Assembly: GCA_043798915.1 (NCBI GenBank)
Contig: JAZDOG010000089.1
Coordinates: forward strand, 57,101-121,100
Length of the DNA: 64,000 nt
Direction of reading: 5' to 3'
From: Pseudomonadota bacterium
Lineage (GTDB): Bacteria; UBA10199; 2-02-FULL-44-16; JAAZCA01
Position 1 is the first letter of the stretch. Each line of letters opens with the position of its first letter. The notes below the pieces were generated by a model. It was not told the DNA's origin. It was given only the letters and a program-made list of their open reading frames with translations, and ran no database searches. Positions 1-64,000 of the stretch are shown in pieces. Both the position numbers and the translations under genes were made by a program.

Positions 1-1050
<1,050 letters not shown>

Positions 1051-1069
1051 CTCGCTCGCCTCCTGTCCA

Positions 1070-2494
<1,425 letters not shown>

Positions 2495-2500
2495 GAATTC

Positions 2501-2580
2501 CTCCCCCTCCTTTGTAAGGAGGGGCTAGGGGAGGTAGATCCATCGCTGACTATTTTGATCTACCCCACCCTTCCCTCCCC

Positions 2581-2595
<15 letters not shown>
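2501..2595. repeat. REP/REPIN-like palindromic element, copy 1 of 3
   Basis: CCCCTCCTTTGTAAGGAGGGG..GGTAGATC-loop-GATCTACCCCACC..CCCTCCCCTTACAAAGGGGAGGG; near-identical arms at 35428 and 41733. Confidence 0.85.
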
Positions 2596-3993
<1,398 letters not shown>

Positions 3994-3994
3994 G

Positions 3995-5170
3995 TTATCC
4001 CCCCTCTGTCGATGCCGGCAAACGTACTACAAACTCGGTTCCGCCGCCCTTCACATCCTCGCACGATATCTCGCCGCCGTGCTCCTTCACTATTCGATAG
4101 CTGATCGAAAGGCCGAGCCCCGTGCCCTTGCCCGGCTCCTTGGTCGTAAAAAATGGATCGAAGATGCGATCTCTGTTCTCGGGCGAAATGCCGACGCCGG
4201 TGTCGCGGACCCTCACCTCGACGAATCCATCCCCATTGCTGCAGCCGGTCTTCACGGTGAGGACCCCGCCCTTGGGCATCGCATGGCATGCGTTCGTTAT
4301 GAGGTTCAAGAAGACCTGCTGCAGGCGGTCGGGAATCCCGACGACCTGCGGGAGTCGCGCGGCACCGTCGAAGTTGAGCTCGATGTTCATCGACCGGAGC
4401 TCTCGCTGCACGAACGGAAAGACCTTCTCCAGGAGGAGATTCAAGTCCACGCCGTGCCTCTCCCTGTCCTTGGAGACGCGCGAAAAATCCAGGAGGTCGG
4501 CGACGATCTTCTTGCACCTGACTGCCGCCTTTTCCATCTCGTCCAAGTCGGCCAGCAGCGTCTTGTTTCCATGCACGTCGCGCTTCATGAGCTGGGCGAA
4601 GGCGAGAATCCCGCCAAGGGGATTGTTGATCTCGTGGGCCACGCCGCCGGCGAGCATGCCGATCGCCGCCATCTTCTCCTGCTGGATGACCTCGCGCTGG
4701 AGGCGGCGCTCTTCGGTGATGTCGCGGTAGTAGAGGACGGCGGACCCGGCCGCGGCGGCGCTCATCGGGTAAGCGCTCGTCTCGTAATCCCTGCGGCTTA
4801 TCTGGCAGCCCAGCACGGAGGTCGTGTGCGCGTCGCGCTTGAGGGCCGCGGGCAAAGGGCATCCTTCGCACGGCGCCGTGCGCCCGGCGAAGACATCGTG
4901 GCACCTCTTGCCGATTATCGTCGCGATGTCCTTGCCGCAGGCCGCGGCGAGGGAGAGATTTGCGCGAATTATCTCATAGTCGCGCGAGACGATCTGCACG
5001 GGGGATGTGATGGCATCGAAGGTGGACTCCCACATGTACTTGCCGCGGGAGATGATCCCAACCAGTTCCTCGAGCTTTGCGGCGCGGCCGGAGAGGATTT
5101 TGAGCCTCTTGACGAACTCTTCCCGGCTCAAGGATTCAATGGATGGGTCTTTTTTTCTGGATGAGGCCAT
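3995..5170 (-). CDS. Cytoplasmic PAS-domain sensor histidine kinase
   Basis: PAS with C-x10-CxxCP, H-box AHEINNPL, N-box NLITNA, G1 DTGVG, F/G2 FFTTKEPGKGTGLGL; no TM helix. Confidence 0.95.
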   Translation of the reverse strand: MASSRKKDPSIESLSREEFVKRLKILSGRAAKLEELVGIISRGKYMWESTFDAITSPVQIVSRDYEIIRANLSLAAACGKDIATIIGKRCHDVFAGRTAPCEGCPLPAALKRDAHTTSVLGCQISRRDYETSAYPMSAAAAGSAVLYYRDITEERRLQREVIQQEKMAAIGMLAGGVAHEINNPLGGILAFAQLMKRDVHGNKTLLADLDEMEKAAVRCKKIVADLLDFSRVSKDRERHGVDLNLLLEKVFPFVQRELRSMNIELNFDGAARLPQVVGIPDRLQQVFLNLITNACHAMPKGGVLTVKTGCSNGDGFVEVRVRDTGVGISPENRDRIFDPFFTTKEPGKGTGLGLSISYRIVKEHGGEISCEDVKGGGTEFVVRLPASTEGG

Positions 5171-5343
5171 ACGGTAACGAGATTGCTCGTCATCGATGGT
5201 CTACACGAAGGGGTGACAAATAGCCAGCGTAATTTTGACGCCTGACCTAACTGGTCTATTTTAAATGTTATTTAAAAATATTCCATCTGGTGGGTGTGTT
5301 AAAAATAACCCGGATGACCGGAAGGAAAAACCGCTAGTTCACA

Positions 5344-8300
5344 CTATCGCGCTGGCTGAAAGGTGAAGGAAATATCATCTGAGACCTCGCTCTTTTTCAC
5401 GAGGCCGCGAGGCAGCTTCTTCCTTCTTGCAATTTGGCATAGACGCTCTCCGAATTCTTTTGAATCACCTTCCGTGCCCTCACCAACTTTGCATCCAACA
5501 TCTCCGGAAGGATCGACGGTATATTTAAGGCTCCCCGTGGCCGCGAAGTCGGGATTCCTTTTCAAAAAACGCTCGTAACAATACGAGAACTCCTTCTTCA
5601 GCTCATCCCTAAGACGCTGGAATATAACCGCAGAATCTCCCTTCGACCACTGGCTCAATTTCCCCAGCTCGCCAGTCAGGCGTTTGATTGCCCCCTTGAC
5701 TTCACCTCTTCTGTTTCTGTCAGCTGGTCCTCGCAGCTCCTCCAGCGTGATCTTTCCGTATTCCTCCAGAGCGCTTTTGATATCCCGGATCTTTATATCC
5801 CGAAGGTCGTTCAGGCGCGCCTCTTCCTCGAACGAACGCGCCAGATAATAATGAGCACTGGCTACAAATGAGGGCGCTTTTGCGCGGATAGTCGAAGCAG
5901 TTGCGGAAAAAGACGGGGATTCCATGTCCCTGAAAAACTTCTGATAGGAAGCGGTTGCCTTATCATAGTAACCTACCCCCATAGCAAAATAAAGACGACC
6001 CTGACAGGCAGAGGACTGGATAAAATCAGGATGGAGCCCGCGAAACTCTTCGAGGGCCTTAATCTCCTTTTCTTTGTCGTCGTCTGATTGGCTGGTATAC
6101 GACCAGCCGAGATCCGCTCTGGCAGCGAGGAGTTTGGCCTCGGCTTCCTTTTTTTTGTCTTTCATCTCAAGCTCTGATGCTATCCTGATGATCCCCTCGA
6201 GGGTGGAAATCAATCTCTCTTGCTCCGCGATGGATTTTGACTTCTTCGCATCACTTGAGAATCGTTTAAAGGTCACTTTGGCTTCATCTGTGAATGTTTT
6301 AAGGGCTTTGTCGCGCGCCTCGTCTATCTCTCTGTCACGCTCATTGGCCCATTTTTTCTGCTCGTCGGATGGCTGAAGCCCTCCATATCTAATAACCAGC
6401 CCCTTGGCTGACTTGATGCAATCAATGACACTTTTATAATTGCGCGCATGCACGGCTTTCTTAACTCCATCAAGTGAGGCCCGCACCTCCTCGAGAACCT
6501 CCTTTTTTGCCTTTTCATTTCTCTCTGCCTCGGTCAGCGGGGGTGGAGGTGGTTTTGGCACGACTGGTGCAGGCACAGGCGCCGGCGGTTTGGGCGGAGG
6601 AGGCGGAGCGACATGTGGCAGTTGGGCAACCGGCGCATTTTTAGCAGGAGGTGCAACAGGAACGGTCGGCCTGAGAGCGGGAGTCGCGGCTGCAGGAGGT
6701 GCTGGAGCAACCGAAGGTTTTGTTGGCGGCGGAGCAGGCGGTGCAGCGGGAGCGGTCGGTTTGGGAGAGGGAGTGCCGGCTGCCGGAACCGGTGAACGGG
6801 GTTCGGTTTTGTCCTGAGGGGCAAGCCCAAGCAGCTTTGCTATATTCACATCAACCATCTGCCTCGTCGCCCCCTTCGGACCACTGAATAGATAAATTTT
6901 AGGCTGGTCGGGGACCTCTGCCCCCCCCCTGTTGACGCCCGGCCAGTTCACGCTGTCGACAAACACGAGCGGCACCAGAGGCTTGCCATTCTCCACCTGT
7001 TTGTCCTCAAGCGCGACAAGCCTGCGCCTGAGTTCAGAGGTCTTCTCCTTGCCGGCCCCTTCCGTCGGAGCCACGAACACAATGACGCGCTCGTCTGTAT
7101 TGTAGATTGCGCCGGCCGCCTCGCTGTTGGCAACTTCGACAAAACCCACCGGCTTGTAAGTTTGTGCCTTCCATCTGCCGCCATGCTGGGCGACCTTATA
7201 GATGTGGTATTTGGCTTTTTTGGATTCTATCTCCCTTGGTTCAATGCCGAGTTTTCGCAGAAATCCGCGGCGAAGACTTTGGAGTGTTGCCCCATCATGG
7301 CGCTCAGGCATATGCGGGATGAAGAAATAACGGCGCTTGATTTGCAAGTCCCTGCCCTCGCTGTAGAGACGATAGGTCAAATCGCCCGCCTGCGTATCGG
7401 TCGGATCACCGACGATGACAAACGCATCGCCGGCGCCCGGACCGAAGTGGGCCCCAAAATGACGATAATCGATATAGCAGAAACCATTCTCGTCGGTCGT
7501 CTCGCCGTGCTTCTTTATCAGTTCCTCAACATCGACATCTGGCACTTCGATCGGGGCCTCGATGCCCACAAAGCGGCCGTCCTTGATATCCCCTTCGAAC
7601 TGGATCTTTGCGTATTTCGCAGTGGGCTGCGGCATCAAGATCCCAAGCCTGTTGGCAATCTGTCTCCCCCGCTTGCTTGAAATATCCACGACGGCGATCA
7701 TGCCCCTGTTCCCTGCTTTATCTTTCGTCGGCTCAGTATTATTCACAAGCTTCACAAAATCTTCTTCTCTGAAGAACGCGCCCGTGACAAAAACGGTGAC
7801 GGAGCTTTTCCATTCATTTTTGTAGTTATCAAGCGTGAGTTCGACCACTCCGGGCTTGAAGGCCTGCTCCGGCTTCAGGGCAGGCGCCGTCGGGCCGGCG
7901 GGAGGGAACTCGGCATCTGGGACCTCGGAATGACTCACAAGCGCCTCCCGGATATCGAAGTCCTCACAGTGGCGATTGCCGGCGCTGCCGGTGCAGATTA
8001 AGAATGCCCGGCCGCTTAATTGCACATGGGGCAGATCCGCGAGTTTTCCCTTCAACTTCAATGGCACATAGATCGCCTCGACGTCGAGCTTTCCTCCGAT
8101 GTCCTTTTTATTTATGAGTCTATCGTCCAACTTGGCCATGATCTTCTGGTTCTTGGCTTCCTTGTCCCGGTCCTCCTCCTCTATGACCACCAGAACATTG
8201 CCCGATGACTTTAAGATGTAGCGTTCGAGATCGCCGGCGGATTTGATATCCGTGAACATCACGACCTTGCGCGAAGTCTTCCTGTCCCACAGCTCATTTA

Positions 8301-9921
8301 TCTTCGCCTGTCCCCTGGCAATCATCTCCCCCCAATTTTTCTTATCATCCGCATTCCCGGTCTTCTCATTCAACTTGGCCGCATCGTTGAATGCAGCGAG
8401 GGCCGCATCCTTGTCGCCCTCTTTCCCTGTCCCCTGAAAGACCGCTTTGAGAACAGTGGCCTTCAAGAAATGGGCGTGTGCCTTGACGGACTCCGAATCC
8501 CCTTCCTCGATATGGCCCAGATAAGCCTCAACGAATTTGCGGGCCTGCTCCAGCTCCAGGTTTACCTTGCCGGCATCCTGCGCGGCTTGAATCGCACCAT
8601 CCTCAAAAATCTTCGCCGTCTTGAAATATTTCTCGATCTTCCCATCGATGTCCTTCAGCATCCTGGAGCGGACATCCGAACGTTTTTGCTTCGCAGCCAA
8701 AACCTGCTGGAACTCTTCGTCATTCTGTGTCTGCATGTCTCTGAGTCTATTATAAGCGTCATCAAGGACGGCAAAAACGGTGCTCATCGCATCCAGGTGG
8801 CGGGGATCGATCGCGAGCGCCTTCGCCTTTCTCTCCTGCTCCGCAATCATCTTATCGACCGCACCCAGCTCTTCCTTGAGCTTTTTCGCCGCCGCCTTGT
8901 CTATCTTCGGGGGTTTTGCAGCAGGCGGTTTGGCCGCAGCCGCATCTTTCTGCGGCGTCTCTGGTTTCTGGACAGCGTCGTCCTTGAACTTCCTGGTTCC
9001 GAAACTGGCTTCAAAACTGAATTTGGCCGGACCGGCTTGATCCAGCTTCTCCGCGGTCCTCTCATTAGGAACCCCGCGCGGTGCAAACTTTGAGAGGAGA
9101 ATCGGGTCCTTCTCGACTATGAAACGAGAGGCATCGGGATTATCTATTCTTACCTGATCCAGGTATTTTTTGAGACCCCTGTCGCTCAAGTCGGCTGCGA
9201 TGATCACCACCTTGTTAGCAGATTTGATGCTCTCCTCAATCTCGTCGGGCCCGATCACAGGTATTCCGTACATTTTTTTTGCAGGCTTTGCGGCGGGCGG
9301 CTTTTCTGCGGCTGCCGCCTTGTCCGCCTTCTGAGGAGCCTCGGGCTCCTTGTCAGCATCGTCCCTGAACTTCATGCTTCCGGAAATGAGTTCAAAACTG
9401 AATACGGACGGACCGGCCTGATCCAGCTTGTCCGCGGCCCTCTCCTGCGGAACACCGCGCTGCGCAAGCTTCGAAAGAAGACTCGAATCCTTTTCGACTA
9501 TGAAGAGACAGGCTTCGGAATTGTCTTTTTTTACCTTATCCAGATTTTTTTTGAGGCCCTTGTCGCTCAAATCGGCCGCGACGATCACCACCTTGTCGGC
9601 GGAATCGATGCTCTTTTGAAGCTCGTCGGCCCCGATCACGGGTATTCCGTACAGGTTCTTTATCTTTGTTCTTGCCTTTGTCGGAACCTGGCATGCTCCA
9701 AAGAGTTTGATGATCGAGGGAAGCTGGCTGGCAAACTCGCCCTTTGTGGAAAACGACCTGTTAAACTTTCCATCGCAGGACTCGAATTCAAATTTTCCGC
9801 CCGATTTCGTGTCGTGCTCAAACTTCTCCATCTGCTCCTCGCAATAGGAGCGTTTGTCCTCGTCGGCCGGACTGGAGTAAGTCTTTTTGCAGACATCGAA
9901 GGGGCCGCTTCCACCTGTCAT
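5344..9921 (-). CDS. Large multidomain hypothetical protein with AgmX/PglI-like C-terminal domain
   Basis: Open frame of ~1,525 aa (ATG 9921 follows GGAGG; track starts at 9960); internal ~90-aa duplication, Pro-rich linker, C-terminal CYERFLKRNPDF..G motif. Confidence 0.8.
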   Translation of the reverse strand: MTGGSGPFDVCKKTYSSPADEDKRSYCEEQMEKFEHDTKSGGKFEFESCDGKFNRSFSTKGEFASQLPSIIKLFGACQVPTKARTKIKNLYGIPVIGADELQKSIDSADKVVIVAADLSDKGLKKNLDKVKKDNSEACLFIVEKDSSLLSKLAQRGVPQERAADKLDQAGPSVFSFELISGSMKFRDDADKEPEAPQKADKAAAAEKPPAAKPAKKMYGIPVIGPDEIEESIKSANKVVIIAADLSDRGLKKYLDQVRIDNPDASRFIVEKDPILLSKFAPRGVPNERTAEKLDQAGPAKFSFEASFGTRKFKDDAVQKPETPQKDAAAAKPPAAKPPKIDKAAAKKLKEELGAVDKMIAEQERKAKALAIDPRHLDAMSTVFAVLDDAYNRLRDMQTQNDEEFQQVLAAKQKRSDVRSRMLKDIDGKIEKYFKTAKIFEDGAIQAAQDAGKVNLELEQARKFVEAYLGHIEEGDSESVKAHAHFLKATVLKAVFQGTGKEGDKDAALAAFNDAAKLNEKTGNADDKKNWGEMIARGQAKINELWDRKTSRKVVMFTDIKSAGDLERYILKSSGNVLVVIEEEDRDKEAKNQKIMAKLDDRLINKKDIGGKLDVEAIYVPLKLKGKLADLPHVQLSGRAFLICTGSAGNRHCEDFDIREALVSHSEVPDAEFPPAGPTAPALKPEQAFKPGVVELTLDNYKNEWKSSVTVFVTGAFFREEDFVKLVNNTEPTKDKAGNRGMIAVVDISSKRGRQIANRLGILMPQPTAKYAKIQFEGDIKDGRFVGIEAPIEVPDVDVEELIKKHGETTDENGFCYIDYRHFGAHFGPGAGDAFVIVGDPTDTQAGDLTYRLYSEGRDLQIKRRYFFIPHMPERHDGATLQSLRRGFLRKLGIEPREIESKKAKYHIYKVAQHGGRWKAQTYKPVGFVEVANSEAAGAIYNTDERVIVFVAPTEGAGKEKTSELRRRLVALEDKQVENGKPLVPLVFVDSVNWPGVNRGGAEVPDQPKIYLFSGPKGATRQMVDVNIAKLLGLAPQDKTEPRSPVPAAGTPSPKPTAPAAPPAPPPTKPSVAPAPPAAATPALRPTVPVAPPAKNAPVAQLPHVAPPPPPKPPAPVPAPVVPKPPPPPLTEAERNEKAKKEVLEEVRASLDGVKKAVHARNYKSVIDCIKSAKGLVIRYGGLQPSDEQKKWANERDREIDEARDKALKTFTDEAKVTFKRFSSDAKKSKSIAEQERLISTLEGIIRIASELEMKDKKKEAEAKLLAARADLGWSYTSQSDDDKEKEIKALEEFRGLHPDFIQSSACQGRLYFAMGVGYYDKATASYQKFFRDMESPSFSATASTIRAKAPSFVASAHYYLARSFEEEARLNDLRDIKIRDIKSALEEYGKITLEELRGPADRNRRGEVKGAIKRLTGELGKLSQWSKGDSAVIFQRLRDELKKEFSYCYERFLKRNPDFAATGSLKYTVDPSGDVGCKVGEGTEGDSKEFGERLCQIARRKKLPRGLVKKSEVSDDISFTFQPAR

Positions 9922-9964
9922 GACCTGCTCCTCCAAAAGGGCGTACGGACATCCCCCCACTTTA

Positions 9965-9991
9965 TTATCGGCAGATTTCCAATAATGTTGC
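9965..9991 (-). promoter_or_regulatory. GCAAC-N14-GCCGATAA promoter-like motif (sigma-28-type -10)
   Basis: Minus strand GCAAC attattggaaatct GCCGATAA, 44 nt before the ATG at 9921; recurs at 38792 and 63481. Confidence 0.6.
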
Positions 9992-10068
9992 GTCCTTTTG
10001 GCTGAAAAATGAACCGATAGCCATCGTCAGCAACGGCTTACGCTAAAATAGACATGAATATCAATTAA

Positions 10069-10857
10069 TTATATCGATTTCTTGATACGTTGGATGAACA
10101 TTGCCTTGCCGCTTTTCTCATCTATTTCGATCACAACCCCTTCCAATCTCACGCCTCCCTCGGCTACTTTGAACTTTCGCTTGTCGCCGGTGAGGAAGCG
10201 ATGCAGGGCAATATCCTTGTCCAGGCCGATGACCGAGGCGTGAGGGCCGGTCATCCCAAGATCGGAGATATAGGCGGTCCCGCCGGGCATGATCTCCTCG
10301 TCGGCTGTCTGGACATGCGTGTGCGTGCCGACGAAGGCCGCGACGCGGCCGTCCAGATACCAGGCCAGCGCGCGCTTCTCGCTCGTGGCCTCGGCGTGAA
10401 AATCGACGAATATCGCGTCGCAGAGCTTCGAAAGCTTAGGGATGAGGGCGTCCATCGCGACGAAGGGACTCTCCGCCTTTTTGCCCTTCTCATCCATGTA
10501 GACGATCCCCTGGATGGAGACGACCCCGATGCGCGCCCCGCCGCGGGCGGCGAAGACGCACCAGCCCTTTCCGGGCAGCGACTCGTGGACGTTTTGGGGA
10601 CGGAGTATCGGATGCGTGTCGAAATATGGATGGAGTTCGTCGTGCTCCCAGATGTGGTTGCCGGCCGTGAGGACATCGATCGGCCCCTCGAGTATCTCAT
10701 CAGCGATCTTCGGCGTGAGCCCCCTGCCCCCTGCGGCGTTCTCGGCATTCACCACGACGAAGTCGATGCCCATCTCTCGGACGATGCCGGGCAGAAGCTC
10801 GCGGAGCGCCTGCCTCCCGGGCTTTCCAAATATGTCTCCAATCGCCAATAACTTCAT
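10069..10857 (-). CDS. ymdB: YmdB/TIGR00282-family metallophosphoesterase
   Basis: GDIFGKPG, NAENAAGG, GNH, DFHAEATSEK, GTHTHV motifs; follows rny. Confidence 0.93.
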   Translation of the reverse strand: MKLLAIGDIFGKPGRQALRELLPGIVREMGIDFVVVNAENAAGGRGLTPKIADEILEGPIDVLTAGNHIWEHDELHPYFDTHPILRPQNVHESLPGKGWCVFAARGGARIGVVSIQGIVYMDEKGKKAESPFVAMDALIPKLSKLCDAIFVDFHAEATSEKRALAWYLDGRVAAFVGTHTHVQTADEEIMPGGTAYISDLGMTGPHASVIGLDKDIALHRFLTGDKRKFKVAEGGVRLEGVVIEIDEKSGKAMFIQRIKKSI

Positions 10858-10862
10858 CGAGT

Positions 10863-12431
10863 CTACTTTGCGTATTCTGTGGCCCTGGTCTCGCGGATCA
10901 CGGTGACCTTGATCTGGCCTGGGTAGGTCATCTCCTGCTCGATCTTCTTTGCGATGTCCTTTGAGAGGACGGTCGCCTCCGCGTCGTTCACCTGATCGTT
11001 GACGACCATGACCCTGATCTCGCGGCCGGCCTGAATGGCGTAGGCCTTCTCGACGCCCTTGAATGATGTCGATATGCGCTCTAACTCCTCAAGCCTCTTG
11101 ACGTACGCCTCGAGCACCTCCCTGCGCGCGCCGGGGCGGGCGCCGGAGAGGGCGTCGGCAGCGTCGACGACGAGGTCGAGCGGAGAGGTCTGTTCGAGAT
11201 CCTCGTGGTGCGCGCCGATCGCATGGCATATCTCCGGATCCTCCCGGTACTTCTTCGCATACTCCATGCCGATGAGCGCGTGGCTCCCCTCCACCTCGTG
11301 GCTCACCGCTTTTCCGATGTCGTGCAGGAGCCCCGCGCGCCGGGCCTTGTTCTCGTCGATCCCAAGCTCGGCGGCCATCATGCCAGCGAGATACGCGACG
11401 TCCCGCGTGTGCTCCAGGACGTTCTGCGCAAAACTGTATCGATACTTGAGCGAGCCCAGGAGCTTCACGAGCTCCGGGTGGACGTTCGGGACATTGAGTT
11501 CCAGGCACAGCTGCTCGCCGGCTTCCTTTATGGAGCCCTCGACCTCTTTGGTCACCTTGGCGACCATCTCCTCGATGCGCGTCGGGTGTATTCGGCCGTC
11601 GGCTATCAGGTTCTGGAGGGTGATCCTGGCCACCTCGCGCCTCACCGGATTGAAACCGGAGAGGATCACCGCCTCTGGCGTGTCGTCGATCACGAAGTCT
11701 ATGCCGGTGGCGGCCTCAAGCGCGCGGATGTTTCTGCCCTCGCGGCCGATGATCCTGCCCTTCATCTCCTCGCCCGGCAGCTGCACGACGGAGATCGCCC
11801 GCTCGGACGAATAGTCTGAGGCCATACGCTCCATGGCTGTCGAGATGATGAGCCTCGCCTTCTTGGAGGCATCCTCCTTAGCCCTCTCCTCAATCTCCAG
11901 GATCTCGCGCGCCGCGTCCTTCTTGGCATCCTCGACGATCGACTCGCGGAGCTGGCGCCTGGCCTCCTCCGCAGAGATGCCGGCCACCTGCTCCAGCTGG
12001 CGGCGGACATCCGCGACCATATCCATGAATTTTTTCTCCAGGCCCTCGGCGTGCTTCTTCCGGTCGACGATGGACTGCTCCTCCTTGTGGAGCTCCTCCT
12101 CTTTCTTCTCGACCAGGTTGAACTTCTTCTCGAGGTTGTCCTCCTTGGCCTGGAGGCGCTTTTCCATCTGCTGCAGCTCGCGCGTCTTCTCCTGCGATTC
12201 CTTTTCGAACTCGGCCTTGGCCTTGAGCTGGACGTCCTTGGCCTCCAGCTCCGCCTCCTTCCTGATGGAGCGCGCCTGCTGCTCGGCATCCTTGAGGATC
12301 GATGCCGCCTTGCCCTCCGCCTCTTCCGTCTTCTTCTTCGCGATCTGCTTGCGTATCGCAACGCCCACGCCCAGACCGACACCGAGGGCCACGACGATAA
12401 ATATGATTGCCTGCCATAGCTGCAGTAGCAT
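10863..12431 (-). CDS. rny: Ribonuclease Y
   Basis: N-terminal TM, coiled coil, KH ([12 protein letters not shown]), HD (LLHDIGK), [10 protein letters not shown]. Confidence 0.97.
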
Positions 12432-12484
12432 TTAACACCTCCTATATAATCAAGGCACCCGCAGGTGCTCGTGTGAGAACAAGA

Positions 12485-13054
12485 TCAGCACTTGATGAGC
12501 CGCTTCTCGGTCACTATCCAGTCGAGCTTTCTCCCTCGCACGGCCGTGGGGAGATCGGGGACGACCTGAAAATCATAGGCGAGCGCGATGCGCTTGCCGC
12601 GGAACCCCGCAAGGCACTTGTCGTAAAAACCCTGGCCGAACCCCATTCGCCCGCCATGCAGGTCGAAGGCGACGCCGGGGACGATGAGGACGTTCAACGT
12701 GTTCAATTCTCGCAACCTGCTCTGCTTTGCTGAGGGTTCCCTCATGCCGACCTCTGTGAGGCGCAGGTCCTCGAGCTTCATGACGCGGAAAAAGGCAAGG
12801 CCGCCGGCCTCTGCATCGACCGCAGGGTAGTATATCTCCTTACGATTCTTGTCCCCCTCCTGGAAGAGAAGCTCGGTGCGGATTTCATTCTTGAAGGCCG
12901 CATAGAGGCCGACCCGCAGGGCCGTTCGAAACTCGCCCATCTGCAGCACGCGGTGCCCTATTGCATCGCTCGCCTGCTCCACCTCCTCGATCTTCAGTTC
13001 ATCGCGGGCGGACATCATCCGGTTGTAGAGTTGAAGCTTGGACTGGCTCGACAT
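12485..13054 (-). CDS. ygfA: 5-formyltetrahydrofolate cyclo-ligase
   Basis: VPGVAFD..GGRMGFGQGFYD motif; likely start MSSQSK at 13054 after GAGGAGG; canonical position after 6S RNA. Confidence 0.92.
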   Translation of the reverse strand: MSSQSKLQLYNRMMSARDELKIEEVEQASDAIGHRVLQMGEFRTALRVGLYAAFKNEIRTELLFQEGDKNRKEIYYPAVDAEAGGLAFFRVMKLEDLRLTEVGMREPSAKQSRLRELNTLNVLIVPGVAFDLHGGRMGFGQGFYDKCLAGFRGKRIALAYDFQVVPDLPTAVRGRKLDWIVTEKRLIKC

Positions 13055-13439
13055 GGCTCCATCCTCCTCAATGAATTTCAGGAAGACACCTTTAAGCCAC
13101 TCGAACTGTGGATGGAAACAACCGAACAACCAGAAAAAAGGACAAGATATGAAGGTGGATGCGCCCTGTCACTCCCACTGACACGTCAGCCGGAAAATTG
13201 CGCCTGTAGCCGCACCCGCCTCAATGAAACCCCTTAAACTGCGCTGAAAAGCCAACGCATAATTGCTCATACATGAGTCCTGCCTGGGAGTTCCTGCCCT
13301 CGCCCGCCGCCTTCTTTCAAGCAGGCAAGGCATCTTGTCCATTCTTCGATCATCCATCAGTTCAAGCGCCGCTTCAAAATCGCAAAGCCTATAACGCATC
13401 CCTTTTAACAGTTCAACTGTGAATTCTTGCCCCTGTATC

Positions 13440-13566
13440 GCGGGCTGTTCAAAAGGGCCCAGATGCGAGGCGTCCGACCGAGGCCGGCCGAGTCGTACTT
13501 GGATGTACGTCGCAGGCCGCGCCGAGGGAGGAGAACGAAGCAGATGGGCCCTTTTCAACAGCCCGC
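13440..13566. mobile_element. MITE-like palindromic element (~127 bp)
   Basis: 27-bp terminal inverted repeats GCGGGCTGTTcAAAAGGGCCCAgaTGC / GCAGATGGGCCCTTTTCAACAGCCCGC; internal CGTAC-N6-GTACG hairpin; no transposase. Confidence 0.7.
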
Positions 13567-13577
13567 CCCTAAAAAAA

Positions 13578-13793
13578 TCCCCCCGCTTGGGCCGTTTGGT
13601 GTCACCATTTTTGAACCCGACTCAATCAGGTGGGTGATCGTATTGCTGCTTTAGGCTTCCCCACCCCGTCAAAAAGGCCGCACCGCCGGCCTTTCAGAAA
13701 GGGCGGGGCATGCACACCACAGCAAGGGACAATCCCCAAAATGGCAATGTCGGTTCTAAAATTACGACACCGAGGTCGCACCCAGCAGGGGGA
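13578..13793 (-). ncRNA. ssrS: 6S RNA
   Basis: Synteny zapA-ssrS-ygfA; complementary ends (CCCCCTGCTGGG / CCCAAGCGGGGGG); GAACC..GGTGTGCATGCC..GGAAGCCTAAA..CCCACC..GGTTCAA blocks; ends approximate. Confidence 0.85.
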
Positions 13794-13821
13794 AACCCTT
13801 GTCCTATGTGAAAGAGCAAAA

Positions 13822-14100
13822 CTACAATTGTATATCAATTAGTTCTATTAAATCCTTCACCCTTTTCTCAACAGCCGCGAACTTGGCTCCGCGATCACGC
13901 TTAAACCTTAAAAACTCATCCGCTATGTTCATCGCCGCAAGTATCGCTACGTTCAAAGACGCAACCGACTTCGTATTCTGGATGACCTCGTCTATTTTCT
14001 GATCGACGTACTTCGCAACCTCGCCGACATAATCGTCATCCGAATCACTCTTGACCATGAACTTCTGGCCCATGATCGATATTTCCGTCGTTTTCTTCAC
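13822..14100 (-). CDS. zapA: Cell division protein ZapA
   Basis: ISIMGQKF..VAKYVDQKI..AILAAMNIADE; synteny. Confidence 0.92.
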   Translation of the reverse strand: MKKTTEISIMGQKFMVKSDSDDDYVGEVAKYVDQKIDEVIQNTKSVASLNVAILAAMNIADEFLRFKRDRGAKFAAVEKRVKDLIELIDIQL

Positions 14101-14124
14101 GCCCCTCCCTTTCCCGCTAAGTTA

Positions 14125-14153
14125 ATGATATGAGTTAGACTGTGGAGAGTCAA
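14125..14153 (-). promoter_or_regulatory. Sigma-70-type promoter for zapA operon
   Basis: TTGACT-N17-TATCAT on minus strand upstream of zapA. Confidence 0.6.
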
Positions 14154-14249
14154 GATAATTAACCGCTCGGACCACTCCGATTTTTATTGAAAAACAGCTG
14201 GTTCCAACGATATCCGGGAATCCTGTTCAGGAATATATAAAGTGATTCT

Positions 14250-16283
14250 TTATACAGGCAGAAAGAGGATTTCCCGGGCTGGAATATCGACCTCGCTCAC
14301 CTCGATGAGGACCCGATCGCCGATCTTGAACGCCCTCTTCTTCTTCTGGCCGCGGATCAGCATCCCGGCCTCCTCAAAACGGTAGCGATCATCGGAGAGC
14401 GCCTCGATGCGGACGAGCCCTTCCACGAAGAAGTCGATGAGTTCGACAAAAAATCCGAATTTGGTGAGATGCGAGACCACCCCTTCGAACTTGTCGCCCA
14501 CATGCGCCTGCATGAACATCGTCGCATAAAGTTTGGCCATCTCGCGCTCTGCGTCCATGGCGATGCGCTCGCGGCGTGAGCAATGCCCCGAAATTTCCTC
14601 CAGAGGCCGCTTCTGCGCGTCTTTGCTGCCGCGCACCTGCGCTTCGACGTTCAAGGCGCGCGTGAGGAGGCGGTGGACGACGAGGTCAGGATAGCGCCTG
14701 ATCGGCGAGGTGAAGTGACAATAGCACCTGGAGACCAAGCCGTAGTGGCCCTTGTTCTCTGCACTGTAGACGGCCCGCGACATCGACCTCAGGAGCATGT
14801 GGTTGACGAGCCTCTCCTCGGGCGTCCCCCGCACCTTCTCCACCACCTCCGCCAAGCTTTGGGGCGGTGCATCCGCATCGAACCGGAATTTGTAACCAAG
14901 GTTGTGGAGGAGGATCGAAAACTCGCGCAGGCGGTCCGGCGGCGGCGGCTCGTGGATGCGGTAGATGCATCCGGCGCGCCTCTTGGTCAGAAACTCGGCC
15001 ACCGCCTCGTTAGCCGCTATCATGAATTCCTCGATCATCATGTGGCTCACATAACGCTGGGCGCGCACGATGTCGGAAACGTCACCCTGCATGTCTATGA
15101 CGATCTCGGGTTCGGGGAGATCGAAGTCGATCGAGCCGCACCGCAGCCGCTTGGCGCGCATGCGCTTATAGCATTCCTCCATCAGCTCGAACGCGGGGAG
15201 GAGCTTGCGGTAGCGGTCGCAGGTCGGAGCGTCGCGATCCACGAGTATCTTCTTCACCGCCGTGTAGGTCATCCTCTCCCTGCTCTGGATGACGCTCCGG
15301 CAGAAGCTCGTCCGGACGGTGTTGCCCTGCCCGTCGATATCCATCTCCGCGGTCATGGTGAGCCGGTCCTCGTCAGGCTTCAAGCTGCAGAGGATGTTAG
15401 AAAGCTGCTCGGGGAGCATCGGGAGACAGTCGCCGGGGAAATAGACTGATGTGCCGCGTTCGTAGGCCGCCCCATCGAGCGCCGTCTGCGGCCGAACGAA
15501 ATGGGATACATCGGCGATCGAGACCCAGAGGCGAATGAGCCCGCCTTCGATGCGCTCGACAGCCACCGCGTCGTCGAAGTCCTTGGCGCTCTCGCCGTCT
15601 ATCGTGACAAACGGCACGTCGCGGAGGTCGCGGCGCGAAGCGATCTCCCCCTCGTCCATGAGCCTGAATGCGGCATCCGCATCCTTGAGCACGGCCGGCG
15701 GAAAACCGCGGCTCAACTGGTGCCTGGTCATCACGGCGGATTTCTCCGTTGCATCATCGCCGCGCTGCCCAAGTATCTCGACGACCTCCCCAACCATCTG
15801 AGCCGAACCCGAGGGATAGCTCAGAATCCGGACCACAACGTTGTCGCCTGCTTTCGCGCCACCGCGCTTCTCCTGTGGAACTACGATCCGGTGACGGACG
15901 CGCTGGTCATCGGTGATCACCTGCAGGCCGGAACCCGACCTCTCGAGCCTCCCCATGAGGCGCATCACTCGGCGCTCCACAACGCGGACGATCCGTCCTT
16001 CGACCTTTCCGCCACGCCCCGGCGCCGTGCGCACCTCGACCAGGTCGCCGCCCAACGCGTCGCCCATAAACCTTGCGGGCACGAAGACATCGTCTTCGCC
16101 CGCGCGCGCGGAGATAACGAAACCGTAGCCGTCGCGGTGGAGGCGAAGATCTCCCGCGCGAAGCGCCGACTCGCCGCCGCCCTTTTGCGGCGCAGCCTTC
16201 GCCTGGGTGCGCTCCTTCTTGCCTGGCCTTCCAGCGCGCCTGACAATGCCGCCACTCCCCTTTTGTCTCCCGCGTCCTCTCAT
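14250..16283 (-). CDS. rnr: Ribonuclease R
   Basis: Cold-shock domains, RNB (TIDGESAKDFDDA, HFTSPIRRYPDL), C-terminal S1. Confidence 0.95.
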   Translation of the reverse strand: MRGRGRQKGSGGIVRRAGRPGKKERTQAKAAPQKGGGESALRAGDLRLHRDGYGFVISARAGEDDVFVPARFMGDALGGDLVEVRTAPGRGGKVEGRIVRVVERRVMRLMGRLERSGSGLQVITDDQRVRHRIVVPQEKRGGAKAGDNVVVRILSYPSGSAQMVGEVVEILGQRGDDATEKSAVMTRHQLSRGFPPAVLKDADAAFRLMDEGEIASRRDLRDVPFVTIDGESAKDFDDAVAVERIEGGLIRLWVSIADVSHFVRPQTALDGAAYERGTSVYFPGDCLPMLPEQLSNILCSLKPDEDRLTMTAEMDIDGQGNTVRTSFCRSVIQSRERMTYTAVKKILVDRDAPTCDRYRKLLPAFELMEECYKRMRAKRLRCGSIDFDLPEPEIVIDMQGDVSDIVRAQRYVSHMMIEEFMIAANEAVAEFLTKRRAGCIYRIHEPPPPDRLREFSILLHNLGYKFRFDADAPPQSLAEVVEKVRGTPEERLVNHMLLRSMSRAVYSAENKGHYGLVSRCYCHFTSPIRRYPDLVVHRLLTRALNVEAQVRGSKDAQKRPLEEISGHCSRRERIAMDAEREMAKLYATMFMQAHVGDKFEGVVSHLTKFGFFVELIDFFVEGLVRIEALSDDRYRFEEAGMLIRGQKKKRAFKIGDRVLIEVSEVDIPAREILFLPV

Positions 16284-16448
16284 AGGGCTGGAGAATAACT
16301 TTGTTATGGAAAGATTACAAGAAAGGAAAAGATGGAAGCTTCGCCCTTCGGCCGCATTTAGTGCTCTGAAGCGGTCTTCCTGCGATTAGAGCTTGACCCT
16401 GGTCGGGCTCAACGTTATACGAACCTTATCTTATCGGAGGGCGCTATC

Positions 16449-17735
16449 ATGGGCGGCTGCAAAATCAACTTCACACAGGAAAGCAACGCATTGGCCTACA
16501 GGTTTTATCAGGCCCTCAGCAAAGACGGCATCTCATGCGCGGATTTGGACGTGGGCGCCGGCACCATAAATTACACTGGAACCGAATGTCCTGCCAAAAA
16601 CGACAGAACCTGCACCAAAGGCAAGGGCGACAGTATCGTGGAGGCAGAAGAGGTCTTTGAATATGCGCTGAACAATTACGAAAAGTATCAAAAGCTGATC
16701 GAAGGGACGCTCAGCCGTCCCCTTCCGTGGGTGCTGGACGATTTGAACCCCAATACGCCAGATGACTTTGACGGTAAAGTACGCGGGCGTATCAATGAAG
16801 CAATTGCTGAGTTCAAGAAGATTCTCGAGGAAGATGGCTTGAAGGAGGGGACGCCAGAATATAGCGAGAGGCTGGCGGCTGGGCTGTTCTGGCTGGTGAC
16901 GAGTCCGCCAAAAGGGGCATCTAATGGCTCTGTTAAACAAAAAATAACAAGCGGTCTCAATGGGGACAACTTGGGAAAATTTTGGGATTATACAGAAAAA
17001 AACGGAGGCCTTCGTATTAGAGGCGATTCTTCAGAAGAATATACCGCTCTGGAGGCCCTGCAACATAAAAAAGGCAAATGCACCGAAACTTCAAAAATCC
17101 TCTTTGCGGTCCTCAAGATGGCTGGCTTCAAACCCATTTTTACATACGAAGATATCGCCAGAGAGAAAATAGATGATCCGGAAATTAGAAAACTTGTTGA
17201 AGGATCTCCGCCAGGCAAGTTTCATGTTTGCATTGGACTTGCCATCAACGGCAGATTCAGAACGTTTGACCCTTCGCTGATAAACTCGGACGCGGACTAC
17301 AAACACTTTTATCCATTGTCGTTGAGGCAGTTTTTAAGCCTTGATTATAGCAATCGCGGAGCTACCTGGCACGAAAAAGGTGAAGGTGACAAGGCGATCG
17401 CTGAACTTTCGGAGGCGATAACGATCGATTCAAAGTGTGCATGGGCATATTATAATCGCGGCCTTGTCTGGGGCAAGAGAGATAAACCTGACAAAGCAAT
17501 CGCTGATTTTTCAGAGGCGATAAAAATCAACCCAAAATTTGCAGTAGCACATCTGAACTTAGCAGTGGCCTGCGCGATAATGGGTGGAAAATTGGAAATA
17601 GCTGATGATAAAAGGCAGGCACTTGAAATGTATCAAAAGGCTCTGAAAGAAGCTCAAACAGCAGCGGAATTTGGCATGCCGATGTCCGATGGAAATCTGA
17701 TTGAGCTACGAAGGAGAATTGAAAGATTGAGGTAA
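16449..17735 (+). CDS. Transglutaminase-like domain + TPR protein
   Basis: GKCTETSKILFAVLKMAGF (Cys), FHVCIG (His), FDPS (Asp); C-terminal TPRs (AYYNRGLVW..AIADFSEAIKINP); GGAGG RBS. Confidence 0.75.
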   Translation: MGGCKINFTQESNALAYRFYQALSKDGISCADLDVGAGTINYTGTECPAKNDRTCTKGKGDSIVEAEEVFEYALNNYEKYQKLIEGTLSRPLPWVLDDLNPNTPDDFDGKVRGRINEAIAEFKKILEEDGLKEGTPEYSERLAAGLFWLVTSPPKGASNGSVKQKITSGLNGDNLGKFWDYTEKNGGLRIRGDSSEEYTALEALQHKKGKCTETSKILFAVLKMAGFKPIFTYEDIAREKIDDPEIRKLVEGSPPGKFHVCIGLAINGRFRTFDPSLINSDADYKHFYPLSLRQFLSLDYSNRGATWHEKGEGDKAIAELSEAITIDSKCAWAYYNRGLVWGKRDKPDKAIADFSEAIKINPKFAVAHLNLAVACAIMGGKLEIADDKRQALEMYQKALKEAQTAAEFGMPMSDGNLIELRRRIERLR

Positions 17736-17806
17736 GAAACGCAAGGCGAAGGGCATTGCCCAGAATCCAGAACGGTATTTTTTTGAAACCCATCAGACAA
17801 ACCCAA

Positions 17807-18199
17807 TCATTCTCCTTCTATCGATGACAGCTCCATCTCCCTGCCGGCGACGACAGAGACATCGCCTGAGGAGCAGGCCGGACAATCGGGCGGGAGATAG
17901 AGGGCCGGCGCATGCGCGATGTGGTGCGCGAACTCGCAATCGTCAAACCGGCTGTCGGCAAAGCGCTTCCCGCAGGGGGCGCAGGCGAGCTCCACCGGGA
18001 CTTCCTCTATATCGAAGCTCATCCCTTCGAGGGCTGGGGCCTTCTCATATGACGAAAGGCAGAACTCCAGCTGCTCCCTCTGGAAGGCGGCCATCTTCCC
18101 TATCCTGAGTTTTGCGCTCGCCACCTTCGTAAAACCGTTTTCAACCGCCTTTTCGGCTACCGTCTCGATGATCGTCTGTGCAATCGACAGTTCGTGCAT
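17807..18199 (-). CDS. hypA: Hydrogenase nickel metallochaperone HypA
   Basis: MHELSIA start, CxxC..CPAC, GREM. Confidence 0.93.
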   Translation of the reverse strand: MHELSIAQTIIETVAEKAVENGFTKVASAKLRIGKMAAFQREQLEFCLSSYEKAPALEGMSFDIEEVPVELACAPCGKRFADSRFDDCEFAHHIAHAPALYLPPDCPACSSGDVSVVAGREMELSSIEGE

Positions 18200-18200
18200 A

Positions 18201-18686
18201 TCACTCCCCTTTCAACCAACCGCGCTCGTCTAACGTTTTAACAATAGACTCGGCCATCTTCGGTATCGCCTCCGCAACCTTTGGAGTCGGGCTCTCTCCA
18301 AATGAAAATTCGTCCTTCACCTCCATCACGAATATTGCGATCTCGTTCGGGAAAGGGACGCCCATCCTCTTCGCCAGCTCGCATGCCGTGGCGAAGTCGA
18401 TCTGATGGAGCGACGAGAGGCGCGCAGAAGGCTTGAGGGCGGCCGGATCCAGCTCATAGAAATCGCCAGGCGTCCCGCCCTTCGTGTGGATGGCATCTAT
18501 TATCACGGCCCTGTCGTATCCAGAAAGGAGGTCCACGAAGTTAAAACCCCCGACAGAGGCCTCTTTGATCGAGATTCGAGACTTCGACCTCAACAGAGAT
18601 TCAATATCGCGCACAACATAGATGCCGGCGCCGTCGTCGGTCAGGATGGTATTCCCGAGGCCTAGAATTATTGTTTTGGAAGGCAT
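18201..18686 (-). CDS. Hydrogenase maturation protease (HybD/HycI family)
   Basis: LGLGNTILTDDGAG, IIDA, SSLHQ motifs; adjacent to large subunit. Confidence 0.9.
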   Translation of the reverse strand: MPSKTIILGLGNTILTDDGAGIYVVRDIESLLRSKSRISIKEASVGGFNFVDLLSGYDRAVIIDAIHTKGGTPGDFYELDPAALKPSARLSSLHQIDFATACELAKRMGVPFPNEIAIFVMEVKDEFSFGESPTPKVAEAIPKMAESIVKTLDERGWLKGE

Positions 18687-18688
18687 TC

Positions 18689-20149
18689 TCAACGCGTCAA
18701 CTTTTGCACTACATTGCGGTCTGAATCGTAGACCACGACCTCAAGGGGCATCTGGCCGGGGAGCGAGTGCGTGGCGCAGCCGTAGCAGGGGTCGTAGGAG
18801 CGGAACGACATCTCGACCATATTGAGGAGGGCGTCGGTCACGGGCTTTCCGGCCTTGATCACGCCCTGCGCCGCCTTCTTGATCGACATACAGATAGGCG
18901 CATGGTTGTTCGTGGTGCCGACGATGAGATTCGCCTTCGTGACGATGCCGTTCTCGTCGGTCCAGTAGTGGTGCGTGAGCGTCCCGCGCGGGGCCTCGAC
19001 GATGCCGACGCCCTCCGATGGGGTCTTCGTGGGTAGCGCGCGATAGTCGGCGCCCATTATCCCGTCGTCCTTCACGAGCTCCACGAGCCTCTCTGCGGCA
19101 TACATGAGCTCGATCACACGCGCCCAGTGCATCGCCAGGTTGTGCTTCACCGGCTTGCCGCCGAGGGTCTTGTACATCTTGTCATATTCCGCCTGCGCAA
19201 GGGGCGTCGTCATCCCGTCTGCGGCGTTCAGGCGGGCAAGCGGCGTTGCCTGATACACGCCGGAGTCCTTGCCCGAGACAAATCCCTTACAGCCGATCTT
19301 TTTGAGATATGGGAATTTGAGGTACGTCCACGGCTCAACGTGTTCAGCAACATATTCGCGGTAATCATCCGGTGCATACTTACAATGTTCCACACCATCA
19401 GGACCGACCACGCGCACCTTGCCGTCGTAGAAATTCACCTTATTGTTCCCGTCGACGAGCCCCATATAATACGTCGGGAACGTGTATGGATCTGAGAGGA
19501 TGAGGTCCACGTAGGCCTTGTTCTTTAGGACGATGTCCTCGAAGACCTTTAGCGTAAACTTCGCAAACTCCACGCCATCCGTTGCGATCTGTGCGATCCT
19601 TGTGCGCTCCTCTTTGGAAAGCCCCTTGCTCACCCCGCCTGGCAGGGCATTGATCGGATTTACCGGCTTGCCGCCGAGGATGGCTGCGATCTCGTGGCAC
19701 TCTCTGCGCGTCTTTATCACCTTGCCGCCGACCTCGAGGCCGACCTTCTTTATCACGCCGATGATGTTTCTCTCCGCCTTGGGCGCGTCCGGACCGCAGA
19801 CGAAATCAGGGCCGGCGAGCGCGTAGAAGTGCGTCGTATGATCGCCGAGGAAGAACGCGCTGTACTGTAGTTCACGGAGCTTCTTTGCGGTCTCAGGGAT
19901 GTCGATGCCATATACCGCATCGCACGCCTTTGCGGAAGCCATGAGATGCGCCTCGGGGCAGACGCCGCAGATGCGCGAGGTGATGCGCGGCATCTCTTCG
20001 ACCGGGCGCCCCTCCGCAAATTTTTCAAACCCGCGAAGCTCCGGCACCTGAAAGTATGCGTTGGCGACGTCGCCCTTGTCGTCGAGGAATATTTCGATTT
20101 TTCCGTGCCCCTCAAGCCTCGTCACGGGGTCTATGGTGATGCGTTTCAT
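18689..20149 (-). CDS. mvhA: [NiFe]-hydrogenase large subunit, MvhA type (group 3c-like)
   Basis: TRLEGHG, L1 RICGVC, EAPRGTL, L2 DPCYGCATH plus cleavable C-terminal tail. Confidence 0.93.
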   Translation of the reverse strand: MKRITIDPVTRLEGHGKIEIFLDDKGDVANAYFQVPELRGFEKFAEGRPVEEMPRITSRICGVCPEAHLMASAKACDAVYGIDIPETAKKLRELQYSAFFLGDHTTHFYALAGPDFVCGPDAPKAERNIIGVIKKVGLEVGGKVIKTRRECHEIAAILGGKPVNPINALPGGVSKGLSKEERTRIAQIATDGVEFAKFTLKVFEDIVLKNKAYVDLILSDPYTFPTYYMGLVDGNNKVNFYDGKVRVVGPDGVEHCKYAPDDYREYVAEHVEPWTYLKFPYLKKIGCKGFVSGKDSGVYQATPLARLNAADGMTTPLAQAEYDKMYKTLGGKPVKHNLAMHWARVIELMYAAERLVELVKDDGIMGADYRALPTKTPSEGVGIVEAPRGTLTHHYWTDENGIVTKANLIVGTTNNHAPICMSIKKAAQGVIKAGKPVTDALLNMVEMSFRSYDPCYGCATHSLPGQMPLEVVVYDSDRNVVQKLTR

Positions 20150-20154
20150 ATGAA

Positions 20155-21153
20155 TTACACCTTTGCCCTTCCCAGAACAGAATTCGTCACGCCAAACCTG
20201 TAGAACGTCCCGACCGGGTCGACAAGCCCCGCCGCGATTGCCTCGCCGCGCTTCTCGTCGCCTTTGGTGTCGATCAGAGAGCCGATCGCCGAAGCCGCCC
20301 TCGCGCCCTGATCCTCAACACCTTCTGCAGGACCGTAACAGCCGCGGCACGGCATGTTCGCCTTGAGACACTGCGCCTCGCATCCGGAGCGCGTGGCCGA
20401 GCCAACGCATACAAAACCCTGCTCCAGCAAGCACTGCGGCTTGTTCTTGAGCTCCGGCCTGGGAGTCAAGTCAGGCTTGTCCAGGTGAGGCCGCTTGAAG
20501 CGCTCGATGCGGACATCCTTCGTCTTCTTCTCGAACGGGCACTCGTCGCAGACCGACTTGTCGCCCACGCCGACGATAGAGCCCTTCGGCGGGAGTTTTC
20601 CGGAGGCGATCGCCTCTATCACATTCCACGTCTGCTTTGCGGTCGGAGGACATCCGGGGATGAAGTAATCGGCGTCCACGACATCCTTCAGCCTCATCAC
20701 CGAGCTGTAGAATTCAGGTATATGCAGCTCCCCTTCCGGCATCGTCACCTTCTCCTGCGGCAGGATGCCTTTGGGATTGTCGGTCGATTCTGTGGTCTTA
20801 TACGCCCGTTCAAGGATGGAATCCTTCGTGTAGAGGTTCGCAAGTGAAGGAACCCCGCCGAAGCATGAACAGGCGCCGTATGCCGCGAGCACCTTCGATT
20901 TTTTGCGGAGGAGCTCCGCGATCTCTTTCGTCTCGCTGTTTCTCACGCCGCCGTTCCAGAGGCAGACGTCTATGTAGCCATCGGCATATTTGCGGACGTC
21001 GTCATATTTGAAGTCGGCGATGCACGGCCACATCACGATATCCGCGATATCTATCACCTTGAGTATCTTCTCCGCTATCTCAAGCGTGGAGATATCGCAT
21101 CCGCCGCAACCAGCGCCCCAATATACCCCGAGTTTTAATTTTTTATCGGCCAT
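20155..21153 (-). CDS. mvhG: [NiFe]-hydrogenase small subunit, MvhG type
   Basis: CGGC, GACSCFGG, PGCPP, CLLEQGFVC, CRGCYG. Confidence 0.9.
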   Translation of the reverse strand: MADKKLKLGVYWGAGCGGCDISTLEIAEKILKVIDIADIVMWPCIADFKYDDVRKYADGYIDVCLWNGGVRNSETKEIAELLRKKSKVLAAYGACSCFGGVPSLANLYTKDSILERAYKTTESTDNPKGILPQEKVTMPEGELHIPEFYSSVMRLKDVVDADYFIPGCPPTAKQTWNVIEAIASGKLPPKGSIVGVGDKSVCDECPFEKKTKDVRIERFKRPHLDKPDLTPRPELKNKPQCLLEQGFVCVGSATRSGCEAQCLKANMPCRGCYGPAEGVEDQGARAASAIGSLIDTKGDEKRGEAIAAGLVDPVGTFYRFGVTNSVLGRAKV

Positions 21154-21559
21154 CGCCTCTCCAATTGAGAGGTCCCAGCTTCCTGATCTGCTCGGTCATC
21201 TCATTTGTCACCGATGCGACGCGATCGCCCTCGGAAGCTGATATCCATTCAAGGCGAAAGCGCTCTGGCTCGATGCCGAATTGACTGAGCATCTCCTTCA
21301 GGATCGGCATCCGGCCCATCGTCTTGTGATTTCCCTCTATATAATGGCAGTCGCCAGGATGGCACCCCGCCACGAGCACGCCATCGGCCCCGTCCTTGAA
21401 CGCCTTGAGGATGAAGAGCGGATCGACTCGGCCCGAGCACATAACACGGACGATGCGCATGTTCGGCGCGTACTTTATGCGCGCGATGCCGGCAAGGTCA
21501 GCGCCGGTGTATGAGCACCAGTTGCAGAAAATGCCGAGTATTTTGGGTTCAAAAGACAT
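21143..21559 (-). CDS. mvhD: MvhD [2Fe-2S] subunit
   Basis: FCNWCSY, VMCSGRVD, GCHPGDCHY, WISASEG; start MSFEPK at 21559. Confidence 0.93.
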   Translation of the reverse strand: MSFEPKILGIFCNWCSYTGADLAGIARIKYAPNMRIVRVMCSGRVDPLFILKAFKDGADGVLVAGCHPGDCHYIEGNHKTMGRMPILKEMLSQFGIEPERFRLEWISASEGDRVASVTNEMTEQIRKLGPLNWRGDGR

Positions 21560-21573
21560 TTCAGCACTCCGCT

Positions 21574-23361
21574 CTATGCCAACACCCCTTCTATCTCCGC
21601 AAGCACCTGCGAATTCTTGAAGTTTTGCGCCGCTATGACGCCGCACGGACATGCCGCGACGCACGTGCCGCACCCCTTGCAGAGCGCCTCGTTCACGCGC
21701 GAGACCTTCTTATCTTCAATGTAATCTATCGCGTGGTACGGACACATGTCATTGCATATCCTGCAACCTGTGCAATGATCTTCGTCGATGAGTGCAGTGG
21801 CCGCGTCTATCTCGATCTTACCCTTTGCCGCGAGCATCATCGCCTGTGCCGCGGCGCCCGATGCCTGCGCGACCGTGTCCGGGATGTCCTTGGGGCCCTG
21901 GCAGCAACCGGCGATGAAGATTCCGTCGGTCGCCGTGGAGACCGGCGCAAGCTTCGGATGCTTCTCCGCGAAGAAGCCGTCCTTGCTCTGGCAGAGAGTG
22001 AGAAGTCTGGCCACCTCCGGCGCGTCCTTCCCCGCCTCGATGGCCGAGCACAGGACGACCATATCCACCGGCACGCGGCGTATCCGGCGCAAAAGCGTAT
22101 CCTCGCACGTAACGACGAGCTTGCCCTCCTCCTCCGGATAGAGCGCAAAATCGCTGACCGAGGCCGCCTTGCCGCGAATAAAGCGCACATCCTCCTCAAG
22201 CAGGCGATTGTAAAACTCTTCATATCCCTTGCCGAATGAGCGCATGTCGATATAAAAAGCGTATACCTCCGCGCCTGTTTTTTCCTTCACGAGGTGCGCA
22301 AACTTCAGCGCGTACATGCAGCAGACGCGCGAACAATATTCATGATAGTTTTTGTCCCGGCTTCCTATGCAATGAATTATGCCGATCGATTTTGGCTCGG
22401 AACCGTCGGCAAGGACGATCTTGCCATTGGTGGAACCGGCGGCACAGTTCATCCTCTCAAACTCAAGGCTTGTTATGACATTGTCGAACCGCCCGTAGCC
22501 ATACTGCATTGTCTTGCGCGGATCAAAGAGTTGAAAACCGGTGGCGGCGATTATGGACCCGACCTCCACCTCCCGGGTTGTGTCCTTCATCTCGTGATCG
22601 ATAGCCTCGGTGGGACATATTTTCGCGCAGATCTTGCACTTCCCGTTTCTGAAGTAGATGCACGACTGCGTGTCGATGACCGGCTTGTTGGGGACAGCCT
22701 GCATCGTGGGCACATAGATCGCGGTGTTAGGGCCAAGGGTGATGTCGCCGTGCACGATCTTGTCTTCCATCGTCCCCGTCACACGGATATGGCCCGTAGG
22801 GCAGACCTTCGCGCAGGAGCCGCACCCGATGCACCTGTCGGAATCCACTTCAAAAGGCGTAGTGACGCTTCGCTCGATCCCCCGTCCCGCGAACGCGATG
22901 GCCTTGGCGCCGACCACCTCATTGCAGACACGGACGCAAAGGCCGCAGAGAATGCACCCCTCTTCGCCTTTGCCGAAACGAGATTCATCAATGCCGAGTT
23001 CAGAAGCGAGCTCGCGCAGCACTTTTACCTTTGAACAGCGCGCAAGGAAAAACTCCACCAGGAGCTTTCGAATGGACCTTATCCGCTCGTTGTATGTGAC
23101 AACCTCAAGCCCTTCCTCGACGGGATAATTGCAGGCGGTCACATAACGGACCCGTTTCCCGCGACGGACCTCAACGGTGCATATCCGGCATGCCGCATAA
23201 GGCTGCACGTGTCTGTAGTAGCAAAGGGTCGGGATCTTTATCCCCAGTTTCTCCGCCGCGGCGAGTATGTACGAACCCTTCGCGACCTCAACCTCCCTGC
23301 CGTCGACGACGAGTTTGACCGTTTCCACAGGAGCTTTTGTCTTCACATTATCGTTCGCCAT
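21574..23361 (-). CDS. hdrA: Fusion of a HydA/NuoG-like N-terminal Fe-S module with the C-terminal part of heterodisulfide reductase subunit A
   Basis: IPTLC..ACRICTV..TAC [2Fe-2S] and 2x CxxCxxCxxxC, then HdrA sequence AIYVP..QAVP, LEFER, HCIGSRD..YCSRVCCMYALK, HPKLAPV, QGPKDI and C-terminal ferredoxin; start MANDNV at 23361. Confidence 0.88.
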   Translation of the reverse strand: MANDNVKTKAPVETVKLVVDGREVEVAKGSYILAAAEKLGIKIPTLCYYRHVQPYAACRICTVEVRRGKRVRYVTACNYPVEEGLEVVTYNERIRSIRKLLVEFFLARCSKVKVLRELASELGIDESRFGKGEEGCILCGLCVRVCNEVVGAKAIAFAGRGIERSVTTPFEVDSDRCIGCGSCAKVCPTGHIRVTGTMEDKIVHGDITLGPNTAIYVPTMQAVPNKPVIDTQSCIYFRNGKCKICAKICPTEAIDHEMKDTTREVEVGSIIAATGFQLFDPRKTMQYGYGRFDNVITSLEFERMNCAAGSTNGKIVLADGSEPKSIGIIHCIGSRDKNYHEYCSRVCCMYALKFAHLVKEKTGAEVYAFYIDMRSFGKGYEEFYNRLLEEDVRFIRGKAASVSDFALYPEEEGKLVVTCEDTLLRRIRRVPVDMVVLCSAIEAGKDAPEVARLLTLCQSKDGFFAEKHPKLAPVSTATDGIFIAGCCQGPKDIPDTVAQASGAAAQAMMLAAKGKIEIDAATALIDEDHCTGCRICNDMCPYHAIDYIEDKKVSRVNEALCKGCGTCVAACPCGVIAAQNFKNSQVLAEIEGVLA

Positions 23362-23369
23362 AGATCCAT

Positions 23370-25352
23370 TCACTCGATGATGACAGCCCCGAACCTGCAC
23401 ACTTCCTGACACGAACCGCATTTGATACAGCGGGGGCCATCAATTATATGAGGTTTCTGTTTTTTACCGCTGATACAGTTCTCAGGGCAGGACCTCACGC
23501 ACAGCGTGCATCCCGTGCACTTCACCTTGTCTATCGAATAACGCACGAGCGCCTTGCAGACGCCGGCAGGACAGCGCTTGTTGAATATGTGCTCCTCATA
23601 TTCGGACCTGAAATAACGAATGGTGGACAGGACCGGATTGGGTGCCGATCCACCCAGGGCGCAAAGCGACGCATCCTGAAGGACCTGCGCGATCTCGACC
23701 AGGGTGTCTATGTCGTCCGCCCTTCCCCCGCCCGCAACGATGCGGTCGAGTATCGCCAGCATGTTGCGTATGCCTTCGCGGCACGGCGCGCATTTTCCGC
23801 ACGACTCATCCTTGAGGAAGTTCAGGAAATAGCGGCCGATGTCGACCATGCACGAAGTGTCATCCATGATGATCATGCCGCCCGAACCCATCATGGACCC
23901 GGCCTCTGTCAGGGTGTCAAAATCGACGGGCAGGTCGATCAGGCTCTCGGGAACGTAGTTCACCGATGGCGGGGCTGTATCGCCCAGATAATCGCGGTGT
24001 TTCCATCCGAACGTGTCCACGATGAGGCAGCCGCCCGAGGGGCCCCCGGTCTGTACCGCTTTGAAGCGGCGTCCTTCGGGAATGCCTTCGCCGAGCTCAT
24101 AGAGTATTTCGCGAAGCGTGATCCCCATCGGGACCTCCAGCAGACCGGTATTCTTCACCTTGCCGACCAGCGAGAACACCTTGGTCCCTTTGGAGCCCTC
24201 GGTCCCGATGGACGAAAACCACTCCGCCCCCCGCGCCATGATGGGGGGGATGTTCGCCCACGTTTCAACATTGTTGAGGTTCGTGGGCCTTCCCCACAGA
24301 CCCGTCTCTGCGGTATGCACATACTTTGCGCGCGGCTCGCCGACCTCGCCCTCTATTGAAGCCATGAGCGCCGTGGACTCGCCGCACACGAACGCCCCAC
24401 CGCCACGATTGATCTTCATGTCAAAATCAAACCCGCTGCCGAATACATCTTTGCCCAGGATCCCGTATTCGCGCGCCTTATCAATCGCCTGCGTGAATTT
24501 GCGAACCGCCTGCGGGTATTCGTGACGCACGTATATGTAGCCCTGATTCGACCCTATGGCATAGGCGCCGATGATCATTCCCTCGATGATGGCATGCGGA
24601 TCCCCTTCGAGGACGCTGCGGTCCATATATGCCCCTGGATCCCCTTCATCGGCGTTGCATATGACATACTTCACGTCTCCGGGGGCATTCTTCACTGTTT
24701 CCCATTTTCGGCCGGCCGGGAAGCCGCCGCCACCGCGGCCGCGAAGGCCCGACTTTTTCACGGCCTCGACCAGCGAATCCGGACTTTTGCGTTCGGACAA
24801 TATCCTGAAGAGCGTGAAGTAACCCCCCATCGCGATGTATTGGTCTATATCATCCGGATCGATGAAGCCGCAGTGTCTCAGGACGATCTTGAACTGCTTT
24901 GAATAGAACGGAACATCGCTCAACAGGCGTATCCCGGATATTTCCGGAGGGAGCTTGCCCGAAGAATAGCTGAACACGGATTCATCCAGGAGATTTGTCT
25001 CATTCAAAATCTTTCCAAGGGCCCATTCCGGTTTGTGCGCGCCCCCGGCAAGGGATGCAACGAGTTCGCGCGCTTTGGCAGGCGTCATTTCACTGTAGAA
25101 TATCCGAGGGAAACCCGGCATCCAGACGTCGAGGATAGGTTCTTCCTGACAGAAACCTATGCAACCGGCCTCGGCAACTATCGCGTCCAGCTTCCGCTTC
25201 TCCACTTCTTCCCTCACGGCCTTCAAGACCTCGCCCGAACCTGTCGCCAGACCGCACGTGGCCGTTCCGACCGTGATCTTGATCCTCCCGGGATGGAGCT
25301 TCGCCTCTCCCCGTTTTTTTATCTCCTGAAAGTCCCGCAAAGTTCTGATCAT
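23370..25352 (-). CDS. HydB/NuoF-like FMN/NAD(H)-binding subunit
   Basis: N-terminal thioredoxin-like FeS domain, SGLRGRGGGGFP, CNADEGDPGAYMDR, GGPSGG, ESCGKCAPCR, EEH..CPAGVC, C-terminal 2x[4Fe-4S]; start MIRTLR at 25352. Confidence 0.92.
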   Translation of the reverse strand: MIRTLRDFQEIKKRGEAKLHPGRIKITVGTATCGLATGSGEVLKAVREEVEKRKLDAIVAEAGCIGFCQEEPILDVWMPGFPRIFYSEMTPAKARELVASLAGGAHKPEWALGKILNETNLLDESVFSYSSGKLPPEISGIRLLSDVPFYSKQFKIVLRHCGFIDPDDIDQYIAMGGYFTLFRILSERKSPDSLVEAVKKSGLRGRGGGGFPAGRKWETVKNAPGDVKYVICNADEGDPGAYMDRSVLEGDPHAIIEGMIIGAYAIGSNQGYIYVRHEYPQAVRKFTQAIDKAREYGILGKDVFGSGFDFDMKINRGGGAFVCGESTALMASIEGEVGEPRAKYVHTAETGLWGRPTNLNNVETWANIPPIMARGAEWFSSIGTEGSKGTKVFSLVGKVKNTGLLEVPMGITLREILYELGEGIPEGRRFKAVQTGGPSGGCLIVDTFGWKHRDYLGDTAPPSVNYVPESLIDLPVDFDTLTEAGSMMGSGGMIIMDDTSCMVDIGRYFLNFLKDESCGKCAPCREGIRNMLAILDRIVAGGGRADDIDTLVEIAQVLQDASLCALGGSAPNPVLSTIRYFRSEYEEHIFNKRCPAGVCKALVRYSIDKVKCTGCTLCVRSCPENCISGKKQKPHIIDGPRCIKCGSCQEVCRFGAVIIE

Positions 25353-25828
25353 AACGCCTTTTCCTTCGCCGCAGTTGTCTTCTGCGGCCGGACAAGCCTC
25401 ACAGCCTTGTCCTGATTGAGCCTGCCATGGACGTTCTCGTCCACGATGACGATGGGTGCCAGGCTGCAGGCTCCGACACAGCGCACGGTCTTCAAAGTAT
25501 ATTTGCCATCCAGGGTTGTTCCGCCCTCTTTTATGTGCAGTTCCCTCTCCATCCTGCTCACGATCCTGTCTGCGCCTTTGACATGACAGGCCGTGCCGCA
25601 ACAGACATGGACCATATGCTCGCCCTGCGGAGTCAGGCTGAAAGCCTTATAAAAGGTCGCAACCGCATAAATCTGTGTCAACGGAATATCCATTTTGTCC
25701 GCCAGATAGCGGAGGGCCTCCTGAGGCAGGTGTCTGTAGGTATCCTGAATATCTTGCATCATCATTATGAGCGATTCCCGATCCGCGTTGTATTTGTCAA
25801 TAATCGCCGCCGTTTTTTCCTGTATCAT
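25349..25828 (-). CDS. HydC/NuoE-like [2Fe-2S] subunit
   Basis: VATFY, C.GTAC, CVGACSLAP. Confidence 0.93.
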   Translation of the reverse strand: MIQEKTAAIIDKYNADRESLIMMMQDIQDTYRHLPQEALRYLADKMDIPLTQIYAVATFYKAFSLTPQGEHMVHVCCGTACHVKGADRIVSRMERELHIKEGGTTLDGKYTLKTVRCVGACSLAPIVIVDENVHGRLNQDKAVRLVRPQKTTAAKEKAL

Positions 25829-25841
25829 AATCGCGTCCTTG

Positions 25842-26669
25842 TCAGTCCCAATGCCTTACCAGGTGGTCTCCGATCCTTATCAATCTCTTTACCGGGATGC
25901 GTCTCGCAGGACACGCATTCCAGCAATCGCCGCAACCTGTGCACTTCCCCTCATCCACATAACGGCTCTTCTTCCTGACTGTGACCTTGAAGTTTCCCAC
26001 GAATCCGTCGACTTTTTCAACCTCGCTATAGGACATGAGCTCTATGTTCTGATGCTGCCCCACCTGCACCATCTTAGGGGTCAATATGCACGCCGCGCAA
26101 TCGAGCGTGGGGAAGGTCTTGTCGAACTGCGCCATATGTCCGCCGATGGAGGGTTCCTTTTCGACCAGATAGACCTTCCGGCCGCTGTCGGCGATGTCCA
26201 GCGCGGCCTGTATGCCGGCGATGCCTCCTCCTATAACCATCACGTGCGGATGGACGGGAACTTCCTTCGCCTGCAACGGCTCAAGCAAAGAGGCCCTTGC
26301 AACTGCGCCGTTGATCAGCGCCTTGGCCTTCTCGGTAGCGAACACGGAGTCATCGGTCACCCATGAACAGTGTTCCCGAACATTCGCCATATGAAACAGG
26401 TATTGGTTGAGACCGGCCGTCTGGCATGCCTTGCGAAAGGTCTTTTCATGCATCAGCGGAGAGCAGGATGCGACCACGACCCGGTCGATCTTGAGCTTCT
26501 CAATATCTTCCTTGATCAGGTTCTGGCCTGGCTCCGAACACATGAACTTGTATTCACGCACAACGGCCACATTTGGCAATGATCGCGCATAATCGCAGAC
26601 CTCGTCGATCGCGACCTTCCCCGCGATGTTCGTGCCACAGTGACATATGTAGACGCCTATCTTGGGCAT
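25842..26669 (-). CDS. hdrA: Heterodisulfide reductase subunit A, N-terminal part
   Basis: [47 protein letters not shown]; ends after first CTGCGDC..CP of the inserted ferredoxin. Confidence 0.92.
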
Positions 26670-26682
26670 GGCACCTGTCCGT

Positions 26683-27570
26683 TCATTTCATATATTTTGC
26701 CAGCACGTCGTTCGCCGACACTATCTCCTGACCTATCCCGAGGTCGGCGGGGCTCAACCCCAACGCCAGGCCTATGAGCTGGGTGAAGTAGAGTATCGGT
26801 ATATCGAACTTCATCTTATATTTTTTGGCCGCACGCTGCTGATAAGCATCTATGTTGAGCTGACACAGAGGACACGGCGTGACAAGTATCTGGGCGCCGC
26901 TTCGGATCGCGCTATGCAACAGGTTCTTTATCAGCCTGAGTCCTATCCATTCCTCCGTCCCCATGAGTGCGCCCCCGCAACAGTTTGCCTTCATGGCAAA
27001 ATCGACCGGGGTCGCACCGCAGACCCTCATCAAACCCTCCATCGTTTCCGGACATTCCGGATCGTCTATCTCATTTTTGGGCCTTACCACCTGACACCCG
27101 TAATAACAGCCGACCTTCAGACCCTCAAGGGGTCTGACAACGAATTGTCTCACTTTTTCGGGCCCGATATCGTGGGCAAAGACGTCCAGCAGGTGGCGGA
27201 CCTTGACAGTGCCCTTGTAGCTGAGGCCTCCCTCCGACAAGGCCGCATTGACCTTCTGACGCACCTGCGGGAACTCCTTCAGGTAGTTGTTCGTCTTGTT
27301 GAGTCCCACATAACATCCGCTGCAAGGTGCGACGATCTCTCCACTTTTTTGTTCCGCAAGCGCCAGATTCCTGGCCGAGATGGCGAAGGCAGTGAGCTCC
27401 TTGATGCCCATGTATGCGGTGGCGCCGCAGCAATTCCAGTCCTCAAGTTCCACGAGCTTTGCGCCAAGTGCGGCGGAAACCACGCGCGAAGACGCATCAT
27501 AAGCTTTCGACGAGGAATGCAGCGAACAGCCGGGATAATAGAGATATTCTTTCCAGTAGGTCTCAGCCAT
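26683..27570 (-). CDS. hdrB: Heterodisulfide reductase subunit B
   Basis: YYPGCS, two CCG motifs, [13 protein letters not shown]. Confidence 0.94.
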
Positions 27571-27581
27571 TAAATCACCCT

Positions 27582-28154
27582 TTAAGACATCGATTCCGCT
27601 TTCATCACTATCGCACGAAATTGTTTGCGACCTTTTATCTTATGCGCTGTCAGCGGGAGTCTCCCTTTAAGCCAAAGTCTGAGCCCGATCGTCATGTTCT
27701 TGAGGAGCGCGAACGGGTTCGTCTTCAAAAAGAAACGGAGCAAAAGCTCCATTTCGTTATTGCGGCCATATCGATTGACCACCTTCATAAAGGATTTCGC
27801 CAGATGGAATCCGCGCCATTGCAGGGAAAACCGCTCCTTGCTTGAAAGGCGTTTGAGCGCATACATGATATCGGTGACCTTGATGTTTTTCGGACAGCGG
27901 ACATAACAGAAATAACAGGAGGTACAGAGCCAGATATCCGGGCTTTTGAGGACCTCCTCGCGAAGACCCGCGCGGATTTTATAGAACAGGTTGCGCGGGC
28001 TGTCCTCCATGAGATATGAGGTGGGACAGGAACCGGAGCAGGTGCCGCATTGAATGCAATCGACGATCTTCTCTCCGCCCGGGATAGCGCGCACCTCTTC
28101 CAGAAAACTCAGATCCATCTCGCTTTCGCGCTGTATGTCGCGCTTCTCGGCCAT
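27582..28154 (-). CDS. hdrC: Heterodisulfide reductase subunit C
   Basis: CIQCGTCSGSCP and WLCTSCYFCYVRCP. Confidence 0.93.
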   Translation of the reverse strand: MAEKRDIQRESEMDLSFLEEVRAIPGGEKIVDCIQCGTCSGSCPTSYLMEDSPRNLFYKIRAGLREEVLKSPDIWLCTSCYFCYVRCPKNIKVTDIMYALKRLSSKERFSLQWRGFHLAKSFMKVVNRYGRNNEMELLLRFFLKTNPFALLKNMTIGLRLWLKGRLPLTAHKIKGRKQFRAIVMKAESMS

Positions 28155-28272
28155 CCCGCCCTCCGCCGATAAATCAGTTCATCTTGGAAGGCGTGGGCTA
28201 ACACAATAAACCTCCTTCGTCAAATCGCTCACACAGATTTCACACTTACATTTTTTACAGGGAAGGCAGCGC

Positions 28273-29655
28273 CTACATCAGTCCCAGTTCCTTCATCTTG
28301 CCATAGAGCGTCGTGCGGCCCAAATCGAGACTCCTCGCGGCCTTGCTTTTGTCGCCGTTGCATATCCGCAGGGCGTGCTCGATATACTGCCGCTCGGCAC
28401 GGGCGACGTAGTCCTTGAGGGCGCCGACCGTCGCATCGGCCGTGGGGAGGCCCACCGGCGCGGCCGCGCCGGTCCTGCAGCCGTTGAGCGCCCATGACGG
28501 GAAGATCGATTCGTCGATACGGTCGCCAGGCGCCAGGATGGACAAGCTCTGGACGATGTTCGCCAGCTCCCTCACATTCCCCGGCCAATGATAGGCCATG
28601 AGCCGCCCCATGGCCGCGGGTGTGAAGCTCTTCACCGCGCCATCCTTCGCAAACCGCGCGAGGAAATGATCGATGAGCGGCGGGATGTCCTCCACGCGCT
28701 CGCGCAGCGGAGGCATCGAGAACTGTATGACGCGCAGCCGGTGGTAGAGGTCCATGCGGAATTCGCCGCGGCTGACCTTCTCCTCGAGCAATTCATTGGT
28801 CGCCGCAATCACGCGGAAGTCGGCCTTGATGAGTTCGTTGCCGCCCACGCGGCAGAACTCTCGCTCCTGCAATACACGCAGGATCTTCGCCTGCATGTCG
28901 GCCTTGAGGGCGCCCACCTCGTCCAAGAAAATGTCGCCTCCGTCGGCGAGCTCAAACTTGCCGAGCCTGCGCTTTATGGCGCCGGTGTAGGCGCCAGCCT
29001 CGGCGCCGAAGAGCTCCGCCTCGATCAGGTTGTCGGGGATGGCCGCGCAGTTGACTGCGATGAAAGGTCTGCGGGCATCGCCCTCGATGCGGTGTATGTG
29101 GCGGGCCAGGAGTTCCTTGCCGGTGCCGGTCTCCCCGACGATCAGGACGTTTGCCCCGTGGCCTTTGAGCTGCTCCGTCTGGGAGAGGATGCCGCTCACC
29201 GCGGCGCTCCTGTGTATTATGCCGGGACAGCAACTTCCGGTGTTTTGGGCCTCGACGAGGGCGTCGTACCGCTCGCGCACGCGGCGCGCAGCCGCCTGCC
29301 TCTCGGCTATCGCCTGAAGCTCCTCCATGTCGAAGGGCTTGGTGAGATAATCGATCGCACCGGCGCGTATGGCCTCGACCACCGTCTTCGGATCGCGTTG
29401 GCCAGACAGGATGACGATGTCCACGGCGGGGTCGACGGATTTTATTCGGCGTATGCCCTCTATTCCATTCTCCCTGCCAAGCCCAATATCCAGAAGGACC
29501 ATATCGATCGAACCGCCCCGCATCAGCGACAATCCCTCCTCTATGGACGGCGCGGTGGAGACGGCAAATATCCCGTGAAGCTGCATGCGCATGCCGATGA
29601 GAAAATCTGGATCGTCGTCGATGCAAAGAACTTTATACGTCATAAGTTCCTCCAT
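28273..29655 (-). CDS. NtrC-family sigma-54 response regulator
   Basis: REC (CIDDD..LLDIGL), GETGTGKE, GAYTGA, Fis HTH. Confidence 0.94.
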   Translation of the reverse strand: MEELMTYKVLCIDDDPDFLIGMRMQLHGIFAVSTAPSIEEGLSLMRGGSIDMVLLDIGLGRENGIEGIRRIKSVDPAVDIVILSGQRDPKTVVEAIRAGAIDYLTKPFDMEELQAIAERQAAARRVRERYDALVEAQNTGSCCPGIIHRSAAVSGILSQTEQLKGHGANVLIVGETGTGKELLARHIHRIEGDARRPFIAVNCAAIPDNLIEAELFGAEAGAYTGAIKRRLGKFELADGGDIFLDEVGALKADMQAKILRVLQEREFCRVGGNELIKADFRVIAATNELLEEKVSRGEFRMDLYHRLRVIQFSMPPLRERVEDIPPLIDHFLARFAKDGAVKSFTPAAMGRLMAYHWPGNVRELANIVQSLSILAPGDRIDESIFPSWALNGCRTGAAAPVGLPTADATVGALKDYVARAERQYIEHALRICNGDKSKAARSLDLGRTTLYGKMKELGLM

Positions 29656-29672
29656 GTTTTCATCCTTATCTT

Positions 29673-29689
29673 AGCAATTTTCGTGCCAA
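29673..29689 (-). promoter_or_regulatory. Sigma-54 (-24/-12) promoter
   Basis: TTGGCACGAAAATTGCT on minus strand, 18 nt upstream of the ATG at 29655. Confidence 0.85.
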
Positions 29690-29760
29690 CCCCACAGTTG
29701 TCGTTATGAACCGCGTATTCCTTGAAAAAATCATTCCTGCTGATAAACAATCAAATAAAA

Positions 29761-29822
29761 AATCCGGAATTCAGAACACCCCTGATGTTCCAATTCTCGG
29801 ATTATGTTCAGTTGTCCGAACA
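29761..29822. promoter_or_regulatory. Candidate enhancer (UAS) boxes
   Basis: Three 18-bp boxes related to TGTTC-N8-GAACA at 29761, 29786 and 29805, ~75-135 bp upstream of the sigma-54 promoter. Confidence 0.5.
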
Positions 29823-30040
29823 ACCAGCATGCTCGGAATTAAGCACACGCGGCTCGCACAAACAAGAATAATCCTGGTTAAAATTGGTTAAAATTCGTCG
29901 ATTGCTTTTCCGGAAGGCCTGTTATATACGGGTTATTGGAAAAGTAATTTATATCAAGTGGTTTAATCCGCAACGTCCCAAAGGCCGACAAAAAGGGGGA
30001 CCAGATGCCCAGAGCCAGCGGAATAAAGAAAAAGGGTGCG

Positions 30041-30928
30041 ATGGCACGAAAAAAATCGACCTCCAGACCCAAGGCCCCTGTGAAGAAACGCAAGACCGCC
30101 GCAAAACGCCCCGCAATAAAGAAAGCCAAACCGCAAACAAAAAAAATCTCTACGAGGAAGGCGCGGCCCCAAAAAGCGCGGCAGGTCGGGGCACGCAATA
30201 TCGCGGGGGTCGATCTAGGATTCGAAAAAATAGTCGCACACATCTCGCGTGGCCAGACGGATGAGGGCAGTATCGAGAAAACGAAATTCGACATCGGCGT
30301 CGCGCACAACGCGCAGGCTATGGCGGTCCATGATATCCCCTCGCACTACGGCAAGGACCACGCCTCCATTCTCGTCGTCGACCCCAGGTTCGTCTTCACC
30401 TACTGGGAGGTGAGGCAGAAATCGATGCTGGAGGCGGCCAAGAGGCTCGGCTCAGAGGCAAAGCTCACTCTGCGCTTCTACGACATCACCCGCACGCACG
30501 CGCCGGAGGACGCGCCGTCCTGGGACGTCGAAGTCTTCGACAGGCTCGGAAACTGGTATCTGAAGCTCGAGTATCCGGAGCAGATCCTCTGCCTCGATGT
30601 CGGCATGAGGAGCGCTTCGGGCGCGTTCCACTGCATCGCAAGATCGAACTTCCTGCGCATGCCGCCGGCCTCGCTCGCCCGCCCGGGACCCATCAAGTGG
30701 ATGGTGGTGACGCCCGCCGGCGACAGGCTCATAAGCGACGTTGAGGAGTACACGGACGCGGACCTCTCGCTCCTCAAGAAGATACTGGGCCCGTACTTCT
30801 TCGATCTGCTCATGCGCGGACGATTCGCCTCGATCGCCGGATCGAGCCTCGAGGCGATCTTCTACGACGTCCAGGCGCTGCGCGTCGGGGAGTCCCCAGC
30901 CGGACGCCCGCCGTGGATAAAATCGTGA
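30041..30928 (+). CDS. DUF4912-domain protein with Lys/Arg-rich N-terminus
   Basis: IPSHYG..ILVVDP..FTYWEV..LRFYDIT..WYL..ARSN pattern; commonly paired with GH57; start 30005 or 30041. Confidence 0.75.
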   Translation: MARKKSTSRPKAPVKKRKTAAKRPAIKKAKPQTKKISTRKARPQKARQVGARNIAGVDLGFEKIVAHISRGQTDEGSIEKTKFDIGVAHNAQAMAVHDIPSHYGKDHASILVVDPRFVFTYWEVRQKSMLEAAKRLGSEAKLTLRFYDITRTHAPEDAPSWDVEVFDRLGNWYLKLEYPEQILCLDVGMRSASGAFHCIARSNFLRMPPASLARPGPIKWMVVTPAGDRLISDVEEYTDADLSLLKKILGPYFFDLLMRGRFASIAGSSLEAIFYDVQALRVGESPAGRPPWIKS

Positions 30929-32505
30929 CCAAAGGGTATCTATCGCTGGTTCTGCATGCTCACCTGCCGTACGTGAGGCACCCTGAGCACGAGGAGTTCC
31001 TCGAGGAACAGTGGTTCTTCGAGGGGATGACGGAGACCTACATCCCGCTCCTCACCGTGTTCGAAGGGCTCGTGCGCGACGGCATCGACTTCAGGATCAC
31101 GATATCGCTCACCCCTCCCCTCATCTCCATGATGACCGACGGCCTGCTTCAGGACCGCTATTCCAGGCATCTGCAGAGGCAGCTCGAACTCGCAGGAAAG
31201 GAACTCGACCGCACGCGGCACAACGAGGCCTTCCGACCGACCGCCGAGATGTACCACGGCAAGCTCTCCCACGCCCGCTGGCTCTTCGAGGAACGCTGGG
31301 GGAGAAACCTCGTCGCCGGCTTCCGTCACTTCCAGGACATGGGGAAGCTCGAGATAATCACCTGCGGCGCTACCCACGGCTTTTTGCCGCTTCTGCGCGT
31401 ATCCCACGAAGCGGTGCGCGCGCAAGTTTCCGTCGCATGCGACCTGCACGAGCGGCACCTCGGGCGCCGGCCCCGCGGCATATGGCTGCCGGAGTGCGGC
31501 TACTACCCGGGCCTGGACGAAATACTGTGGGACCACGGGATCAGATTCTTCTTCGTCGACTCGCACGGCATCCTCCACGCCGAATCGCGCCCCAAGTACG
31601 GCGTCTATGCGCCGCTCTATTGCCCGTCGGGCGCCGCTGCGTTCGGGCGCGACTACGAGTCGTCTAAACAGGTATGGAGCGCAAAGGAGGGCTACCCGGG
31701 CGATTTCGTCTACAGGGATTTCTATCGCGACATCGGCTTCGACCTTCCGCTCGACTACATCCGGCACTACATTCACCCGGACGGCATCAGGATCATGACC
31801 GGCTTCAAATATCACCGCATCACCGGAGTCACGGACCACAAGGAACCCTACAATCCTTCGCACGCAGCCGAGACAGCTGCATCACACGCCGGAAACTTCA
31901 TGTTCAACAGGCAGCGCCAGTGTGAATATCTCCACGATGTGATAGGAAAGCCGCCGATCATCGTGGCGCCCTATGACGCGGAGCTCTTCGGCCACTGGTG
32001 GTATGAGGGCGTGGACTGGATCAATTATCTCTTCAGAAAGATTGGCTGCGACCAGGACACGGTGAAGCTTGCAACGCCGTGGGAGTATCTCTGCTGGCAT
32101 CCCAAGAACCAGCTGGCCCGCCCCTCGGAATCGAGCTGGGGCAACAAGGGCTATGCCGAGGTGTGGTGCAACGGGACCAACGACTGGATCTACCGGCACC
32201 TGCACGAAGGGGCGTTCCGGATGACGGAGCTGGCGCGCGCGCATCCCTCGCCCGACGGCAACTTGAAGCGCGCGCTGAACCAGATGGCGAGGGAGCTCCT
32301 GCTCGCGCAGTCGTCCGACTGGGCCTTCATCATGAACAGCGGAACGATGGTGGAATACGCGGTCAAGCGCACGAAGGAGCACATCTGGCGCTTGACGAAG
32401 CTCTATGAGGACATCAAGGGCTGCCGCCTCGACATGAACTTCGTGGGCGAACTGGAGTGGAAGGACAACATATTCCCGGACATCGACTACAGGACATATG
32501 TGTGA
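30913..32505 (+). CDS. GH57 1,4-alpha-glucan branching enzyme (DUF1957)
   Basis: HAHLPYVRHP, ETYIPL, GIWLPECGY, PYDAELFGHWWYEG, AQSSDWAF. Confidence 0.92.
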   Translation: MDKIVTKGYLSLVLHAHLPYVRHPEHEEFLEEQWFFEGMTETYIPLLTVFEGLVRDGIDFRITISLTPPLISMMTDGLLQDRYSRHLQRQLELAGKELDRTRHNEAFRPTAEMYHGKLSHARWLFEERWGRNLVAGFRHFQDMGKLEIITCGATHGFLPLLRVSHEAVRAQVSVACDLHERHLGRRPRGIWLPECGYYPGLDEILWDHGIRFFFVDSHGILHAESRPKYGVYAPLYCPSGAAAFGRDYESSKQVWSAKEGYPGDFVYRDFYRDIGFDLPLDYIRHYIHPDGIRIMTGFKYHRITGVTDHKEPYNPSHAAETAASHAGNFMFNRQRQCEYLHDVIGKPPIIVAPYDAELFGHWWYEGVDWINYLFRKIGCDQDTVKLATPWEYLCWHPKNQLARPSESSWGNKGYAEVWCNGTNDWIYRHLHEGAFRMTELARAHPSPDGNLKRALNQMARELLLAQSSDWAFIMNSGTMVEYAVKRTKEHIWRLTKLYEDIKGCRLDMNFVGELEWKDNIFPDIDYRTYV

Positions 32506-32744
32506 TCGGCGGCAAACCGACTGCTGCAGAGGGAGAAAGTAAGACAATGGGGGGCTAGGACTCAATTGTCTTGAGGGTCTCAATAAAACGGAATGTCGAA
32601 TTTTTCCCCACCACTCATATCCGCTTTAATGACACTTTTATCATTGTATTTATGGCTGGCTTGGTTTGAGTAGGCACGGCCCAGCCGCTGCGGGAAAAGG
32701 ACAGCAAATCGTTCAATCACATTAGCCTTCGGAGCTGCTATTTT

Positions 32745-34148
32745 ATGAAGACGGCTGATCTCGATATTCTCGTCCAAGAGGGTGAGAGCACGACGCTGGA
32801 GTTCAAAGAGGGGCTGTCGTCGTCGTTCGCGCGCGAGCTGGTTGGGATGGCCAACACGATCGGCGGCAAAGTTTTGCTCGGCGTTCGGGATGATGGCGCG
32901 GTGCTCGGCCTGACGGACTCCAACGCCTTGCGTGCCCGTGTCCAGGATATCGCCCGAAACTGCGATCCGCCAGTGGAGGTAGTGGTCGAACTGGTGGGGC
33001 GGGTGCTGGTGGTGCATGTTCACGAAAGCAATGCCAAACCGGTACAGTGCAGCGACGGCTTCTTCTGGCGGCAAGGGGCTGCTACTCAAAAGCTTTCTCG
33101 GGACGAAGTTAGGAATTTCTTCCACGCCGAGGGTGCGATACATTTCGACTTATCGCCTTGCCCGCGCTTCCGCTATCCGGAGGACTTCGACCGCGAGAAA
33201 TACGCTGCGTGGCTGGAGCTCAGTGGCATCAGCGGACGGCCGAGCACGGAGGATGTGCTGGTCAATATCGAAGCCGCCGAGCGCACGGGTGGAAAACTCT
33301 TGTTCCGCAACGCGGGCGTGCTGTTCTTTGCCAAGAATGTTCGGCACTTTTTTAACCATGCCTACGTCACATGCCTTTTGGCCAAGGGCACCGACAAGGT
33401 TCGTGTGCTGGACCGCAAAGATTTCGACGGTGGCATTGTGGCCGATATACAGGACTCCATGCGTTTCATCGAACGCAACACTCGAACCGCCTGGCGTATC
33501 GAAGGTCTGCGCCGGGAGGACATCCCCGAGTATCCGATGAAAGCCCTGCGCGAAGCTATCACCAATGCGGTCATGCACCGCGATTGGTTCGTTGATGGGG
33601 CCAATGTTTTCGTGGAGATATACACCGATCGGATCGAAATCTCGAGCCCTGGCGGCCTGCCAAAGGGCATGAAGCTTTCCGACCTTGGCCGCAAGAGCAT
33701 CCGACGCAACGCCCTTATCGCCGATTTGCTCCATCGCATAGAGTTCATCGAAAAGGCGGGAACTGGCATAAAGCGGATTCGCGACGAGGCACACGAGCAA
33801 GGCTGCCCCGAGCCGGTTTTCGAGGTGGACGGCTTTTTTACTTCGATATTCCGCCCAAATCCCGAAGTCAGGGCCCAAGCTGGGGTTGTAGCCAAATCAT
33901 CGACCGGGGAAGTCACCGGGGAAGTCACAAGGCTTCTGGCCGTCATGTCCAGCGAGATGAAACGCAAGGAAATCCAAGAGGCTCTGGGGCTTAAGCACGA
34001 GGACCACTTTCGGGAAGCGTATCTTTTGCCGGCTATCAGGGCTGGAGTTGTCGAATTGACAATCCCCGATAGACCCAGAAGCAGCAGGCAACGCTACCGC
34101 CTGACGGCCAAAGGGCGCAGTCTGTTGAGGAAGAAAAACAAGGAGTGA
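32745..34148 (+). CDS. Schlafen/AlbA_2 + HATPase-like + C-terminal winged-HTH protein
   Basis: GESTTLEFKE..MANTIGG..LGVRDDG; REAITNAVMHRD, IEISSPGGLP, RNALIA..IEKAGTG; PRSSRQRYRLT tail. Confidence 0.85.
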   Translation: MKTADLDILVQEGESTTLEFKEGLSSSFARELVGMANTIGGKVLLGVRDDGAVLGLTDSNALRARVQDIARNCDPPVEVVVELVGRVLVVHVHESNAKPVQCSDGFFWRQGAATQKLSRDEVRNFFHAEGAIHFDLSPCPRFRYPEDFDREKYAAWLELSGISGRPSTEDVLVNIEAAERTGGKLLFRNAGVLFFAKNVRHFFNHAYVTCLLAKGTDKVRVLDRKDFDGGIVADIQDSMRFIERNTRTAWRIEGLRREDIPEYPMKALREAITNAVMHRDWFVDGANVFVEIYTDRIEISSPGGLPKGMKLSDLGRKSIRRNALIADLLHRIEFIEKAGTGIKRIRDEAHEQGCPEPVFEVDGFFTSIFRPNPEVRAQAGVVAKSSTGEVTGEVTRLLAVMSSEMKRKEIQEALGLKHEDHFREAYLLPAIRAGVVELTIPDRPRSSRQRYRLTAKGRSLLRKKNKE

Positions 34149-34255
34149 CCTCTAAAAGCGATATTGGAACGTGACATCGTTCGGCAACAGCATTGGTCGC
34201 ATAACAATTACATTAAGCATAAACGATCTAACCCCTTGAAATTGCGTAATATTTA

Positions 34256-34283
34256 ATGTCGTATAACATATCTTATGTCTAAT
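34256..34283 (+). other. XerC/XerD dif-like recombination site
   Basis: ATGTCGTATAA-CATATC-TTATGTCTAAT: 11-6-11 geometry versus E. coli dif GGTGCGCATAA-TGTATA-TTATGTTAAAT. Confidence 0.6.
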
Positions 34284-34479
34284 TACCCTTATTTCTCCAT
34301 ATTTTCACTACTATTATTTCAAGTATTACTTGATCGTCCTCTCTATATAGTAGTCGTTCAACGCTTCACATCTTTCTCCGCTGATCGCCGTCTGATTATT
34401 CTTTCCTAAAACCTTCAAGTTCATAGGTGCCAAAGACATATGTAACACGAGGGGCTGTCAAATCGTGAAATTTCCGTGA

Positions 34480-35109
34480 TCAGTGGGAAGGCGCAGCGGT
34501 CGGCGCCTTCTTGGTAGATTTTCCTCCCTGAACTCCGTTTCCGACAGCGTCCCCGAGTTTGCTGATATAGTCCAATGCCTCACCCAGCGTTTCGCAGGTC
34601 TGTTCAATTTTCGTGATTTCCTTATTCACGTCCTTGCCCTTGAATCCCTTGGCTTCCAGGGTCATTCTGATCTGATCTTTCCCATTCTGTTTGCCCGCGG
34701 TGTCGGGCAGACCATCAAGGCCATAAAGGGCGTCAACAGTGAGCGGCTTCTGGCCGTGCAGGTGAAGGAACGCATTGACGCGACCCATGACCCTGGCAAA
34801 ATCCGCGTCACTCGGCGGCGTTATGCCTTGTGGCTTGAGCTTCCATTGAGCCAAATAATATTTTGCTATGCTCTTTCTCATTTTTTCCGGTGTCGGCTGA
34901 AAAACCGTCGTGACAATCTTCCATTCCTTTGCGTCCGACTTGTCCAGCACAATGGCGATATATTGCCGCTGACCGTTGATGGCAGACGGAGCAATATCAG
35001 ACGGAGGAGCGTCAGACGGAGCGCCATGGTGGATATCGAGCGGCGTGGAGGCGATAAGCTCCTTTTGCCCCTGACCGCCTATTTTATTGGTGTCTCCAGC
35101 CCCGAACAT
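34480..35109 (-). CDS. Hypothetical protein (orphan)
   Basis: Open frame; ATG at 35109 directly after a G13 tract and downstream of a sigma-54 promoter. Confidence 0.7.
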   Translation of the reverse strand: MFGAGDTNKIGGQGQKELIASTPLDIHHGAPSDAPPSDIAPSAINGQRQYIAIVLDKSDAKEWKIVTTVFQPTPEKMRKSIAKYYLAQWKLKPQGITPPSDADFARVMGRVNAFLHLHGQKPLTVDALYGLDGLPDTAGKQNGKDQIRMTLEAKGFKGKDVNKEITKIEQTCETLGEALDYISKLGDAVGNGVQGGKSTKKAPTAAPSH

Positions 35110-35110
35110 A

Positions 35111-35123
35111 CCCCCCCCCCCCC
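35111..35123 (-). repeat. G13 homopolymer at the ribosome-binding site
   Basis: C13 on plus strand; minus strand reads TTTATTC-G13-T-ATG. Confidence 0.85.
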
Positions 35124-35152
35124 GAATAAACTCCTGATCGGTAGTATTTGAT

Positions 35153-35196
35153 CGCAATAGACGTGCCAGGAGGGCGACTAATATAACTATTTGATA
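35153..35196 (-). promoter_or_regulatory. Sigma-54 promoter with upstream IHF-like site
   Basis: CTGGCACGTCTATTGCG (35153-35169) and TATCAAATAGTTA (35184-35196, matches WATCAANNNNTTR). Confidence 0.8.
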
Positions 35197-35385
35197 TTAA
35201 TGGTTTTTTTGACGTATTACAAGGGATGCATGCACCCCTGCTGAGGACTTCGATATTCGCATCGGGGCTTTTTGTCCCCAACATCACTAGGGCCCTTCTC
35301 ATTCTCCGCTCAGGGCGATCGCCAAGTCCTTCCCTCCCGCAAGCGCCCATTTTGCAAAGCTCTCTCACAGATTTGAATAGCAACC

Positions 35386-35413
35386 CTTGATATTCCTTAT
35401 AAAGGTCCCATAT
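35386..35413 (+). promoter_or_regulatory. Sigma-32-like heat-shock promoter for clpB
   Basis: CTTGAT-N14-TCCCATAT upstream of clpB. Confidence 0.55.
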
Positions 35414-35427
35414 TATTGAGGAAGTTA

Positions 35428-35520
35428 CCCTCCCCCTTTGTAAGGGGGAGTTAGAGGGGGTAGATCGTGCGGAATCTACATGATCTACCCCACCCTTCCC
35501 TCCCCTTACAAAGGGGAGGG
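35428..35520. repeat. REP/REPIN-like palindromic element, copy 2 of 3
   Basis: Same arms as 2501-2595, different central loop. Confidence 0.85.
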
Positions 35521-35536
35521 TTAAAAGGAGGTTTTC

Positions 35537-38128
<2,592 letters not shown>

Positions 38129-38133
38129 ACGCG

Positions 38134-38478
38134 TTAAAGAGATAGAATGGTTCTCAGCACTTCTTCTATTTCCAATAGAGTGCCGCTGGATACAATTCCC
38201 AATTTTTTAACAAAGCGGCTTTTGGAAATCGTGCGTATCTGGTCGCACTTAACAAAGCTGGTTTTTCTTAATCCTCCTTCTGGAGGAGCTAATTTTATAT
38301 GAGAAGGAATATTTCTAAACGTTGTCGTGATGGGAAGAACTATTACAAGATCAGCCTGACAATTATTAATTTCATCGACCGATATTACGAGCGCCGGCCG
38401 CTCGCCATGAATTTCCTTGCCTTGGCCAGGGGGATTTAGATTAACAAGCCACACTTCAGAGCGATACATGTTTTCCAT
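38134..38478 (-). CDS. PemK/MazF-family toxin
   Basis: EVWLVNLNP..G.EI.GERPALVIS..VLPITT..CDQIRTIS; start 38478 or 38487. Confidence 0.9.
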   Translation of the reverse strand: MENMYRSEVWLVNLNPPGQGKEIHGERPALVISVDEINNCQADLVIVLPITTTFRNIPSHIKLAPPEGGLRKTSFVKCDQIRTISKSRFVKKLGIVSSGTLLEIEEVLRTILSL

Positions 38479-38483
38479 CAGCG

Positions 38484-38732
38484 TCAATCCTTTTCCAGAC
38501 CATCACCACCTGTTGAATCCCAAGCTTCCCTCTCAATAATTTCATCTTTCCATGCCTTGCTGTCCGACTTGAGAGATGCATAGGCTTCAGCACAATTATT
38601 TAAAAAACATTTTCGTCGATAAATGACCAGGGCTTTCTGAATAATCCTTCCCCTTGAGAGATGTTCTCGTTCTGTCATTTCTCGAAGTATATTTTCAGAC
38701 TCCCTGTCTATTCTAACAGTCGCAGTATGCAT
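38484..38732 (-). CDS. Cognate antitoxin (ribbon-helix-helix-like)
   Basis: Small ORF immediately upstream of the toxin, TVRID..L, acidic WD...DGL tail; GGAGG RBS. Confidence 0.8.
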   Translation of the reverse strand: MHTATVRIDRESENILREMTEREHLSRGRIIQKALVIYRRKCFLNNCAEAYASLKSDSKAWKDEIIEREAWDSTGGDGLEKD

Positions 38733-38791
38733 ATTATTACCTCCTATATGGATAGTATACATTATTGCATACTAATATGTCTACATATATG

Positions 38792-38819
38792 TTATCGGCA
38801 ATGTGGCCATATATGTTGC
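38792..38819 (-). promoter_or_regulatory. GCAAC-N15-GCCGATAA promoter-like motif
   Basis: Minus strand GCAAC atatatggccacatt GCCGATAA; overlaps CATATATG palindromes (possible antitoxin operator). Confidence 0.55.
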
Positions 38820-38933
38820 TAACTATTTCGTATATCCATATTTATATATAAATATCAATGAGTTGTTTCGCGCCACCAGTCGCTCCGTCTGACAATTTTG
38901 TTCGATCGTGACAACGGGTAGCAAGGTTGCCGT

Positions 38934-40004
38934 TCACTTATCAAGGCAAAGATGGGAGATCTCATCCACGAGCTTCCGGTGCTCGCGGCAGCCGATCATT
39001 TTTATCGGGGGGCGTTTGGCAGAAGACAAGCAAAAGCGCGACTTGAAATCAGCGACGCGTTTCAGAGATCGCGAAACATTCTCCTCGCCGACCGATCCTT
39101 CATCCACCGCGCGATTCAGTCGCTCCACCGCCATGCGCCCTTCGTCTAGGCCCCGGCAGATCATAGCCACATCGGCGCCTGCGGCGATCGCGCGCCACGC
39201 CGCCTCGTGCGGCGGGTAGATCGAGGCGCTCCCCTCCATCCTCAGGTCGTCGGTGAAGACCACGCCGTCGAAGCGGAGCTCCCCCCTCAACATGTCCCTC
39301 GTGATCGTGCGGGAGATCGACGCGGGCGAGACGGCGTCGATGTTCGGTATCATCAGATGGGCGGTCATCATGGAGGCCACTCCCGCATCTATCGCGGCGC
39401 GAAACGGGAGGAGCTCGCACAGGTCGAAGCGCCTCCGCGTGTGGTGGAGCATCGGCAGGCCGAGGTGCGAATCGACGTCGGTGTCGCCATGCCCGGGGAA
39501 ATGTTTACCGCATGCAGCGACACCTTCTCCCTGAAGGCCTAAGATGAAGGCCGAGCCCAGCCTCGCAACCGCATGCGCGTCGGGAGAGAATGCTCGATCG
39601 CCGATCACCGGGTTGAATGCGTTTGTCCGGACGTCGAGCACGGGGGCGAAGTCGATATTAAAACCGGCGGCCGCGAGTTCGCGGCCCAGGAGTTTGCCCA
39701 CGCGAAGAGCAAGCTCATCGCCCTCCCCCGCCGCCTGCCCCACCGCAGCCATAGGTGGCAGGACGGTGAATGGTGCAGAGAGCCTCGCTACGCGCCCGCC
39801 CTCCTGATCGACACCGAGGATGAGCGGCTCGGAAGCGGCATCCTGCAGATCGCCGATCAACCGGACGAGTTGTTTCAAATCGGCGATGTTGCGTTTGAAG
39901 AGGATAACGCCGCCGCAGCCGGTGTCCTTGAGGAATTGCTTCACCTCCGGCGTGACCTTCGTGCCTTCGATGCCGACCATCAAGAGCTGGCCAAGATTTT
40001 TCAT
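38934..40004 (-). CDS. nagZ: Beta-N-acetylhexosaminidase (GH3)
   Basis: VDQEGGRV, KHFPGHGDTDVDSH, FTDDLRM. Confidence 0.93.
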   Translation of the reverse strand: MKNLGQLLMVGIEGTKVTPEVKQFLKDTGCGGVILFKRNIADLKQLVRLIGDLQDAASEPLILGVDQEGGRVARLSAPFTVLPPMAAVGQAAGEGDELALRVGKLLGRELAAAGFNIDFAPVLDVRTNAFNPVIGDRAFSPDAHAVARLGSAFILGLQGEGVAACGKHFPGHGDTDVDSHLGLPMLHHTRRRFDLCELLPFRAAIDAGVASMMTAHLMIPNIDAVSPASISRTITRDMLRGELRFDGVVFTDDLRMEGSASIYPPHEAAWRAIAAGADVAMICRGLDEGRMAVERLNRAVDEGSVGEENVSRSLKRVADFKSRFCLSSAKRPPIKMIGCREHRKLVDEISHLCLDK

Positions 40005-40008
40005 GATG

Positions 40009-40812
40009 TCATCTCCCTCTGGGCGCGAAGGAATCTCTTAAGCCCTCGCCCAGAAAATTGAACCCCAGCACCACGAGCATGATCGCGAGCCCCGGAAAGA
40101 TCGACAGGTGCGGCGCTACGAGGAGATATTGCGTCCCCTGGTCGATCATCGCGCCCCACGACGGCACATCAACCGGAACGCCAAGCCCGAGAAACGACAG
40201 CGCGGACTCTATCATTATCACGCCGGCCATTCCGAAGCTCGCGTTCACCGCCACCGGCCCTATCATGTTTGGAAAGAGGTATCGAACGAGCAGCCGCGGC
40301 GTGCGGACGCCGATCGCCCTCCCGGCGACTACGAACTCACGTCCCTTGAGGGCAAGCGCCTGTCCGCGCACGAGCCTGGCGTAGGTGACCCAGCCCTTGA
40401 GGCAGAGGATGATGATGACGTTCTTGATCGACGGCTCCAGGAACGCCGCGACAGCGATCGCCAGCAGAAATCCCGGAAAGGCGAGGAATACATCCGAGAC
40501 AAACGAAAAGATGCGGTCGGCGATTCCCCCGACGAAGCCGGCGACCATGCCGACCGCGCAACCTATCACGAGCGAGATGCCGACGACCGCGCAACCTATC
40601 ACGAGCGCGACGCGGGTCCCGTATATCATCCGCGAGAGGATGTCGCGGCCGTCCGCATCGTTGCCGAAGAGATACGCCATGCTCGGCCCCGCAAAGGAGC
40701 GGTCGATGTGATAGGCAGAAGGATCGTGCGGGGCGATGAACGGCGCCAGCAGCGCGACGATAATCAGCGCCGCTATGATCGCAAAGCCGGCCTTTGCAGC
40801 GAAACCCCTCAC
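40009..40812 (-). CDS. Peptide ABC transporter permease (DppC/OppC type)
   Basis: FGNDADGRD.LSR, EAA-like loop, ESALSFLGLG..SWG. Confidence 0.92.
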   Translation of the reverse strand: MRGFAAKAGFAIIAALIIVALLAPFIAPHDPSAYHIDRSFAGPSMAYLFGNDADGRDILSRMIYGTRVALVIGCAVVGISLVIGCAVGMVAGFVGGIADRIFSFVSDVFLAFPGFLLAIAVAAFLEPSIKNVIIILCLKGWVTYARLVRGQALALKGREFVVAGRAIGVRTPRLLVRYLFPNMIGPVAVNASFGMAGVIMIESALSFLGLGVPVDVPSWGAMIDQGTQYLLVAPHLSIFPGLAIMLVVLGFNFLGEGLRDSFAPRGR

Positions 40813-41726
40813 AGTTTTATCCTCGGATCAGCAACCTTATAGAGGCAATCCGTCGCCGTGTTGATGATGACGTAGGCGAATGATATCGCCAGCACGCAGC
40901 CGGAGACGACCGGATAGTCCCTCCGGCTTATGGAATCGATGAGCAGCATGCCTATGCCGGGCCAGCCGAAGACCCTCTCCGTGATGATCGCGCCGGCCAA
41001 CAGCGAACCGACCTGCAGGCCGACGATCGAGATCACCGGGTTCAGCGCATTCCTGAGCGCGTGCTTGTACATCACGGTCCGCTCGGAGAGGCCCTTCGCG
41101 CGCGCGGTCGTCATGTACTCGCGGCGGATCTCCTCCATCATCGACGCGCGGGTGAGGCGCGAGATCATGGCGGCGACCCCGAAGCCGAGCGTCACCGCCG
41201 GAAGGATGAGCGAAGCGACCGAGCTGCCGCCGGAGATCGGCAGGAGCCGGAAGTGAACGGAGAAGATGAGTATGAGCACGGGGCCGAGCCAGAAATTCGG
41301 GACAGAGATACCAGCGAGCGCCATGACCATCATGGCGCGGTCCCAGAGACCGCCCCGTTTCACCGCCGCGATGATCCCCGCCGGGATCGCCACGAGGATA
41401 GCGATGGACATTGCACACAGGGCGAGGATGAACGTCGCGCCAGCGCGCTCCTTGAGATGCGAAAGCACGGGCCGGCCATCGAAGATGGAGCGGCCCCAAT
41501 CGCCTTCAGCGAGCCCGCCGACAAATCGCGCGTACTGCGTGGCCAACGGCAGATCGAGATGCATCTCGTGCGCGAGCTCTGCGCGATCGGCGGCGAGCGC
41601 CTGCTCGCCGAGTATGATATCCACCGGATCGCCCGGAATCACGTGGATGAGGAGGAAGACGATCGTCGAGACCGCGAGGAGCACGGGGATCATCATTAAT
41701 ATGCGCTTGATGACGAACTGGAACAT
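40809..41726 (-). CDS. Peptide ABC transporter permease (DppB/OppB type)
   Basis: IPGDP, ARAKGL..HALRNAL, ITERVFGWPGIG. Confidence 0.93.
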   Translation of the reverse strand: MFQFVIKRILMMIPVLLAVSTIVFLLIHVIPGDPVDIILGEQALAADRAELAHEMHLDLPLATQYARFVGGLAEGDWGRSIFDGRPVLSHLKERAGATFILALCAMSIAILVAIPAGIIAAVKRGGLWDRAMMVMALAGISVPNFWLGPVLILIFSVHFRLLPISGGSSVASLILPAVTLGFGVAAMISRLTRASMMEEIRREYMTTARAKGLSERTVMYKHALRNALNPVISIVGLQVGSLLAGAIITERVFGWPGIGMLLIDSISRRDYPVVSGCVLAISFAYVIINTATDCLYKVADPRIKL

Positions 41727-41732
41727 AGCAAT

Positions 41733-41824
41733 TCCCCTCCTTTGTAAGGAGGGGTCAGGGGAGGTAGATACTGTATTTCCGGCAGATCTACCCCACCCTG
41801 ACCCTCCCCTTACAAAGGGGAGGG
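41733..41824. repeat. REP/REPIN-like palindromic element, copy 3 of 3
   Basis: Same arms as 2501 and 35428. Confidence 0.85.
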
Positions 41825-41833
41825 AAAATAATT

Positions 41834-43366
41834 CTACTTTTCAACATTCACAAACGTCCGGTACGACGCGTCCGGCCTGAGCGACACCCCTGACAATCCA
41901 TCCCGGTACACGATCACGTTCTTCTCGTACCACAGGGGGATGAACGGAAGGTCGTCGAGGACTATCTTCTGCACCTCAGCATAAATCGCGCGGCGCTTTG
42001 CCTGATCCATCGTCTGCCTGCCCTCCTGCACGAGCCTGTCGACCTCCGGATTTTTGTAGCGGCCGCGATTCAGGCCGTTGGGCGGTACGCGGGAGGACTG
42101 GCACACTTCATAGAAGATGTCCGGCTCGAAGATGCCGACCCACGAGAGCGTGTAGATCTGAAAATTGCCCCTGCCGACGTCGCGGAAAAAAGTCCCCCAC
42201 TCGTACGGCTCCACCCTCGCGGCTATCCCCACCTTCGAGAGCTGGTCGGATATCATCCTCGCCACGTCGATGCGCTCTTTGACCGTCGAGGTCTTGTACT
42301 TAAGCTTCAAACGCGCCGCTGGCTTAGCTCCTTCGGGGCCCCCGAAGCCTGCCTCATCCAGGAGCTTCGCCGCCTTCGCGGGATTGTATTGGTATTGCGG
42401 AAGATCCGCGTCGTACGCCCAGTTGCCGGGGGAGAGGATCGAGTTCGCCTTGACGGCCAGACCGCGCCACCTGTGCGCGATGATCTCGTCCCTGTCGATC
42501 GCATATGCGATTGCCTGCCTCACCCTCTTGTCGGAGAGCGCGGGGTCGGTGAGGTTGAAACCCAGGTAGGTCATCACCGTGCCCACTTCATCGATCTCCC
42601 TGAGGGCCGGATTTTTCTTGAGGCTGTCGATGAGCATCGGCGGGATCGAATTCTGAACCAGATCGACGTCGCCCTTCATGAGCTTCATGACGCGGATGTT
42701 GTCGTCCTTCACGATCTCGAAGACGAGCTTCGAATTTTTTGGAGCCCCGCCATAATACGCAGGGTTGGCCGAGAGTTCGACAACCGAGTCCGCCACGAAG
42801 CGGACGAGCCTGTAGGGACCGACGCAGATCGGATCCCTCGCGAAGGCAGCTCCCCTGCCCTCAGCTGCGGAGGCGGAGACTATGCCGCGCGTGAGCATCG
42901 ACAGAAACGGCGCATACACCTCCTTGAGATCGATGCGGACGACGTCGGGCTTCTCCGCGACCACATCCGCGATCCTGTCGAAGGCGGCGCGAAGCGGCGA
43001 GGCGATTTTTCCGTCCATGATGGAGCGGAAGGTGTAAACGACATCCGCGGACGTGAGCTCGCTGCCGTCGCCGAAAGTTGCCCCGTGGCGCAGGAAAAAT
43101 CTGTAGGATGTGTCGGATATCCGCTCGTAGCGCTCCGCAAGCGCCGGGACGAGCTCCAGCGAGGAGTTGCGCGCGAGGAGGCCGTCGCAGATGAGCGACG
43201 ATATCTTGTCTCCCTCGGCATCGGTCACCAGGCGCGGGTCGAGCGTCAAAGGGCCGAACTGTGTCGCAACGATGATGGTGCCGCCTCCCCTGCCCACAGC
43301 GCTCCTGCAGCCGGAAAGACTCACGAGCACCGCCAGGACCGCCACCGATACCCATTTATTCTTCAC
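41834..43366 (-). CDS. Peptide ABC transporter substrate-binding lipoprotein (family 5)
   Basis: Lipobox LSGC, TLDP, F.DG..LTSADV, GPY, VRQAIAYAIDR. Confidence 0.93.
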   Translation of the reverse strand: MKNKWVSVAVLAVLVSLSGCRSAVGRGGGTIIVATQFGPLTLDPRLVTDAEGDKISSLICDGLLARNSSLELVPALAERYERISDTSYRFFLRHGATFGDGSELTSADVVYTFRSIMDGKIASPLRAAFDRIADVVAEKPDVVRIDLKEVYAPFLSMLTRGIVSASAAEGRGAAFARDPICVGPYRLVRFVADSVVELSANPAYYGGAPKNSKLVFEIVKDDNIRVMKLMKGDVDLVQNSIPPMLIDSLKKNPALREIDEVGTVMTYLGFNLTDPALSDKRVRQAIAYAIDRDEIIAHRWRGLAVKANSILSPGNWAYDADLPQYQYNPAKAAKLLDEAGFGGPEGAKPAARLKLKYKTSTVKERIDVARMISDQLSKVGIAARVEPYEWGTFFRDVGRGNFQIYTLSWVGIFEPDIFYEVCQSSRVPPNGLNRGRYKNPEVDRLVQEGRQTMDQAKRRAIYAEVQKIVLDDLPFIPLWYEKNVIVYRDGLSGVSLRPDASYRTFVNVEK

Positions 43367-43416
43367 CCTTGCCCCCGCGAATGCTTTGCATTAAAATGTA
43401 CGAACATTATCCGCCC

Positions 43417-44838
43417 ATGTCAAACAAACACAGAATCATCGCACTCATAGCCTTGATCATCGGGGCATCTGCTCCGGCGTCCGGCACGGCGGCGACGCCG
43501 GCGTCAATCGACATCTCGCGGAGCGCCGTCCACAGGGGCTTCAACTCGTCCGAGACCTCGATCTCCATCGCAGACGCAGGGAGCGGCAGGGAGTTGGCCG
43601 GCCATCTGCCTGACCTGGCGCTCAACCCGGCGTCGTGCATGAAGATCATCACCTCGACGGCGGCGCTCGCGCTCCTGGGGCCCGCGCATGGCTACCGCAC
43701 GGATTTTCTGACCGATCGTCGGTTTAGCGGCGGGACAATCGGCACGCTCTACGTGAGGGGCGACGGCAACCCGATGCTCGTGAACGAGGACCTGATGGAG
43801 ATCGCCGGCTGGCTGCATGAGAAAGGGCTCCGGCGGATCACCGGCGGCATCGCGATAGACAACTCATTCTTCGACTCGTACGAATTCCCGCGCAAGGGTG
43901 GCAACGAGACGCGCGCCTACACCGCCAAGACCGCCGCCACCTCGGTGAACTTCAACTCCGTCGCCGTAGTGGTGGCGCCGGGCGCAAGGTCAGGCGCGCC
44001 CGGGGTCGCGACGACAAATCCCCCCACCGAATATTTCCGGATCGTGAACAAGCTCGTGACGGGCGGCAGGTTCAGAGTCGACATCGCGATGAAACAGGAT
44101 GGAGACGGCGAGGCGATCGTCGTCTCCGGAAGTATCCCGCCGAGGGCCGCCGAGCAGCAGTTCTACCGAAGCGTCACCGATCCGGCCCGGTATGCGGGGT
44201 CGGTCATCAAATATATGCTCGAGCAGAACGGCATCGCGGTCGAGGGGGCAGTGAGGCCAGCCACAACACCCGCGCAGGCGACCCTGCTCCTCTACGTCCC
44301 GTCAAAGCCGATGTCGGAGATCCTCAGGGAGATGAACAAGCGCTCCAACAATTTCATGGCGGAGCAGACGCTCAAGCACCTGGGCGCGGTGAAATACGGC
44401 GCGCCCGGCTCCACGGCCAAGGGCGTGAAGGCGCTGGAGGAATATCTGGCGTCGATCGGGATAGCGAAGGGCGGCTACACGCTCGAAAACGGCTCCGGTC
44501 TCTCGGCGGAGACGCGCATCTCAGCGAGGCAGCTCGTGCGCGTGCTCTCGGCCGCATACAGGAACAGCTCCATCCGCGATGCATTCATGGATTCGCTCTC
44601 GGTCCTCGGCATCGACGGCACGACGAAATCGTGGCGCTTCGCGCCCGACCTGACGGGCAGGATACTCGTGAAGACCGGCACGATCAACAGCGTGAGCGCG
44701 CTTGCAGGCTACGCTCCAACTGCATCGGGCAAGCTCGCCGCATTTGCGATACTGGCCAACGGGCTGCCGCGCGGCGCATGGGTGGCGCACGTGGCGGAGC
44801 TCGAGGTGGTGAGGGCAATCACGGAGGCACAGCAATGA
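43417..44838 (+). CDS. dacB: D-Ala-D-Ala carboxypeptidase/endopeptidase (PBP4, S13)
   Basis: SxxK (PASCMK), SxN (SNN), KTG; NGSGLS; signal peptide from ATG 43417. Confidence 0.9.
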   Translation: MSNKHRIIALIALIIGASAPASGTAATPASIDISRSAVHRGFNSSETSISIADAGSGRELAGHLPDLALNPASCMKIITSTAALALLGPAHGYRTDFLTDRRFSGGTIGTLYVRGDGNPMLVNEDLMEIAGWLHEKGLRRITGGIAIDNSFFDSYEFPRKGGNETRAYTAKTAATSVNFNSVAVVVAPGARSGAPGVATTNPPTEYFRIVNKLVTGGRFRVDIAMKQDGDGEAIVVSGSIPPRAAEQQFYRSVTDPARYAGSVIKYMLEQNGIAVEGAVRPATTPAQATLLLYVPSKPMSEILREMNKRSNNFMAEQTLKHLGAVKYGAPGSTAKGVKALEEYLASIGIAKGGYTLENGSGLSAETRISARQLVRVLSAAYRNSSIRDAFMDSLSVLGIDGTTKSWRFAPDLTGRILVKTGTINSVSALAGYAPTASGKLAAFAILANGLPRGAWVAHVAELEVVRAITEAQQ

Positions 44839-46562
44839 GTTCCCAGCGCATCCTGAACATCCTCCTGGCCGTCTGCCTCGCGGCCGGATTCGCGTGCTTC
44901 GCCCTCTTCGTCCTGCCGGATCAGATACGGAGGGCGCGCGCCATGCCGCCTCCTGATCGCGCGGCCTCCGTGCCGGATAAACTCTCATCCATAATATCGT
45001 TCGATTCGCCCTCGCCCGCCCCCCTGCCCGACGGCATGACCGCTCGGTTCACGCCGGAGGGAGAGCCGCCATCTCCTCTCGGTGTAGCCCCGCTGCCGGC
45101 GGACCAGAGGATGGTAGATGCTAGAAACGACATAGTTGCAGGCGGCGCAGGCGCTGCCATCGACGACACAAGCGGCGAGGCGAGGCAGGCGATCGCCTCC
45201 GAGGCCGGGCTCCCCGGCGAGTTCAAGGCATTTCCGCCCTCCTCCCTCGCCCGCCGCGACCCCTCCGCGCTCGACGGCGACAGCGCGAAACTCAAGAAGA
45301 GCTGGATCGCGACGCCGGCGGGGCTTGAGGAGGACGTCGCATTCTGGCGCGACGTCTACACCAAATACGACCGCAATCATGTGGTGCTGCACCACCCGCG
45401 CCATCTGAGCATCGTCTATGACGTCGTGGACGTCTCCGACATCGCAAACGACGTCCGCTTGACGGACGTCGAGCGCGACCACATGCGCGAGAAGCGCATC
45501 GACGAACGGCGCGACAGGATTACCGCGCAGCTCGAGACGCTCGCCACAAACCCGCCCTCATCCTCCTTGAGCGACGAGGAGCTCGGGGTCAAGAAGCTCT
45601 TCCGCGGAGTCCAGGAAGAAAACGCGTTCAAGAAGGCGGCGGGCGAGGACGGCGTGCGCGCGCAGACGGGCCAGCGGGACAAGTTCATCCCGGGCCTTGC
45701 GTACTCCGGCCGATATCTGGGTGAGATAGAGGCGATATTCGAGTCGTACGGCCTGCCGCGCGAGCTCACGCGGATCATCTTCGTGGAGTCGATGTTCAAC
45801 CCGCGCGCCATAAGCTCGGTCGGCGCAAGCGGGATATTCCAGTTCATGCGCGGCACGGGCAAACTCTATCTTGAGATCAACGACATCGTCGACGAGCGCA
45901 ACGACCCGACCACCGCGGCGCACGCGGCGGCCAGGCTCCTGCGCCACGACTTCGACGAGCTGGGGGCATGGCCGCTGGCGGTCAACGCATACAACACCGG
46001 GCGCGGCAGGATGCAGCAGGCGGTGGCGGGCATGGGCACGACCGACATCGGGAAGATCGTCCGCGGATTCGACCATCCCGCCTACGGGTTCGCCTCCCGC
46101 AATTTCTTCCTCGAGTTTCTGGCGGCGCTCGACGTCGCCGAACACGCGGAAAAATATTTCGGCGAGCTTACATACGACAAGCCTCTGCGCTATGAGATCG
46201 TGCGATCGGGCTACAGCATATCGCTGCCGGAGGTGGCCCGCATCGCCGGGATCAACCTCGATGAGATCATGGAACTCAACCCGGCTTTCACGCCGAAGAT
46301 CGCGAGCGGCCTTCTGCTTGTCCCGACCGGATTTTCCATACGCGTGCCGGAGAAGAAGTCGGAACTCTTCCTTGCGGCCGCGACCCGCGCGCCCAAGAGC
46401 CGCTCCGGCCCCGTGAAGCACGTGGTGAATGGCGACGATACGCTCGATTCGCTCGCGAGGATGTACGGCGTGACACAGCAGGCGATCATCAAGTCAAGCA
46501 ACCTGGTCAGCCGCAGGCTGCACCCTGGCCAGACGCTGCTGGTGCCGGTGGACGAAAAATAA
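44835..46562 (+). CDS. MltD-like lytic transglycosylase with LysM
   Basis: N-terminal TM, VESMFNP.A.S.VGASGIFQFM, AYNTG, C-terminal LysM; start MSSQ at 44835 overlapping the dacB stop. Confidence 0.88.
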   Translation: MSSQRILNILLAVCLAAGFACFALFVLPDQIRRARAMPPPDRAASVPDKLSSIISFDSPSPAPLPDGMTARFTPEGEPPSPLGVAPLPADQRMVDARNDIVAGGAGAAIDDTSGEARQAIASEAGLPGEFKAFPPSSLARRDPSALDGDSAKLKKSWIATPAGLEEDVAFWRDVYTKYDRNHVVLHHPRHLSIVYDVVDVSDIANDVRLTDVERDHMREKRIDERRDRITAQLETLATNPPSSSLSDEELGVKKLFRGVQEENAFKKAAGEDGVRAQTGQRDKFIPGLAYSGRYLGEIEAIFESYGLPRELTRIIFVESMFNPRAISSVGASGIFQFMRGTGKLYLEINDIVDERNDPTTAAHAAARLLRHDFDELGAWPLAVNAYNTGRGRMQQAVAGMGTTDIGKIVRGFDHPAYGFASRNFFLEFLAALDVAEHAEKYFGELTYDKPLRYEIVRSGYSISLPEVARIAGINLDEIMELNPAFTPKIASGLLLVPTGFSIRVPEKKSELFLAAATRAPKSRSGPVKHVVNGDDTLDSLARMYGVTQQAIIKSSNLVSRRLHPGQTLLVPVDEK

Positions 46563-46677
46563 CCATTTTTTGACGCTTTTGGTGTGTCTCTGCTCAAATT
46601 GATAATAGATACAACTCCTCTATAAGCTCAGTCATGTAAATTCAATGGGTTAGGACGATGCCGGCGGCCGTTCCAGG

Positions 46678-46694
46678 CTGGCACGAATATTGCT
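46678..46694 (+). promoter_or_regulatory. Sigma-54 promoter
   Basis: CTGGCACGAATATTGCT; IHF-like ATTCAATGGGTTA at 46640-46652. Confidence 0.85.
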
Positions 46695-46737
46695 GCATAA
46701 GTGATGTGGTGATACAATGCGCGTCAGGGAGGAAGAT

Positions 46738-47421
46738 ATGAAGATCATAAAGGGCTTTGCGCTGATCATGCTTCTGGCTCTCGTCGCCGCCTGTGAACCC
46801 GGCTCCGCGCCCGTTTCGCAACCGGACAATACTTTCACGCCGCCTGATACCACCACTGTACCTGTACCTGCGCCGACGCCGACGCCGACGGAGACCCAGA
46901 TCGCCAGCGGAGCGTGCACTCAAGCGAGCGATTGCGACGCCAACAGCGCCTGCTCCCCCAGCGGGAAGTGCCTCGTCAAAGACGGCAATCCATGCGCCAT
47001 CAAAGACAATTGTTTGTCTGGATATTGCGACCAGCAAAAATGCGCGCCGATACCCGCCGGTACACCAAAAAAAGAGAACGGAGAGTTGTGTTCCGATGGC
47101 TCAGCGTGCTCATCTGGAACCTGCAGTCAGGACAATAAAGGACAATACCGGTGCAGCAAAGCTGGCAAAGCCGCAGGTGAGCCGTGCAGCGACGATAACC
47201 AATGCATGACCAACTGGTGTATTATGAAGAATTGCGCCTACAGGATGCTTTACGACTTCTGCGACAACGATTTTGAGTGCCCACCCAACAACAGCTGTGC
47301 AATAGCTAAACTAGGTCAAAACAAAGGTGACAAAATATGCCTTTTGAGCGACGAGGTAGGCTGCGTGAACCCTGAGCAGTGCGCGAGTGGAAAATGCGGC
47401 GGCGGAATATGCGCGCCCTGA
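46738..47421 (+). CDS. Cys-rich lipoprotein
   Basis: Lipobox LVAAC, Pro/Thr linker, repeated G..C.....C.SG.C modules; GGAGG RBS. Confidence 0.8.
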   Translation: MKIIKGFALIMLLALVAACEPGSAPVSQPDNTFTPPDTTTVPVPAPTPTPTETQIASGACTQASDCDANSACSPSGKCLVKDGNPCAIKDNCLSGYCDQQKCAPIPAGTPKKENGELCSDGSACSSGTCSQDNKGQYRCSKAGKAAGEPCSDDNQCMTNWCIMKNCAYRMLYDFCDNDFECPPNNSCAIAKLGQNKGDKICLLSDEVGCVNPEQCASGKCGGGICAP

Positions 47422-47472
47422 CAGGTTGTTGAAAAAGTCCAAAACCTACTAATCCGCTGACCGGCTGCATCC

Positions 47473-50400
47473 CTATGACGCGAATTTGGTGATGTTGTGC
47501 CCGAAGAGCTTCTCGACGTCCGCGACGAGCTGCGGCGACGGCGCGAGCCTCAAATCAGGCGGGAGCGAGAGTATCGTCTCGGTCTTGTCGGGGACCACGA
47601 GATGGACGAAGCCCTCGCAGCCTCCCGGATGGCGCGCGAGCACGCTCTTCAACTGCGCGAGGATGTGCGGGGTCACCTCCGGCTGGTGCAGGTGAAAATG
47701 TATGCTCCTCGTGAGTTTCGCCGCCACATCCTCGATGGGGATGATCTCCTTCGCTATCACCTTCGCGGCCTCGCCGCCGGTGTCGGCGTTGCCCACTACG
47801 AACATCGGCGTGTCGCTCTTTATGAGCTGCATCGCCTCGGCGTAGAGATCAGAGAAGACGACGACCTCGGCCGTCCCCTTCAAATCCTCGAGCGTGACAA
47901 AGCCCATGCGGTCGCCGCGCTTGGTCGTGATCTCCCGGAGCCGGGCGGTGACGCCGCCGAGTTTCACCTCCTGGCCGTCCGGCGATTCGTTCAGGGAGGC
48001 CGTATCGGTCGTCGCATACTGCGCGAGCAGCGCCTCGTAGGCAGCGAGCGGATGGCCCGTGATGTAGAAGCCGAGCGACTCCTTCTCGTAGGCGAGCAGC
48101 TGCCTCTCGGCCCACTCCGAGACATCCGGCAGCTCCGGCTCGGGCGAGACCGCCCCGGCCTCCGGTATCATGTCGAAGAGTCTCACCTGCCCGGATTGCC
48201 TGTCGCGCTGGCGGGAGGCCGCCATCTCCAGCGCGCGGTCGAGCGCCGCGAGCAGCGCCGCGCGAGCGGCGCCGGTGAAATCGAACGCGCCGCATTTGAT
48301 GAGGCTCTCGACGACGCGGCGGTTGGCGCGGCGCGAATCCACCCGCTCGCAAAAATCGAAGAGCGATCTATATGGACCACCGCCCCCCCTCACCTCGACG
48401 ATGCTCTCGATCGCCCCCTCTCCCACGTTCTTCACCGCGCCGAGGCCGAAGCGGATGACGTTCTCGCCCACGACGGAAAAACTCTCGCCGCTCTCGTTCA
48501 CGTCCGGCGGCAGGACGTTGATGCCCAGCGACTTGCTCTCGCTCATATACTGCAGGACCTTGTCGGCGTTGTCCTTTTCAGCCGTGAGCAGCGCCGCCAT
48601 GAACTCCGTCGGGTGGTGGAACTTGAGATACGCCGTCTGATACGCCACGAGCGCATATGCAGCCGAGTGACTTTTATTGAAGCCGTAAGAACCGAACTTC
48701 TCCATGAGGTCGAAGATGCGCTCCGCCTTCGGCCGCGATATCTTGTTGGCGACGGCGCCATCGACGAACCGCTCCTTCTGTTTGGCCATCTCCTCCGGCT
48801 TCTTCTTTCCCATCGCGCGGCGCAGGATGTCGGCTTCGCCCAAGCTATAGCTCGCGAGCACGTTCGCGATCCGCATCACCTGCTCCTGATAGACGATGAC
48901 GCCGTATGTCTCGCGCAGGATCTCGGCCAGCTGCGGGAGCTCGTATTTTATGGCAGTGCGGCCGTGCTTGCGGTTGATGAAGTCGTCGACCATGCCTGAA
49001 CCCAGGGGACCGGGCCTGAAGAGCGCGACGAGCGCCACGATTTCGGCGAAACCGCTGGGCTTCAACTTGCCGACCAAGTCCGTCATCCCCGAGCTTTCGA
49101 GCTGGAAGACGCCGGCCGTGTCCCCCTCGGAGAGGCGCTTGTACACGAGCGGGTCGGTGAGCGGAAGAGCGTCGATGTCGATCTTCTCGCCGCCGCGGCC
49201 GGCGATGAGCTTTATGCAGTCGTCGATCACGGTCAGGGTCTTGAGCCCCAGGAAATCGAACTTGATGAGCCCCACCTTCTCGATCGACTTCATGTCGAAC
49301 TGCGTTACGACGTCGTCGTTGCTGCCCTTGTAGAGCGGGACGAAATCGGTGAGCGGCTGGTCCGACATGACGACCCCCGCCGCGTGCGTGGAGGCGTGCC
49401 TCGGAAAACCCTCGAGCGCACCGGCGATATCGAGCAGCCGCTGCACCTGCGGCTGCTTCGCCAGGTCTTTCAGCTTCGGCTCGATCTCGATGGCCTGCTT
49501 GAGCGTCATGCCGATCGTGGCGGGGATCAGCTTGGCAATCCGGTCGACGTCGCCGTAGGGCAGCCCCATCACGCGGCCGACGTCGCGCACGACCGCGCGG
49601 GCCTTCATGGAGCCGAACGTGATGATCTGGCTCACGTTGCCGTACTTCTTCGAGACGTATTCGATCACCTCGCCGCGCCGCCGCATGCAGAAGTCGATGT
49701 CGACGTCCGGCATGCTGATGCGCTCCGGGTTCAGGAATCGCTCGAAGAGGAGGTCGTGCTCCAAGGGATCGATGTTGGTGATCCCGAGGCAATAGGCCAC
49801 GAGCGAACCGGCGGCGGAACCGCGGCCGGGCCCCACCGGCAGGTCCCTGCCCCTGGCGTACGCGATGAAGTCCGCGACAATGAGGAAGTAGCCGGCAAAA
49901 CCCATCGAGGATATGACCTTGAACTCCACTGCGAGCCGCGCCTCGTACGCGGCGCGGTCAGCCGCCTTGCCGCGATGCATCTCTACGGTCGGCCAGCGCT
50001 TCTCGAGCCCCAGGCGGGCCTCGTCTTCAAGAAACCCGACGAGGTCGCGGCCCTCCGGCGGGACGAACTTCGGAAAGTGATAGGTGGTGAAGTCGAACTC
50101 GAGGTTGAGCCTCTCGGCGATCGCCACGGTATTGGAGATCGCCTCAGGGCAGTCGGCGAAGAGCTCCGACATCTCCTCGGGCGATTTGAGATAGAACTCG
50201 TCCGAGGGCATCCGCATCCGCTTTTCGTCGCTCAAGTTCTTGCCGGTCTGTATGCACAGGAGCGCGTCGTGCGCCGCCGAATCCTCGCGGCGGAGGTAAT
50301 GGACGTCGTTTGTCGCGACAAGCCCCAGCCCCAGCTCCGCCCCGAGCTTTATGAGCCCCTCGCGCGCCGGTTTCTGCTCCGGCATCCCGTGGTCCTGTAT

Positions 50401-50931
50401 CTCCAAAAAGAAACGGTTGCCGGTGAATATCGAGGCGAACTCCGTTGCGGCGCCCAAGGCATCCTCCCAGCGCCCCTCCGAAAGGGCCCGCGGTATCTCC
50501 CCCTTGAGGCAGCCGGAGAGGGCTATGAGGCCCTCATTATATTCCCTTAATATACCCTTATCTATCCGCGGTTTATAATAGAACCCTTCCAGATAACTTG
50601 AAGTAATCAGGCGGCAGAGATTTCGGTACCCGTCCCGGTTTTTGACCAGGAGCGTGAGGTGCGCCAGGTGCCCCTCCCCGCTCGTATCGCGGCTCTTTCG
50701 GTCGCCGCGCGTGGGAAGGTAGACCTCGCAGCCGATGCAGGGCTTGACCCCCGCCTTGGAGAGCGTCTGGTAGAACTCGATCGCCCCGAAGATGTTGCCG
50801 TGGTCCGTGAGGCCCAAGGCCGGCATCCTGAACTCTTTCGCGCGGCCCGCGAGCGCCGATATCGGCGCAGCCCCGTCGAGGAGGCTGAAATAGGAATGGA
50901 CGTGCAGATGTACGAAGTTTGAATGGTGCAT
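47473..50931 (-). CDS. dnaE: DNA polymerase III alpha subunit
   Basis: FVHLHVHS..SLLDG PHP, GRGSAAGS, PDVDID, GFNKSHS, OB fold; start MHHSNF at 50931. Confidence 0.97.
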   Translation of the reverse strand: MHHSNFVHLHVHSYFSLLDGAAPISALAGRAKEFRMPALGLTDHGNIFGAIEFYQTLSKAGVKPCIGCEVYLPTRGDRKSRDTSGEGHLAHLTLLVKNRDGYRNLCRLITSSYLEGFYYKPRIDKGILREYNEGLIALSGCLKGEIPRALSEGRWEDALGAATEFASIFTGNRFFLEIQDHGMPEQKPAREGLIKLGAELGLGLVATNDVHYLRREDSAAHDALLCIQTGKNLSDEKRMRMPSDEFYLKSPEEMSELFADCPEAISNTVAIAERLNLEFDFTTYHFPKFVPPEGRDLVGFLEDEARLGLEKRWPTVEMHRGKAADRAAYEARLAVEFKVISSMGFAGYFLIVADFIAYARGRDLPVGPGRGSAAGSLVAYCLGITNIDPLEHDLLFERFLNPERISMPDVDIDFCMRRRGEVIEYVSKKYGNVSQIITFGSMKARAVVRDVGRVMGLPYGDVDRIAKLIPATIGMTLKQAIEIEPKLKDLAKQPQVQRLLDIAGALEGFPRHASTHAAGVVMSDQPLTDFVPLYKGSNDDVVTQFDMKSIEKVGLIKFDFLGLKTLTVIDDCIKLIAGRGGEKIDIDALPLTDPLVYKRLSEGDTAGVFQLESSGMTDLVGKLKPSGFAEIVALVALFRPGPLGSGMVDDFINRKHGRTAIKYELPQLAEILRETYGVIVYQEQVMRIANVLASYSLGEADILRRAMGKKKPEEMAKQKERFVDGAVANKISRPKAERIFDLMEKFGSYGFNKSHSAAYALVAYQTAYLKFHHPTEFMAALLTAEKDNADKVLQYMSESKSLGINVLPPDVNESGESFSVVGENVIRFGLGAVKNVGEGAIESIVEVRGGGGPYRSLFDFCERVDSRRANRRVVESLIKCGAFDFTGAARAALLAALDRALEMAASRQRDRQSGQVRLFDMIPEAGAVSPEPELPDVSEWAERQLLAYEKESLGFYITGHPLAAYEALLAQYATTDTASLNESPDGQEVKLGGVTARLREITTKRGDRMGFVTLEDLKGTAEVVVFSDLYAEAMQLIKSDTPMFVVGNADTGGEAAKVIAKEIIPIEDVAAKLTRSIHFHLHQPEVTPHILAQLKSVLARHPGGCEGFVHLVVPDKTETILSLPPDLRLAPSPQLVADVEKLFGHNITKFAS

Positions 50932-51057
50932 TTGATATTCGCGTAACAGATCGGTTCCGGGAGCGCAAGGAGGCAGGATGAAGGGATAGATTCCCAATTG
51001 AGTTCCGGCTCCATCGGTCGTATATTCCGGCGTGACCCGTCCCATTTGGAGAAAACC

Positions 51058-52128
51058 ATGAATCTACACGACGTCTTTGACCTGATGATCAAGGAAAACG
51101 CCTCCGACGCGATCCTCAAGGCCGGGAGCCCGATCCGGCTCCGGATCTTCACGGAGCTCAAGGAGCAGGGCAAGGCCGTCTTCTCCGGCAAGGAGATCGA
51201 GGCGGCCATCGCCGGGCTCGTGACGCCCGCGGAGAAAAAACTCGTCGAGCAGCGGCGCGGCTACGAGGGCGCCGTCTCCCACGGAGAGGCGTGGCGGTTC
51301 CGCATCGGCATCTTCTGGCAGCAGGGGCAGCCGGCCATCGTCGCCCGCAAGATCGACCTGCAGACGCTCAACTTCGAGAAGCTCAACCTCCCTGCCGCGG
51401 TCCTCGAGAGCCTCTGCCGGGAGCGGCGCGGCCTCATCCTGCTCGTCGGCATGGCCGGAAGCGGAAAATCGACCACGATCGCCTCGATGATCGAACACAT
51501 CAACCAAAACGCCGGGCGGCACATCCTGACGGCGGAGGAGCCGATCGAATACGTCTTCCGTGAAAAGATGTCGGTGATCAACCAGAGGGAGATCGGGCGC
51601 GACGTCGCGGACTATGAGGAGGCGCTCAAGCAGATGGCGAACCTCTCGCCCGACATCCTCTATATAGGCGACATCCGCGATGCCGGCACCTGCAGCGCCG
51701 TCCTCAAGGCAGCGGAGAAAGGCATCCTCGTCTTCTCGACGCTGCACAGCGTGAACGCCCAGACGACGGTCGAGACGCTCATCAACTTCTTCCCGCGGGA
51801 GCAGCAGGACCGCATGTTCGTCCGCTTATCGCTGCTCCTCAAGGGGGTGATCGCACAGCGGCTGATCCCGCGCGATGGAGCGCCCGGCCTCATCCCGGCC
51901 TATGAGGTGATGACCTTGAGCCCCACGATCGCCGCCGCCATCGCCGAGAAGCGGATCGTGGATATCCCCAAGATCATCCGCGAGAGCAGCGACATGTTCG
52001 GGATGAACACATACGAGCAGTGCCTGCTCCGCCTCATCAGGGAGAATAAGATCGCCCACGAAAGCGCGCTCGAGTATTCCGACAGCAGAAAGGACATCGA
52101 AGTCTCACTCACCTACAGAAGGGAGTGA
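51058..52128 (+). CDS. PilT/PilU-family ATPase with degenerate motifs
   Basis: GMAGSGKST Walker A, EEPIE, NQREIG.D, PDILYIGDIRD, STLH, GMNT. Confidence 0.85.
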   Translation: MNLHDVFDLMIKENASDAILKAGSPIRLRIFTELKEQGKAVFSGKEIEAAIAGLVTPAEKKLVEQRRGYEGAVSHGEAWRFRIGIFWQQGQPAIVARKIDLQTLNFEKLNLPAAVLESLCRERRGLILLVGMAGSGKSTTIASMIEHINQNAGRHILTAEEPIEYVFREKMSVINQREIGRDVADYEEALKQMANLSPDILYIGDIRDAGTCSAVLKAAEKGILVFSTLHSVNAQTTVETLINFFPREQQDRMFVRLSLLLKGVIAQRLIPRDGAPGLIPAYEVMTLSPTIAAAIAEKRIVDIPKIIRESSDMFGMNTYEQCLLRLIRENKIAHESALEYSDSRKDIEVSLTYRRE

Positions 52129-52232
52129 AAAAGCCGTCAGACGGAGCGAAACGAGTCCGCTGCTGTCACCGGTGGAACCCTTGACATTGTGTAATATAAT
52201 GTGTAATAATATGTGTGGAATGGAGGTGGATC

Positions 52233-52430
52233 ATGGCGACCAATCTTGCATTGAATGAAGAGCTTCTCGAGAAGGCGCTCGAAGTGGGGCACCTCGGCAC
52301 CAAGAAGGCCACCGTCAACGAGGCCCTGAAGGAGTTCATAGAACGCCGGCAGCAGGGGCGCATCCTCGACCTTTTCGGCAAAGTCGACTGGGATAAAAAG
52401 TACAGCTACAAAAATGCAAGGAAACGATGA
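52233..52430 (+). CDS. VapB-family antitoxin
   Basis: MATNLALNEELL..TKKATVNEALKEFI; overlaps the toxin start; TTGACA and TGTGTAATA repeats upstream. Confidence 0.85.
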   Translation: MATNLALNEELLEKALEVGHLGTKKATVNEALKEFIERRQQGRILDLFGKVDWDKKYSYKNARKR

Positions 52431-52828
52431 TGAACTATATCGTAGACACCTCGGTATGGTCGCAAGCGCTGCGCCGGGAACACCATCGCGAAACCGAAGA
52501 GGTGCGAAAGCTGGCGATCCTTCTCTCCGAGGGCGAACGCATCTTCCTGCCCGGCATCATACTCCAGGAAATTCTTCAGGGCGTCCAGCGCTCAGAGCAG
52601 TTCAAGCAGATTCGTGAAGCATTGAGCTGCTTTCCCGTTCCGGAAACGGGGCGAGACGATTACGTCTTTGCCGCCGAACTCTTCAATCACTGCCGATCCA
52701 AAGGCGTGCAGGCAGCGACGGTCGATTTCATGATCGCATCACTGGCCATCCGGCACAAATGCCTTCTGCTCACCTCTGATAAGGATTTCGTCCACATCGC
52801 CAGACATTCCGACCTCAAGCTCTTGTAG
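52427..52828 (+). CDS. VapC/PIN-domain toxin
   Basis: VDTSVW, QEILQG, DFMIA, TSDKDF. Confidence 0.9.
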   Translation: MMNYIVDTSVWSQALRREHHRETEEVRKLAILLSEGERIFLPGIILQEILQGVQRSEQFKQIREALSCFPVPETGRDDYVFAAELFNHCRSKGVQAATVDFMIASLAIRHKCLLLTSDKDFVHIARHSDLKLL

Positions 52829-52851
52829 TGGAATAAATAGCGAATATCCTC

Positions 52852-55868
<3,017 letters not shown>

Positions 55869-55911
55869 CTAGTGGCAAATGCCCGGAAAGTCAAGCCGCG
55901 GCGCGGAAAGG

Positions 55912-57951
55912 CTACTGCCCCCAGCGCTCCGGCGGCTTCGGCGGAGGCGGTTTCTCTTTCTCGATGACCTCCTCAGGTGGCGTCGCCAGTATCTCGGCAG
56001 GTGGCTCCACAACGGGCGGAGGCGGTTCCACAACGGGCGGAGGCGGAGCTGGTTCTTCTATGGGCGGTGCGGGTGGCGCTTTGACAGGCGCCGCAGCGCG
56101 TTCGCGGCTGAAAGAATTATAGCCGCTCGCGACGAATACGACCGCGCGGCGGTTCTGCTTGCGCCCGGCCTCAGTGGTGTTGGGGGCGACGGGCCTGTTG
56201 GCGCCGTACGCGACCGGCACAAGATCGACGTCAGAGCGGACGCCATGCGCCTTCATATAATCGATCACGACCTGCGCGCGCTTGAGCGATATCAGCTCGT
56301 TGGCCTGAGAGGTTCCGAGCGCATCGGCGTGGCCGCCAACGCGCAGCCTCCTGATATGGGTCGATCCGTTCACGACGCCGATCACCTCGTCGAGGGTAGG
56401 CGTCATGTCTTTTCTGAGCTTCGCGCTGTTGAAAGCGAAGGTGACCGGCCTGGACGTCTTGATCTCTCCGCCGAGCATATCGCCCTCGCCGAATTCGCCG
56501 CTCGACAGCTGCGAGAGGGCCGCCAGCTCTCCGGCCGAGAAGGAATCCCGCAGCTCGTAGAACTTCGGGCACGACGCGTCATCCACGCCCTCCTGATACT
56601 GCCCGCTCGGCGGGCAGCGGCTCTCCATCGCCACGAACTCCTTCAAATCGTAGTATTTTGGACAGCCGATATCGTTGACCTGCGCGTTGAAATCTTCCGG
56701 GTTGGGCGGGCACAGGATGCTCATCTGCTCAGCCGCCAACGTGTAGATATTTCTGATCTCGCCGCTCGTATAATTGCCGGCGAGGTTGAACACCTTGGGG
56801 CAGGCCGCGTCGTGGACCCTCGAGTCGAAGTCCTCGAGCCTGGACGGGCACCGCAGGACCAGGTTTGTGATATCGCGCAGATCGTAATACTTGAGACAGC
56901 CGGGGTCGCTCACCCCCGCCTGGTAGTCGGCGGGATTGGACGGGCAGGTATCCCGGAGATGTTTCAGCTCGTCGGCGGAAAGCCCTTTCTCGAGACGGGC
57001 GATGCATGCCATCTCGACATCGGCATCCTTCTGCTGGTACTTCGGCGTATTGAGGCGATATTTCACTCCGAGGACGGCGCGCGCCCTTGCGCCCATGGCG
57101 CCGCACACGAGGCACGTCCCGCCGCCGCCTTCGATGGTAACGCCTGTCTTCTTTATGTCGAAGCGCGCCCCGACCATCATCTCCGCCGGGTTCATGTCGC
57201 GGCTGCTGAAGAACTTGTTGAAGGAGGCCATGGCATTCACCTCGGCGAAGACGTCGAGGTTGGGCATCAGGATGCCGTCGACGCCGCCGCCGATGAGCAT
57301 CTGGTTCTGAAATGTGATATTGTTTGCGCTGACCTTCCGTCCGCCCTTGTAACCCAGGTTGAACGTCAGGGCGAGCTTCCTGTGAACGCGGGCATCGAGC
57401 GCAACCTTGATCCCCCCTGTGAGGCCCGGATCGCCGACAAAGTGCGCATCATTGCCCGTCGGCACCGTCACGAAAGGTATAAGGGCCAGGCCGACGGTCT
57501 TCTTGCATGAATCGAGCACGCGAAACTTCGCCTCAAAGCGCAGGTCGCCGATATCGAAGTGGTTGGCCATCGGCGACAGCGTCGTGGTATACGGATACCT
57601 GAACTGGTTGACGAGAATCAGAGGAAAATCGATGCCGAATTGCATCCACTCCATCGCGCCGATCGCCGCAACAAAGTCGGCCACAAGGGTCTGATCGATC
57701 ACGCCCGCCACTCGGGTCCCGCCCACCTGCAGGTTGAACGGGTGATAGCCATAGGAGACTATCTCTCCGACATCGAACTGCAGCTGGTGGAGGGTCTCTG
57801 TCCCCTGCAACATCAGATATGGATTGCGGCCGGTCGCGGGACGGAAGAAGAGCGCATTGAAAGTGGTGCCGTCTGCGGATGAGGCTGCAGGCAATGCTAT
57901 GGCAGACAAGAACACCGCCATGGCTGCAACCAGTTTTGGCACACGGCCCAT
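55912..57951 (-). CDS. OmpA-family outer-membrane protein (beta-barrel + Cys repeats + OmpA domain + Pro-rich tail)
   Basis: Signal peptide from 57951; barrel-like N-half; four CP..P.D......D..C repeats; GHAD..G....N..IS.KRA..NRR. Confidence 0.85.
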   Translation of the reverse strand: MGRVPKLVAAMAVFLSAIALPAASSADGTTFNALFFRPATGRNPYLMLQGTETLHQLQFDVGEIVSYGYHPFNLQVGGTRVAGVIDQTLVADFVAAIGAMEWMQFGIDFPLILVNQFRYPYTTTLSPMANHFDIGDLRFEAKFRVLDSCKKTVGLALIPFVTVPTGNDAHFVGDPGLTGGIKVALDARVHRKLALTFNLGYKGGRKVSANNITFQNQMLIGGGVDGILMPNLDVFAEVNAMASFNKFFSSRDMNPAEMMVGARFDIKKTGVTIEGGGGTCLVCGAMGARARAVLGVKYRLNTPKYQQKDADVEMACIARLEKGLSADELKHLRDTCPSNPADYQAGVSDPGCLKYYDLRDITNLVLRCPSRLEDFDSRVHDAACPKVFNLAGNYTSGEIRNIYTLAAEQMSILCPPNPEDFNAQVNDIGCPKYYDLKEFVAMESRCPPSGQYQEGVDDASCPKFYELRDSFSAGELAALSQLSSGEFGEGDMLGGEIKTSRPVTFAFNSAKLRKDMTPTLDEVIGVVNGSTHIRRLRVGGHADALGTSQANELISLKRAQVVIDYMKAHGVRSDVDLVPVAYGANRPVAPNTTEAGRKQNRRAVVFVASGYNSFSRERAAAPVKAPPAPPIEEPAPPPPVVEPPPPVVEPPAEILATPPEEVIEKEKPPPPKPPERWGQ

Positions 57952-58033
57952 CCGGCCCCCAAAAGTCACACTACTCCCTTGAATTCGAAAGAATTTATCA
58001 GACAACCCGTGGTATGGCAATTGATTATTGAGA

Positions 58034-59248
58034 TCAGCGGCGCTTGCGCGGTGGCAACTCCTTCACCTTGAATTCAAAGAGGAGGCTCTTGTTCGCCAGC
58101 AGATAGAGCCTGTCGGCGACAACGAGAGGATCGCCGAAGCTTCCCTTGCCGACAAAGCGCTCGTAGATGATGTCCCCCGTGTCGCTGTCGATGAGATAGA
58201 CCTTGTCGACGGTCGAGGCCACGGCGATGAAGTGTTCTCCCGCCACCGGCGAAGATATCTCGGGCGTTTCGAGGTCCTGCTGCCAGAAGATGTCGCCTGT
58301 GGCCGGATCGACGGCAGACAAGACGCCGCCGCCGCTCGCATAGAGCCGGCCGTCCCGGAAGAGGATGTCGTTCACGCCTCCGGCATCCGCCGTCCAGAGG
58401 ACCTGGCCGGTCGCCGGATCGAGAGCCTTCATCTGTCCGTCAGCGGAGGAGACGAATATCCTTCCGCCCTCGATGAGGGGCTTCGTGTCGATGTCATATA
58501 TCTGGCTCTGCTTGTCGCCTATCTGCCTCGCCCACCGGACGCTTCCGTCCGATTCGCGATATGCGATAACTGTCCCGCCTGCGCTTCCGACTACGACCGA
58601 TCCATCGCCAGCCGCGGGAGACGACGCGCGGCGGACGGAAAAACCGGACCCCCTGTCGCTCTGCTCCGTGTGCCATATCTCGCCGCCGGACTGGCGGTCC
58701 AGGGCATAGAGCCTTCCGGACATATCGCAGACGTAAAGCCTCGCACCCTGCACGAGCGGGGTGGCCAGCACCTCCGAATCCAGGCGCACCCGCCAGCGCT
58801 CCTCGCCGTTCTCCTCGTTCAAGGCATAGACGAAGGCCTTGCTGTCGCCGAAGTAGACCGTGCCATCGGCGGCGGCGGCCTTTCCGTTAACCGGCCCCTC
58901 CGTCTTGAATTTCCACAGCCTCTTGATGCGGGCGGCGTCGAAGGCATAGAAGGCGCCTGCGTCGGCGCCGACGAAGATCCTCTCTCCGTCAATGAGCGGG
59001 GTTGAAAACTGGTATGGCTGCCTGTTCCAGAAGGAGGATTTCTGAAGCCTCGTCGTGTTCTCCCTCGAAACCTTGAAGCGCCTCTGCTGGGCGACCCTCT
59101 TTTTCATGACGCGCCTGTACTGCTCAGGGCGTTTGCTGGATTCCCAGCTCAGAAAATGCCGCTTGGGGCGCGTGCGTCCGGCTGAGGCGGGGAAAATGAA
59201 AGAGAGCCCGACCGCGGCAGCTGCGATGATGGAAAGAAGTCGTTTCAT
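58034..59248 (-). CDS. PQQ-like beta-propeller protein (BamB-like)
   Basis: Repeated YAL....G...W motifs; near yfgM-like gene and der; no clear lipobox. Confidence 0.8.
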   Translation of the reverse strand: MKRLLSIIAAAAVGLSFIFPASAGRTRPKRHFLSWESSKRPEQYRRVMKKRVAQQRRFKVSRENTTRLQKSSFWNRQPYQFSTPLIDGERIFVGADAGAFYAFDAARIKRLWKFKTEGPVNGKAAAADGTVYFGDSKAFVYALNEENGEERWRVRLDSEVLATPLVQGARLYVCDMSGRLYALDRQSGGEIWHTEQSDRGSGFSVRRASSPAAGDGSVVVGSAGGTVIAYRESDGSVRWARQIGDKQSQIYDIDTKPLIEGGRIFVSSADGQMKALDPATGQVLWTADAGGVNDILFRDGRLYASGGGVLSAVDPATGDIFWQQDLETPEISSPVAGEHFIAVASTVDKVYLIDSDTGDIIYERFVGKGSFGDPLVVADRLYLLANKSLLFEFKVKELPPRKRR

Positions 59249-59934
59249 CCCTGCACCTTGTGACTCGCGATCAGCCATATGAGACGCTCCTCGCTCAAGT
59301 CGCGCACGGCGCGGTCCTCTTCTTTAGCGTCGGCGATGACCTGGCGGTAGAGCTGCACCGCGCGGGCGGCATCCCCCGAACGCTCGAGACAGGCGGCCGC
59401 GCGATAGCGGCTTTCGAGGGCAATGAGGTTGTGCGGATCAGCGGCCGCCTTGAGATAGCTCTCGGCAGCAGCCGTCCAATCGCCCTTGGCCAGTTCCGTC
59501 GCCGCAATCATGTGCTGCGCCGCGACGTTCAAAACAGCCTTGCTGCGGGAGCGGGCCGCCAGCATGCGAAACTCCCCCATCGCCTTGTCGTAATTCTTGC
59601 TGTCGAGATAGATTCCACCCAGCTGCATCATCGCCTGCTGGCCAGCTGGCGCGCGCGAATAACCTTCCGCCACCTCCCCCAGCGCCTTCATCTGTTCGTC
59701 GGAGCCCGCCTTGAGAAGCGAGGCCGAATAGAGCATCTCCGCTGCCTTCTCCGACCGGTGCGTCCAATAGGTGTTGGCGCCGACCATCACGGCCAGCGCC
59801 ACCGCTGCGACGGCCAGGAGTTCGATGGACGTCCGCCAGTTCTCCTTGATCCAGATGAGGACGTTGATCGTCCAGTCCTTGAACTCGTCGTGAGGCTTCT
59901 GTTTGCCGCGCGGGAGGCGTTTGTATGTGGCCAT
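59245..59934 (-). CDS. YfgM-like membrane-anchored TPR protein
   Basis: WIKEN.. then TM helix and TPR helices; precedes the BamB-like gene. Confidence 0.7.
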   Translation of the reverse strand: MATYKRLPRGKQKPHDEFKDWTINVLIWIKENWRTSIELLAVAAVALAVMVGANTYWTHRSEKAAEMLYSASLLKAGSDEQMKALGEVAEGYSRAPAGQQAMMQLGGIYLDSKNYDKAMGEFRMLAARSRSKAVLNVAAQHMIAATELAKGDWTAAAESYLKAAADPHNLIALESRYRAAACLERSGDAARAVQLYRQVIADAKEEDRAVRDLSEERLIWLIASHKVQG

Positions 59935-60003
59935 GGAACAGTCCCCTATATAGAATGGAGTTTTATCCTAAGAAAAGCTGCAAAAGGCAAGGGGGAATCG
60001 GCA

Positions 60004-60810
60004 TCAATTTTCACGGTGGAAGGACATCCGCTCCTGGAGCCGGGCCACGAGTTCCGCGGACAGGAGCATCACGACCGAGAGATAATATATCCACACCACG
60101 AGAAGCACCACCGCGGCGAGCGAGCCATAGATGAGGTTATAGCGCTGTATCGCGAAGATCATGTACCACCTGAAGATGAACTTCGCGACGCCGAGCCCAA
60201 TGGCGAATACGACGCCGCCAACCATGGCATAGCGTATGTAGATCTTTTGGTTCGGCACGACGACGACGGTCATTAGATACGCCATGAAGGCGATCAGGGC
60301 GAAGAAGGCCTTGCCCGTCATCAGGTCGAAGAGAGGAAAGCCGAAACCGTAGCGCGCGAATAACCCTTGGAGTATCTGCGCCATCGTGGGGAGCGAGAAG
60401 AGAAGGGTCACCCAGAAGATGAGCGCGATGCCCAAGAGCCGCGAATGGAAGAAGTTTCTCCTCTTCACGCTGTTGAAGATGATGTCAAGCGAGCGCTCGA
60501 TCGAACTCACGAGGATGGTCGCGATGAATACGAGGAAAACGACGCCGACGATCCCCAGCGACGAGCGCTGCTCGAGGATCGACTGCAGGTTGGCGATGAA
60601 AACCTCCCGGCCTACGGGCAGGATGTTCGTGGCGATGGCGACGATCTTGCGGAACGCCTCATCCGACCCGCCCAGGAAATAGCCGGTGATAGAGACCATC
60701 ATCATGCCGATCGGTATGATGGCCAGGAGCGCGCAGAAGGATATGTTGGCTGCGAGGTTCAAGCAGTCGTCGCGAAAAAATGATTTGAACAAGGAGTTGA
60801 AGAATTTCAT
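60004..60810 (-). CDS. YihY/virulence factor BrkB family membrane protein
   Basis: LAANISFCALLAIIP, YNLIYGSLAAVVLLVVWIY. Confidence 0.88.
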   Translation of the reverse strand: MKFFNSLFKSFFRDDCLNLAANISFCALLAIIPIGMMMVSITGYFLGGSDEAFRKIVAIATNILPVGREVFIANLQSILEQRSSLGIVGVVFLVFIATILVSSIERSLDIIFNSVKRRNFFHSRLLGIALIFWVTLLFSLPTMAQILQGLFARYGFGFPLFDLMTGKAFFALIAFMAYLMTVVVVPNQKIYIRYAMVGGVVFAIGLGVAKFIFRWYMIFAIQRYNLIYGSLAAVVLLVVWIYYLSVVMLLSAELVARLQERMSFHREN

Positions 60811-60817
60811 CTGAAAT

Positions 60818-60892
60818 TGTCATTGCGAGGAGCGTAGCGACGAAGCAATCCCACATTCTCCTTGGGATTGCTTCGCTTCGCTCGCAATGACA
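60818..60892. repeat. TGTCATTGCGAG-type palindromic element
   Basis: TGTCATTGCGAG..GCGACGAAGCAATCCC-loop-GGGATTGCTTCG..CTCGCAATGACA. Confidence 0.8.
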
Positions 60893-60928
60893 CTCGCGAA
60901 AAACCAACTTAATAGTGAGCTAGTAGCA

Positions 60929-62254
60929 CTATTTCTTCCGGCACACAACACGAACCGGCACCCCCTCCATCCCCAGCTCATCCTGCAGCCGCCGGATGAG
61001 ATAGCGCCGGTATGTGTAGGGCACCGCCGCCGGCAAATTCGAAAAAAGCGCGAACGTCGGCGGATGCGTCGCAACCTGCGTGGCGTAGTATATGCGCACC
61101 TGCTTCCCGCGATGGACCGGCATGTGGTGTTCCGCAAGCGCCTTCTCGAGCACCCGGTTCAAGACCGAAGTGGCGATCTTGGTGCCCATGCATTTTTCAA
61201 GCTGGTCGATGCCCTTGAATATCCGGAGGCAATTCTGCCCCGTCGAGGCCGATATCGGGAAGGCGGGTATGTCGTGGAGCTCGCCCATCCCCTTCCGGAG
61301 CCTCTTCTCGTATTCTTCCCATTCGGGCTGCTCGTCGGAGGTCCGGCCTCGCCCGCTCATCAAGTCCCACTTGTTGACGAGGAGGATCAGACCCCTGCCC
61401 GCCTCACGCACGAAGCCGGTGAGGTGGAGGTCCTGTTTGGTGAGCCCCTCGGAGCCGTCTATGAGCTGGAGGACGATCTTCGCGCGGTCGATGGTCCTCA
61501 AGCTCCGCATCGCGGTGAACTTCTCGAGCCTCTCGGCCACGCCCCAGCGGCGCTTTATCCCCGCGGTGTCGATGAAGATATATTTTTTTCCCTCGAAATC
61601 GATCTCCACGTTGATGGCATCGCGCGTCGCCCCAGGCATCTCGTTCGCAACGACGCGCTCCTCGCCAACCAGGCGGTTGATGAGCGTCGACTTGCCGACG
61701 TTCGGCCGGCCCACCACCGCGACGAATATCCCCTGTTCGTCTTCAACCCCGGCACTCTCCGGCGGGAAGCGGCGGATGACCTCATCGAGCAGATCGTCGA
61801 CGCCGCGGCCGTGCTCAGCCGAAACCGCAACGACGGGCGTAGCGCCGAGCTCGTGATAGGAATGGACGAGCCCCTCGTGCGAGGCCTCGTCGATCTTGTT
61901 GATGGCGTATATCACCGGCTTGGAGATGCGGCGCAGCGCAGCCACCACCTCCCGGTCATCCGCGGTGGGATCGTTCTGGCCGTCGAAGAGGCAGACGACG
62001 ACGTCGGCCTCCTCTATCGCCTTCAAGCTCTGCTTGCTGATCTCGCGCTCCAAGTCCGCCGCGGGGTCGAGGTCCAGGCCTCCAGTGTCCACAGCGACGA
62101 ACTCGCGGCCGGCCCACTCAGCCTCGGCGTAGTGCCGGTCGCGCGTGACGCCCGGAACATCGGCGACGATCGCGCGCCTCTGCCCGACTATGCGGTTGAA
62201 GAGGCGCGATTTGCCGACGTTCGGCCGGCCCACTATGGCGAGGATCGGATGCAT
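60929..62254 (-). CDS. der: Ribosome biogenesis GTPase Der
   Basis: Two GRPNVGKS G-domains, DTGG/DTAG, C-terminal KH-like domain. Confidence 0.97.
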   Translation of the reverse strand: MHPILAIVGRPNVGKSRLFNRIVGQRRAIVADVPGVTRDRHYAEAEWAGREFVAVDTGGLDLDPAADLEREISKQSLKAIEEADVVVCLFDGQNDPTADDREVVAALRRISKPVIYAINKIDEASHEGLVHSYHELGATPVVAVSAEHGRGVDDLLDEVIRRFPPESAGVEDEQGIFVAVVGRPNVGKSTLINRLVGEERVVANEMPGATRDAINVEIDFEGKKYIFIDTAGIKRRWGVAERLEKFTAMRSLRTIDRAKIVLQLIDGSEGLTKQDLHLTGFVREAGRGLILLVNKWDLMSGRGRTSDEQPEWEEYEKRLRKGMGELHDIPAFPISASTGQNCLRIFKGIDQLEKCMGTKIATSVLNRVLEKALAEHHMPVHRGKQVRIYYATQVATHPPTFALFSNLPAAVPYTYRRYLIRRLQDELGMEGVPVRVVCRKK

Positions 62255-62297
62255 TGGAGGGGGGTTCTATCACATGGTCGGCAGAATTCAACCCGTT

Positions 62298-63398
62298 TCA
62301 GAACGCCAGTTCTCCTTCCAGCACGGCGATGACCTTTACGCCTGAGAGGAACTGGTCGAAGAGCTCGTTGCCGGAGGGGTTCTGCGGAAGCGTGGTCTCC
62401 AGGTGCAGGGTGATCGCGCCCTGGGAAAGCGGCTTGATCGTCTGTATCTCGAGATCCGGCACATTGAAGTCGACGAGCGCAGACATCCCCTGCTTCACCT
62501 GATCGACCGTGAGTTCACCGAGCGCCACGCGGATGCGGAAGGTGACGCTCTTGAGCGAAAGCCTCGAGCCGTCGAACGTGCCGGCCGCTTCAGTTCCAGT
62601 CGCGCCGCTGATCACGAGCGTGGCGGTGGTGCCCGAGGGGAGTTTCGGAATCTCCGTGCTGCGGAGGTAGTAAATGACAAACGGGAAATCGTCCATCCTC
62701 ATCGAGGCCGAGCCGCCGCTGAAGCTCATGCGGATGGGCCCGGTCATCTCGAGCGGCTTGGGGCCACCGGGCGCCAGCTGCGGGATATCGAGCGCAAATT
62801 TGCCGGTGTAACACGCCGTGCCGCTGCCGGGCGTGCACGTGGCGTTTGCGCCTCCGGCCTGCACCTCGCCGCCCGGCCCCGCCTTCGCCTCGCCCACCAG
62901 CTGAACATAATAGATGCCGTCCTTCGGATGGTCGTAGACCGCCTCGATGAGCGAGCGATGAATGACCGGCTCCGGCGCATCGTGCCCGACGTCGGCCGGG
63001 TTCTTCGGTATCCAGCGCTTAGGCTCGCCCGTGATCCAGCCGCCGTATGAGGCCTGCGACGTCTCGAGATTGAGCGGCGCGTAGGTCACCTGCACACTGA
63101 GCGCGCTGCCGGGCGGAATGACGATGTCGGTGGCCGGGACCTCCCTGCCGCTGACCGTGAGCTTGTCGATCCGGAAATTGCCGGCCGCGTTGCTGCCGCT
63201 GTCGAATGCGATGGCGCCGATGTGCTGCTCGTTGTCGTCCGAGGCGTTGCCGAGCACAAACGTCTTCGTCGCGCTGGCGGTGACGGCCGTCGTGTCGAAC
63301 GACTCCGTCTGCCAGCCCGTGAACGACGAGCCGCTGCCGGAGCACGAGGCGACCAGAAGTGCGGACGTGGCCAAGGCTATATGAAGGAGACGCTTCAT
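62298..63398 (-). CDS. Hypothetical lipoprotein
   Basis: Lipobox LVASC; beta-rich, Ig-like first domain. Confidence 0.75.
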   Translation of the reverse strand: MKRLLHIALATSALLVASCSGSGSSFTGWQTESFDTTAVTASATKTFVLGNASDDNEQHIGAIAFDSGSNAAGNFRIDKLTVSGREVPATDIVIPPGSALSVQVTYAPLNLETSQASYGGWITGEPKRWIPKNPADVGHDAPEPVIHRSLIEAVYDHPKDGIYYVQLVGEAKAGPGGEVQAGGANATCTPGSGTACYTGKFALDIPQLAPGGPKPLEMTGPIRMSFSGGSASMRMDDFPFVIYYLRSTEIPKLPSGTTATLVISGATGTEAAGTFDGSRLSLKSVTFRIRVALGELTVDQVKQGMSALVDFNVPDLEIQTIKPLSQGAITLHLETTLPQNPSGNELFDQFLSGVKVIAVLEGELAF

Positions 63399-63480
63399 CT
63401 TTGGAAACCTCTGATATTGCGCCGTCGAAGTCTATACGCGCGGCGCCGTCGCGGCGCGGCAAATGCCGCCTGACATCTCC

Positions 63481-63507
63481 TTATCGGCGCCCTCGCCAAA
63501 AAGTTGC
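63481..63507 (-). promoter_or_regulatory. GCAAC-N14-GCCGATAA promoter-like motif
   Basis: Minus strand GCAAC tttttggcgagggc GCCGATAA; shares AGGACGCAAC with the 9965 copy. Confidence 0.6.
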
Positions 63508-63580
63508 GTCCTAAAGTTGAAAATATGGCGCGAAGTATATCTTGTTGATATATAAGGATTTTATGGCTAAAAAACAGGCA

Positions 63581-64000
63581 TCATCTGTGCGATTTTGCGA
63601 ATTCCTCGAAGGCTTCGAGGCTTGTCCTGGCAGGAGTGAACAGCTCGCGGCGCATCCTGGCGGCATCCATGACCCACGGGTATCGGATGAAATCCAGCTG
63701 CGCCGGCGGCGACGTCACAAGATGCAGTTTCCACAGGAGCGCGACGGCCGGATAGATGATCCAGCCCGGCACCGCTATCGTGCGCTTTCCGAAGCAGCGC
63801 ACGAGTTCGGTGAACGGCGCGGTCCCTTGGGCGGCGACGTTGTAGATGCCGCGCGCGGGCTTCTCTATCGCCGCCGCGAGGCACTCTGCCATGTCGTCTT
63901 CGTGGATGAACTGAAAGAGCGGATCGCGCACTCCCTTGCCGTCCACGATCTGCGGCACGATGGGGTAGCCAAGCACGTCGAAGAAATTATTGCGCGTGTT
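63581..64000 (-). CDS. NAD-dependent epimerase/dehydratase family protein, C-terminal part (5' end outside window)
   Basis: FQFIHEDDMAE..GIYNVA pattern; frame open to the window end. Confidence 0.7.
   Translation of the reverse strand, partial: NTRNNFFDVLGYPIVPQIVDGKGVRDPLFQFIHEDDMAECLAAAIEKPARGIYNVAAQGTAPFTELVRCFGKRTIAVPGWIIYPAVALLWKLHLVTSPPAQLDFIRYPWVMDAARMRRELFTPARTSLEAFEEFAKSHR

Follow-up and report, generated by a model that had tools for sequence, protein, structure and literature searches.

The heterodisulfide reductase subunit HdrA of this bacterium is encoded in two genes, and the genes of a HydCBA/Bfu-type module lie between its pieces, with the BfuA part alone fused to the C-terminal one. 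Judging from the sequence, the two halves together very probably make one working HdrA joined to the Bfu module. The layout is a real, conserved rewiring of two known bifurcating families, and this Hdr-Bfu design apparently has not been described so far, an assessment that we regard as provisional. The window, meaning the whole 64,000-nucleotide stretch of DNA that was analysed, holds the genes in a tightly packed minus-strand array of eleven (hdrC, hdrB, hdrA(N), bfuC, bfuB, bfuA::hdrA(C), mvhD, mvhG, mvhA, protease, hypA) with intergenic spacing of -11 to about +14 nt and a similar GC3 across the operon genes (0.65-0.78). The operon copy is the only hdrABC of the genome. Scanning for promoters and terminators gave counts at chance (6 against 5.6 expected and 11 against 9.4 expected). 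The features are listed below in transcription order.

27582..28154, minus strand: hdrC, 190 aa; two [4Fe-4S] motifs; 8 Cys
26683..27570, minus strand: hdrB, 295 aa; two CCG domains
25842..26669, minus strand: hdrA N-half, 275 aa; N-terminal Fe-S domain, first part of the FAD domain, inserted-ferredoxin motif 1, conserved tail
25911..25943, minus strand: inserted-ferredoxin motif 1; C243, C246, C249 and C253, in 120/120 of the best 120 homologues
25349..25828, minus strand: bfuC (HydC/NuoE-like), 159 aa; [2Fe-2S]
23370..25352, minus strand: bfuB (HydB/NuoF-like), 660 aa; FMN/NAD site, C501/H588/C594/C599 site, C-terminal 2x[4Fe-4S]
22762..23361, minus strand: BfuA part of the fusion, residues 1-200; [2Fe-2S] and two [4Fe-4S] motifs, without the His-ligated A3 cluster
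21574..22746, minus strand: HdrA C-half of the fusion, residues 206-595; inserted-ferredoxin motif 2, remaining FAD domain, C-terminal ferredoxin
within 21574..22746, minus strand: key residues of the HdrA C-half; E302, K353, C331/343/347/348
21143..21559, minus strand: mvhD, [2Fe-2S] adaptor
20155..21153, minus strand: mvhG, hydrogenase small subunit
18689..20149, minus strand: mvhA, [NiFe] large subunit; both metal-binding motifs and a C-terminal extension
18201..18692, minus strand: hydrogenase maturation protease
17807..18199, minus strand: hypA

The original prediction that HdrA comes in two pieces is borne out by these ORFs and by their alignment to known HdrA. The N-half aligns to positions 1-256 of the HdrA2 model and to residues 4-258 of 5ODC chain A (M. 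thermolithotrophicus HdrA), and residues 206-593 of the 595-aa fusion align to HdrA model positions 262-640 and to 5ODC residues 265-649. Set against the full-length protein, the halves are complementary with zero overlap, and they part within the loop that separates the cluster motifs of the inserted ferredoxin. HdrA had also been expected to resume behind a NuoG/HydA-type N-terminus, and residues 15-199 of the fusion indeed match the N-termini of HydA/HoxU/BfuA (NF040763; PDB 9MQX chain A). The claim that the N-half ends just past motif 1 needs amending: the break does follow that motif, but the half runs on for a tail of 21 residues that is itself conserved, with P259 in 120/120, R262 and I264 each in 118/120 and G267 in 117/120 of a homologue set which, for both halves, was ranked by similarity to the query, a ranking that favours conservation of this tail.

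In the portion of PMC12054007 available, type I/A1 HdrA is given five domains, including an N-terminal Fe-S domain, the FAD/thioredoxin-reductase domain, the inserted ferredoxin and the C-terminal ferredoxin. The domain set is fully present here once both genes are combined; type I/A1 HdrA is a single polypeptide, and here the halves come from separate ORFs with 2.5 kb between them. By position in the 5ODC alignment, the second Glu of the LEFER segment, E302, is equivalent to Glu356, K353 to Lys409, and the FAD-proximal cluster ligands C331/343/347/348 to C386/399/403/404, so that the conserved Glu and Lys are retained as had been claimed; Lys409 of HdrA, in the source text available, sits at flavin N5. 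Both residues, the four ferredoxin motifs and the ligands of the FAD-proximal cluster are invariant (120/120) among the best 120 homologues, as are C47/58/61/77 and the two ferredoxin motifs of the BfuA part. A Pfam domain search found no Fer4_20/GltD domain in either HdrA half, unlike in locus L058. The AlphaFold model of the fusion alone (pLDDT 82.7, pTM 0.56) shows low confidence at junction residues 191-230; together with Foldseek it confirms the two modules and carries no information on motif pairing.

The gap had been assigned to NuoE- and NuoF-like genes, and domain matches place bfuC and bfuB there. On sequence evidence we assign these genes to a HydCBA/Bfu-type bifurcating module, not to a plain NADH dehydrogenase. 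The best solved matches of bfuB are bifurcating HydB/NfnB subunits, ahead of complex I, and the top one is A. mobile NiFe-HydB, whose C438, H525, C531 and C536 are kept as C501, H588, C594 and C599; the position of C476 is a Val. BfuB also has the A(F/Y)M and Phe signatures, which are associated with bifurcation. In the text of Schut et al. (2022, PMC9304861) at hand, Bfu is defined by the BfuB core, with C438, H525, C531 and C536 forming the B2/Zn site and C476 variable, and the His of this site is missing from non-bifurcating homologues. Pfam matches in BfuB/BfuC (PF01512, PF10589, Fer4, PF01257) cover the FMN domain, B1, the C-terminal 2x[4Fe-4S] and the BfuC [2Fe-2S], and BfuA carries at least A1 and A2. 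The SLBB domain of BfuB scored 26.2 against a cut-off of 27, and its N-terminal [2Fe-2S] (B5) domain has three Cys only, the same pattern as in the aligned segment of bifurcating 9BOV. With these hallmarks of bifurcating HydB/BfuB in its NuoF-like protein, the complex probably contains a second site of coupling besides that of HdrA. The proposal of an NAD(H) module grafted into the exit domain of HdrA thus stands as to the site, inside the inserted ferredoxin, while the module is of Bfu type and more than an NAD(H) unit. The further suggestion that the FMN/NAD site is covalently wired to HdrA does not hold, as BfuB is a separate polypeptide and the BfuA Fe-S wire alone is fused.

Among 25 BfuBs from split loci, the His motif occurs in 24, and strict C-terminal motifs number two in 14, one in 6 and none in 5. 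Four of these last five are about 1020-1050 aa long, and one that was scanned carries a GltD-like domain. Such variation bears on the idea that the insert is an NAD(P)H diaphorase only, comparable to the GltD insert of HdrL/type III HdrA, so that a single FAD bifurcation would operate with NAD(P)+ replacing ferredoxin as second acceptor. HdrL-like proteins do take their GltD insert in the same domain, and some BfuBs of the family are without the ferredoxin domain; however, the BfuB in the window retains its two C-terminal [4Fe-4S] motifs together with the His/Cys site, and at least one such motif is kept in 20 of the 25 BfuBs. We consider a mere diaphorase improbable and retain the bifurcating Bfu module as our reading.

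The same fusion was found in many other genomes. The 120 best-ranked homologues of the fusion are without exception full-length fusions, from sources including Acidobacteriota, KSB1, Eisenbacteria, Aminicenantes and Dehalococcoidia, and the best 120 of the N-half measure 275-377 aa, that is, they are split forms; no cultured host appears among the source names of the homologues returned. A genome scan recovered the fusion in 8 of 79 loci. In profile searches, with a cut-off of E 1e-225 set just past the 4.7e-217 of an unsplit relative, the fusion was detected in at least 20/301 Acidobacteriota, at least 4/301 Chloroflexota and at least 1/301 Desulfobacterota, and in 2/5 genomes of one small phylum, where counts are lower bounds (the large searches scored four candidates from each genome), positive counts include the centre genome and phylum labels are those of the centre genome. 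In the bacterium's own phylum, 2/93 genomes have the fusion. It was not found by the same kind of profile search in 61 genomes of one archaeal phylum, and a plasmid collection yielded one ordinary HdrA and nothing else.

Gene order and breakpoint, which the original prediction proposed to look for in other genomes, could be compared across 28 fusion-bearing loci in other genomes (8 from the genome scan and 20 of 23 matches of a profile search). The N-half gene lies upstream of the fusion in 24 loci, the remaining four reaching a contig edge; in 27 loci bfuB is the gene immediately before the fusion, and in 24 the fusion is followed by mvhD. Beyond mvhD, these 24 loci continue with mvhG (19), molybdopterin-enzyme (Fdh-like) genes (2), a contig end (2) or other genes (1). 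One locus, L004, has no bfuBC. A functionless layout, either a broken hdrA or an assembly chimera, would not be expected to yield split forms as the best 120 homologues of each half, an identical breakpoint in genomes labelled as several phyla, or cluster ligands invariant among the best 120 homologues. Its recurrence largely refutes this explanation, which we hold to be extremely unlikely; the layout is not an artefact, because the architecture is conserved in many genomes.

An extra cassette separates hdrA(N) from bfuC in 14 of 24 loci. The L128 cassette codes for a pair of HATPase proteins, one Fe-hydrogenase-like protein and one PHP protein; in the other loci the cassette was matched by eye. 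Such a cassette occurs in [FeFe]-hydrogenase operons, and its presence suggests that hdrA took up an entire hyd-type operon in which HdrA(C) replaced the H-cluster domain. A literature search on this regulatory cassette found no description. As a separate observation, nine loci show a second apparent split of hdrA near residue 194, which is an in-frame TGA at a Cys position; it probably encodes selenocysteine and is unconnected with the split in the inserted ferredoxin.

How the cluster motifs pair across the two chains is suggested by their contexts. Both BfuA motifs retain a HydA-type context and motif 1 retains an HdrA context, so the simplest reading, which we infer, is an intact BfuA ferredoxin alongside an HdrA ferredoxin completed in trans. 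Natural single-chain forms support this reading. Among 120 hits, 24 are single-chain HdrAs, of two junction types, in which an N-half-type motif 1 is joined directly to the 'LGP' linker of the fusion type; single-chain LGP HdrAs occur in four genomes of the same phylum and in L008. One such protein is predicted as a whole HdrA (pTM 0.82), disordered only at the junction loop (residues 260-278). In P0440, motif 1, BfuA and motif 2 all lie in one chain, and this form likewise supports completion in trans.

Among 21 junction-spanning representatives (50% identity), the canonical loop is kept in 12, the LGP type is seen in 3 and the remaining 6 have some other form. Given the canonical loop in 12 of the 21, the LGP linker looks derived, and the single-chain LGP forms were rather likely rejoined from split ones. 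Our trees were quick ones (LG+G4, hand-picked rows, 58 for the HdrA C-halves, no true root), and with that limit they speak against a simple history, placing the four single chains with a near-identical junction from the same phylum outside one clade (p-AU 0.04). A one-clade test of the LGP-type C-halves alone gave p 0.007, or 0.058 on leaving out three Chloroflexota rows, and a single origin of the BfuA parts was not rejected (p 0.66). It seems from these comparisons that the Bfu module moved between hdrA backgrounds. Two other histories were considered and set aside: a single origin of all split HdrA C-halves (p-AU 3e-30), and an origin by recombination within a Cys motif, since the sequence downstream of each motif is that of its own family and the chain is interrupted in the loop behind motif 1.

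The gene set of a group 3c Mvh-Hdr complex is complete at the locus (MvhA with L1/L2, mvhG, mvhD, hdrABC). MvhA has both motifs, L2 starting with S where the published motif has A, and its best model is VhuA at a score below the VhuA cut-off. Reasoning from gene order, complementarity, residue conservation and recurrence, all directly observed, we infer an assembly, a ligation in trans, a direction and a coupling. One soluble complex would contain MvhAGD, HdrA(N), BfuA::HdrA(C), HdrBC and BfuBC. Together, N-half and C-half would rebuild a single FAD domain and a single inserted ferredoxin; the two [4Fe-4S] clusters of this ferredoxin would be ligated by both chains, motif 1 from the N-half and motif 2 from the fusion. 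Electrons from H2 would enter through MvhAGD and the C-terminal ferredoxin of HdrA; at the FAD, high-potential electrons would pass to HdrCB (and on to a disulfide or carrier), and the inserted ferredoxin would receive the low-potential ones. Rather than serve as a docking site for free ferredoxin, this domain would hand them through the fused BfuA wire to BfuBC, where a second split would reduce NAD+ and ferredoxin. In sum, 4 H2 would reduce 2 disulfides, 1 NAD+ and 2 ferredoxins.

In the available text of PMC12054007 and bioRxiv 10.64898/2026.04.10.717634, the inserted ferredoxin is the ferredoxin-reducing exit of HdrA. With that exit, and with the input taken by MvhD and the hydrogenase, a path from H2 through FAD to HdrCB and to BfuA and BfuBC is the best reading. 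The computed yield, 115 to 69 kJ per 4 H2 for an acceptor at -140 to -260 mV, would be exergonic, using literature potentials for H2 (-414 mV), NAD (-280 mV) and ferredoxin (-500 mV) and assumed acceptor potentials of -200 and -260 mV. As candidate acceptors of HdrB, neither DsrC nor acetyl-CoA synthase was found in the genome; an MTHFR domain is present elsewhere in it. Counting against the two-stage reading are the loss of the C-terminal ferredoxin motif in 5 of 25 BfuBs, the locus without bfuBC, the Val at the C476 equivalent and the three Cys of the BfuB N-terminal [2Fe-2S] domain. Module variation, L004 and the rejoined HdrA of relatives mean that two-stage coupling is dispensable. The full mechanism, in which electrons bifurcated at HdrA are split once more between NAD+ and ferredoxin, appears to us somewhat better than an even prospect.

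The same wiring could also run backwards. In a fermenting cell, BfuBC would merge electrons from NADH and reduced ferredoxin and pass them through HdrA to the hydrogenase for H2 evolution, with HdrA either confurcating them with thiol electrons that HdrB supplies or serving as a plain conduit. Bfu modules are reversible, with a confurcating input in BCRII, in the available portions of PMC9304861 and bioRxiv 10.64898/2026.04.10.717634. The genome would suit a fermenter: DsrC, acetyl-CoA synthase and Rnf were not found in it, and a second bfuCBA set lies elsewhere beside por-like genes (named from ORF N-termini). However, full reversal would require H2 below about 1-100 Pa, computed according to the assumed thiol potential; a plain conduit leaves K353 at 120/120 and the kept hdrCB unexplained; and Fdh-like genes take the place of mvhAG in two loci, as expected of a swappable donor. 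We think reversal unlikely, though well worth weighing, and continue with H2 as the electron donor.

H2 use rests on an unproven maturation route, as HypB, HypD, HypE and HypF did not score above cut-off in this 97% complete genome; HypD is present in 26 of 29 other genomes tested. As a side observation, the genome encodes a fusion of a HypC domain with a HydE-like radical-SAM enzyme, adjoining HydG. HypC occurs in the genome only as this fusion, and HydF and an [FeFe] catalytic domain were not found there. A [NiFe] large subunit is present in 22 of 93 genomes of the phylum, which are kin and not independent; the HypC-HydE fusion is found in 10 of the 11 that lack HypD (the HypC part of G008 being judged from its N-terminus only) and in 0 of 11 that have it. 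In G006 and G007, about 1.5 kb separates the HypC-HydE/HydG pair from the mvh operon. A candidate route by HydG and HypC-HydE, instead of HypDEF, may build the [NiFe] site in this lineage and would offer a possible way for MvhA to be active without HypDEF. A literature search on hydrogenases without hypD found nothing.

In comparison with the MvhAGD-HdrABC of hydrogenotrophic methanogens (5ODC, 8RVU, 7BKB), all six subunits, the HdrA domain order, the cluster ligands, Glu356 and Lys409 are alike. Here, in contrast, HdrA is encoded by two genes, its inserted ferredoxin is probably divided over two chains and continued by BfuA, bfuCB sit within the operon and the host is bacterial. The Bfu family members NiFe-HydABCSL (7T2R), Wor-Bfu (9MQX) and Por-Bfu share the BfuBC core and a BfuA with A1, A2 and A4 clusters, whereas the 'third substrate' partner here is HdrA fused to BfuA. 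Type III HdrA, also named HdrL, differs in having a single-chain GltD insert about 30 residues further on (L058, L072), with FAD and not FMN and without a ferredoxin-binding bifurcating core. Like the Bfu insertion, an NAD(P)H module lies between the two motifs of its inserted ferredoxin, according to the available part of PMC12054007, which describes the GltD insert in HdrA for archaea only.

Class II benzoyl-CoA reductase BamBCDEFGHI (Bam-Bfu), as far as the text of bioRxiv 10.64898/2026.04.10.717634 and PMC9304861 was available, likewise places HydABC-type and HdrA-type modules in series in one complex and has a BfuA with three clusters only. In those same portions, BamI is a separate subunit that delivers electrons to the input side of HdrA (its C-terminal ferredoxin and BamF, which resembles MvhD), and the tungsten site is reached through the inserted ferredoxin, whereas here BfuA is fused at the inserted ferredoxin and the input is MvhAGD. 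Tungsten BamBC, a doubled HdrA and an input-side Bfu are not found in the operon, where HdrA is single. According to the available text of that preprint, a complex with two distinct modules had not been reported before. An Hdr-fused Bfu type does not appear in the Bfu classification in the accessible part of PMC9304861, nor is the layout described in the accessible parts of PMC11237513, PMC5736913, PMC7325909, PMC5861303, PMC6405883, PMC11406978, PMC6085437 and PMC9431491. Our literature search on the Hdr-Bfu design, with subscription papers mostly outside its coverage, found no description.

The sole characterised enzyme with both modules, class II benzoyl-CoA reductase, is wired at the input side, while here Bfu sits at the low-potential exit of HdrA, and many uncultured anaerobes share this design. 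With it one could test directly which domain of HdrA serves as the exit, whether bifurcations stack on the output side and what role bacterial HdrABC plays without coenzymes M and B, and close relatives provide natural controls in split, wire-only and rejoined versions. Tentatively, this may be a widespread, unstudied class of enzymes that bifurcate twice in series on the output side. With H2 and a high-potential acceptor they would generate, at no cost in ATP, a reductant far below the range of ferredoxins, by way of a ferredoxin domain with chain-shared clusters, here perhaps with a [NiFe] site built by HydG/HypC-HydE. As both halves receive the standard annotation 'heterodisulfide reductase subunit A', the class is hidden in the genomes of abundant uncultured anaerobes.

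The arrangement of hdrA(N), bfuCB and the gene fusing BfuA to hdrA(C) varies among the loci read in other genomes. BfuB can reach about 1020-1050 aa, with a GltD-like domain replacing the C-terminal ferredoxin domain (Pfam result for L136 only), at the following loci:

L136:5844-8912, long BfuB
L022:13172-16276, long BfuB
L139, L142 and L143, long BfuB

At another locus (L004:7024-9764) the fusion lies directly 3' of hdrA(N), with bfuCB absent from the locus itself, and is followed downstream by mvhD and then Fdh-like genes. The BfuA-HdrA junction recurs in proteins of other backgrounds (P0439, P0442, P0450 and P0455), where HdrA is either doubled, at about 1100 aa, or fused to MvhD. Two genomes each carry two distinct, facing split-HdrA operons about 17 kb apart (L128/L129 in G343, L131/L132 in G273), one of them lacking an adjacent mvhD.

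In Chloroflexota loci (L017, L019, L022, L026, L031, L034, L036, L052 and L061), hdrA has a TGA in frame near residue 194, at the second Cys of a CxxC motif, which probably encodes selenocysteine. In several of these loci mvhD and mvhA also show breaks at Cys positions, following residues 64 and 63, respectively.

The source genome of the window (G000) has two additional bfuCBA-like sets, assigned only by tblastn and from the N-termini of their ORFs:

G000:C57:51348-57489 and G000:C90:13047-17841, bfuCBA-like sets

One lies behind por-like genes (Por-Bfu-like), and the other has a BfuA of 732 aa. Three further genes were noted in the window:

5344-9960, (-), ORF of 1538 aa that matches no Pfam family at E 1e-5
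28273-29655, (-), sigma-54 response regulator that may control the operon, encoded on the hdrC strand and 118 nt upstream of that gene
32745-34148, (+), protein with AlbA_2, HATPase_c_4 and Fic-like C-terminal

The same genome encodes a [NiFe] hydrogenase alongside a HypC::HydE fusion and HydG, and no HypBDEF, HydF or [FeFe] hydrogenase was found in it:

L156:8249-9541 and 6861-8249 (G000:C75), HypC::HydE fusion, then HydG

The pair also occurs at L148, L153, L158-L164, L170 and L171. Within the phylum, HypC::HydE and HydG occur in 10 of 11 hydrogenase genomes lacking HypD and in none of the 11 with HypD. They may provide a second way of building the Fe(CN)(CO) unit.

HdrA with a hybrid junction is also found as a single chain:

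L002:7287-9272, single-chain HdrA
L008:7287-9266, single-chain HdrA
L144:5104-7107, single-chain HdrA
L146:9196-11187, single-chain HdrA
L149:4262-6262, single-chain HdrA

These proteins probably arose by rejoining once the module was lost, and they represent natural controls for experiments.
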